From positions 1 through 38,460 of the IMG/VR virus record IMGVR_UViG_3300029142_000015: 38,460 nucleotides of DNA; one strand, given 5' to 3'. Within the stretch, counting starts at the first letter, position 1. Each line of letters starts with the position of its first letter. The notes under the pieces are model-generated. The model was not told where the DNA came from and did no database searches. It saw nothing but the letters and a program-made list of their open reading frames with translations. Of the stretch, positions 1 to 38,460 are shown piece by piece. This stretch comes from a virus. Its lineage: Duplodnaviria > Caudoviricetes. A program made the translations under genes and the position numbers.

Positions 1-28
1 CGTGTAATTTTTTTTGTGTGTATAAGTG

Positions 29-106
29 CATTTATAACATTTATAACGTTTTTACCTTGTGTAAGCCATTTCTGTGCTGCATGCTTTTGCATTTATAACA
101 TTTATA
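29..106. repeat. CATTTATAA tandem repeats (left part of candidate origin)
   Basis: CATTTATAA x2 at 29-46 and CATTTATAA-CATTTATA at 90-106, in non-coding AT-rich DNA; inverted copies lie at the far right end. Confidence 0.75.
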
Positions 107-192
107 GAATTTCTGATCATTTTTAACTTTTGTCCACACCCATGGTAGCCTTCAAACGAATACATAAGGGAAAGCGCCGCGCCGATGATAGT

Positions 193-222
193 AAAAGACC
201 CCTGTGCGTTAACACAGAGGTC
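193..222 (-). terminator. Intrinsic terminator for the 1138->249 operon
   Basis: 10-bp stem 197-206/213-222; its single C/A mismatch is a G-U pair on the minus strand; followed by UUUU (193-196), just after the 249 stop. Confidence 0.6.
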
Positions 223-248
223 CATTTTAGCGCCGTAGAGCGACGAAA

Positions 249-554
249 CTACACAGAGTGGTATAGAGTGCCAGGTAAGCCGCGTTGACGCGCGTCAGGG
301 GATTTAAATAGCTTTTTTATTCGTAGGCTTCGAGAGCTAACGCGTGTGACTAGGGCGTATGGTGTGACGTCAGTGCGTAAATCGCCAGAGCGTGGGAGTA
401 TACGGCTCTCGTCTAGGAGTAGCATACCTTCAGCGCCGGTTTCACCAAGTAGTTCGAGGATTCTACGGACAGCAGGCTTGTGTGTGATGTTGTCGTATTC
501 AAGGTTGTGGCAAGGTATCGCCGCTAAGTTGTGTTGGAGTAGTAAGTATTTCAT
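249..554 (-). CDS. Hypothetical protein
   Basis: 101 aa; ATGA overlap with the upstream 551-703 ORF. Confidence 0.65.
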   Translation of the reverse strand: MKYLLLQHNLAAIPCHNLEYDNITHKPAVRRILELLGETGAEGMLLLDESRILPRSGDLRTDVTPYALVTRVSSRSLRIKKLFKSPDARQRGLPGTLYHSV

Positions 555-703
555 TTTGCGATTTGGTAAATAGCATTAGGTGTAGCGAGGACCGCTTGAG
601 GTTGGCCGTTGCCGTTTTCCCAGCCAGCAGCGTATAGGAAACTTGCTGCAAGAGCGGTGCCGGCCAAAGCGAGGCCGACGTAAACTAGGTTGTAATCGTT
701 CAT
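551..703 (-). CDS. Small membrane protein (50 aa, not in ORF track)
   Basis: MNDYNLVYVGLALAGTALAASFLYAAGW...IAK; one hydrophobic helix; ACCACAACTCT leader; ATGA coupling. Confidence 0.65.
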   Translation of the reverse strand: MNDYNLVYVGLALAGTALAASFLYAAGWENGNGQPQAVLATPNAIYQIAK

Positions 704-726
704 AGAGTTGTGGTTTTAGGAGGGTT

Positions 727-876
727 TTACTGTTGAGCTTGTTGCTCTACCCAGGATTTTAATAGGAGTCGCACTAATCCAGGCAGCGTAAGTTCACCAT
801 CTTGTAGCTGTAGTTCGACTTGGGTTTTTAGCTCTGGCGAGATACGGACGTAGATTGTTTCAGTTTTATTACCCAT
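727..876 (-). CDS. Ribbon-helix-helix (Arc/CopG-like) DNA-binding protein (49 aa, not in ORF track)
   Basis: MGNKTETIYVRISPELKTQVELQLQDGELTLPGLVRLLLKSWVEQQAQQ: alternating beta strand then two helices; overlaps the 869 stop. Confidence 0.6.
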   Translation of the reverse strand: MGNKTETIYVRISPELKTQVELQLQDGELTLPGLVRLLLKSWVEQQAQQ

Positions 877-1138
877 TGATCATTTCTTGGTTAGCTTTAA
901 ATGGAAACTTGCGATTGAGCACGCTGGCTAATTGTTGCCATGCTACTCGATCTAGTAGGTCTTGCGAGTAGTTAAGTGATAGTGCGTCGAGTCCGGTGTT
1001 CATTTCTTGAACGTAGGCGCGAACAGATTCACCGGTCCACTTGTCATCCTCGCAAGTTGGAACCCACCCTTCAAACACTTCCAGTGCTATTTGGTGTGTT
1101 TCGGCGTTGAGCCAGCCATTGTGTTTTGCGTCTTGCAT
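869..1138 (-). CDS. Hypothetical protein
   Basis: 89 aa; first gene of the leftward operon; ACCACAACT leader. Confidence 0.65.
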   Translation of the reverse strand: MQDAKHNGWLNAETHQIALEVFEGWVPTCEDDKWTGESVRAYVQEMNTGLDALSLNYSQDLLDRVAWQQLASVLNRKFPFKANQEMING

Positions 1139-1168
1139 TTCAGTTGTGGTTAGGAGTAAGACGTCCCA

Positions 1169-1236
1169 ATATTAGCACTTTGTCCGGCAATGTCCAGCAC
1201 GAATAACTTGTGTCAAGGCTTTTTTTATGTTATAAT
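1169..1236. promoter_or_regulatory. Divergent sigma70-like promoters
   Basis: + strand: TTGTGT(1208-13)-17-TATAAT(1231-36) with extended TG. - strand: TTGACA(1216-11) with a weak -10, or TGGACA(1196-91)-16-TAATAT(1174-69) with extended TG. Confidence 0.6.
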
Positions 1237-1245
1237 AGCGAAGCA

Positions 1246-1662
1246 ATGAAGAACAAAAAAACTGCTCACGCAACAGATAAGCAGCGCAAGGCTGCAGAGA
1301 TTGCGGCGCAAGCAATAGTCGAAGGTCGCCACAAGCCAAAGAAAGAAATTTTGCGCGAAGCTGGTTACAGTGATGCCGTGACAACAACGCCAGGAAAGAT
1401 CATGGAGACTGATACTTTTCAGGCGCTTTTGAACGAGTTGCTGCCTGAAGAATTGACCGTGAAGCGCCACAAAGAGTTGGTTATAACGGATAACGAAGCC
1501 GTTGCGATTCAGGCTGTCAAGCTCGCACATCAACTGCGTGGACGTCTCGAGAACGTGCGTCAAGCACAGCAACAACAAGTGGTGATTAACTTTGGTAATG
1601 CGCCATCGTCTGCCGTGATCGAAGGTGAAGTGGTTGACATAAGTGCAGAGCATGGTGACTAA
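1246..1662 (+). CDS. terS: Terminase small subunit
   Basis: ATG at 1246 preferred over the track start; EILREAGYS HTH-type motif; upstream of TerL. Confidence 0.65.
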   Translation: MKNKKTAHATDKQRKAAEIAAQAIVEGRHKPKKEILREAGYSDAVTTTPGKIMETDTFQALLNELLPEELTVKRHKELVITDNEAVAIQAVKLAHQLRGRLENVRQAQQQQVVINFGNAPSSAVIEGEVVDISAEHGD

Positions 1663-1965
1663 CCTGTACGCTTTCTTCTTTATGTGTCTTCCGCGCGGAG
1701 CGAAGGGTGCTCTAACCTGTTAACTGTGCGGCACATCACACATTGTGCGGGATTAACGGATTACGAAACCAAACCCCCCGTACCCCTCCGAAAACGCACG
1801 CGCGCCTCTTATATATTCTTGCCATCTACGCGTAAAACCGGATTTTGAAATTTAGCCTAAAGCACCACGACTGCCACAGTAAGTAAATTCCGATACACAT
1901 TTTGTCACCCAGACAACCGTGCCGCCGTAGAAGCGCATTTACGCGCAAAAAAGGTCTACGGGTCT

Positions 1966-3453
1966 TTGTTTGTTAGCGACTATGTACCGCGGGGACTCCC
2001 AGTAGTGCGTGAAGTGCAAACCGGTTATCGTACTAAAGCGGACTTGCTGGCGGAAACAGAAAACCAGTTTCGCATATGGTATGACGAATACGCGAAGCGA
2101 CCACGGCAAGCCGACGAAATACGTTTGCCGATGCCACACCCTCGACAGCGGACCATTATCTACTCGAAGAAACGCTTCAAGGTAATGGTCTGTGGTCGAC
2201 GTTTTGGTAAAACTACCGCAGCGTTGATTGCAGCAGTTCTCCGGGCGAATGCGAAGCCGAATCAAATGATTTACTACGTCGCTCCTACCTACAGACAAGC
2301 TAAGCAGATCGCCTGGGGAATGCTTTTGGATTTCGTTGGAAACGCATACAAGCGCAAAAACGAGCAGGAACTTGTAATTGAGTTCTCCAATGGTTCGAAA
2401 ATTTATTTAAAGGGGGCCGAAAACCCCGACGCTCTACGTGGAGCTTACGTACACCTGGCGATTTTGGACGAATACCAAGACCAACGCCCCGTTGTGTGGG
2501 AACAGATCATACAGCCTATGATCGCCGACACGAAAGGTGACGTTTGGTTTATTGGTACGCCAAAGGGGTTTAATCATTTCCACCAATTATGGAAAGATGC
2601 CTCCGAAGGCAAATTGGGCGCCGACTGGGCCGCCTACCGTTTGACCACATACGACAACCCGCACATACCACGCGAAGAAATTGAACGGGCGCGCAAAACA
2701 ACGGACGAACGTTCGTTTAATCAGGAATATCTCGCGCATTTTGTTCAGTTTTCCGGACTGGTTTACCCACAATTCCAACGGGTAAAGCACGTCCAATTCT
2801 TCGATCATAAGAAAATCGAGGGCATATATTTAACTGGTATTGATTGCGGAGCGGATCACCCAACCGCTGGTATTTTTATTAAAGTAACTTCGGGCGGCAC
2901 GGTTTACGTATGGAACGAGCACTACCAAGCTGACGCCGCTGTAGCCGAACACGCAGAATGCTTGCTGCAGCTAAAAGGTCCTGTACATGTACGTAAATGG
3001 TATATTGACCCTAGCGCCAAACAGTTTGCGAAAGATTTACGCACCCACGGGGTACCAACGGTTCCCGCGGTGAACGATCGACGTTACGGGATTCAAGAAC
3101 TTCGCTCGCTGTTAAAAGCGGGTAAATTAATTGTTCATCCAAAGTGCCAAAATCTTATTTACGAATTTGAGCATCACATCTACAAAGACTCAAAGAAGAA
3201 AGGCAAAGAACGCGGAGACGTAGAAAAGGAGGTAAAGAAAGTAGACGATGACGCGTTGGACGCGCTTCGTTACGCTATTGCGTCGCACTTCAAAGGGCGT
3301 ACTTACGAAGACTTAGACTTAGCTCCACCTATGGACGTGCCTATCGGTGTGAAAACTGCATTTGACAAAGACACCCTCCGCCGCTATACTGTGAGTACGG
3401 GAGGAAACGTACCACAGTATGTTGCTCCAGAATTTCAACACTTAGACCAATGA
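1966..3453 (+). CDS. terL: Terminase large subunit
   Basis: Walker A GRRFGKT, Walker B AILDE, GTP coupling motif, RNase H-like GID...DDDALDALRY; TTG start uncertain. Confidence 0.95.
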   Translation: MFVSDYVPRGLPVVREVQTGYRTKADLLAETENQFRIWYDEYAKRPRQADEIRLPMPHPRQRTIIYSKKRFKVMVCGRRFGKTTAALIAAVLRANAKPNQMIYYVAPTYRQAKQIAWGMLLDFVGNAYKRKNEQELVIEFSNGSKIYLKGAENPDALRGAYVHLAILDEYQDQRPVVWEQIIQPMIADTKGDVWFIGTPKGFNHFHQLWKDASEGKLGADWAAYRLTTYDNPHIPREEIERARKTTDERSFNQEYLAHFVQFSGLVYPQFQRVKHVQFFDHKKIEGIYLTGIDCGADHPTAGIFIKVTSGGTVYVWNEHYQADAAVAEHAECLLQLKGPVHVRKWYIDPSAKQFAKDLRTHGVPTVPAVNDRRYGIQELRSLLKAGKLIVHPKCQNLIYEFEHHIYKDSKKKGKERGDVEKEVKKVDDDALDALRYAIASHFKGRTYEDLDLAPPMDVPIGVKTAFDKDTLRRYTVSTGGNVPQYVAPEFQHLDQ

Positions 3454-3755
3454 TCACTCTAGAACAACTCAAGCCGGTACCACCTTATATTGTCGTAGAG
3501 CCGGTAGATCCAAACGAAGGATCTAATATTGTAATTGCTGCAGAATACCAAGACGCCCCCCAGCGTGCTGTAGTGCGGGCCGTGTGGGACGACACTACGT
3601 TCTACAGCACCGAAACTCCGCAACTTTTGGTAGGGCCGGGCGACGAAGTGCTGCACGCAAAATACGGCGCTGTGGAAATTAATGATTCCGACTTCGCCTT
3701 GCTACATCACGATGACATTTACTGTATTGTCAAAAATGGCAGCGAAACCAAATAA
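3450..3755 (+). CDS. groES: GroES/Cpn10-like co-chaperonin
   Basis: LKP..YIVVEP...NIVI...AVVRAV...VGPGDEVLHAKYGAVEI...LLHHDDIYCIV follows the Cpn10 pattern; ATGA-coupled to TerL. Confidence 0.8.
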   Translation: MITLEQLKPVPPYIVVEPVDPNEGSNIVIAAEYQDAPQRAVVRAVWDDTTFYSTETPQLLVGPGDEVLHAKYGAVEINDSDFALLHHDDIYCIVKNGSETK

Positions 3756-3775
3756 ATTAAAGCGAGCACAAAGCT

Positions 3776-4183
3776 ATGGCAACATTCCAAAAAGTCCGGG
3801 CTTTAATCCGTGGCTTGCGTGGCGCACGCGATGTTCGCGATGTGGACGAGAAGGTACAGTCTTTCACTCCCCACGTATGGGACGAGACAATTCAAAAGCA
3901 CGCATACCAAGAATTGGTAAGATCCATGGAAAATGCACCGGCTGCCGTACGGGCCGACCACGCGTGCTCTTCAAACTCAACCGCGCCCAAGCGTTACACA
4001 AAAATGATATTAGACACCGTGAGACGACGGTTACGCCGCATACGGCGCGCTACAAAGTCTGAAGCGGTATACGCGCAGTATGCAGATAAAGAGTTCCGTA
4101 TATGGGTGGATTCACGCACGGGTAAACCTTGCGGGCCAATTCAATTTTACACACCCACCGGGTGGACAAACATAGCGGGGTAG
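3776..4183 (+). CDS. Hypothetical basic protein
   Basis: 135 aa, Arg-rich; its stop codon lies inside the tRNA gene. Confidence 0.6.
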   Translation: MATFQKVRALIRGLRGARDVRDVDEKVQSFTPHVWDETIQKHAYQELVRSMENAPAAVRADHACSSNSTAPKRYTKMILDTVRRRLRRIRRATKSEAVYAQYADKEFRIWVDSRTGKPCGPIQFYTPTGWTNIAG

Positions 4184-4248
4184 AGCAGTGGCAGCTCGTC
4201 GGGCTCATAACCCGGAGGTCGCAGGTTCGAATCCTGCCCCCGCAACCA
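4174..4248 (+). tRNA. Initiator tRNA-fMet (CAT)
   Basis: Full cloverleaf; CAT anticodon; three G-C pairs in anticodon stem; A11-U24; unpaired 1:72 (A:A); encoded CCA. Confidence 0.95.
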
Positions 4249-4266
4249 ATTGTTAAAAACACTTAA

Positions 4267-4368
4267 ATGGAATCTACACCAAGCACTTTATTTGAAGTAA
4301 CGAGCGGATCATTGTTTTGTGATTCGCATTACGAACGCACTGATCGTTTCGGCGAAAAGAGTTGGTAG
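4267..4368 (+). CDS. Possible 33-aa peptide
   Basis: MESTPSTLFEVTSGSLFCDSHYERTDRFGEKSW with an A-rich leader; no other support. Confidence 0.3.
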   Translation: MESTPSTLFEVTSGSLFCDSHYERTDRFGEKSW

Positions 4369-4375
4369 AAAACAC

Positions 4376-4561
4376 GCCGGCGGACAAGGCTTTGGCCACG
4401 TAACCAATCGTGGATGGGTAGCGAGTGGCCGGCACTTAATAGGGGCGAACCGCAAATAATAGCGAGCGAATAGCGGTTACTTTTCGTTAGGGGTTAAGGG
4501 ATAACGACCCAGGCTCGCAAAACTATCGAGTCCCACTTCTAGGCGAAAGTCTAGGGTGGGG
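4376..4561 (+). ncRNA. Structured non-coding RNA module, family unknown
   Basis: Consecutive stems: 4376-81/4428-33, 4396-4400/4409-13, 4448-53/4473-78, 4484-89/4502-07, 4514-17/4527-30, and a GAAA-capped stem 4532-44/4549-60 with G-U pairs. Confidence 0.5.
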
Positions 4562-4567
4562 GATACC

Positions 4568-4838
4568 CAGTAGGTGGCGGAATGGGTGCTGCTCCAAAGG
4601 CAGGCCCTCAGGTAGACGCATGCGGTGGCGCCATCCCGCGGAAATGTACTTCAGGATCACAGTAGAGAGGAGACGCGACGGCGCGGTAACTGTGTTCACC
4701 AGCTGATGACCTCTTGCCCCGTTCGGGCAACGTAACATGGTAAACGAAGGCCCTCTGCATTATACGTGACAGAGTCGAAAGGCTCGGGAATTTATCCGCA
4801 AAACGGCGCGTACGGGTTCGAATCCCGTCCTACTAACC
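4568..4838 (+). ncRNA. Large tRNA-like RNA with insertions
   Basis: Acceptor CAGTAGG/CCTACTA-A-CC; Leu-type D arm TGGCGGAAT...GGTAGACGC; T arm ACGGG-TTCGAAT-CCCGT; hairpin in the D loop and ~170 nt of extra structured sequence. Confidence 0.75.
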
Positions 4839-4906
4839 TAAAGACCGACGAGCCACCTCCACAGTAGTTTACCACAACTCTTGTTGGACTCATCGGCCTT
4901 TAGTGT
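4838..4906 (-). ncRNA. Candidate trans-acting hairpin sRNA
   Basis: 15-bp stem 4838-52/4889-4903 is fully paired only on the minus strand (two G-U); promoter immediately upstream; loop complementary to early-gene leaders. Confidence 0.65.
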
Positions 4907-4912
4907 GTCGGA

Positions 4913-4940
4913 ATTTTAGCTTTCTGCTGCGGAAAGTCAA
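4913..4940 (-). promoter_or_regulatory. Promoter for the hairpin sRNA
   Basis: TTGACT(4940-35)-16-TAAAAT(4918-13); predicted start near 4906. Confidence 0.55.
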
Positions 4941-4948
4941 GAGTCAAG

Positions 4949-4988
4949 CCCATTATGGTTTGCTTTTTACCACCCATTATGGTATAAT
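4949..4988 (+). promoter_or_regulatory. Portal-operon promoter with two CCCATTATGGT boxes
   Basis: TTGCTT(4960-65)-17-TATAAT(4983-88) with extended TG; identical 11-mers at 4949-59 and 4973-83. Confidence 0.75.
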
Positions 4989-5008
4989 ATTCCCCGTAGG
5001 AACTAGGA

Positions 5009-6889
5009 GTGCACTACTTCACGTGCACAATAGCTAAAAAAAAGAAAAATCAGACCCCAAGTGAGGAACTTCAAGCTTTAGCTCTTGCTAGAGTAAATGA
5101 CGAAGTTTCTTTTGTGCGTACACTTATGGCTCGACCTCGCCAAAACTGGCTAAGGTGGTACCGTTTGGTTCGCCTTTTCCGGCTTGAGGGCGTGAACAGC
5201 TTCAATCGTGTTTTCGTACCGCGTGCATGGGAGCAGATCGAAAAGATCGCCCCTAGAATGACGGCGCACGATCCAACTTTTGAAGTCATACCTGGTCGCC
5301 CGAAGTCAGTAGCACTAGTGGATTACGTTTCACAGTGGCTTTTGTATATTTGGGAAGAACGCTTGCTGCGTAAAGACGTACGCGAGTGGACCAAGGGCGC
5401 TTTAACGTACGGAACTGGATGGGTGAAGCTTTACATGGACGTGCAAACGAAGAAAGAGCTTGTAGAGCGCATGGAAATTGATGAAGAAACCGGTGAACGT
5501 ATTATGGTAGAGGAGGAAGTGGAAATCAGCGCTCTGCCAGCGTTTGGATATGTAGATATTTTCGATATTGACGTAGATCCTCGGTATTCTTGCATCGAAG
5601 ATGCCCCTGGGATTATCCATTCTTTGGAAAGGCAGTCTTTTGGGGACTTGCTGTCCGATGAAAAGGCACTCAATTACTTCAACCTGGATAAAATCAAAGC
5701 AATGGCGTCCGGCGCAACAGACGTTGCAGCATTCGATAATTCCAAAGAGAAGAAACTCGAGGCTCGATCTATTTCAACACATGCTGGTACTTCTAGTGGA
5801 ACTAAAGATGGACAAATAGACCTTACTAATTTGACGGTTCGCGAATATTGGGGGCGTTTCTCTCCAACAGATTCAGTTGATGACGTTGAAGAATACGTGA
5901 TTACAACAGTGAATGACTCTATTGTAATCCGTTTGGAGCGCAATCCTTACGCTACACCTGACAACCAGGACGGTATCCGTCCATTTGAGCAAATGGTTGA
6001 TCATGACAACCCTGGTGAACTTTACGGGACTGGTGAAGTAGAGCCAACAGAAACGCTGCAAATTGCGTTGAATAAAATTAGAAACCACAGGCTTGACAAT
6101 GTCGACCTGGTATTAAACCGAATGTGGGTTTATGACCGGAACGGTGGTGTTAATCCAAAACATTTGCAATCCTTCCCTGGTAATGTAATTGCCGCGGACG
6201 ATGTAAATGCGATTCAACCGCTGGTGACGCCAGACGTAACTTCAAGTAGTTATGCTGAGGAAGATCGTATTGAACGAGACTTCCAACGTGCAACCGGTAA
6301 CATCGACTCTACTGATCAAGGTGGAGCAGGTGGATTTATTAATACCGCTACGGGTGAAAAGATTCGTGATAAAGATCGCAGTGCGCGATTCCAGCTAAAG
6401 ATCGAAAACCTAGAAGATGCCCTAGCTCGTGTAGCACAAAAGATGCTTCGCATGCTACATGCAACCGAGGGTCAGAGTTTTGTGATTCGTCGCCGAAATA
6501 AAAATGGTGAGACGAAGTTTACAGAAATTCAAAAAGAGCTCTTGCGTGAAGCTGTAGAAGGTATGGCGATCCGTGTAAAAGCTGGATCTACGATTTCCGA
6601 TGATTATGAAGAGCGACGTAATGAAGCTCTCGCTCAATGGAATCTAGCGTCCGTTGCACACGAAAAAGGTTTGATTGATCAAAATCAGCTGAAGGATGTA
6701 TTTGAGAATGTAATGCGAATTGCGTTCAAAAATCAAAACCTCACAAAGAGTGAAGGAGGTGGTTTGCAGAGCCTATTGGCTCCACCGCCACCAGCACAGC
6801 CAGCAGTCGCCGCGCCGAGTGGCACAGCAGCACAGATCAATCCACAAACTTTAACACCCAATGGTTTACCACCTGATTTAGCGATTTAA
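5009..6889 (+). CDS. Portal protein (podovirus/P22-like)
   Basis: 626 aa; GALTYGTGWVK, IRPF...PGELYGTG, NKIRNHRLDN motifs; position after TerL; start uncertain (GTG 5009 or ATA 5030). Confidence 0.85.
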   Translation: MHYFTCTIAKKKKNQTPSEELQALALARVNDEVSFVRTLMARPRQNWLRWYRLVRLFRLEGVNSFNRVFVPRAWEQIEKIAPRMTAHDPTFEVIPGRPKSVALVDYVSQWLLYIWEERLLRKDVREWTKGALTYGTGWVKLYMDVQTKKELVERMEIDEETGERIMVEEEVEISALPAFGYVDIFDIDVDPRYSCIEDAPGIIHSLERQSFGDLLSDEKALNYFNLDKIKAMASGATDVAAFDNSKEKKLEARSISTHAGTSSGTKDGQIDLTNLTVREYWGRFSPTDSVDDVEEYVITTVNDSIVIRLERNPYATPDNQDGIRPFEQMVDHDNPGELYGTGEVEPTETLQIALNKIRNHRLDNVDLVLNRMWVYDRNGGVNPKHLQSFPGNVIAADDVNAIQPLVTPDVTSSSYAEEDRIERDFQRATGNIDSTDQGGAGGFINTATGEKIRDKDRSARFQLKIENLEDALARVAQKMLRMLHATEGQSFVIRRRNKNGETKFTEIQKELLREAVEGMAIRVKAGSTISDDYEERRNEALAQWNLASVAHEKGLIDQNQLKDVFENVMRIAFKNQNLTKSEGGGLQSLLAPPPPAQPAVAAPSGTAAQINPQTLTPNGLPPDLAI

Positions 6890-7224
6890 TGACTTTGTTT
6901 GGCTCAATTGCGGAGAAATGGCAGCTCTGGACCGGAGAACTGGAAGTACCAGACCCCGTGCCAGATTTTGAGAAAGAACAAATCCTCGAGATGGAAAGAA
7001 CTGCGCGCGAAATTATGCAGCAACAAAAGTCGATCGTGGAGCTGATGCAAATGTCAGGATGGAAACTTTTAGAAGATCACAGGGCAGCACGCATCGAAGT
7101 TCTTCGCTCTCAATTGGAGAGGTATAGCGTGGAGGACGAAAAAGCGAAGGACTTGCGTGCGGAGTTACGTGTTTTGCGTAGTTATGAGAATTATCTGGTT
7201 GGAAAGCTAGATTTTAGAGGTTGA
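6889..7224 (+). CDS. Small helical protein following portal
   Basis: 111 aa; TAATG coupling; SGWKLL motif. Confidence 0.7.
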   Translation: MTLFGSIAEKWQLWTGELEVPDPVPDFEKEQILEMERTAREIMQQQKSIVELMQMSGWKLLEDHRAARIEVLRSQLERYSVEDEKAKDLRAELRVLRSYENYLVGKLDFRG

Positions 7225-7347
7225 AGCGAGTTCCTAAGGTTTGGTTTCCCCCTTCCGCTCTCCTTAGGATCTCACTTTAGCTTCTAGCACGGTGGTCGTA
7301 CCACCCTTAAAAAAACGGATTTAATACGTAAATTCATCGAAGGAAAC

Positions 7348-8031
7348 ATGAATGTACAAGTAGACGAAAATGGGCAACCGGTGCAAGCCCCCGCCTCGTC
7401 AGCGGAAGCAGCACAAGTTGAAACTGCCGGCAGTGAAGCCGTACCAACACCAGAAGTAAGCGAAACGGGTGGCGATGAAGCTCCGAAACAAGCTCCTTTG
7501 CACGAACACCCACGATTCAAGCAGGTTATCTCGGATAATCGTGAGTTGAAACGCAAGCTCGAAGAAATGGAATCCCGAGATCGTGAACGCGAAGCGTACG
7601 AAAAAGCGGGTCCCGAAGAACGCGCCATTATGGACTTACGACGAAAAGGAAACTTTGCGTCAAAGGAAGATATTGCTCGCATTCAAAAGCAGCTGATGAA
7701 ACAGGCAGACGACCGAGCGTTTCAAGACTTTCTAAAAGCAAACCCTCAGGCTGAAGAACAAGCAGATGTGATCAAGGCTCTAGCCTACACACCACAATAC
7801 AGCCAGGCAACGTATGCGGACGTATACAAAGCGCTGGGCGGAGGCGGAAGAAAGGTAGTGGCTACTCGCCAAAAGACCGGCATGTCTCCAAAGGGAGGCG
7901 GCGGTGCCAGAGCAGCTACAGCTGGTGGAGCATATTTCACTGGTGCACAAATTGCAGCCATGGATGACGCCACTTATGCCAAGAACTTGCCAGAAATCAA
8001 AAAACAAATGCGGGAGGGAAAAATCAAGTAA
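7348..8031 (+). CDS. Capsid scaffolding protein
   Basis: Acidic disordered N-terminus, HPRFKQV then coiled coil, short helical C-terminus; between portal and capsid. Confidence 0.7.
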   Translation: MNVQVDENGQPVQAPASSAEAAQVETAGSEAVPTPEVSETGGDEAPKQAPLHEHPRFKQVISDNRELKRKLEEMESRDREREAYEKAGPEERAIMDLRRKGNFASKEDIARIQKQLMKQADDRAFQDFLKANPQAEEQADVIKALAYTPQYSQATYADVYKALGGGGRKVVATRQKTGMSPKGGGGARAATAGGAYFTGAQIAAMDDATYAKNLPEIKKQMREGKIK

Positions 8032-8050
8032 TTTTTCTCAACTTTAAAAA

Positions 8051-8446
8051 ATGAAACAATCATACATTGCAGATGCAGTGGTGGATTTTAGCGCCTCAAC
8101 TGGTTCTGTCTTCAAATTGGAGGCTGAAAAGGCCGGGAAGGTTGTTCTCGATCAATGTTTTCTGATCTTTGAAGAACTCGTAGGTAACGCAACCACTCAA
8201 GGTGTTGCTTCGCTTTTGGTTGGAGGATCTTCTGTAGCTACGTACACATCTCTTGGAGATGGAACTGAAGTAGTGGACTCAAGCGCCGCTTGGGCACCAG
8301 ACGGAGTGATCGCTACAGCTGCGAATCCATACGCATACTTCGACGCCGGAGACGACATCGACGTACAGCTTACGACACAAGCTACCGGGGGAACTACAAC
8401 TGGTACAGCGCGAGCCTACCTCGTGTTTGAACTAGCTGACGCTTAA
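8051..8446 (+). CDS. Probable capsid decoration protein
   Basis: 131 aa, G/T/A-rich beta-type sequence, directly before the capsid gene. Confidence 0.5.
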   Translation: MKQSYIADAVVDFSASTGSVFKLEAEKAGKVVLDQCFLIFEELVGNATTQGVASLLVGGSSVATYTSLGDGTEVVDSSAAWAPDGVIATAANPYAYFDAGDDIDVQLTTQATGGTTTGTARAYLVFELADA

Positions 8447-8464
8447 TTCCATTAAACTGAAATA

Positions 8465-9286
8465 ATGACACAACTTAGTACAACTACAAGTGCGAATTTC
8501 ATCCCGGAAGTATGGTCTCGCGACCTTATCCGTGCGGTGCGTTCTTCACTTGTTCTAGCGAATCTTGTGCGTCGTTATGATCGAGACGTGGCCAAAAAGG
8601 GTGACATCATCCACGTGCCAAAAGTTTCGAACCTAACAGCAAACGACAAGGTTCAAGGGGTAGAAGTTTCACCTCAAGCTCCAACAGAGGGCGAAGTGCA
8701 GATCACAGTAGATAAGCACAAAGAAGCATCGTTCTTCTTGCAAGACATCGTAAAGGTGCAGGCAGATTACGATCTCATGGCAGAGTACACAAATGCAGCG
8801 GGTTACGCTGTGGCAAAGGTGATCGATGATGATCTTGCTGCACTAGCTTCTGGATTTAGCCAAACCTTTGGTACGTACAACACGGCAATTACAACAGACG
8901 TCGTACTCGACTCCGTTGAACAGCTCGATGACAATGACGTGCCTCAACAAGACCGAAACTTTGTTTTCCGTCCTGATGTAAAACGTGATCTCTTGGATCT
9001 TTCGACTTACACCAGTGGAGACTTCGTAGATGGTCGCCCAGTTCGTACAGGTCAAGTAGGAATGCTCTACGGAGTTGACACCCACATGACGACTAACATC
9101 GTTAAGACTGGAACGAACACCAACAACATGCTTTTCCAAAAGGATGCACTTGCCCTTGCGCTCCAAAAGGCGCCACGCGTGCAAAGTGAATACTCACTTA
9201 AGGATCTAGCACAGCTTGTTGTGACAGACACTCTTTACGGAACGAAAGAGATGCGAGACGAATTTGGAATCCTCGTAAAAACTTAA
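8465..9286 (+). CDS. Major capsid protein (HK97 fold)
   Basis: FIPEVWS, KKGDIIHVP, ITVDK, LDDNDVP..DR, G.VGMLYGVD, TLYG motifs. Confidence 0.9.
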   Translation: MTQLSTTTSANFIPEVWSRDLIRAVRSSLVLANLVRRYDRDVAKKGDIIHVPKVSNLTANDKVQGVEVSPQAPTEGEVQITVDKHKEASFFLQDIVKVQADYDLMAEYTNAAGYAVAKVIDDDLAALASGFSQTFGTYNTAITTDVVLDSVEQLDDNDVPQQDRNFVFRPDVKRDLLDLSTYTSGDFVDGRPVRTGQVGMLYGVDTHMTTNIVKTGTNTNNMLFQKDALALALQKAPRVQSEYSLKDLAQLVVTDTLYGTKEMRDEFGILVKT

Positions 9287-9295
9287 AGACTCCAA

Positions 9296-9323
9296 TTGCT
9301 CTTCACTTTTTGGTGGAGGGCAA
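9296..9323 (+). other. Hairpin after the capsid gene (stabiliser or attenuator)
   Basis: TTGCTCTTCAC-6-GTGGAGGGCAA with G-U pairs on the + strand; no U tract. Confidence 0.5.
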
Positions 9324-9350
9324 GAATGAGAACTTAATCAAATACTCAAA

Positions 9351-9788
9351 ATGACAAATAGCAAGAAAACTGTATGGGTGAAAAACCCGCATGGCGTGAA
9401 GGTTGCTTTGCCAAAATGGCGCGCTGAAGAACGTGTAAATAAAACTCCGGGGTACACCTACTGTGAGCCAGAAGTAGTGCCCAAGGTTAAGCAATACCCC
9501 ATGGAGGGTGAACTTACGCCGCAGGGTGAAACACGACGCGCACATCGACAGGAGCGTGCAAATGAAGCGGCTGAAGTCGTTAAGGAAGAAGCTGTTGTAA
9601 CTGAAGCGGTTACGGCTAGTGACGCAGCGAAAGAAGCAATGGTAGATCGTCCACTTACCGAAGAAGAATGGAGCGCCCTAGATTGGGTGGATCTCAAAAA
9701 GTATGCAGTGAGTCGTGGGATTGAAGTAACTTCAACAACCAAGAAAGACGCAATTGTAGCAGAACTAAAAAAGACCGAGGGGGTTTAA
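9351..9788 (+). CDS. Protein with C-terminal HeH/Rho-N-like motif
   Basis: WVDLKKYAVSRGI....KKDAIVAEL helix-extension-helix pattern. Confidence 0.6.
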   Translation: MTNSKKTVWVKNPHGVKVALPKWRAEERVNKTPGYTYCEPEVVPKVKQYPMEGELTPQGETRRAHRQERANEAAEVVKEEAVVTEAVTASDAAKEAMVDRPLTEEEWSALDWVDLKKYAVSRGIEVTSTTKKDAIVAELKKTEGV

Positions 9789-9807
9789 TAATTAAACATT
9801 CATTTTT

Positions 9808-10326
9808 ATGGCAATCCCAAAAAGTGTACAACAACTAAATAAGGATAAATTCATCGAGTCGACGGCAAGTGCAGGGGAGGTTGCTGTAAAGGTGGTAAAT
9901 CCAGACGGATCAAATATTAGTGCTGGTGGCGGTGGAACGACTACCGTCGAGCAAACCACACATGATGACTTAAACGCAAATGCGAACATTCAGGTGGGTG
10001 ACGCAGATGCGGCAAAAGCAAATCCCGTACCTATGGCAGATGCGACAACCAGCATCAGCCAGGGTGCAAAAACGGTTACAACGGCAGGAACGGCCGAAGC
10101 AATTGTAGCGTCTTCTACGCCAGCCAAGTTCATCTTGGTGACTGCAAACAGTGGAAATACGGGCGTGGTGGCGATTGGAGGCTCCGGTATTTTAGCCGCT
10201 TCAAACGGAGGGAAGCTCAAAGCAGAGCAAACGGTAATGTTGCCGGTTCCAGATTGGGATCTTCAAAACATGTACCTTGACGTTTCCACGAATGGAGACG
10301 GAATTACTTTCACTTACTGGAACTAA
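9808..10326 (+). CDS. Virion structural protein
   Basis: 172 aa, beta-rich, in the structural operon. Confidence 0.55.
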   Translation: MAIPKSVQQLNKDKFIESTASAGEVAVKVVNPDGSNISAGGGGTTTVEQTTHDDLNANANIQVGDADAAKANPVPMADATTSISQGAKTVTTAGTAEAIVASSTPAKFILVTANSGNTGVVAIGGSGILAASNGGKLKAEQTVMLPVPDWDLQNMYLDVSTNGDGITFTYWN

Positions 10327-10329
10327 ACT

Positions 10330-11712
10330 ATGTTGAATTACGGACTTGTTGGTGGGGGTAATGATTATGCGCCGCTCGTAAAAGGAGCGCAGCTCACGGG
10401 TTTTAATTTAGCTGCTGGGACAACCAATAGCGGTAATTTTACCTTTAACACGCCAAGCGGAGGATCTGGATCTTATAGCTACAGTGCAATTGTATCGCAC
10501 ATTGAAGGTAGTGGTGCGACTTTGTCGGGTTCAGGCTTGGGGCCATACTCTGTTTCTAATCTTGAGGATGAAGATGTGGTAGTTGTGATTTTGACGATTA
10601 CCGATTCTGTAACCGGGCAAACAGTAGATGACTTCCACGGAGTGGCTATCGGAGATACAAATGTTGTAGATCTTATCGCGGGAACTTCGCTCTCCGGTCA
10701 ATCGCTTGCCGCTGGGACAACATCATCTAATTCATTTACATTTAATGCACCAACGGGAGACACTTATGTCACTTCGGTAGCTGTTTCTCATTTGGTAGGT
10801 TCGGGCGCAACCGTTTCTGGTTCAGGACTCGGGGCGTACACAGTCAATAGCCTAGAGGATGGCGACATTGTTTTGGTAACCGCAACGCATACTGGAACGG
10901 ATGGCGACATCGTGAAAGAAAGCTTTATCATTTACGTTGCAGCAACTTCAGTTACATTCAACACCTACTCAACTTGGTCTGCGCTCAATTCAGCGTCCAG
11001 TCCAAGTGATGGCGATTACGGTTTGGTGCAACAAGGTGAATCCGCCCAAACAATGAAATACATTGGTACGTTCGATAGTGTGGCGGTAAACGCATGGCTA
11101 CCGGCTGGTTTCGCAGAACGTATGACCGGTCTAGTGACAGATAGCTCTTCAAACAAGTGTTACTTCGACGTACCAGCTGGTGACGATCTTTCCGCCGTAA
11201 CAGCGCGAGGGTGGTCTGATTCTGGAGGTACGACAGATGTGAGTGGTTATTTGCAGATTGACTCAACGGCTTCCGTAGAGAGCTTGTTGTTTACTAGTAA
11301 TTTGGCCGCCGGTAAAGAGCTTTTGATCTACTTTGAAGCAACTCCGGTAGCGGTAGCTGGTGGATCCGGGCACAATGGAGTGCAGATTCAAGCTAAGGAT
11401 GGGTCAAACGATATTCGGTGTACGCTTTCAGAGAACACAACCGTAGGGCAATACCAGCTGCTTACTAGTGGTGGTGGGCGTGAAGGTGATGAAGAGGCAG
11501 TTGTAGCAGACGACACGCCCACAGTTTTATGGCTGTCTGATCAAGTAGGCGCGAAGCTTATCCCTTACGGAATTACAAGTGGGGAGTACATGTCAATGAG
11601 TAACACGGATGCATTTGCTACGACAACTTCAAAAGAAATTGGGCCAATCACGCGTAGTGGCTCTGGAAACACAATTAAGGTCGCGAGATTCTTTGCCTTT
11701 TATGTAAACTAA
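10330..11712 (+). CDS. Virion fibre/decoration protein with two tandem repeats
   Basis: 460 aa, S/G/T-rich; LAAGTT.S..FTFN.P...VSH..GSGAT.SGSGLG.Y.V..LED occurs twice. Confidence 0.6.
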   Translation: MLNYGLVGGGNDYAPLVKGAQLTGFNLAAGTTNSGNFTFNTPSGGSGSYSYSAIVSHIEGSGATLSGSGLGPYSVSNLEDEDVVVVILTITDSVTGQTVDDFHGVAIGDTNVVDLIAGTSLSGQSLAAGTTSSNSFTFNAPTGDTYVTSVAVSHLVGSGATVSGSGLGAYTVNSLEDGDIVLVTATHTGTDGDIVKESFIIYVAATSVTFNTYSTWSALNSASSPSDGDYGLVQQGESAQTMKYIGTFDSVAVNAWLPAGFAERMTGLVTDSSSNKCYFDVPAGDDLSAVTARGWSDSGGTTDVSGYLQIDSTASVESLLFTSNLAAGKELLIYFEATPVAVAGGSGHNGVQIQAKDGSNDIRCTLSENTTVGQYQLLTSGGGREGDEEAVVADDTPTVLWLSDQVGAKLIPYGITSGEYMSMSNTDAFATTTSKEIGPITRSGSGNTIKVARFFAFYVN

Positions 11713-11713
11713 T

Positions 11714-11920
11714 ATGATTGCAATTTTTTCACCAACGGATTACGCAACAGTCCGTAACAATATTCTAAATAATGATCCGAGTGCACGTTTTGTAATTGCT
11801 GTCATTCAAGCGGATGCAGACGCAATGGACGGCCAAACATACGATCATGTTTACGTCGATACGGCCGGAGAAACACTCTACCAAAGCGTGACAGTTTACG
11901 GTCCTAAGGTTTCAGTTTAA
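11714..11920 (+). CDS. Hypothetical protein
   Basis: 68 aa, tightly packed in the operon. Confidence 0.6.
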   Translation: MIAIFSPTDYATVRNNILNNDPSARFVIAVIQADADAMDGQTYDHVYVDTAGETLYQSVTVYGPKVSV

Positions 11921-11922
11921 CA

Positions 11923-12576
11923 ATGGCAACACTTACACAACTTACCGATGATGCACGTCAAGACATAGCTATCGATCCAAATGGTGATCTTTGGCCAGAT
12001 GCGCAAATCAAACGCTACATCAACGAGTTCGTAGGCGAGGTTTACACCTGGCTCGACTTGGATTTTGCAGAGCTCACAGACGACTTAACTCTCGTGGCTG
12101 GAACGAACAGTTACGATCTGAGTACAGAGCTTTCAAATTATGGACGTGTAGAGTCGATTCGCTTGGCAGGGCGATACACTGACTTGCAATACGTAGAAAA
12201 CGTTAGTGAGTTTGAAGAGGGATTGGACACTACGCAGCAAAACGAGCCATCACAATGGACGTTTTACGGAGACAATACAATTTTACTTTCTCCAACGCCA
12301 GACGGCGTAATTGCGACTGCCACAGTAAGATATAACCGTGCAGCACCAACGCTTGCGGATGGTGAGTCTCCAGCGTGGGATTCAGCGTGGCATCACGTGC
12401 CGAAACTATATGCTATTTGGCAGTGTTTCCAAAGTAAGGTGGGGTTTGAAACAAAGGCTCAAGCAGCAGCTGGGGCATTCTTCGAAAAAGAGTCTCAGAT
12501 GAAGCATGACCTTTGGATCAAGAAAACCGGGGGATTACGTATGCAAAATATGACTCGAACAGCATGGCCCGTGTAA
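11923..12576 (+). CDS. Head-tail adaptor protein
   Basis: 217 aa; TL.QL....R, IKRYINE, LVAGTNSYDL, LSPTPD; precedes the nozzle. Confidence 0.7.
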   Translation: MATLTQLTDDARQDIAIDPNGDLWPDAQIKRYINEFVGEVYTWLDLDFAELTDDLTLVAGTNSYDLSTELSNYGRVESIRLAGRYTDLQYVENVSEFEEGLDTTQQNEPSQWTFYGDNTILLSPTPDGVIATATVRYNRAAPTLADGESPAWDSAWHHVPKLYAIWQCFQSKVGFETKAQAAAGAFFEKESQMKHDLWIKKTGGLRMQNMTRTAWPV

Positions 12577-14591
12577 AGCCAATTAAAATTCAGGACGTCA
12601 CTGGTGGTATGAACACTGGTGAGCCAACGGGGATTGAGGACAATCAATTCTCCGATTTAAAAAATATGTTTTACGATCAAGATCGGCGCTTGCAGGTCCG
12701 TCGTGGTTCTATTGCATTTAGTGATCCTATCCCAGATACGGTCGTTTTAATTAATGCGTGTGACGCCATTACAGATTTTAGCGTTGCAGACGATGGCGCG
12801 AACATAGCGACTGATACAGCTCGCAGGGGCTCGAATTCTTTAGCGTTTGATGTTGACGTTTCGGCTTCAGCATCTAATAGTGCGTCGCTCATTTGGAGTG
12901 GGTCAAGTGCAGTTGATTCTTCCAGCGCAACCGACACTTTCGCCTTTTGGTTTTTACCGCCAACAGACTACGCAACTGATCTAACTGACATAAAAATCCA
13001 TCTTGGTTCTAGCGCAAGCGATTACCACGAATGGACTTTAGGAGCTCTAACGGAGAACGAATGGAATTTTGTAGTTCTATCGTTCACAGATGCAACCGAC
13101 ACAGGAACTCCAGACGATTCAGCTATTGATCACTTTCAGGTAGAGATTAATTATGACGCAGCGTATACCGACAAACTAGGTTGGGCAATCGATTCACTGT
13201 ATACGTACAGCTCTAGCTCAAGTAGCGGGCAGCACTCATTGCAATTTCACAAAGACTCCCAAGGAACGCGCTATTTGCTTGCTGGTGTTGGTGAGAATAT
13301 ATTTGAATATCGGATTGCAGAAGATAAGTGGGAGGTAATCAAAACCGGGCTTACGGACGGCCAACGTTTCAGTAGTGGAATGTTTAAAGATGTGATTTCG
13401 ATCACAAACGGAGTGGATAACTACATGACCTACAACGGCACCACGGTTACAGAGCATGCCAGCGTGGCGAAAGGGAAATATATTGTGATTGCAAATGACG
13501 TAGGGTATTTGGCTGGAGTTTCTACGGACGCCAGTACGGTTTACTACACAAATGCAAACCCAACGGATTTAACGACGTTTCCAAATAACGAGCCTATTGA
13601 CGAAGACAACGGGCAAAGCATTACAGCCATTGGTCGAGTGGGTCCATTGCTCACCATTGGAAAAGAGCGCAGCATGTACATTTTTGATTCTGCAACACCG
13701 AGCGTAGAGAATATTGATTATGAAGGAGGTGTAGAAGCGCACAGAGCTCAGGCTCAAGTAGAGAACGATCGTTACGTACTTTCGGCAGAAGGTGTGGTTT
13801 CTCTAGCACAACGTGAAGCTACAACAGGTGCTCTACGAGGAACGCCAATTTCTCGTAATATTCAAAGCATCTTGGATGGTCTAGAAAACACGCACCTGGC
13901 GTGTGCTGCGTATTGGCCAGCGACAAACAATTTTTATCTTGCGGTGGATGACGAAAACACCGGGACAAATCGTACAATCTACGTATTGAGTTCACTCACC
14001 AACGCATGGACTTACTACAAGGGAATTAACGCAAATGAGTTTTGTGTGTACGAGGACGAAGACGGTGTACAACATCTATTGGTGGCAAACCCGTATGGTG
14101 GGCAAACCGTGGAAATGGAAACCGGTTACAACGACCAAGGCTCTGCGATCGCATGGAATATCACTTCCAAGACTTACGACTTCGGAGAAGCAGGGCGTTT
14201 AATGACGTACCCACGTGCGGATATTAAAGGTTTGCATAGTGAGCAAAGTGAAGCGGAAGTCACCGCTACAACCGTGTTGGTGACGCAACAAACCAAAACA
14301 AAACATATTAATTATAGTGAAGATTTAGACTTGAAGACCACCGGCTCTACTTCACCTCTTGGCGTAAAAGAGTTTGGTAGCACGCCATTCGGAGGTGCGG
14401 TCAGTAGTGGATCTAGTAGTAAATTGAACCTTTATCCGTTCCAGCGTTACATGCCTCTTTATATGACCGGGCGTTACATCACGCTCAGTATGGGTGGAGA
14501 CGCATTGAACAGTTCATTGGCTCTTACCAACATTAACATCTTCCCTATTCCGCACGACGCAAACGTGGTGCCAACTAACCTATACATTTAA
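12564..14591 (+). CDS. Tail nozzle/stabilisation protein
   Basis: Likely start ATG 12564 (MARVKPIKIQDVTGGMNT); NMFYD...L.VRRG; propeller-like repeats; SKTYDFG. Confidence 0.7.
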   Translation: MARVKPIKIQDVTGGMNTGEPTGIEDNQFSDLKNMFYDQDRRLQVRRGSIAFSDPIPDTVVLINACDAITDFSVADDGANIATDTARRGSNSLAFDVDVSASASNSASLIWSGSSAVDSSSATDTFAFWFLPPTDYATDLTDIKIHLGSSASDYHEWTLGALTENEWNFVVLSFTDATDTGTPDDSAIDHFQVEINYDAAYTDKLGWAIDSLYTYSSSSSSGQHSLQFHKDSQGTRYLLAGVGENIFEYRIAEDKWEVIKTGLTDGQRFSSGMFKDVISITNGVDNYMTYNGTTVTEHASVAKGKYIVIANDVGYLAGVSTDASTVYYTNANPTDLTTFPNNEPIDEDNGQSITAIGRVGPLLTIGKERSMYIFDSATPSVENIDYEGGVEAHRAQAQVENDRYVLSAEGVVSLAQREATTGALRGTPISRNIQSILDGLENTHLACAAYWPATNNFYLAVDDENTGTNRTIYVLSSLTNAWTYYKGINANEFCVYEDEDGVQHLLVANPYGGQTVEMETGYNDQGSAIAWNITSKTYDFGEAGRLMTYPRADIKGLHSEQSEAEVTATTVLVTQQTKTKHINYSEDLDLKTTGSTSPLGVKEFGSTPFGGAVSSGSSSKLNLYPFQRYMPLYMTGRYITLSMGGDALNSSLALTNINIFPIPHDANVVPTNLYI

Positions 14592-14593
14592 GA

Positions 14594-15883
14594 ATGACAG
14601 ACTTTACAACGTACCCACGTCAAGATTTCTACCGCTCTGAATTAGCGTCTGCAATCGCAGCAGCCGACACTTCCATTGCGGTGGCAACAGCGCCAAGCTT
14701 TACGCTCAGTAGCGGATCTTGTTATGGAGTAATCGATCCAGAGGGCGCGGGGGAAATTATAGAAGTAACCGGAATTTCCGGAACCACGCTTACAGTAACG
14801 CGTGGAATCGCGAAATACGAAGGTGGAGGCTCTAGCGCTTCAGCTCACGCAGGTGGGACAACTATCATCTTTTCCAACAACTGGAAACTTTTTGACGATA
14901 TTAAAACAGCTATTGCCAGCAAGGCAAACACAGCCGGTGACACTTTTTCTGGCTTGATTCAATTCAGTGGAACGGATCACGCTGGGGTTAAGCTTATTTC
15001 ACTTACCACAGCAGAGCGTACGGCCCTAAGCGCCAGCAACGGTATGGTGGTGTACGATTCTACAATCGGAGAAAACTACCAGTACATTGGAGGTGCATGG
15101 TCCGCAGTTAGTGCGGGTAGCACACAGCCAAATGGATCCACCACGGTAGCTGGTAAATTTGAAGCCGCAGACGCTTCCGAGCGTGCTTCAGGTACAGCGG
15201 TAGGTGGAACGGGAGCGCTTTTAATTCCAACAAACGACGCTCTGGTCAAGACAAGCAGCGGAGCAGGCGATGAAAACAAGATCCCAGTTTTGAATGCCTC
15301 GGGGCAATTAGCAGGTGGTTTTGTAGATACAAGCGCGTTGGCAGAAAAGTCAACCTGGAGTGCTAAAGCAGTTTTGGTTTCCGCAACAGCAGCAAGTACG
15401 CCAGCGGCACTTACCGTTGGAACAGATGGACAGGTGCTTGAAGCAGACAGTGGTGAATCAACAGGGTTGAAGTGGGCAGACCGATTACGACACACCTTTG
15501 GAGTGACTAACTTGTCACCAACCGCAACAGGTGATTCGGTGACTATAGCCCATGGACTTGGCGAAACGCCAGCATTCTTCAAGGTGACTTATATGAACGC
15601 AAATCAACCAAATAAGGTATCAGGTCACGGGATTTATGATGGATCTAGCTATGCCCTGGTTTACGAATTGGACGACCAAAGCGGAGGATCGCCTGGAAAC
15701 GGGGCGTTGACATCAACAAGCAAGATCATCATTTCGGACGCAGAAAGTGTGGCTAATGGCCAGTGGACTGCAACGGTGACAACTTACAACGCAACAAACG
15801 TGATCATCGAGTGTGACACGTATGGATCCGGAGTATCAGCAAGTAATCGCGACGTGAAGATCCTTTGGGAAGCGCAAGCATAG
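14594..15883 (+). CDS. Tail fibre
   Basis: EII.VTGISGTTLTVTRG, LTTAERTAL.A.NGMVVYD, GTDGQVL.ADS..TGLKW, IAHGLG.TP fibre-type motifs. Confidence 0.7.
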   Translation: MTDFTTYPRQDFYRSELASAIAAADTSIAVATAPSFTLSSGSCYGVIDPEGAGEIIEVTGISGTTLTVTRGIAKYEGGGSSASAHAGGTTIIFSNNWKLFDDIKTAIASKANTAGDTFSGLIQFSGTDHAGVKLISLTTAERTALSASNGMVVYDSTIGENYQYIGGAWSAVSAGSTQPNGSTTVAGKFEAADASERASGTAVGGTGALLIPTNDALVKTSSGAGDENKIPVLNASGQLAGGFVDTSALAEKSTWSAKAVLVSATAASTPAALTVGTDGQVLEADSGESTGLKWADRLRHTFGVTNLSPTATGDSVTIAHGLGETPAFFKVTYMNANQPNKVSGHGIYDGSSYALVYELDDQSGGSPGNGALTSTSKIIISDAESVANGQWTATVTTYNATNVIIECDTYGSGVSASNRDVKILWEAQA

Positions 15884-15916
15884 ACTTTACAATTATTTTT
15901 TCAACTTTTTACAATT

Positions 15917-17500
15917 ATGGCAATCGATCGCAGTAAAATACTCGACTTCGCACGGAACCGCCTAGACCGGAGTATTGAATCCGGGAACGAGGCAGCTGCA
16001 GCTGCGAATCGAAGTTTAATTTCAAGTTTTGACGACCCGCAAAACCGAGTACAAAAAGAAGGGTCCGAAGCAACGTTTGGAGGACGTCCATCCACAGACG
16101 TAACACGTTCAGGAGGTCGCAGCACCGATGGAACGCTGGGCACAGCTGGAGCATTCGTACGAGACTTACCAATCCCACAATTCTCACAAGAACAACGTGA
16201 TGCTGACTTTATTACGGGCATTGGTGGAAAGACTTTGAATCAACTTACAGCAGATGAGATCACACGACTTATCCAACTTGAACAACAACGTGCAGGAGAA
16301 GGTGCTATTAAAAGTGTCACAGATCAATTTGGAACCGGTCTCCAGACTTTAGAGGGTCAAATTGATCGTGCAAACCTAGACTTAGAAACGGCAAGAGAGC
16401 AAGAAGCGGCATTTGCAAATGAAGAAATTCAAAGAGCGTTTGGCTTGGTTGATCAAAAATATGCGCCACGTTTTAGCCGCCTAGAACAGCAGGGTGAGCA
16501 GCAGCTCGAGGACACGCAACGTTCATTTAGCTTCCGCGGCACAGGTCGTGGAACACGAGCAACAGACGCAAGGCAAGAGGTATTGGCACAAACTGCAGAA
16601 TTAAAAGCTGCGGTAGAGGCTGAAGTGCTGCTAGAGAAACGATTACAGGAAGCAACTATTAGAGGTGAGGCAGATGCGGTGATCGAAGGTTTGTCCAACC
16701 AATTAAATTCACTTAAAACACAACGTATTGAGCTAGAAAACGCACAGGCAACCGCTATTGCGTCTCTACGTCAAGAGCTTCAACAAACAGGAGCTGGTTC
16801 AGTGGAACAATTCTTACAAACATTGCAAACGCAAGCGTCGCTAGCACAGTTCGACCCAACGCTTTCAAATGCTCTTGGGCAAATCGTGGATTCACAAGGA
16901 AACGTACTTACCGCCGCAGATGGTTCGAAGCTCGAATTTGCGACTTCACTTCCAGATGCAGATGCAGCGATTTCTCAAGCACTTGGATTCTTGGCCGACG
17001 CCAAAGGTTCCGCAATCGTGGACGTTGAAGGGAACGCCATTCCGATCAACAAAGGGGTTAAGTCAACTTTCCAAGATGGTGCGAAGAACACGTACATTCT
17101 CTTTGAAGACGGATCCGTACAACAAATTGGATCCAAGAGTGCTGCCGGTGGCTCAGGGGTTGGAGGCCTAGGTTACGATCCAAATCAAACAGCAGCGTAC
17201 AACGACATTGCGGCTTACGCAGCAGACAACAACGTGACATTTACGCAGGCAGTAGATGACCTTGGTTACGGCACAAGCATTGGTGATCGGACAGAGTTGA
17301 TCAATGAGACAGGTGCGTACGTTCAAGCATTGGCCGCAGGCCAACCAGCCGTGGCGCCCGAGCCACAGTTTGAAAGAACCGGTGGGGCGGTGAGTGATAT
17401 ATATCAAGGTATTGTAACTGGTGAAGGTGTGCAATCTGTGAAGCAGGCCGGTGGAACCGTTCTAGACTTCTTATTCGGTGAAAAACAACAAACTAATTAA
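15917..17500 (+). CDS. Internal virion/ejection protein
   Basis: 527 aa, Q/A-rich coiled coil, after tail genes. Confidence 0.55.
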   Translation: MAIDRSKILDFARNRLDRSIESGNEAAAAANRSLISSFDDPQNRVQKEGSEATFGGRPSTDVTRSGGRSTDGTLGTAGAFVRDLPIPQFSQEQRDADFITGIGGKTLNQLTADEITRLIQLEQQRAGEGAIKSVTDQFGTGLQTLEGQIDRANLDLETAREQEAAFANEEIQRAFGLVDQKYAPRFSRLEQQGEQQLEDTQRSFSFRGTGRGTRATDARQEVLAQTAELKAAVEAEVLLEKRLQEATIRGEADAVIEGLSNQLNSLKTQRIELENAQATAIASLRQELQQTGAGSVEQFLQTLQTQASLAQFDPTLSNALGQIVDSQGNVLTAADGSKLEFATSLPDADAAISQALGFLADAKGSAIVDVEGNAIPINKGVKSTFQDGAKNTYILFEDGSVQQIGSKSAAGGSGVGGLGYDPNQTAAYNDIAAYAADNNVTFTQAVDDLGYGTSIGDRTELINETGAYVQALAAGQPAVAPEPQFERTGGAVSDIYQGIVTGEGVQSVKQAGGTVLDFLFGEKQQTN

Positions 17501-20334
17501 TGGGTTTAACTCCAGAACAAATAGAAAAGCTACGGTCACGCACTAGCGCCCCTGCAGTAGGTGGTGGGTTGACTCCGGAGCAGCTACAAGCTCTTCAAAC
17601 GGGTCAGCCTACTGCAAAAGTACGTGGTGACATTTTTAGCGGTGGTACCTTTAGTGACATACTCGATGTACTCCAAATCCCGCAGTTCGCTGTTACGGGA
17701 GCTTTAACACCCGGTGTAACAGCAAAAGAAGCAGTGCAACAACGCTTGGCACCCGGTGAAGCCTTGGGCATCAAATCTGGTTTTGGCCGTTTCGCTGCAG
17801 ACGTCATTTTGGACCCATTGAACATTGTAGGTGTTGGAGCCGTGACTAAACTCGGTAAAGGTGCTCAGGCAGCCGGTAAAGCAGCAGCCACGCTTGGGGC
17901 AGCAGCGAAAGCAGGTGAGCGATCTTTGCTAACCTTGGCAGGACGATCTATTGTCCCACGCGCACTAGACGAAGCGGTGTTTGGTGGTGTAACTAAATTC
18001 GCCAACAAGCTAAAACAAAATCCAGCGTTAAACGTGGCGGCTAAATCTTTTGGACAAGCTGGAGCAGCGGCAACAGGTAAAATAGACGATATTGAGCGTA
18101 TTGCAACGGGGCAAAAACTCGTAACTGCAGAAAAGTTAAAGGCTAGTGGAGTGCAGCAAATCATGACCGAGCAATTTGTAAATCAAGCTCGTAAATTGCG
18201 AAAACAGGCGGACGAGCTCATCGACGCTGGTACAGTTACAAGAAAACAATACGAAGACATCGTAGAAAAAATAGCAAACCCACGTAGTAGTATTAAAATT
18301 GCACCGGAGTTACAAAGTACATTTAAAACGTTTAAAAGTCAGATTGACTCTTTGAACAAAGGTTTTACTCGTTTAACCGGAGGCACAAAGCTAGACGGAA
18401 AGCGAGTAAAAAACATTTTAACACCTGCAGCCCGTGAGGCAATTGTGAAGCCAAAAGGTTTTCGGGGTGGTGCTCGTCAAGTAGGTGGTGCGGTAGGCAG
18501 CGAACAATTTGCAACCAAGGTTGGCTTTAAATCGCTAGACGCAGCCACAGACGCAACGCCTATATTTGGTGAAATGTCAGGTAAGACAGCTGCAAAGCTG
18601 CAAGATGGTACAAATTTGAAGAGGGTTAAGTTTGGCCCCACTGAACAGTTCTATGCGACGACACGTGTTGCTGAACAGGTGGATTTATTGAAGGCTAGAG
18701 CGAAGGTAAACGGCTGGTCTGCTGAGAAGCTTGGTGGCGAATTACAAGCTCTTAAACGAGAAGTCAGCGGAGAGTTATACCAACGGTCAGCCATGTCCCC
18801 ACGACAGATTAATGCTGCATTGGCGGGACGGGCAACCAAGTTTAGCGAGGATCCTGCTGCAATCCTAGCCGCACAAGGTGGCGACATTGCTAAGTTACGT
18901 GCTCGATCTAATTTCGTCAAGGGAATTGCAAAACACGTCGATGCAGGAAAGTTTGGACGTAAGGTAGAGGCTGGAGCGCCGGTACCTGAAGGTTTTGCGC
19001 GAAGTAAAATTAAAGGACTGGAGAATTACGCGTTCCCCGAAGAACTTGTTGGACACATGGACAAAACGTTTAAAGCGTTTTCTAATATAGAAGAGGTAAA
19101 TGCTTTTGTGCAAGCGTATGACAAGTTATTGAACTTATGGAAGGGGACAGCAACATTTGCGAATATTGCGTTCCACACACGTAACTCTGTTTCCAATCAC
19201 TGGCAACTATGGTTAGCTGGAATGACGAATCCAGCGGCACACACACGTGGTTACCGCATTGGGGCGCAAGTTACAAAAGCGCTTAAAGAAGGCGCCAATC
19301 CTACAAAATACGTTACACCTAAATACAAAAAGTACGTAGACGAATTCTTAAACGATCAAGGGTTGCGTTCGACAGGTGCGTTCAGTACGGATATTGACAA
19401 GTCCGTATCACGGCTCCAGGAGAACTTTGTGTTTGAACTGGGTGGTGCTGCCGGAGAGTGGCTTGAAAACGGTGCGAAAATGTCACTTTACTTGGACCGT
19501 CGCTTAAAAGGCTTTACCAAGGATGCAGCCGGCATGGACGTGCGGAAGTATTTGTTCGACTACAGTGACTTGAGTGATTTCGAGCGCAACGTTATGAAAC
19601 GTTTCTTCCCGTTCTACACGTGGACTAGAAAGAACATCCCGCTACAGGTAGCGATGTTGATCGATGACCCAACTCGTGTAAATGTGATTGGAAAGGCTAA
19701 AACGGCAATCGAGGCAACACGTGGAACAGAGCCAATGGACGAATCTTTGCTACCAGAATGGCTGCGTGAAGCCTACCCTATTTACCTTGGAACGGATCCA
19801 AGCGGACTGCAGCGCTTCTTAAAGTTAGAAGGATTCTTACCAACAGTCGACCTAAATAAGATTGGCCGTCCAGGCGAGGTCCCATTTGAGCAACTATCAC
19901 CAATTATTAAAACACCAATGGAGCTCGTAGCTAACTACGATTTCTTCTTTGAGCGTGAAATTGAGCGGTTCGAAGGGCAAAAAGAATTTCGTGGGTTAGT
20001 GCCATTCACGGACCAGGGTGTGGAGATCGGGGCAAAAGCTAATAAGTTGCTGGACTTAATACGTCCGCTCAGCGAATTAGAAAAGCTTACCGTAGATCCA
20101 AACGATCGTTTGCAGCCTACTGAAATAGAACGACTACTAAATGTGTTCATTGGTAAGACTTCGCAGCTCAGCGAGCAAAAACAAAAGGACGTGTTCGACT
20201 ACATCCAGGCAAAAACAGAAAGCAATATCAAATCAGACATCGAAGCAGCGCGTAAACGAGGACGAACCGCCGAAGTACGACGTTTGCAAGAACTATTACG
20301 AGAAACAGAAAAAGGAAAGGGTATTACACTTTAA
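17500..20334 (+). CDS. Large internal virion/ejection protein
   Basis: 944 aa; DVILDPLN, FHTRN, FDYSDLS.FE...KRFFPFYTW.RKN, PEW motifs typical of podovirus ejection proteins. Confidence 0.7.
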   Translation: MGLTPEQIEKLRSRTSAPAVGGGLTPEQLQALQTGQPTAKVRGDIFSGGTFSDILDVLQIPQFAVTGALTPGVTAKEAVQQRLAPGEALGIKSGFGRFAADVILDPLNIVGVGAVTKLGKGAQAAGKAAATLGAAAKAGERSLLTLAGRSIVPRALDEAVFGGVTKFANKLKQNPALNVAAKSFGQAGAAATGKIDDIERIATGQKLVTAEKLKASGVQQIMTEQFVNQARKLRKQADELIDAGTVTRKQYEDIVEKIANPRSSIKIAPELQSTFKTFKSQIDSLNKGFTRLTGGTKLDGKRVKNILTPAAREAIVKPKGFRGGARQVGGAVGSEQFATKVGFKSLDAATDATPIFGEMSGKTAAKLQDGTNLKRVKFGPTEQFYATTRVAEQVDLLKARAKVNGWSAEKLGGELQALKREVSGELYQRSAMSPRQINAALAGRATKFSEDPAAILAAQGGDIAKLRARSNFVKGIAKHVDAGKFGRKVEAGAPVPEGFARSKIKGLENYAFPEELVGHMDKTFKAFSNIEEVNAFVQAYDKLLNLWKGTATFANIAFHTRNSVSNHWQLWLAGMTNPAAHTRGYRIGAQVTKALKEGANPTKYVTPKYKKYVDEFLNDQGLRSTGAFSTDIDKSVSRLQENFVFELGGAAGEWLENGAKMSLYLDRRLKGFTKDAAGMDVRKYLFDYSDLSDFERNVMKRFFPFYTWTRKNIPLQVAMLIDDPTRVNVIGKAKTAIEATRGTEPMDESLLPEWLREAYPIYLGTDPSGLQRFLKLEGFLPTVDLNKIGRPGEVPFEQLSPIIKTPMELVANYDFFFEREIERFEGQKEFRGLVPFTDQGVEIGAKANKLLDLIRPLSELEKLTVDPNDRLQPTEIERLLNVFIGKTSQLSEQKQKDVFDYIQAKTESNIKSDIEAARKRGRTAEVRRLQELLRETEKGKGITL

Positions 20335-20347
20335 CCCGCTACACAAA

Positions 20348-20566
20348 ATGGCAGCAGACAAGCAAGTTTACAAAACGTTAGGGTCTCACGAAGCAACTAT
20401 TGGGACGCTGGGCAAAGACATGGCTTCGGTCAAAAAAGACGTAAAAAAGCTTTATAGGTTTTTATTACTCAATATCGGTGTTAGCGCTGTTGGCGTTGTG
20501 CCGGGCGAACAAGGAGGTGCAAGTACGCTGCTTTCCTTGTTGCGCGAATTATTTACTATAGCATAA
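20348..20566 (+). CDS. Small coiled-coil plus transmembrane protein (lysis accessory?)
   Basis: Likely start MAADKQ at 20348; hydrophobic FLLLNIGVSAVGVV; precedes the lysin. Confidence 0.55.
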   Translation: MAADKQVYKTLGSHEATIGTLGKDMASVKKDVKKLYRFLLLNIGVSAVGVVPGEQGGASTLLSLLRELFTIA

Positions 20567-20568
20567 TT

Positions 20569-21219
20569 ATGGAAACTACAAAACGAGCGGTTGTGCCAAT
20601 GGCCTACGACACACCGTTAACTGGATTGGACTGGCTAGAATATTACAGCAAGCACGACGTTTACCACCCTGGTGTGGACTTAAATCGCGGTTACGGGAAT
20701 CAAGACCTGGGTGATCCGGTCTATGCTTTAACCGATGGAATCGTAGAATACGTGGCCCCTTACGCTCACAATGGCGGATTTGGGCACTTTATTGTACTTC
20801 ACCATCCAGCGCACAATCGATGGACTAGATACGCGCATTTGGACAAATACACGGTCAAGCGTGGGGATATGGTTGTAGCTGGTCAGCAAATCGCAACCAA
20901 CGGCAACTCCGGTACAACGTACGCTCACGTGCATCTCGAAGGATGGCTGCCAAATGCGTATGCGGTGCAAAAGGAAAACAATTACCGCTTCTACCCAACT
21001 GGATGGTCGAAAGACAAAGTGCAAGAATACTACTTTAATCCGCTAGAATGGATCGAAGAACTCAATAACGTACCAGGGTGGCAGCTTGAGCTAGAAGAAT
21101 GGGCTGCAGCGTATTTGCACGAGGTACCGGGCTTCCTGCGCATGGTCGGTCCTGGAGCACACCGCATTCTAGCGCTTATGAAACGTGTACACAATAACGA
21201 AACTATAACAAATGCCTAA
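20569..21219 (+). CDS. M23 family peptidase (endolysin)
   Basis: HPGVD, YAHL, GQQIA..GNSG, HVHLE zinc motifs. Confidence 0.9.
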   Translation: METTKRAVVPMAYDTPLTGLDWLEYYSKHDVYHPGVDLNRGYGNQDLGDPVYALTDGIVEYVAPYAHNGGFGHFIVLHHPAHNRWTRYAHLDKYTVKRGDMVVAGQQIATNGNSGTTYAHVHLEGWLPNAYAVQKENNYRFYPTGWSKDKVQEYYFNPLEWIEELNNVPGWQLELEEWAAAYLHEVPGFLRMVGPGAHRILALMKRVHNNETITNA

Positions 21220-21319
21220 ACGAAAACGCACCCGCAAAAGCATGCGTAACGCAACACCAAGTAAATCAAATAAAAAGAAAATAAAAAACACTAAACGTTC
21301 TAAATCATATTACACCTAA
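21212..21319 (+). CDS. Highly basic 35-aa peptide (not in ORF track)
   Basis: MPKRKRTRKSMRNATPSKSNKKKIKNTKRSKSYYT; overlaps the lysin stop. Confidence 0.5.
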   Translation: MPKRKRTRKSMRNATPSKSNKKKIKNTKRSKSYYT

Positions 21320-21323
21320 ACTT

Positions 21324-21488
21324 ATGGGAATCACACGCAAAGGCGCAATGCACGCCAAAACAACTATTTCACCTAAGCCGAGCCTACCTGGTAAGAGCTA
21401 CGGCGTAAAGGCGAACAGCACGAAAGGGCTCAAAAGCATGAGCTCCAACGTACCTAGTAATTTAACCGCACCAAAATGGCGAAAGTAA
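21324..21488 (+). CDS. Basic 54-aa peptide (not in ORF track)
   Basis: MGITRKGAMHAK...APKWRK, no acidic residues; fills the gap to the holin. Confidence 0.5.
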   Translation: MGITRKGAMHAKTTISPKPSLPGKSYGVKANSTKGLKSMSSNVPSNLTAPKWRK

Positions 21489-21679
21489 CCAACACAAAAC
21501 CATGGTGGGACTCAAAGACAATCCGTTTTATGGTGGCCGTAGCGGCTGCCGGAGGTCTTGACTTGATCAACCAATGGATAAATGCGGGGGCAACAGATTG
21601 GCGCAGTATTGCGCTTTTGTGTACGGGACTTGCGGGTATCGCACTTAGACTCTTAACCTACGAACCCCTTGGTCAATAA
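21476..21679 (+). CDS. Holin
   Basis: 67 aa; KPWWDSKTI then two hydrophobic helices; near the lysin. Confidence 0.65.
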   Translation: MAKVTNTKPWWDSKTIRFMVAVAAAGGLDLINQWINAGATDWRSIALLCTGLAGIALRLLTYEPLGQ

Positions 21680-21929
21680 AGCTGGATCGCGAAAAGCGGC
21701 GTACGATAAAAAGTACAACGCACGCCCAAAGCAAAAGAAAAACCGTGCTAAGCGAAATGCAGCACGACGTAAATTGATGCGAGAGGGGCGTGTACGAAAA
21801 GGTGACGGAAAAGACGTAGATCACCGCAAACCGTTGTCACGTGGAGGCTCGAACAAACGTTCTAATCTGCGAGTAATGTCGGCAAAAGCCAATAGAGCAC
21901 GTAAAACGGCAAAGCGACGTAAGCCGTAA
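21669..21929 (+). CDS. Small HNH endonuclease
   Basis: DVDHRKPLSRGGSN..SNLR......NR. Confidence 0.8.
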   Translation: MVNKAGSRKAAYDKKYNARPKQKKNRAKRNAARRKLMREGRVRKGDGKDVDHRKPLSRGGSNKRSNLRVMSAKANRARKTAKRRKP

Positions 21930-21968
21930 GTTGCAGCAGCACGTCGAGCAACGCACCTGAAATACACC

Positions 21969-22026
21969 AAAAAAGCGTGTACCCGAACGCTAGACTTTCT
22001 CTAACACGCTGGGCAGCGCTTTTTTT
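21969..22026. terminator. Bidirectional terminator at the convergence of both arms
   Basis: AAAAAAGCG...CGCTTTTTTT enclosing an imperfect stem, between convergent genes. Confidence 0.6.
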
Positions 22027-22052
22027 AACGTTTGTGCGTATTTAATCGGAAT

Positions 22053-22172
22053 TTAGAATCTAAAAAGGGGATCGCTGGAATAGCGAGTAAAGATGTTGCC
22101 AATCACAAAGGTGAGTGAGCCTAACGTCAAAAACGGTAGTGCTAAAAGTAAATTTTTAGTGCGTGTTTTCAT
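22053..22172 (-). CDS. Small membrane protein (39 aa)
   Basis: MKTRTKNLLLALPFLTLGSLTFVIG...; this ATG is preferred over the track start. Confidence 0.45.
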   Translation of the reverse strand: MKTRTKNLLLALPFLTLGSLTFVIGNIFTRYSSDPLFRF

Positions 22173-22189
22173 TTTGAGGGGTTTAAGTG

Positions 22190-22423
22190 TTATTGGGGTG
22201 AAGTTACGTCCAGTAGGCCACACTGTAATATAGGAAGCCACCTTTTGATGTTTTCTCTGCGCTTCCACGCACGATAACGCCTTGCGTCACGTTCATCTGC
22301 CAGCATCTGGCACGTCTCACGAGAAACAGGCTCACTGCACCCTTGATTGCACGAAAACATTAACGTCATAGGGTCGCAGTCAGATCTTTGTCCACACTTT
22401 TTACAGAATACATCTAGACTCAT
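22190..22423 (-). CDS. Cys-rich (zinc-ribbon-like) protein
   Basis: CKKC...CNQGC. Confidence 0.55.
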   Translation of the reverse strand: MSLDVFCKKCGQRSDCDPMTLMFSCNQGCSEPVSRETCQMLADERDARRYRAWKRRENIKRWLPILQCGLLDVTSPQ

Positions 22424-22459
22424 AATAATTAATTGTTAGTGCCGTGGGCGGTTAAAGGT

Positions 22460-22843
22460 TTACTCCAGCTCGAGATCAACGTCAGGAATAATAGTTTGTG
22501 GCTTGAAGATCACACGGTAGTGGTATTCGTCCACATTGGCAGCGTCAAGTTGTTCCGCAAAGTAGGTCACGTTGTCCGAAAGTCCGAGGAAATGTTTTTT
22601 ATATTGATTTTCTGCGGTTTTGCATGTGACAGAAAGTCTCCCAGTACTATCATAATTGCCAAGCGAACATCGCCCAGTAAGCTCAAGAATGTACTCGCCA
22701 GTAATTCCGTTGTAAAAGACAATACGTCTGGTGATTTCAAATTGATCAGCTGCTTTTGAGAGGTTGCTGGATGCAATATCAGCGTCTGAACATCCTGTTA
22801 GGACGACAGCAAGTACCGAGAAAGTGAGAAGTAATTTTTTCAT
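22460..22843 (-). CDS. Phage lipoprotein of unknown function
   Basis: Signal peptide with lipobox LTGC; RRIVFYNGITG motif that I recognise from other phage lipoproteins. Confidence 0.8.
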   Translation of the reverse strand: MKKLLLTFSVLAVVLTGCSDADIASSNLSKAADQFEITRRIVFYNGITGEYILELTGRCSLGNYDSTGRLSVTCKTAENQYKKHFLGLSDNVTYFAEQLDAANVDEYHYRVIFKPQTIIPDVDLELE

Positions 22844-22879
22844 TCCTTATAAGTGTTAGGCCACAAAGGGCGAATTAAA

Positions 22880-23320
22880 TTAGTCTCCCCACCGATCATT
22901 TTGAATTTTCTCTGTGGGAAGTGGCCAAAGATCATTCTCCAGCAAATATTCAGCTAGGGCGGAGAATGCAGCAAGAGCTGTTTTGCCTGACGCTGAAAGA
23001 TCGCATCTTTTGAGCTGCCTATAGAGCGGATAATAATTCCCATTAAATGTTTCCATGTGAAGGGGGCAGTCCTCTCCGTCTAATCTCATATTCTTTGGCA
23101 TCACCTCGATCAACTCGGCAAGGGTGAGGGCTGGGATTTGATGCTCGTAGCAGCAGTAAGCTGGGTATTCTGTCCAGTTATATCCTGCTGTGTGCACACA
23201 CTCCCATTCGCCATCGCCTTCATTCACCCATTTGAAAAGCACCTCTAAATCTTTCGTCACCCCCTTCTCAAAGAGCGCTTTTGATAGCTGCAAGTCAGTT
23301 ACTAATGTTTCTAGGTTCAT
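22880..23320 (-). CDS. Hypothetical protein
   Basis: 146 aa; VTDLQLSKAL...PALTLAELIE. Confidence 0.7.
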   Translation of the reverse strand: MNLETLVTDLQLSKALFEKGVTKDLEVLFKWVNEGDGEWECVHTAGYNWTEYPAYCCYEHQIPALTLAELIEVMPKNMRLDGEDCPLHMETFNGNYYPLYRQLKRCDLSASGKTALAAFSALAEYLLENDLWPLPTEKIQNDRWGD

Positions 23321-23460
23321 TGCTTTTTAATGTTATCAAGATATTTAGCCAGCCCATGCTCTGAAATGTAGAGGCGTGCCTCGCGCTCTTCTTTGTAGGC
23401 TTGCCACATAGCATAGAGAAACATCGGTATCGGCTTAATGTAGTTATCAATCAGCTTCAT
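23317..23460 (-). CDS. Hypothetical 47-aa protein (not in ORF track)
   Basis: MKLIDNYIKP...NIKKQ; overlaps both neighbours. Confidence 0.5.
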   Translation of the reverse strand: MKLIDNYIKPIPMFLYAMWQAYKEEREARLYISEHGLAKYLDNIKKQ

Positions 23461-23770
23461 CTTTTTGGGGTAGTTTGGATTTGAGGAGTTCTCGTACTTT
23501 CTTCAATGCCTTGTTGAATCCTACATTTTGCGGTTCTGGCGTGTGAGTAATGCCCGAGAAACCAGCACGAGACATGTGGGATTCTGGTCTGGAGTGCGGA
23601 AGTTCCAAGCAAATTTCATTTATCACCTCCTCCCTCACATGCTGCTTTGTTTTATGTTCTATTTTGGCGATGAAGGCTTTGATCTGCCTGTCTTTGAAAT
23701 TCCGTGGCAAATCCCAGAAAAGCCATTCTGCATCAAACTCATCCTCCCACCAGTGTTTTTGATTAGTCAT
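23447..23770 (-). CDS. Hypothetical protein
   Basis: 107 aa in the operon. Confidence 0.65.
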   Translation of the reverse strand: MTNQKHWWEDEFDAEWLFWDLPRNFKDRQIKAFIAKIEHKTKQHVREEVINEICLELPHSRPESHMSRAGFSGITHTPEPQNVGFNKALKKVRELLKSKLPQKDEAD

Positions 23771-23782
23771 TCGGCTTAGTTG

Positions 23783-23953
23783 TTAAATAGTCCCTTTACC
23801 CTTCCAGCCTTGAATCTCCTCTCCGAACAAAACCTTTTCATTGTTATGGCCACAGAGAATACCATCCGTGTGTACTTCGTGAACCTTTTTCCAGAGGCCT
23901 TCGTGACAAATTTTTTCACCTGCCTCCACATCTTTCCAAAGTTTGTGCTTCAT
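23783..23953 (-). CDS. Hypothetical 56-aa protein (not in ORF track)
   Basis: MKHKLWKDVEAGEKICHEG...KGTI; ATGA coupling. Confidence 0.55.
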   Translation of the reverse strand: MKHKLWKDVEAGEKICHEGLWKKVHEVHTDGILCGHNNEKVLFGEEIQGWKGKGTI

Positions 23954-24102
23954 TGGTTCAGGATTAAAATATGCCTACACTTCTTACACACGGTTTCCGT
24001 GCGCCATTCCCCATCTGAAAAGCCTTCGGAGGGCTTTGTAGGCCTACCATCGGTGTAGTGGTTGTTTACACGGTGGTAGTCGTGTCTGATCTCACAAGTC
24101 AT
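23950..24102 (-). CDS. Hypothetical 50-aa protein with CxxC (not in ORF track)
   Basis: MTCEIRHDY...VCKKCRHILILNQ; ATGA overlaps at both ends. Confidence 0.6.
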   Translation of the reverse strand: MTCEIRHDYHRVNNHYTDGRPTKPSEGFSDGEWRTETVCKKCRHILILNQ

Positions 24103-24785
24103 CGCCCTTTAACGTTAGGATATAAGTCTGCAACCAAGTCGCTCTGGTAAAGTTCTTTCGTGTCAACGTTCATCATGCTCAACACGCCTTCCCAGCCTCC
24201 ACCGGTATCCATAAGCCATACATGCTCGTGATTGATCGGTTGCGGTGAAATGGAGTGAACCGACGTGTGGCCTATGTAAATTTCGTCCCACTTACGCCAA
24301 GGTTGAACTGTTTTCTTGTTCACAGCGCGCATAGCCAAAGCACGGTCCCACATTAAGTAGCGTGGCTTGTTCTTTTCTAACGAAATACTGGGGTCCACGC
24401 CTCCGTGTACAAACAAACGATTGCGCGAGTCCAAGTAACGATATACACCCTTGGACCAAAATTCGTCACGATGCTTAGCGATTAAGTCACCCCGACGTAC
24501 GTAGGCGTCAATTGTAGCTTGCCCGCCTTGTTCCGTCCAAATAAGTGGCCGTTGGCCGTGGGTCATCCAGTCTATGCACCATTGGTCATGATTTCCAATA
24601 AGTAGCGTTAAGTTTTTAATGTGTATCAGCTCTTCAACACATTCCGGTGTTTCGGGCCACCCGTCAACCACGTCACCTAGGGCAATCAGGTGGTCGTGTT
24701 CGTAATCGAAATCCGCACGTTCCAAGCACTGCTTAAGCGCCCGGTGTGCTCCGTGAATGTCGCCGATTACGAAGGTTCGCGGCAT
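24099..24785 (-). CDS. Calcineurin-like metallophosphoesterase (lambda NinI/PPP-like)
   Basis: GDIHG, GDVVD, GNHD, HGG, GHT, DTG motifs. Confidence 0.9.
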   Translation of the reverse strand: MPRTFVIGDIHGAHRALKQCLERADFDYEHDHLIALGDVVDGWPETPECVEELIHIKNLTLLIGNHDQWCIDWMTHGQRPLIWTEQGGQATIDAYVRRGDLIAKHRDEFWSKGVYRYLDSRNRLFVHGGVDPSISLEKNKPRYLMWDRALAMRAVNKKTVQPWRKWDEIYIGHTSVHSISPQPINHEHVWLMDTGGGWEGVLSMMNVDTKELYQSDLVADLYPNVKGR

Positions 24786-24797
24786 GAGTGGTGGAGG

Positions 24798-24947
24798 TTA
24801 ACGAATATGATATGGCCCTAGGCCAGCCGAATGCTCTACGGCGCCCGGCCCGAACACAATACGACGACTTGGAGCACATGAGTATTTCCGTTGCTCCAAA
24901 CGCTCAATACGTTCTTCCAACCCCTTAATTCTTTGCTCTATATTCAT
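24798..24947 (-). CDS. Hypothetical 49-aa coiled-coil protein (not in ORF track)
   Basis: MNIEQRIKGLEERIERLEQR...; fills the gap exactly. Confidence 0.55.
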   Translation of the reverse strand: MNIEQRIKGLEERIERLEQRKYSCAPSRRIVFGPGAVEHSAGLGPYHIR

Positions 24948-24950
24948 AGC

Positions 24951-25295
24951 TTAATCTAATTTCAATCGCCCCCAAAGTCCTTGCACTTGCGCAACGGTGA
25001 CCTGGATTGGTTCCGTATCTTCTTCTGGCCCCGCCCACGTGGACTCGCCTTTTATGTAGGCGTCCGCTAGGTCACGTATAATTCGCAATGACTCAAAATC
25101 ACCTTCTGTGATAAATGGAAAATAGCCCTCGCAAGCCAAACGTAAAGCGCGGACCGCAAGATCGTATTGGCGAACTGCTTCTGCGCGTGACTCATACATG
25201 TCCGGGTGATCATGCATTAACTTACGGATTTCCTTGGCTAATGCCAACGCTTCCGCTGGAGTTTCTAAAGTGCTGGATTGGTTTACGCTGTCCAT
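24951..25295 (-). CDS. Hypothetical protein
   Basis: 114 aa in the operon. Confidence 0.65.
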   Translation of the reverse strand: MDSVNQSSTLETPAEALALAKEIRKLMHDHPDMYESRAEAVRQYDLAVRALRLACEGYFPFITEGDFESLRIIRDLADAYIKGESTWAGPEEDTEPIQVTVAQVQGLWGRLKLD

Positions 25296-25528
25296 TTTGG
25301 ATTGGGGTTAGAAGGTAGCATGCGCTGTATGCGCTTATGTGTTATGGCACGTTGCTCGTTTGCAGTATGCAGTGTAGCCGGATATGGTTCGTGCCCATCG
25401 ATCACAACTAAGTGTTCGTGTGGCTGCGCATGTTTATTTATGTGTTGTATAATGGCCAGAGACTCTGTTAGCTTGTCTAAGTCCGGCTCTGCGTCGAAAA
25501 AGTCGTCTGTCGGAAAATTTATTGGCAT
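25283..25528 (-). CDS. Hypothetical protein
   Basis: 81 aa, overlapping neighbours. Confidence 0.6.
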   Translation of the reverse strand: MPINFPTDDFFDAEPDLDKLTESLAIIQHINKHAQPHEHLVVIDGHEPYPATLHTANEQRAITHKRIQRMLPSNPNPKWTA

Positions 25529-25827
25529 ACGTTAGAATTTAATTGATTTATTTTAGTTCTAAGGCGCTTAATTTCCTCCAGCTGAACTCTAGGCCGTTTT
25601 GGCATCACATCGGCTGCAAACATCGTTAAAGGCTCAATGCAGGGCTTTACGCATTTTGCGTCCAAAACTGCGCCTGTTTTTACAAGATATGCTTCTACCG
25701 ATAAAAAAGGAAGCGTTTGTATTACTTCATTGCGCATCCAGGGCACGCCTGGAGTACATCGGCACTTTGCCGCGTGCCCAACAAAGCGCACTTGCTTAGC
25801 GAGTCCAGGTCGAGTGGTGTTTGACAT
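25519..25827 (-). CDS. Hypothetical protein
   Basis: 102 aa, four Cys; TTTACCACAACT leader. Confidence 0.6.
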   Translation of the reverse strand: MSNTTRPGLAKQVRFVGHAAKCRCTPGVPWMRNEVIQTLPFLSVEAYLVKTGAVLDAKCVKPCIEPLTMFAADVMPKRPRVQLEEIKRLRTKINQLNSNVCQ

Positions 25828-25876
25828 TGTAAGTTGTGGTAAATCAACTACACCCTAACTTACGTGTGAAACAAAG

Positions 25877-26371
25877 TCAAGTGGTTCCATAGTTAATGGA
25901 CCTACCATATACGGCCAAGCAGAACGCATCTGTCAAGCCGTCATGGTCCTTGGTGCACCGCTCGCTTTTACGCCAGTCTACGCTGGGCTGCATTTTCTTT
26001 GCGTATGCAATTGAGGCTACCTTAGTGTCCGTGTAAGTCGTTCCTTTGAAAAGGTGGCGCTGCCAATCCTTGGGGGACGCAATGAAGCGTGGTAGCTGCA
26101 AAGCGGCGCAAATACCTTCCATCGCTCCGAGACAGCCGGCCAACGACAACACCGAGCGCTTACTGATTTGTGGCGTAACAAATACTTTTTCCAGGGTCAC
26201 CAACACAGGGCGGAATTGTTCCAATAGCGCAGCCACACGTGGGTAATCGTACTCGGGGCGCTTTGATCCAAAAACAGGCATCACCTCTTTGTGCACCACC
26301 GAGTTACTATCATCAACTACGACTACGCCACCTTGCTTACCATTGTCGATTCCTGCGTAGTAATTAGACAT
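25877..26371 (-). CDS. RuvC-like Holliday junction resolvase
   Basis: AGIDNGKQGG, TLE, P..WQ, DGLTDAFCLA.YG. Confidence 0.85.
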   Translation of the reverse strand: MSNYYAGIDNGKQGGVVVVDDSNSVVHKEVMPVFGSKRPEYDYPRVAALLEQFRPVLVTLEKVFVTPQISKRSVLSLAGCLGAMEGICAALQLPRFIASPKDWQRHLFKGTTYTDTKVASIAYAKKMQPSVDWRKSERCTKDHDGLTDAFCLAVYGRSINYGTT

Positions 26372-26879
26372 CCTTCAACATTTCTAATACCTCTTCAAGC
26401 ACAGCGACTTGTGCGTGCTTGAAGAACCCAGTGCGAGTGTGGTCTTCACTGGGGCCAGATCCGTGGATACCTTCTTTTGCAAGAGCGATCAGTGACTGTT
26501 CATCATACCCACGAATAATCAGCTCTCGACACGCTTTCGTCATCGCCCCTAATGCATCTAAAGTAGCGCGCAAGCGGCGTTTTTGCGCTGGAGTCGCGGC
26601 TGCGTCAAAGATATCTAATTCGTCACGCATATGCTTCCCAAGCGTACTGTTGGCTTTGATGCGATCCATTGTGTCGAAGAAATTCTTTGCAGCCACAGAG
26701 CTCGCGACGTTAAATTGGCAAGTTCGCCCCGGCTTGGGCTCAACGAGTTCGATGGCTTCATCCTTTCGGTCTGCATCGTCAATTGACATTTGTTGCTCGA
26801 CGATAAGTGAAGCTTGGGCATCGGCAATGTCCTGGAGGATTTGCACCGCCTCTACATCTAGGAAGTGTTGTATGTTCAT
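26364..26879 (-). CDS. Hypothetical protein
   Basis: 171 aa, coupled to neighbours. Confidence 0.7.
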   Translation of the reverse strand: MNIQHFLDVEAVQILQDIADAQASLIVEQQMSIDDADRKDEAIELVEPKPGRTCQFNVASSVAAKNFFDTMDRIKANSTLGKHMRDELDIFDAAATPAQKRRLRATLDALGAMTKACRELIIRGYDEQSLIALAKEGIHGSGPSEDHTRTGFFKHAQVAVLEEVLEMLKDV

Positions 26880-27544
26880 TTTAAAAGTGGGTCAGATATT
26901 AATTCGAAAGCGGCTTCGTGATCATACACGATTGCCTTGAACTTAGCACGCACGCCCGCAGCCCGCTCTACAAAACCTGCCCGGTAACGCGCGATTTGGC
27001 TAAATATTTTTATCGCTGCTTTTGTTTTTAGTGGCACTATACCAGGTGGGTGTTTTTTAATGGTAGCCGGCAAGTCTGGCTTGAAGTCGCCTACCTCCAC
27101 GGTGCTATCGGGCAACACGCTTAGGTCGTCGGCAACACCGTTCCAGTCTTCACCCCAAACCGGCACCTCTGTGGCCAACAACGTAGGGTCCACGTTGTGC
27201 AAGTGTTGCTGTACTTTTTGGTGTTGGTATTCTTTCCAGCAGCCGTATTTGGCTTGTTTGGCGTACTGCACTTTTGGGTGGGATTCCAGGCGCCTTACCA
27301 CGAAGTCCGAAGCTTCGTACACGTCACCGTTACGAGACTCTTTAGGTCGCTCTGGTATACCGTTTTCAAATGCGTCGGTTAAGTGGTGACACAAAAGCCT
27401 TATGTGCTCTGGTATGGACCATCGCCCAGAAATGCGTGCATCGAAAATAGACGCGTAAGTCGTGAACTCATGCGTACCCACGTAGTCGGCACCACGTGGG
27501 CGCTTTAACATACGAATGATTTGTTCGGTATTTTTAAACGACAT
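26876..27544 (-). CDS. PD-(D/E)XK nuclease
   Basis: ATEVPV, G.AD, VGDFKP, QIARY RecB-like motifs. Confidence 0.7.
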   Translation of the reverse strand: MSFKNTEQIIRMLKRPRGADYVGTHEFTTYASIFDARISGRWSIPEHIRLLCHHLTDAFENGIPERPKESRNGDVYEASDFVVRRLESHPKVQYAKQAKYGCWKEYQHQKVQQHLHNVDPTLLATEVPVWGEDWNGVADDLSVLPDSTVEVGDFKPDLPATIKKHPPGIVPLKTKAAIKIFSQIARYRAGFVERAAGVRAKFKAIVYDHEAAFELISDPLLK

Positions 27545-27656
27545 CTACTTGTGCGTCATCGATTAAAAGTTCTTCGGCTAAGAAAGTTTCTAAAGCACGC
27601 GCTACTTCACGCGGTGCAAGTTCACCTTCGGTAAATTGAATGCTAAGGTTAATCAT
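27534..27656 (-). CDS. Acidic 40-aa protein (not in ORF track)
   Basis: MINLSIQFTEGEL...AQVDVV; ATGA coupling upstream, overlap downstream. Confidence 0.5.
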   Translation of the reverse strand: MINLSIQFTEGELAPREVARALETFLAEELLIDDAQVDVV

Positions 27657-27862
27657 AGCACGCCAGCGTTAGGACGTGTGTTGAGCACACGCTGCAGCAA
27701 ATTGCGGCCTTCCATTTCTTTTAGTTGATTTGAAAGGCTACGGCGCTTTGCACGGGCTATGGACACAGAAGTTTCCAAACTGCGTCGGTGCGCGTTTATC
27801 TTCAAAGCCGCCACTAAAAGCTCCGGCTTGTTGAGCTTCTTTAATTCACGATCCTTGTACAT
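27653..27862 (-). CDS. Basic coiled-coil hypothetical protein
   Basis: Likely start MYKDRELKK at 27862, behind a C-rich leader. Confidence 0.6.
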   Translation of the reverse strand: MYKDRELKKLNKPELLVAALKINAHRRSLETSVSIARAKRRSLSNQLKEMEGRNLLQRVLNTRPNAGVL

Positions 27863-27881
27863 GGGGAGTGGGGTGTGGTAA

Positions 27882-28001
27882 TTAAAAGGGGAGGTCGTCG
27901 TAATAGGCAGGGTCATCGGCTGGAGCCGGTGGCTGCTTCAGTCCAGTATTAGGGATCAATCGATCACCTTCACGACGAATATACTGAAATGCGTTTACTT
28001 T
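27882..28001 (-). other. -1 frame extension of the SSB ending in DDLPF
   Basis: From A-AAG at 28001-27998 the -1 frame reads KVNAFQYIRREGDRLIPNTGLKQPPAPADDPAYYDDLPF-stop. Confidence 0.65.
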
Positions 28002-28522
28002 GCGGCCCCTGCGCCCCCGTAAGCTTCATCAACCACGAGTGGTCCAAGCTTTTCGAGAATAGGAGCAGTGTCGCCTGTGAACGGCATTACTGAGTCAATA
28101 GCGTCTCCTAGGGATCCGTCTTTCTTCTCCCAGTTCGTCACTTGCACCGTACAGATTTGTCCGAGTGCTTTTGCCATGTCTGGCTTTGGAACCATTGGGT
28201 CTACACCAACAGCCTTCAAGATTTGACCACTATTAGTCATCTTGGTTTGACCGGCGTGCATGTAACAACTTCGGATGTTACACTTCTTGGTAAGCACTTT
28301 CTTACCAGCTTCGAACTCAGTTCCGTCCAACGCCTTGAGCGGTCCGCCCGTTACGTCTTGAGCTAGTTCAAATTTAAATACTGCAGCGGGCTTAACCTGA
28401 CCTGCGTATTCAGTGGTGCCTTCTTCGATCGCAATGATACGAGCGGCATATAGGCCTTCAGCAAGAGCAACGTACTCGCTAGAGCCGCCTTGCAAAGCCT
28501 CTGTGTTGTCGATTTCCAACAT
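27995..28522 (-). CDS. Single-stranded DNA-binding protein (DUF669/OB-fold-like)
   Basis: ALAEGLYAARIIAIE, FKFE, LGQICTVQV pattern; replication context. Confidence 0.7.
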   Translation of the reverse strand: MLEIDNTEALQGGSSEYVALAEGLYAARIIAIEEGTTEYAGQVKPAAVFKFELAQDVTGGPLKALDGTEFEAGKKVLTKKCNIRSCYMHAGQTKMTNSGQILKAVGVDPMVPKPDMAKALGQICTVQVTNWEKKDGSLGDAIDSVMPFTGDTAPILEKLGPLVVDEAYGGAGAAK

Positions 28523-28612
28523 ATGGAGTGGAGGTTTAAATTATACAGACGCGTGCATTACGAGTACAGACGATGAAGCGGAATTTCGTAACACACACGC
28601 CCACATAATTTC

Positions 28613-28927
28613 TTATGTAGAGCGTTGCTTATTCTGTAAATAGATTTTAAGGATCAAGGAGTACACCGCCAAATCACGTAGAGTGTCGGTGATCGCCTCA
28701 TCCTTAACTTGGGCGTCTGCTTTCAATAGGTTCGAAATGCGGCCCAGTTTGTCTGTCATCCGAACAACGATTCCCTGTTCTACAGAACAAAGTCCGATGT
28801 GGTCAACAATGCGGAAGTTACGAAAGGCATCTTCGAGACCAGCGTAATCCGCGTTTTTGCGCGAAGTTAAATCGAGCATCGCGTCGAGCTCTTGCTTAAA
28901 AGCAGTCTTATATTGTTTTTGATCCAT
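28613..28927 (-). CDS. DUF1599-like nucleotide-modification-associated protein
   Basis: KNADY, RMTDKL.RI.NL, DE.I.DTL.DLA.Y. Confidence 0.75.
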   Translation of the reverse strand: MDQKQYKTAFKQELDAMLDLTSRKNADYAGLEDAFRNFRIVDHIGLCSVEQGIVVRMTDKLGRISNLLKADAQVKDEAITDTLRDLAVYSLILKIYLQNKQRST

Positions 28928-29111
28928 TAGGGAGTGGTTTTAAATCTTTTTCGCGAAAATAGGTTCGCTTTTTACCAGCTATGTGTGAAGCGGATTCTGC
29001 AACCGCGTACATGTATTTACCTTCGGCTGTACACGCAAAAGACGCGACTGTTCCGACTTTACCATCAGGTAAGACAACGCGATCAAACGTTTTGAAACGT
29101 GGTTCAGGCAT
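28908..29111 (-). CDS. Small SH3/KOW-like protein
   Basis: Likely start MPEPRFKTFDRV at 29111; G.V...Y.V...F.E.DL. Confidence 0.6.
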   Translation of the reverse strand: MPEPRFKTFDRVVLPDGKVGTVASFACTAEGKYMYAVAESASHIAGKKRTYFREKDLKPLPNGSKTI

Positions 29112-29145
29112 AGCGTGGTAATTTGGAGTGGAGGGGAGGGCTAGA

Positions 29146-29307
29146 CTAATAGTCCATAGAGCGAACGCCGTGTGAACCGTCATAGCTTGGCGTGCGGTAC
29201 GGATCTTTATTGGCTTGAGCAAAGCCCCACAGAATAAGTACGATCAGAATGAAGATCGCCACGGCTGTTTGGGAATTGCCCTTTTTGGGGTCTTGCTGAT
29301 TAGTCAT
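29146..29307 (-). CDS. Single-pass membrane protein, 53 aa (not in ORF track)
   Basis: MTNQQDPKKGNSQTAVAIFILIVLILWGFAQ...SMDY. Confidence 0.6.
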   Translation of the reverse strand: MTNQQDPKKGNSQTAVAIFILIVLILWGFAQANKDPYRTPSYDGSHGVRSMDY

Positions 29308-29313
29308 GCTTCT

Positions 29314-29342
29314 ATCTTATAGGGTCTAAGCATATAAGTCAA
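29314..29342 (-). promoter_or_regulatory. Internal promoter giving a leaderless transcript
   Basis: TTGACT(29342-37)-17-TAAGAT(29319-14), 6 nt before ATG 29307. Confidence 0.6.
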
Positions 29343-29395
29343 TACTTTTTCTTTTAGGCGTACGGAAAGCACGAAAGTGCAAATTCGAGTCTGTA

Positions 29396-30244
29396 CTAGA
29401 AAGCCCCATAATTAACTTGGTAACAGGATAAACCTTTCTGTCGCCACATTTCTACAACTTGATCACGGTCATCGTACACTGCGATAATATTGTAGCGTGG
29501 ACGTATGTATTCTTCGAACAATTCTTCTTTAATCACCGAATCCTTACGGTTATCGCCTGGTGCACGTAGGTACAGCTCGTCATACGGGATGTTGTGTGTG
29601 GCAAGCCATTCTTGTGTTTCAGGCTTACAAATACCATCGCGTCCGCTTAGGATGATAATTGTATACCCCATTGCTTTTGCGGTTCGAAGGGTGCGGACTA
29701 CGTTGGCGTCAACTGAATCTTCACCTACACGACCCCAGTCGTATGGACCTCGCTTTTGCATGTGTGCTAACGTGCCATCGAGGTCAAATATGTAAGCGTC
29801 TTCTAGGTCCGGATCAAACGTATATTGCTCGGGCGGTGGAGCTAACCATCGGTCGTGCATATCTTTAATAACATGGGCTCCAACCGAACGCTGGCGCTGC
29901 AAGTCACGAGAAACACATTCACCTACACTGGCTTCAAAAAACTTAACGGTCACTCGCGCTTGCCCTTTGACCAAAGCACGAATGTGCGCCTCGTGTTTTG
30001 GGTGTAAATTCGTGTCATCTACTATCACGTTTTTGCCATTTTGCAACGCGTCCAAGATCAAGGTATCGCGCGTCTGTAAGACAAATTTCTCGTTATCTCG
30101 ACTCCATTTGCCGCCATCTAACATGGCACGTAAATCGTCCTTATTTATACGCTTGTATTGTCCGGGGTGTTCTGCTAGTTGCTTCCGAGCCCAGGTTGAT
30201 TTTCCGCTGGCTGGGAGGCCCTTTAGTATGATTACGTTTTTCAC
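29396..30244 (-). CDS. Polynucleotide 5'-kinase/3'-phosphatase (T4 PseT-like)
   Basis: GLPASGKST, INKDDLR, DDTN kinase motifs; DLDGT, SGR, RKD...K, YDDR HAD motifs. Confidence 0.95.
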   Translation of the reverse strand: MKNVIILKGLPASGKSTWARKQLAEHPGQYKRINKDDLRAMLDGGKWSRDNEKFVLQTRDTLILDALQNGKNVIVDDTNLHPKHEAHIRALVKGQARVTVKFFEASVGECVSRDLQRQRSVGAHVIKDMHDRWLAPPPEQYTFDPDLEDAYIFDLDGTLAHMQKRGPYDWGRVGEDSVDANVVRTLRTAKAMGYTIIILSGRDGICKPETQEWLATHNIPYDELYLRAPGDNRKDSVIKEELFEEYIRPRYNIIAVYDDRDQVVEMWRQKGLSCYQVNYGAF

Positions 30245-30480
30245 CAGTTTGGGGGCTTAGATTCAATTACCTCTACTTCTATTTCTTCACCCGCCTTTGC
30301 GGCATCAAAGCCAGATTTTATATATGCAATGATCTCATGGCCGTCTACCAGATCTCGCCCAATGCAGGCATCTTCCGGCTCACCTCCGCCAATTGTCCTG
30401 CCATTCTCCTCATCGCCAATAACGATATAGTGACGGCGTGCATACCAATCATCCTCCCATGTGTAAAGTTTAATTTGCAT
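30241..30480 (-). CDS. Hypothetical acidic protein
   Basis: 79 aa; GEPEDA; GTGA coupling to PNKP. Confidence 0.65.
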   Translation of the reverse strand: MQIKLYTWEDDWYARRHYIVIGDEENGRTIGGGEPEDACIGRDLVDGHEIIAYIKSGFDAAKAGEEIEVEVIESKPPNW

Positions 30481-31105
30481 CTGTAAAGTGTTCTTTAATT
30501 TTTAATAAAATTCTGTGCGCTTTAGCTTTCGCTTCTACACTTGGCGCTAAAGCTACGGACTGCTCTGCGAAGTGCAGTGCTTCGTTGTAACGCCTGGCGT
30601 CGTGAGCCACCACTGCAGAGTCCAACCATATGAGGTGTTCTGCTGGTGCTATTTCACGAGCCTGAGCCAAATACAGTAAACCTCGATCAACCTGACCCAA
30701 GTACGCAGTGGACCACCCCAGGCAACGTAAAAGTTCTGGGTGATTCGGACACGCATGTTCAGACAAATGAAATAAATCAATTGCTGTTTTGTGGTCTCCG
30801 CGAGTCGAATAAAGAAAGCCTAACAGGTACAACGTGTTTGGTGCAGCCGGGTAAAAACCAAGGGCATACAACAGGGCTTTTTCGCAAGCTTCGTGCTGAC
30901 CCAAAGCTAAATAATTGTCACCTAATTCTTCATAGTATTCATACCTTTCATAAAGTGAGTCATAGTGCGACACTAGAAAATCCACTGCTGCCTGGTGTTG
31001 ACCGCGACACTTGAGTAAGTCGGCCTCTTGTAGAAGCAAGTCTGCGGGTTCAGGTGGATGGAAATCATCCCACGGATTGATCGCCTGCACTGCTGTTGAC
31101 ATCAT
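30470..31105 (-). CDS. TPR-repeat protein
   Basis: Several LG..Y...G....A.......P repeats. Confidence 0.8.
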   Translation of the reverse strand: MMSTAVQAINPWDDFHPPEPADLLLQEADLLKCRGQHQAAVDFLVSHYDSLYERYEYYEELGDNYLALGQHEACEKALLYALGFYPAAPNTLYLLGFLYSTRGDHKTAIDLFHLSEHACPNHPELLRCLGWSTAYLGQVDRGLLYLAQAREIAPAEHLIWLDSAVVAHDARRYNEALHFAEQSVALAPSVEAKAKAHRILLKIKEHFTDAN

Positions 31106-31331
31106 ACTTTTCTGCTTTAATAAGCTGTTTGCGCAAATATTGATAAAATGCTTGTTTCAAATAACCTTTCACGCGATCAATGTCGCGTTTTGTGGCTGCG
31201 TCACCGGTGTACGCAAGGAGCGTTCCGGTTGGAAGCCACGGTTTTGCATAAATTTTAACAACATGCTCGACGTCTTTCGCTTCTTGGAAGCGATCAGGTG
31301 AACAATAAACAATTGTGACTGGGTTACTCAT
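31065..31331 (-). CDS. Hypothetical protein
   Basis: 88 aa between ligase and TPR genes. Confidence 0.6.
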   Translation of the reverse strand: MSNPVTIVYCSPDRFQEAKDVEHVVKIYAKPWLPTGTLLAYTGDAATKRDIDRVKGYLKQAFYQYLRKQLIKAEKYDVNSSAGDQSVG

Positions 31332-32223
31332 AAACTACAGAGTTAAAACCTGCTAACAGGTCGTGGAATAAACGGGCTGCTTTTCGCTGACAAACCTTTG
31401 CTAGAGTCTTGAAGTTCAGCGTGCCAACTTTCTTTTGGATCGCCCAAATCTCTTCTTCCAACAGGTCATGGTAAGCTGTGTTAATGACACGGCCGGTGTG
31501 CTCGATACCAACGCCCCCTTCAATCGTAGCGTTAAGCTTTTGCACTACCTTTTTAACGCGTGGTAAGGTCATCCATTTGTTCATGACATAGATTTCCCAG
31601 TAAGAATCACTGTGCTTGTTGTTGCCGCCGAAATTTACAGCGTTGGACTCCTTAAATGATTCGGTGACGATCTTTGCATACTGGTGCGCACCGAACTGGT
31701 TTATAAAGTTTGGATTCTTAAGCACCACGCCTTCGCCGGATTTACCTAGCACCGACTTACCCACGAACTCTTCAAGCTGTTCCGGCGTAGGGTTAGTAAA
31801 GCGCCCATGGTATTCTGGCACGTCAAACGACCATGTTTGCGCAAAAGCATTTACGGCCGGCAGGTCCAACCACGTTTCACCATCGAACACAACGTCAAAC
31901 AAATAGAATTTACTGTACGCACTATCATCGTAGCGTATTGTGTGTGGAACCAACCACTCTCCGTAAAGGCGGGCGGTTGGGTGCTGTGTAAACAAGTCTA
32001 CCAACGTAGAGCTGCGTTCTTGTTGCCATTCGCGGAAGCCTCGAAAGGATTCATCTGGCGGCAAGTGCCTTCGGCGGGAACCGATTTGGATGGCGTCGTT
32101 ACTAAACCAGATTGAGGCGTTAGCACCGTCAATCTTTTCTTGGACGTAAACGTCACCTTCGAGAATGCCCGCCGTTTCGGCTGTACCTAGACGGCGGATC
32201 TTTGGATACTGTTGAAAGTCCAT
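31324..32223 (-). CDS. ATP-dependent RNA ligase, Rnl2-like
   Basis: EKIDGAN (motif I), GSR, LYGEW, FYLFDV, EGVVLK, AK; helical C-terminal domain, no OB fold apparent. Confidence 0.85.
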   Translation of the reverse strand: MDFQQYPKIRRLGTAETAGILEGDVYVQEKIDGANASIWFSNDAIQIGSRRRHLPPDESFRGFREWQQERSSTLVDLFTQHPTARLYGEWLVPHTIRYDDSAYSKFYLFDVVFDGETWLDLPAVNAFAQTWSFDVPEYHGRFTNPTPEQLEEFVGKSVLGKSGEGVVLKNPNFINQFGAHQYAKIVTESFKESNAVNFGGNNKHSDSYWEIYVMNKWMTLPRVKKVVQKLNATIEGGVGIEHTGRVINTAYHDLLEEEIWAIQKKVGTLNFKTLAKVCQRKAARLFHDLLAGFNSVVYE

Positions 32224-32225
32224 GG

Positions 32226-33011
32226 TTAAGCTTCTTTAGCGCAGCATTCAGTTTCTACAGCAGCTACCAAGCCCTCAATTGTTTGGACGAATTTAGGGTG
32301 CTTCATGGCTTCACGCAAAGTTTCTTGCATACCGCCAAATTGTTCGGTCAATGCAGCAATGTACTTGTCACGCTCTGCTTTAAGCGCACCAATTGTGTCG
32401 CTTTGAATTTCGAGCATTATTTGAGTTTCTTCCATGCGTGCGTTTGCAACGGCAAGTTCGGTTGCCTCTTGCTTGAGCTCTTTGCGTAGTTTCACTTCAA
32501 CGTCTTGCTTGAGTTTTTCTTTGCCTTCGGCTACCTTTTCGTCGAAAGCTTCTACACTCTCTTCTAGCTCAATAAGGGCTTCTTCAATAGCCTCTTCACG
32601 CTTATCTAGTTCAGACTCACGCATAACGAAACGGTCGTCCATAGCTGCCTCGCGTTGTTGAAGATCTTCACGGAGTTCTGCAACTTCGTCTTGCTCTACT
32701 TTAAGCTTACGCTTAGACCAAAGTTCTTTTTGAAGTTTATCTATGGCTTTGACAAGGCCCGCACGTTCTGCGGTCATTGCTGACAGCCCTTCGCTGTAAC
32801 GCTTGGTTACCTCTTCGGCGATCCCACGTAGGAACGCATAGCCGTCAGTCACTACTGGCTTAGCTCGGAAAAACGTTTTAACATTTTCAATCCCATCTGG
32901 GGTGTCATCTTCTATTTCCCAAGATACACCTGAATACGCCCAGCGCAATACGTCAGTAACGACGTCATACACCTCGACGCGAGTTGGTTTTTTTTTGACT
33001 TTTTTAGTCAT
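32226..33011 (-). CDS. Coiled-coil protein
   Basis: Likely start MTKKVKKK at 33011; long E/K-rich heptad region. Confidence 0.7.
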   Translation of the reverse strand: MTKKVKKKPTRVEVYDVVTDVLRWAYSGVSWEIEDDTPDGIENVKTFFRAKPVVTDGYAFLRGIAEEVTKRYSEGLSAMTAERAGLVKAIDKLQKELWSKRKLKVEQDEVAELREDLQQREAAMDDRFVMRESELDKREEAIEEALIELEESVEAFDEKVAEGKEKLKQDVEVKLRKELKQEATELAVANARMEETQIMLEIQSDTIGALKAERDKYIAALTEQFGGMQETLREAMKHPKFVQTIEGLVAAVETECCAKEA

Positions 33012-35304
33012 GGTTGTGGAGGTTAATAAATTTTGTGGTTTGGCATCCAGTGCACGATACTTGCAAGCCCCCATTCGACCGGTGGGAGACAAACGCGCTT
33101 GGATTAGAATCATCGTGCCCCGGGAAGGGACAACGTATCGGTGTGGTTTTTTGGTCGTCTTGTGGTAAAGACGAAATGTAAGAAGCTGCGTCGTGGGCTT
33201 GGCCACGAGCGTCGTACAAAGTAAAGTTCGGCATCGTTCTTTCACTAGAAGCTACTCGGCGTTGCAAAGGAGTGCCCGAACCACTTTTGGCCCGAGCTAA
33301 GCGTAAGTTTTCTTCTGCTTGTACTCTTTTCAAAAGTGCTTTGACCGGGAACAGGCGCCCTTCGTTCGTTTGAACGGTACAACCAGGTGCTCCGTAATAA
33401 GTGCGGGCTGCATCCTTACAAGCTGGGTCGCTACCAAAACGTTCGGTCATAGCTTGCATAAACAAGCGGAACTCCGCGCGATCGGTAAATTCATAGTCAC
33501 CATATAAGATGAGCCGAAAGCGGTCGTGCACCACACCATTCTTTTCTTTTTGGTGTGATTTCGTCGTGGCTAAAACATAAGAATACGGTTCGAATTCTTT
33601 AGCAACTTCCGCTAAAGTTGGCCCATCGTCAAAGTCCAAAATGATTAAAGCAGCTCGTTCGAAATTGTCCTGCTTACGCTTTCCATCTTTAAATACACAA
33701 GCGCTGTACAGGTATTCTCCGCGCAACACGGTCAAAAGCTCCGTCCGTCCGTTCACCTCCTGGAAACCTTCGCTTTGCGACGGATCTAAACCAGGGCGAT
33801 AGCTAAAGTAATCCTTTGGAGCTTCGGGCAGTGCGGCCACCGGTTCTTCGTCCAAAATACTATCATCGGCTGTTGCCAGTCTACAGGTATAGAAATCACG
33901 TTTCCGCACTTTGTGGTGCTCTACCACGAGACCCATGCTGCGAGCTTCAGGTGCTACTTCCGACATCATCAAGTCAAACACAGGCTCCTGGAAAGATCGC
34001 TTTGGCAAACCCCGGAATGTGGGCAGATCCATTAAGTCTAGCGCGCTTGCTCCTTTGATCCCCTTTTGCTGCAAAAACGAAATCACCTGATTCGTGTTCG
34101 AGTAAGCAGATTCGTCAAAGAAACGTTTAGCGGATTCAAATGAACGACGCACAATACCGTGTGCTTGTTTTAAGTCCGCAAGCGTAACTACGAAATTACG
34201 GTCCGCATGATTGAAAATAGCCAACAACGTCGCAACCCGTAAAGTTTTACGATCCAGGTCGCTTTGTAGCGCACACATTAAATCTTTGTGTTCACTTGCT
34301 GCAGTTTGATCACGATAAACTTGTAACGCACGGGCAGCACGTTCGCATTCGGCATCATACCAAGTGCGGGCTTCAGGCGTTAAAGTGATGATACGTTCTG
34401 AACCTGGTGTACCTGCGAACTGTTCATGCATCCACTCGGTCAGTTCTGTAATTTGAGCAGAAAATGCTTCAACATCGTCAACCGGAGGTGGGGTGACATT
34501 ACGCAATTGAACTGTTTCGTTTGACTCACGAATCAAGAAACCACGACGGCCAATTGATTTAAGTACAGCGCGCTTGATGTCTTCCTTTTGACGTGAGTCA
34601 GGATGAGCCAAAGTGAAGTATAAAGTAATGCCCATGCCTTTCGAGCCAGGTGTTGCTTGGCCACGATCCTTAATAGATTTAGCGGTGAGTTCGTCGTAAT
34701 CTACCAGCTCCAGCATTCTGTTGTAGAACGACTGCAAATACGCAGCACGCTTCATCAGCGTGAGCTTGTCGCCGTATTCGTCAACACGAATCGTAGGAGC
34801 ACCAAAAGAGAGCGAACCTAAATACGCTCGATCAAACGCAAAACCTTCATAAGACCCGTCGTCCGGGGTGATCATGGAGAGCTCACGTTTACGCGAGTTG
34901 TATTTAGTAATAAGTTTTTTACGTTGCTTTTCGTTCTTCTTTGCGTCGGCCGAGCCTTCGACCACCGGAAATTTCAAGTGCACATCTTTGACGTATTCAT
35001 CGTAACGGCTGCATTCTTGGTCGAACAAATAACCCATTGCCTGACGGAATGGTGAACCAAATACATGCTTTTGCATAAAGCGGTAAGCGGCGTTTTTACC
35101 CGTTCCGGTGGGTGCTTCTACCAGGGTGAGCGTAGAAGGGAATGTTGTTTTGTATGGCCCTTCCTGTACGCGGATACGCCAGTAGTTCACCCAGGTGGAA
35201 ATTAGCGATAGCGCTTGGAGCTCCACCATTGCTGTAGAAGCGGTGGAAGCTCCGGCTACCTGCGACGCGTATTCAACAAGTTGTGTGAAACGATCTTTAT
35301 TCAC
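33004..35304 (-). CDS. Helicase-primase fusion (DUF3987-like ATPase + AEP primase + Zn finger)
   Basis: APTGTGKN and IRVDE; IILDFDD, TTKSH, RFRLIL, D.ACKD.AR; C-terminal CPFPGHDD.NPS...CTGC. Confidence 0.75.
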   Translation of the reverse strand: MNKDRFTQLVEYASQVAGASTASTAMVELQALSLISTWVNYWRIRVQEGPYKTTFPSTLTLVEAPTGTGKNAAYRFMQKHVFGSPFRQAMGYLFDQECSRYDEYVKDVHLKFPVVEGSADAKKNEKQRKKLITKYNSRKRELSMITPDDGSYEGFAFDRAYLGSLSFGAPTIRVDEYGDKLTLMKRAAYLQSFYNRMLELVDYDELTAKSIKDRGQATPGSKGMGITLYFTLAHPDSRQKEDIKRAVLKSIGRRGFLIRESNETVQLRNVTPPPVDDVEAFSAQITELTEWMHEQFAGTPGSERIITLTPEARTWYDAECERAARALQVYRDQTAASEHKDLMCALQSDLDRKTLRVATLLAIFNHADRNFVVTLADLKQAHGIVRRSFESAKRFFDESAYSNTNQVISFLQQKGIKGASALDLMDLPTFRGLPKRSFQEPVFDLMMSEVAPEARSMGLVVEHHKVRKRDFYTCRLATADDSILDEEPVAALPEAPKDYFSYRPGLDPSQSEGFQEVNGRTELLTVLRGEYLYSACVFKDGKRKQDNFERAALIILDFDDGPTLAEVAKEFEPYSYVLATTKSHQKEKNGVVHDRFRLILYGDYEFTDRAEFRLFMQAMTERFGSDPACKDAARTYYGAPGCTVQTNEGRLFPVKALLKRVQAEENLRLARAKSGSGTPLQRRVASSERTMPNFTLYDARGQAHDAASYISSLPQDDQKTTPIRCPFPGHDDSNPSAFVSHRSNGGLQVSCTGCQTTKFINLHNHD

Positions 35305-35965
35305 TGTCGAGATTGCTTAACAATTCATCGATAGCGCCAGCCATTTTGGGTGCGGTAACACCCTGGAAGGTGAGTTGCGCCTGGAGCTCACGCCCGTAAG
35401 CGGTAAGCTTTCCTTCAACGTCCACCACTTTGTACTTGCGGCGTAGGCGAATGTTTTCTGGAACGTCCATTGCGGCGTTCATGATATTTTTTTGACTAGC
35501 GTTTGTGTCGCAGTCGGTATGTCGTTGTTCGGTAGACATAGGTGTGGGGGTTAATTGTTTTCTAATAAAAGCAAAAAGGGAGTACATGTACTCTGGACCG
35601 GTGAGTTTCTTAGCATTGGAAAACAAATCGGTATCCGTAATAGTGTCGTTGAAGGCAACGTGCACTTCATTTTCAGTTGGCTGGAAGTGCACGTTACAGC
35701 CGAAATATCGCTTTAAACAAGCGATAAGAGCGTTAATATAGCGGGAAGGGTAACTATCAAAATCCACGTCAACATCGCGGAGCTTCGCTGGTAGGCGTAA
35801 GCCTGGAGGAAGGTGTAGCAGCTTCAAGGAGCTGCGACCGGCGGCCGCATTTTCAAAACCTTCACACCACACAAATGGTGCGTCGCTACTGGCTTCGGCC
35901 AACAAGTTGATTCTCCCAGTTAAGTCCGTGCACAAAGCACCAATTTCTACGTCTGATTTATTCAT
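35297..35965 (-). CDS. Hypothetical protein
   Basis: 222 aa, coupled to neighbours. Confidence 0.7.
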   Translation of the reverse strand: MNKSDVEIGALCTDLTGRINLLAEASSDAPFVWCEGFENAAAGRSSLKLLHLPPGLRLPAKLRDVDVDFDSYPSRYINALIACLKRYFGCNVHFQPTENEVHVAFNDTITDTDLFSNAKKLTGPEYMYSLFAFIRKQLTPTPMSTEQRHTDCDTNASQKNIMNAAMDVPENIRLRRKYKVVDVEGKLTAYGRELQAQLTFQGVTAPKMAGAIDELLSNLDSE

Positions 35966-36252
35966 TGTGGTAAGTATTGAGTTATGCGCTTGGCTAAGTC
36001 GCTCAAGCCGTCGGCTAAATTGGTGAGAGCGTCACCTTGTACAGCACGCTCTACGAGTCGGTTTTCCATACGTTGGCCGTCGCGTTTGGCGGCCAACACT
36101 TCGGTCTGTACATCTACGAGCAGTTCCAAGGTTTGTTCTAGTTCCTCGGTTCCACCAGTGCCGTCGAGCACCGAACCAACCAAGCGGGCAGCTTCACCCG
36201 CCCACTGGTTTATATTATTGTGCTTGTCGCAGATATAAGTCCCATTAATCAT
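35962..36252 (-). CDS. Hypothetical protein
   Basis: 96 aa, helical. Confidence 0.65.
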   Translation of the reverse strand: MINGTYICDKHNNINQWAGEAARLVGSVLDGTGGTEELEQTLELLVDVQTEVLAAKRDGQRMENRLVERAVQGDALTNLADGLSDLAKRITQYLPQ

Positions 36253-37846
36253 CGTTTTTTGGCGCCGGGTCAGTGATAGTAGCGTGGGTCGTTACCAACG
36301 TGGCCACGGCGGTAACCGCCGCTTCGAGAGCGGTTGTGGTTACCAAAGCAGGGTCAGCAATACCAGCGGCAATAGCGTCAGGTATGTGCGTGTGCGTGTT
36401 GGCGTCGTAAGTTGCGGGAGCACCGTTGGCCTGCACTTGGTCAAGCACTGTTGTGGCGTCACGTCCTGCGTTGCGCACAATGCATTTCATTGGCTCTTCC
36501 AATACACGTACCAAAATATTAACGGCAACAGGGTCAAGCGTAGGGGGGGCGTCGGTGCGGAGCTTAGCGGCAACATGCGCCAAGGCAGCTCCACCTCCGG
36601 GCAGCACGCCACTACGAAGTGCAGCAGCGGTTGCGTTAATCGCGTCTTCCACTCGTAGCTTTCGCTCCAAGCGGGCAACTTCGGTGGTGGCACCCACACG
36701 AACTACTCCAACTCCTGATTCCAACTTGGCAGCCCGGTTCACGAGTGCGTTGCGTTGGTCTTCGGTGAGATCGCTAGTCTGGTCGTCGGCTTCGGTTCGA
36801 AGTTGCGTAACGTGCGCAGCTAGAGATTCAGAGTCGGCAGCTCCTACCACTGTTGTCTTCGTGCGGGTAGCGACCACTTTGGATACTTTACCCAGGTAGG
36901 CGCGTTCTAGCAAAGCAGCATCGTTAAGGTCTACTCCGTCGCTGGGACCAATGATTTGCGCGCCGGTGAGGGCTGCAAGGTCTGCGAAGTCGTCGGCGCT
37001 AGTAACGCGAACAACAAGCGAAGTGAATTTACCTTGTACGGTATTAACGGCTGCAGTTGCTAGCGCGCCGTCTCGCATATTCTTACAAAACACAACTAGG
37101 CGCGGTTCCCCTTTCTGGCCCAGGTGATTCATAAGCTTAAGCAAAGATTTCGGATCAGCTAAGTCACGATCAATCACCAAACAAGGGATGTCGGTAAACA
37201 AAGCTTCATTGGTTCGCGGCTGGTTCACAAAGTGAGGTAGCAACCAACCAAAGGGTAAAGTGATTCCTTCAATGGTGTCCACAGTGACACCGGGCTGCGC
37301 GTCGTCCTGGAGCGTTACCGCTGCGTCAGGACCAAGGCGTTCGTAAAGCTCGGCCAGCTGGGTAGCCAACGCGTCGTCTCCTCCGGAACTAATACGGGCA
37401 ACGGCGCGGAGTAGTTCCGTGTTGCCCTGTACGGGCACAGCTACATCATTTAGCAGCTCCAAAACGTGTGCCAAAACCAGTTCCAGTTGGAGTTTGAGTT
37501 GCACGGGATTAGCGTCCTGGAGCTCAACTTGAAGTAAAGCAGCGTCCAAAAGTGCAGCGGCTAGTACCGTGGCGGTTGTGGTTCCGTCTCCGGCGGTTTC
37601 GTTTGCACGAGACGCAACCTGTTTAATGAATTGAGCAGCCAAGTCTTCCGTTGGGTCTTCGAGGGTGATGGACTGAGCAATAGTTACCCCGTCGTTTGTT
37701 ACGAGAGGCGGTTTGCCGTAGCCCTGAGAAGCTATAGCAACGTTGCGGCCGCGGGGGCCCATTGTTGCGGCGACTACAGAGGCTAGGGTGCGTACACCGG
37801 TTTGAATTGAGTGGCGGGCGTTGGACCCGGTTTGAATGTTGTGCAT
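36245..37846 (-). CDS. groEL: Group I chaperonin GroEL
   Basis: TMGPRGRNV, TNDGVTIA, AGDGTTTATVLA, KLRVEDAINAT.AA, PGGG, GIADP; no GGM tail. Confidence 0.95.
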   Translation of the reverse strand: MHNIQTGSNARHSIQTGVRTLASVVAATMGPRGRNVAIASQGYGKPPLVTNDGVTIAQSITLEDPTEDLAAQFIKQVASRANETAGDGTTTATVLAAALLDAALLQVELQDANPVQLKLQLELVLAHVLELLNDVAVPVQGNTELLRAVARISSGGDDALATQLAELYERLGPDAAVTLQDDAQPGVTVDTIEGITLPFGWLLPHFVNQPRTNEALFTDIPCLVIDRDLADPKSLLKLMNHLGQKGEPRLVVFCKNMRDGALATAAVNTVQGKFTSLVVRVTSADDFADLAALTGAQIIGPSDGVDLNDAALLERAYLGKVSKVVATRTKTTVVGAADSESLAAHVTQLRTEADDQTSDLTEDQRNALVNRAAKLESGVGVVRVGATTEVARLERKLRVEDAINATAAALRSGVLPGGGAALAHVAAKLRTDAPPTLDPVAVNILVRVLEEPMKCIVRNAGRDATTVLDQVQANGAPATYDANTHTHIPDAIAAGIADPALVTTTALEAAVTAVATLVTTHATITDPAPKNDD

Positions 37847-37852
37847 ACTGTT

Positions 37853-38080
37853 TTACGCAATTAAGTGTAGTAAAAACTCGTTTGCTAGCTCTTCCGTTAA
37901 GAAAGCGGGCAAAGGATCCGCCATACTAAATAAGTGTTCGCGGCCGGTTGCGGGATCGCGAAGAACCCAGAACTGTGGCGGGTACAGCGGGTCTAGGTTG
38001 ATAGGTACATCACAATGATGGTAACGTTTAGGAGCCCTCGAACGAGCGCAAAGCCAAACGCGTGTGGAGTGGAGTGGCAT
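37853..38080 (-). CDS. Hypothetical protein
   Basis: 75 aa; first gene after the early promoter. Confidence 0.55.
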   Translation of the reverse strand: MPLHSTRVWLCARSRAPKRYHHCDVPINLDPLYPPQFWVLRDPATGREHLFSMADPLPAFLTEELANEFLLHLIA

Positions 38081-38115
38081 ACTATATGTTGTGGTATGGG
38101 GGAGTCGGTAAACAC

Positions 38116-38144
38116 ATTATATAGTAAGTGTGGCAAAAATACAA
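38116..38144 (-). promoter_or_regulatory. Early-operon promoter
   Basis: TTGTAT(38144-39)-17-TATAAT(38121-16). Confidence 0.65.
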
Positions 38145-38153
38145 ACACTTTTA

Positions 38154-38416
38154 CATTTATAAATGCATAAATGCGTGCGTTAGACGCTTGACGTGCGCAG
38201 GTAAATGTTGTGTAATTTCATAATTGGTGCGCTTATGCGTTGTTTGAAAATCGTCGATTTTGGCCATCATAAATGCACGATTTTGGCCAAAAAAGCGTTT
38301 ATAAATGTAAAAGTGCATTTATGGCGCGTAAAAATGCATTTTTAAAATGGCTTGTGTAAGCCGTTAATCGGTATAAATGTTATAAATGTTATAAATGCAT
38401 ATACGAACATTTATAA
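38154..38416. repeat. TATAAATG/CATTTATA repeat array (right part of candidate origin)
   Basis: Palindrome CATTTATAAATG 38154-65; TTTATAAATG 38298-307; TATAAATG x3 at 38372-97; CATTTATAA 38408-16; CGATTTTGGCCA x2 at 38255 and 38278. Confidence 0.75.
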
Positions 38417-38460
38417 AAATGTATTCGTTAATATCTCTCATTAGATCGTGACTGGGAAAC

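What the first reader, a model, noticed from the sequence alone, without database searches (positions are those of the whole stretch)
4838..4940. Hairpin sRNA whose loop is antisense to the leaders of about ten early genes and displays GGAGGU
Seen: the stem 4838-52/4889-4903 has two A/C mismatches on the + strand that become G-U pairs on the - strand. A TTGACT-16-TAAAAT promoter would start a - transcript near 4906. Its loop reads AGAGUUGUGGUAAACUACUGUGGAGGU. Complementary words sit just before start codons of - strand genes: ACCACAACTCT (gene at 703, 11 nt), ACCACAACT (1138), TTTACCACAACT (25827, 12 nt), ACCTCCACA (33011), ACCTCCAC (24785 and 28522), TTACCACAA (35965), TACCACAAC (38080), TTACCACA (27862). 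The 29111 leader has CCTCCAC-6-TTACCAC, the same order and spacing as the loop. I saw no comparable matches before the structural genes. Inference A: a multi-target sRNA, divergent from the portal promoter, shuts off early translation. Inference B: it is an adaptor, pairing one arm with an SD-less leader and its GGAGGU with the 16S anti-SD. Caveat: part of the loop can form a short CAAC/GUUG hairpin.
Basis: partly seen in the sequence, partly recalled or inferred. Interest (0 to 1): 0.9.

Follow-up and report, generated by a model that had tools for sequence, protein, structure and literature searches.

The report
Phage RNA hairpin mirroring early-gene leaders
An uncultured phage whose genes lack the usual ribosome-binding signal carries a small hairpin whose loop is the exact complement of short tags in front of about ten of its early genes, so it likely makes a small RNA that would turn those genes down together, although no transcript, relative with the same hairpin or effect has been seen.

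Summary
Observation confirmed. 4838-4903 is a 17-bp stem, continuous only on the minus strand (three G-U), behind a TTGACT-16-TAAAAT promoter. Its loop matches 10 of 36 minus-strand leaders by 8-12 nt but 1 of 20 plus-strand leaders; 0 of 5000 loop shuffles reach this, and it is the best of 76,854 windows of the genome. The tag is rare in 151 genomes of the likely host phylum and in 355 leaders of distant relatives. The phage is Shine-Dalgarno-less, probably infecting Patescibacteria. Best reading (0.55): a trans-acting, two-seed antisense RNA that would cover the C/A-rich initiation region of early messages, as GcvB does. The adaptor idea is unlikely (0.05): GGAGGU is itself the seed for four targets, and pairing reaches the start codon. 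Weak points: no RNA run, no relative with the hairpin (no covariation test), a partly self-paired loop. This scan has noted the same kind of anti-leader hairpin on other phages, one in an SD-less crAss-like phage; those notes are unchecked leads.

The parts
4838..4906 (-). predicted small RNA, about 70 nt; 5' end inferred near 4906, 3' end unknown (no U-tract terminator)
   Evidence: transcript not observed
4887..4903 (-). 5' arm of the 17-bp stem
4838..4854 (-). 3' arm of the stem; three G-U pairs on -, three A.C mismatches on +
4868..4881 (-). seed A, AGAGUUGUGGUAAA
4855..4863 (-). seed B, UGUGGAGGU (holds GGAGGU)
4913..4940 (-). sigma70-type promoter TTGACT-16-TAAAAT, one of 5 sites in the genome at 10 of 12 or better
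4960..4988 (+). divergent portal promoter TTGCTT-17-TATAAT
4950..4982 (.). two copies of CCATTATGG (4950, 4974) between the divergent promoters; possible shared operator (inference); third copy at 7625
704..714 (-). target, gene starting 703, 11 nt, -11..-1, seed A
1142..1150 (-). target, gene 1138 (first gene behind promoter 1196), 9 nt, seed A
24791..24798 (-). target, metallophosphoesterase gene 24785, 8 nt, -13..-6, seed B
25832..25843 (-). target, gene 25827, 12 nt, -16..-5, seed A
27874..27881 (-). target, gene 27862, 8 nt, -19..-12, seed A
28528..28535 (-). target, gene 28522 (first gene behind promoter 28568; tag at the inferred 5' end of the message), 8 nt, seed B
29115..29134 (-). 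double target, gene 29111: 7 nt + 6 + 7 nt in the loop's own order and spacing
33015..33023 (-). target, gene 33011, 9 nt, -12..-4, seed B
35965..35973 (-). target, gene 35965, 9 nt, -8..+1, seed A
38088..38096 (-). target, gene 38080 (first gene behind promoter 38144), 9 nt, seed A
6864..6872 (+). the one match before a plus-strand gene (6889), 9 nt, -25..-17

Best explanation
The hairpin likely encodes a trans-acting small RNA of about 70 nt, predicted to be made from the minus-strand promoter at 4940, whose loop is complementary to the leaders of about ten early genes and would pair with them to block translation initiation. Shown in the sequence: the stem, the promoter-like site, two loop seeds and their complements at -23 to +1 of the start codons. 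Inferred: the phage's messages start without a Shine-Dalgarno signal and rely on an open C/A-rich stretch before AUG; a 7-12 bp duplex there would hide that stretch, as GcvB hides ACA enhancers. The targets are mainly the independently started genes, including the first gene behind each of the three leadered early promoters, so translational coupling would carry the block down each operon. The A/U-rich late leaders would escape. The promoter is back to back with the portal promoter around a repeated 9-mer, so the RNA may rise with late expression.
For: Match statistics. Strand: -30.8 vs -21.1 kcal/mol, z -6.6 vs -4.9; 3 G-U on -, 3 A.C on +. Promoter -10 ends 10 nt from the stem; 5 such sites in 76,920 strand positions. 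Targets: 8 of 13 leaders with a gap of 10 nt or more against 3 of 23 coupled ones, counting the 7+7 site at 29111 as a hit (Fisher p 0.006). First genes behind promoters 38144, 28568 and 1196 all carry a tag; the fourth (29342) is leaderless. Not a general host signal: AACCWCMAC-N1-8-ATG occurs 5 times in 38 kb, all at real starts, but 0-16 times per genome in 151 genomes of the phylum of a Peribacteria MAG, about as often as the reversed control; 1 of 355 leaders of distant relatives matches by 8 nt. Net energies with opening costs are -5 to -10 kcal/mol for ten targets; 1 of 100 shuffled loops reaches the mean. Precedent: GcvB (PMC3879156, abstract), c4 (PMC12197685, passages).
Against: One genome only: no covariation. 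Nine distant relatives (sharing only virion genes) show no hairpin-borne anti-leader window, and the 50%-identity relative L053 has a minus-strand hairpin at the same place with a C/A-rich loop instead. No intrinsic terminator follows the stem. The loop is partly self-paired (4-6 kcal/mol to open), the thermodynamic test is much weaker than the exact-match test (count at -6 or better: 6 observed, up to 7 in shuffles), and the plus-strand fold leaves CCUCC and UACCAC open. The motif used was drawn from this phage after the fact, and the control relatives are more AT-rich. Three starts (27862, 29111, 33011) are not the longest ORF start. The direction of the effect and its timing are pure inference.
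Confidence: 0.55

Rival explanations
1. The hairpin works on the plus strand, in the trailer of the non-coding RNA island, as a decoy that copies the leader tag and titrates a protein (or RNA) that binds those leaders.
For: The plus strand also folds better than shuffles (z -4.9), exposes CCUCC and UACCAC, and lies directly behind a tRNA-like 3' end on the strand transcribed from promoters at 1208 and 3362. AgvB is a phage precedent for target mimicry (PMC12197685, passages).
Against: Three A.C mismatches and no G-U in the outer stem on +; a promoter points into the stem from the other side; identities of 11-12 nt that run past the shared core fit base pairing better than a protein site; no candidate RNA-binding protein was identified among the genes scanned.
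Confidence: 0.13
2. The RNA is real and pairs with the leaders but acts on message stability or processing, or raises output, rather than blocking initiation.
For: The 28522 tag sits at the inferred 5' end of its message; some sites lie at -23 to -12.
Against: Most sites lie within -16 to +1, where pairing normally blocks the 30S subunit (established knowledge); target leaders are already open (opening cost mostly under 2.5 kcal/mol), so there is no structure to relieve.
Confidence: 0.12
3. The leader tags are simply this phage's C-rich version of an SD-less initiation signal (or a protein site), and the hairpin is an unrelated terminator or stabiliser whose loop resembles them by chance or old duplication.
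For: Relatives without the hairpin have TAACC followed by A/C before ATG; long G-U-rich hairpins occur elsewhere in this phage (28538-28611); the 38080 tag overlaps what resembles an NrdR box (consensus recalled, not from a call).
Against: The loop beats every real leader window as a match to the other leaders (47 vs 39) and is reached by at most 8 of 4000 leader-trained Markov strings; both tag classes sit side by side in one loop.
Confidence: 0.15
4. Adaptor: one arm pairs with an SD-less leader while GGAGGU pairs with the 16S anti-SD and delivers the ribosome.
For: GGAGGU is cheap to open (1.8 kcal/mol); leaders lack SD words (1 of 56); CCUCC lies at the SD position (-12..-8) in three leaders.
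Against: Four targets use the GGAGGU arm itself; seed A duplexes reach -1 or +1; late genes also lack SD and need no adaptor; the anti-SD was detected in only 48% of Parcubacteria 16S genes (PMC9297842, passages); the host's own 16S end could not be read (one search found nothing).
Confidence: 0.05

Closest known systems
GcvB sRNA of enteric bacteria silencing ACA translation enhancers (PMC3879156, abstract read)
   Same: G/U-rich seed, many targets, C/A-rich (ACA-containing) sites upstream of the start codon
   Different: GcvB is a chromosomal, Hfq-dependent RNA (Hfq dependence recalled) acting beside an SD; here the seeds sit in one hairpin loop, the targets are the phage's own SD-less messages, and nothing is shown by experiment
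c4 antisense RNA of phages P1/P7 (PMC12197685, passages read; Rfam C4)
   Same: about 70-80 nt, phage-encoded, trans-acting, complementary segments in loops, aimed at the initiation region of a phage message
   Different: c4 has one target (ant mRNA) and serves immunity; no Rfam match here; about ten targets; one loop with two seeds
Start-associated sequences (SAS) of cluster K mycobacteriophages (PMC3203893, passages read)
   Same: phage-specific asymmetric tag just before start codons of non-structural, mostly independently started genes, rare in the host
   Different: SAS is a 13-bp consensus holding AGGAG; here two shorter C/A-rich tags without SD, and the complementary copy lies in a promoter-fronted hairpin loop
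Anti-leader hairpins noted earlier in this scan (e.g. e1-7966910, e1-6051898; unchecked AI notes)
   Same: hairpin loop complementary to a shared leader tag of the phage's own genes
   Different: most of those target SD-containing leaders and rest on conservation; this one has SD-less leaders, a loop that reads GGAGGU, and no relatives

Membership tests
Rfam C4 / c4 antisense RNA | match to the Rfam covariance model | tested here: not met
   only tRNA at gathering score in the window; nothing at 4838-4903 down to E 5
Rfam C4 / c4 antisense RNA | targets an antirepressor message | tested here: inconclusive
   no antirepressor among 58 ORFs by PHROGs or 24 by Pfam, but most targets have no family
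GcvB | homology to GcvB (Rfam) | tested here: not met
GcvB | G/U-rich seed complementary to C/A-rich leader sites of many messages | tested here: met
   (sequence complementarity only)
GcvB | Hfq dependence | not tested
   host not identified to species
trans-encoded base-pairing sRNA | own promoter and stable fold outside coding sequence | tested here: met
   consensus promoter and fold; not proof of function
trans-encoded base-pairing sRNA | discrete transcript | not testable with these tools
   no RNA holder listed
trans-encoded base-pairing sRNA | intrinsic terminator at the 3' end | tested here: not met
   no terminator-like site called there
trans-encoded base-pairing sRNA | seed conserved or covarying with targets in relatives | tested here: inconclusive
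   no relative with the element reachable
trans-encoded base-pairing sRNA | pairing-dependent change in target expression | not testable with these tools
   needs reporters or toeprints
SAS of cluster K | 13-bp consensus containing AGGAG | tested here: not met
   1 of 56 leaders has any GGAG/GAGG/AGGA word at -20..-4
SAS of cluster K | tag restricted to non-structural, independently started genes and rare in the host | tested here: met
   (host phylum inferred)

The most novel reading that the evidence does not exclude
The RNA is a Shine-Dalgarno supplied in trans: it docks on SD-less early leaders with one arm and hands the ribosome a GGAGGU with the other, or, more modestly, it both silences the phage's CCUCC-tagged leaders and sequesters the host 16S tail. 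Either would be a new way of steering translation initiation, in a host group that has largely given up the SD system.
Probability: 0.06. Interest if true: 0.93.

Novelty: new variant of a known kind. Interest (0 to 1): 0.55.

Why it matters
If true, a phage would switch off a whole early programme with one 70-nt RNA and no protein repressor, in a host that starts translation without SD pairing. The loop would then read out which leader bases matter for SD-independent initiation in Patescibacteria, an open question with few handles, and SAS-type tags, left unexplained in 2011, would gain a candidate partner. I found no paper describing a phage RNA aimed at many of its own leaders (searches; the library lacks most subscription papers). 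The interest is tempered because the case rests on one genome.

Tried and rejected
Expression: no RNA holder listed; laying four DNA runs showed no variant in the hairpin. Relatives: portal, terminase and capsid searches of viral and metagenome contigs gave only a second assembly of this phage (100% identical) and relatives at 66% identity or less; none in genome contigs. The closest relatives (portal 59-64%, contigs of 36-39 kb) are in a collection whose DNA could not be fetched. The loop pattern scan gave 49 hits, 48 of them unrelated and without the enclosing stem. DNA search of 9 related records found nothing. The tRNA-like 3' end pattern found only this phage. The 80 terminase loci (79 at 33-42% identity) were only blasted with the intergenic DNA, not scanned for anti-leader windows. 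A host 16S 3' end could not be found in five candidate MAGs. The profile search machine was busy twice, so no deep protein search for the host was made. Unrestricted duplex energies discriminated poorly (count at -12 or better: 15 of 300 shuffles reach it), so exact matches and helices with opening costs were used. Rejected: DNA operator reading of the tags (fixed distance to ATG, several inside coupled junctions); the 31331 site (net -0.8 kcal/mol); a known RNA family; a peptide gene over the hairpin (no ORF of 45 aa). The G-U rule for strand was only eyeballed: it agrees with the local sense strand for most stems of 15 bp or more, not for shorter ones.

Full report
Setting. The window is a 38.5-kb tailed-phage record: terminase 1966, tRNA-Met 4174, portal 5009, capsid 8465 and lysin on the plus strand; GroEL, primase, RNA ligase, polynucleotide kinase, RuvC-like and many unnamed genes on the minus strand at 22,000-38,100 and 250-1140. 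No integrase was found among the 58 ORFs scanned. Its leaders are G-poor (9-11% G against 24% genome-wide) and only 1 of 56 has an SD-like word at -20..-4. The tRNA core is matched exactly in Chloroflexota and Patescibacteria genomes, among a few others (120 loci); of these, most Patescibacteria loci (Peregrini-, Peri-, Gracilibacteria) have SD-less leaders like the phage's, the Chloroflexota mostly do not. A Patescibacteria host is therefore likely but inferred.

The element. 4838-4854 pairs with 4887-4903. On the minus strand the stem is 17 continuous pairs with three G-U; on the plus strand these are three A.C mismatches. Energies are -30.8 (z -6.6) and -21.1 kcal/mol (z -4.9). A TTGACT-16-TAAAAT site at 4940-4913 would start a transcript near 4906, three bases before the stem; promoter-like sites are not enriched overall (7 found, 9.1 expected), but only 5 sites in the genome reach 10 of 12, so one landing here is unlikely by chance. 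It is back to back with the portal promoter (4960), with CCATTATGG at 4950 and 4974. No terminator follows the stem. Rfam has nothing for it.

The matches. I scored the longest exact match of the loop (4854-4887) to each -25..+3 window. Ten of 36 minus-strand leaders reach 8 nt, six reach 9 nt; 1 of 20 plus-strand leaders does. No shuffle of loop (2 x 5000) or leaders (2 x 1000) reached the 8-nt count. To correct for the loop having been picked by eye, every 34-nt window of both strands was scored, leaving out a leader's match to itself: the loop is first of 76,854 (47; next 39), and first again with starts chosen by a fixed rule (44, 9 of 34). Markov strings trained on these very leaders reach its score in 0, 1 and 8 of 4000. 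The loop has two seeds: A (4868-4881) for 703, 1138, 25827, 27862, 35965, 38080; B (4855-4863, with GGAGGU) for 24785, 28522, 33011; 29111 takes both in register. Sites lie at -23 to +1, most starting at -11 to -16. They favour independently started genes (8 of 13 vs 3 of 23, 29111 counted as a hit) and include the first gene behind each of three leadered early promoters. With opening costs, ten leaders give -5 to -10 kcal/mol and 31331 drops out; 1 of 100 shuffled loops reaches the mean, but the count at -6 or better (6) is reached by a shuffle (max 7).

Is the tag only a host signal? Relatives share a looser TAACC + A/C pattern, so the tags look like a C-rich form of the normal SD-less initiation region. 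But 1 of 355 distinct leaders of 17 related loci matches the loop by 8 nt (these are more AT-rich), and a 9-mer consensus before ATG occurs 5 times in the phage against 0-16 times per 0.5-2.1 Mb in 151 genomes of the likely host phylum, about the level of the reversed control (motif chosen after the fact, hits not restricted to true starts).

Relatives. None with the element could be read. Only a second assembly of the same phage carries it. Nine distant records, sharing virion genes only, have no anti-leader window in a hairpin. L053 (portal about 50%, terminase 55%) has an 18-bp minus-strand hairpin at the same place, but its loop is C/A-rich, the opposite sense; it holds no early genes, so this stays unexplained and counts mildly against. 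No RNA run holds the stretch, which says nothing either way.

Mechanism. The simplest account is repression by a loop-displayed antisense RNA: 7-12 bp helices are about what a closed loop can form (established knowledge), the sites cover the stretch that an initiating 30S must hold single-stranded, and GcvB gives the precedent of a G/U-rich seed masking ACA enhancers (PMC3879156, abstract). The adaptor reading fails on geometry and on those four targets, and the anti-SD is missing from about half of Parcubacteria 16S genes (PMC9297842, passages). A plus-strand decoy remains possible because that fold exposes both cores. Timing (late shut-off versus damping in a carrier state) is not settled by the sequence.

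Comparison and novelty. It works like GcvB or c4 (PMC12197685, one part and passages read) but is a member of neither. The tags behave like the SAS of cluster K phages, whose authors left open whether an RNA or a protein binds them (PMC3203893, passages; supplements not read). Four literature searches found no description of a phage RNA aimed at many of its own leaders, and none on Patescibacteria with Shine-Dalgarno and translation initiation together. This scan's earlier notes list the same kind of arrangement on other phages (82 findings hold the search words; one in an SD-less crAss-like phage); I did not test those, and took from them only the pointers to c4 and SAS. Verdict: real, well beyond chance within this genome, a new variant of a known kind; 0.55 for antisense repression; interest 0.55.

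Noticed in passing
window 4375-4432 (+): A 60-70-nt structured motif with an almost invariant core and a closing stem that differs from phage to phage; also in tRNA clusters of six Streptomyces phage records, L414 and L416 (between tRNA-Trp and tRNA-Met); unannotated, no Rfam hit. Possibly an undescribed tRNA-cluster RNA or ribozyme.
   Followed up: partly
window 4569-4838 (+): tRNA-like ends (acceptor stem, D-arm start, perfect T-arm) enclosing about 200 nt of extra hairpins; missed by ARAGORN and Rfam; unique in viral contigs. It abuts the hairpin of this finding.
   Followed up: partly
window 5009-5040; L053-L057, L065, L095, L096, L100: The portal has no ATG near its homologous start (ATA at 5037 or GTG at 5009); several relatives start with TTG, and their leaders hold a G-rich word, often in a hairpin, unlike the SD-less rest.
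   Followed up: no
window 28538-28611 (-): 26-bp hairpin with seven G-U pairs that overlaps the promoter at 28568 and ends at the 28522 leader.
   Followed up: no
window 29146-29342 (-): Small membrane-type gene that looks leaderless: -10 box ends 29314, ATG at 29307.
   Followed up: no
window 38080-38125 (-); L053 1640-1690: Tandem palindromes resembling NrdR boxes (consensus recalled, from no call) over an early promoter here and before the portal promoter of L053.
   Followed up: no
L053 1545-1596 (-): 18-bp hairpin with three G-U on the minus strand, at the same place as this finding's hairpin but with a C/A-rich loop.
   Followed up: partly
window 3450-3755 (+) and 36245-37846 (-): GroES and GroEL are both encoded, but far apart and on opposite strands.
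   Followed up: no
window 27534-27656 (-): A 40-codon ORF coupled on both sides fills the apparent gap before gene 27544.
   Followed up: no

Follow-up and report, generated by a model that had tools for sequence, protein, structure and literature searches.

The acidic tips of bacterial SSB proteins bind replication and repair enzymes, and the question raised by the locus described here is how a phage SSB-like protein could come by such a tip when the tip is encoded outside its reading frame. The window analysed is the whole linear record of an uncultured aquatic phage (38,460 nt; CheckV completeness 40%), which occurs in aquatic metagenome runs, all of one study; among the runs containing the record no RNA data set is listed.

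An acidic tail in the −1 frame of an SSB-like gene

Re-translation of the ORF at 28522-27995 on the minus strand gave GGG GCC GCA AAG TAA as its last codons, which confirms the observation, made in an earlier sequence-only reading, that the SSB-like protein ends at GCA AAG TAA without an acidic tail. The tail is missing in frame 0 and present in frame −1. A −1 slip at A-AAG (28001-27998), as that reading had proposed, does open a 39-codon frame, which begins with Lys (AAA, 28001), continues as VNAFQYIRREGDRLIPNTGLKQPPAPADDPAYYDDLPF and reaches its stop at 27884-27882 with the C-terminal end YYDDLPF. The predicted lengths of the two isoforms also hold on re-translation, with 175 aa for the tail-less protein, the length under which it is catalogued in the sequence collection, and 213 aa for the fused product.

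The −1 frame is closed upstream by TGA TGA at 28031-28026, which restricts any shift to the interval 28025-27998. Within this interval A_AAG is the only recognised shift motif, and at the junction it forms part of an NNA_AAG hexamer in the 0 frame (C_GCA_AAG, 28004-27998). The frame contains no ATG and a single TTG (27959), so the earlier account of its starts and of its upstream TGA was correct. The −1 ORF is open from the site, closed above it, coding-like and without a usual start of its own, one TTG being left. Coordinates are given in Table 1.

Table 1. Features of the SSB-like gene, the candidate shift site and the out-of-frame tail, with the tRNA gene of the record (positions in the window).
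Feature	Position	Strand	Basis or remark
0-frame ORF, 175 aa, predicted OB-fold SSB-like protein, end GAGAAK-stop	27995..28522	−	ORF translation, profile and structure searches
Candidate shift site C_GCA_AAG (NNA_AAG hexamer)	27998..28004	−	sequence; motif class as in the available part of PMC5009743
A_AAG core	28001-27998	−	sequence
0-frame stop TAA, immediately 3' of the shift codon	27995..27997	−	sequence
−1 frame tail: Lys + 38 codons, end PADDPAYYDDLPF-stop, coding-like codon use	27882..28001	−	translation, codon model
DDLPF tip	27885..27899	−	translation
TGA TGA, upstream closure of the −1 frame	28026..28031	−	8 codons above the Lys codon
Stem S1 (27988-81/27949-42) and inner hairpin 27969-27951, candidate 3' stimulator	27942..27988	−	local folds
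Helix S2, 9 bp (27978-70/27903-895)	27895..27978	−	pseudoknot with S1 or alternative nested fold; post hoc
G5 run, SD-like, 12 nt 5' of A_AAG, −8.6 kcal/mol	28014..28018	−	sequence, anti-SD pairing energy
SD-like octamer (27969-62) and TTG (27959-57), candidate rival start, 25-aa peptide	27957..27969	−	inner hairpin
tRNA-Met (CAT) gene	4174-4248	+	overlaps end of ORF 3776-4183

Contigs from four runs (X1 to X4) were aligned onto 26800-29400 with a variant threshold of 5%. None of the four runs contained a substitution or indel at 5% or more, and the site is crossed without any gap or mismatch by two single contigs, one of 565 nt (X3) and one of 592 nt (X4); the four runs come from a single study, X1 may be the source of the record, and X3 and X4 contain just the amplified piece described below. 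The one-base assembly error in the G or A runs that the sequence-only reading had wished to exclude was not found, and the frame break is real. The region is a PCR-amplified piece, around 100-fold over-amplified: in runs X1 and X2 the depth over 27846-28431, which covers the SSB gene, is about 100-fold that of the flanks. A transcript signal was considered for this peak and rejected, since its loose ends carry the amplification tag. At both borders the genome sequence agrees with the 3' end of that tag, which identifies the peak as an amplification artefact that carries no information on expression.

The identity of the protein was approached through structure and profile searches. The AlphaFold model of the ORF product (pLDDT 82.8, pTM 0.79) was compared with solved structures, and OB folds lead both searches: the best match is PrgE (Foldseek E 3e-4; VIA-align Z 8.2, rmsd 3.3, 102 aligned); further OB folds, some of them SSBs, come behind it with weak scores. 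According to the available part of PMC11137577, PrgE of plasmid pCF10 binds ssDNA and is likely of phage origin, and no recoding of it is described there; it has 15% identity to the window protein, and the shared fold alone shows no function. In the profile searches Pfam DUF669 (PF05037) scored 17.6 bits (E 0.0044) and did not reach its gathering cut-off of 21, one of the ten members of the PF05037 alignment matched the window protein, and a match to the NCBIfam NGO0469 family lay far below cut-off. The first match by features in the Atlas (0.95) is a cluster of which 18% of the members have DUF669, and the three best structural clusters there are of 238, 218 and 211 aa. On the strength of the modelled fold and these matches we describe the protein as a DUF669-like OB-fold protein and do not file it as a member of the family. 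It is likely an SSB, with ssDNA binding suggested by fold and gene context; of the SSB-like identity given earlier, the OB fold and the likeness to DUF669 stand, and the Pfam score stays under the cut-off.

Relatives, coding signal and the age of the stop

A profile-library search returned 11 matches, two of which, P0009 (3074 aa) and P0014 (744 aa), were dropped as long repetitive proteins with multi-stretch matches; with four proteins added from other searches, the set comprises 13 relatives. The two closest, P0002 (60%) and P0005 (36%), carry no tail and end in DEAK-stop and APAK-stop, respectively, with differing spacing between the domain and the Ala-Lys end. Ala-Lys-stop is therefore an end of 2/13 relatives, both the closest ones and both known at the protein level, and its background rate is 3/593 long ORF ends in the background loci. 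A last dipeptide that is kept while the spacer changes is the trace expected of a codon-level signal GCA AAR stop, and we infer such a signal here from the protein ends. Conservation among homologues, the comparison to which the earlier reading had pointed, thus appears at the level of protein, for the Ala-Lys stop of the two closest relatives. The DNA locus of the relatives did not turn up in the viral contigs, metagenome contigs and GTDB genomes searched, and no GenBank phage carrying P0005 or P0002 was found. The family locus was likewise found in 0/45 records, out of 80 capsid-related ones, in the alignment A2 search, which had no positive control and many fragments.

An in-frame PF/PW motif near the C-terminus is present in 7/13 relatives (P0003, P0004, P0007, P0010, P0013, P0015 and P0016), and 4/13 (P0006, P0008, P0011 and P0012) have neither this motif nor the Ala-Lys end, which implies that not every member of the family has the PF tip. 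These four may have out-of-frame tails hidden behind their stops. The tail of the window protein has no similarity to the long tail of P0010.

In the tree, the window protein (P0001) and P0002 are sisters with a support of 99/99, around 0.7 substitutions per site apart. Grouping P0001, P0002 and P0005 together gives a p-AU of 0.48, with common ancestry neither shown nor rejected, and the three Ala-Lys ends are not independent of each other if they were inherited. Given the distance between P0001 and P0002, the stop appears old, yet the tail frame is intact; were the stop as old as the split of these two proteins, an untranslated tail would have decayed by now.

We also assessed how much of the tail could be due to chance. 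The motif D[LI]PF-stop has a single occurrence in the six frames of the window, [LI]PF-stop closes 0/607 of the −1 frames that follow long ORFs in the capsid regions of other phages, and [DE][DE][LI]PF-stop occurs once per 1,858,766 six-frame codons. Open −1 frames of equal length are common in the same 607-frame background (222/607). The DDLPF-stop motif is the unusual part of the tail and lies above chance, and the length of the open frame is within chance.

A codon model trained on 16 genes of the window scores the 38 tail codons as in-frame sequence, with 76/166 in-frame windows lower and 0/70 stop-free off-frame windows as high. The score of the 13 codons that separate the site from the TTG is reached by 2/645 stop-free off-frame windows, and that of the 21 codons between the site and the second Lys codon by 3/274 off-frame windows. 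The tail frame is coding-like from the shift site onward, which agrees with a −1 slip as well as with a base lost recently, and argues against both a bypass and a peptide started at the TTG.

A recent loss of one base from an ancestor with a continuous 213-aa ORF, of which the tail would be an untranslated or incidentally rescued remnant, is the alternative that agrees with this coding signal, given that a fresh remnant would score as coding too. One A lost from a run of four would yield the exact sequence seen, seven of the 13 relatives have continuous tails, and the DNA evidence is all from one study. On the other hand, P0002 and P0005, the closest relatives, end at this Ala-Lys too, an end with a background of 3/593, so that the same accident or a coincidence would be needed in them, and no continuous allele at 5% or more was present in X1-X4. 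We regard this explanation as unlikely.

Candidate shift signals and possible routes to the tail

The available sections of PMC5009743 describe A_AAG as the minimal site for a −1 shift, and report relatively low shifting at NNA_AAG in cdd and IS1222, an influence of the first codon, a single tRNA-Lys in about half of bacteria, and SD stimulators of −1 shifts located 9-14 nt upstream. The statement in the sequence-only reading that A-AAG is a known bacterial −1 shift motif agrees with cdd and IS1222 as treated in those sections of PMC5009743. The level of slipping at NNA_AAG depends on the tRNA-Lys set of the host.

Downstream of the site, the 8-bp stem with an inner hairpin that had been noted earlier (S1) is present in the sequence; it begins 9 nt past the site, or 6 nt when two extra pairs are counted. 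S1 alone is not above chance (z −0.79 and −1.20, with 45/200 and 27/200 shuffles as good), and 137/1000 synonymous-codon nulls are as good. In its most stable fold the 116-nt tail forms S2 and not S1, and the structure starts around 20 nt from the site; S2 pairs the Arg-Arg codons with the Tyr-Asp-Asp codons. This whole-tail fold stands out against dinucleotide shuffles (z −2.84, 1/200 as good), and its energy is matched by 50/1000 synonymous nulls and 231/640 genome windows. A pseudoknot of S1 and S2 with such strength and placement was obtained in 4/1000 synonymous nulls and 20/640 genome windows, in a test devised post hoc. The S1+S2 pseudoknot, formed with tail-coding sequence, is a possible alternative stimulator, likewise proposed post hoc. 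No Rfam match at E up to 1 was obtained in 27600-28700, and no terminator-like site follows the SSB stop on the minus strand.

Upstream of the site, the value of the G5 run depends on how the host starts its genes. The gene starts of the phage avoid SD-like sequence, 2/43 reaching −4.4 kcal/mol against 31% of random 17-mers (standard anti-SD), and they show A at −3 in 23/43 cases and leaders rich in A and C. This avoidance implies that the host probably works without SD pairing and makes the G5 run doubtful as a stimulator. According to the available part of PMC10798248, prfB shifting apparently proceeds without SD in hosts without SD pairing. Several minus-strand genes share a C-rich leader, for example CCACTCC before 28927, 28522 and 27862.

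A −1 shift at A_AAG is, in our best reading of these data, the best route to the tail, and we consider it probable that the gene uses a programmed −1 frameshift at an NNA_AAG site of the cdd/IS1222 type to produce 175-aa and 213-aa forms. In the proposed mechanism, the adjacent UAA and a 3' structure (S1, or possibly the S1+S2 pseudoknot) would slow the ribosome at the last sense codon, where tRNA-Lys would re-pair from AAG to AAA. Most ribosomes would terminate and release the 175-aa tail-less coat protein, and a minority would shift and make the 213-aa form with the DDLPF tip, which, by analogy with bacterial SSB, would dock host or phage replication and repair enzymes. If the tip does dock these enzymes, a fixed minority of tailed subunits would set the number of tips on the DNA-bound SSB array. 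The tuning of host-partner recruitment by two isoforms, suggested in the sequence-only reading, may thus be envisaged on the same analogy. A fuller version is tentative and we hold it to be rather doubtful: a deeply diverged DUF669-like SSB lineage would keep a weak, stop-abutting GCA_AAG slip in a non-SD host, with a pseudoknot built partly from the DDLPF tail codons, would dose a minority of tips in this way, and would be one of many independent inventions in phages.

Further cases were sought by two pattern scans of viral contigs, each restricted to a 30-nt range of tail lengths and to a single stop codon. The scan for GCA-AAR-TAA followed 75-105 nt later by a DLPF-type stop yielded 109 loci, 78 of them distinct, and 0/78 with the SSB layout; that for AAAG-TAA followed 80-110 nt later by a DDLPF-type stop yielded at least 120 loci of around 290 estimated, and 0/110 distinct ones with the layout. 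Locus L121, which has a long 0 frame and a closed tail frame, was rejected as a second case, being a DUF2213 gene followed by another gene, and is taken as chance. A frameshifted phage SSB tail was not found in the accessible literature searched.

Besides base loss, other routes to the tail were weighed against the −1 shift. An SD-like sequence that the earlier reading had missed, 6 nt upstream of the internal TTG, was tested as the start of a separate 25-aa peptide (TTG 27959) that would mimic the host SSB tip in trans. Its pairing is strong (−9.2 kcal/mol in the −20..−4 window) and well spaced, but the starts of this phage avoid such sequence (2/43 against 31% of random 17-mers), the SD-like octamer and the TTG are buried in a hairpin in the computed folds, the 13 codons above the TTG are coding-like (2/645) and the conserved Ala-Lys-stop would be left without explanation; this route is disfavoured and we judge it very improbable.

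A bypass of the T4 gene 60 type, with take-off at AAG 28000 while the stop is in the A site and landing at AAG 27938 past S1, would give ...GAAK-QPPAPADDPAYYDDLPF, a product of 192 aa. The codons at take-off and landing match, the landing codon being the one further Lys codon that the tail frame contains, the stop TAA (27997) lies 3' of the take-off, a stem lies within the gap and the resumed sequence resembles a typical linker. However, the skipped segment is stop-free and coding-like in the tail frame (3/274) and is thus not the non-coding gap that a bypass calls for, an Ala before the Lys would not be required, and no take-off stem is evident in the folds, so that a bypass is also very improbable here.

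Transcriptional slippage, in which one base added to a run of G or A close to the ORF end would yield the tailed protein from an edited mRNA, could draw on the G5, G4 and A3 runs of the shift interval. Runs of such size are short for slippage of RNA polymerase, and no counterpart of the G runs is evident in the protein ends of the relatives; we give this route only a slender chance. Finally, an assembly or sequencing error, for which one could cite a heavily amplified PCR piece from one study, is largely refuted and almost certainly not the explanation, given the lack of indels in 4/4 runs, the two unbroken contigs over the site and relatives from a different collection that end alike.

Known systems and genomic setting

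A likeness in function is found in E. coli dnaX, a replication gene whose tau and gamma products differ in their partner-binding C-terminus, much as the two products of the window gene would; dnaX carries the stronger heptamer A_AAA_AAG and its shift shortens the protein. In contrast, the shift in the window would lengthen the protein, and at lower efficiency. Both share the A_AAG core, and dnaX has a 5' SD and a 3' structure, as stated in the available part of PMC5009743. The site itself resembles the NNA_AAG class represented by Bacillus subtilis cdd (A_CGA_AAG) and IS1222 (G_CGA_AAG), where a single tRNA-Lys moves from AAG to AAA, as it would here, and the cdd shift yields a C-terminally extended product like the one proposed (available sections of PMC5009743). 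The window site differs in its first codon, GCA, in the stop directly 3' of AAG and in the doubtful role of an SD stimulator. Its extension bears the functional motif of the family, whereas the shifting in cdd is termed incidental in the same review, as far as the available sections of PMC5009743 go.

Acidic tails are described for DUF669 proteins in the available part of PMC4889955, and the available part of PMC13687109 reports prophage DUF669 proteins with DDDIPF tips, which are proposed as mimics of the bacterial SSB tip. The predicted OB fold of the window protein is shared with the DUF669 and N4-like phage SSBs, including Gp63 of Healer, and their acidic flexible tail, described in the accessible text of these two papers, has its counterpart in the −1 frame of the window gene; the word "frameshift" has 0 occurrences in their main texts. 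Unlike the DUF669 SSBs, the window protein lies below the Pfam cut-off of 21 and has its tail out of frame, and unlike in Healer, no Gp64-like AAA recombinase is seen beside its gene: none is named among the neighbours scanned, several of which are without family, in a record that may be incomplete.

Known phage frameshifts are mostly those of tail chaperones and capsid proteins. The frameshifts in phage tail assembly chaperone and capsid genes likewise give two products from one gene at a set ratio (available part of PMC10885494), and they concern virion-assembly genes, unlike the SSB gene here; "SSB" and "single-stranded" have 0 occurrences in the main text of PMC10885494. The window gene is most likely a variant of a known recoding type applied to an SSB tail, of which no published case was found within the literature searched. 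If true, a docking tail made optional by frameshifting would be a simple control, in a cassette of around 150 nt, of the number of partner-binding tips on coated DNA, and gene callers would record such proteins as tail-less. It would also be relevant to the number of tails that an SSB array needs, a question still open, and to why phage SSBs are toxic to the host, as they can be according to the available part of PMC13687109.

Protein family scans assign genes for terminase, portal and capsid proteins to the plus strand; the minus strand carries a block that includes genes for a GroEL-like and a primase-like protein, an RNA ligase, a polynucleotide kinase and a resolvase. By our own gene calls, the tail occupies a 132-nt gap, which ranks second in size among the 28 gaps of this block. 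The family scans, of 35 ORFs in one set and 13 window sequences in another, named no DNA polymerase, though many of the proteins are without family and the record is rated 40% complete; the statement of the sequence-only reading that the phage has no polymerase of its own holds for these proteins. The sole tRNA in the record is tRNA-Met, and a host search found the GroEL-like protein around 34% identical to every match.

The GroEL-like gene (36245-37846, minus strand, 533 aa) and a GroES-like gene (3450-3755, plus strand, 101 aa) are widely separated and on opposite strands, the latter directly 3' of the terminase gene in a record of just 38 kb. A second record, L004 (G001; 23,488 nt), encodes an identical capsid protein and, judged by its length and offset, stops short of the SSB gene. 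AT-rich short direct repeats occupy 27-106 at the left end, with a 19-nt unit in exact copies at 27 and 88, and a repeat pair is found at 38248-38289 at the right end, possibly an origin or packaging region; of the 21 direct-repeat families, the 20 largest included no terminal repeat. The primase-like ORF (766 aa) at 33004-35304 on the minus strand overlaps the neighbouring ORF at 32226-33245 on the same strand by 242 nt, the latter being 339 aa long when counted from its first possible start. Next to this pair, the minus-strand cluster at 29396-32223 encodes a polynucleotide kinase, a TPR protein and an RNA ligase, likely an RNA repair module.
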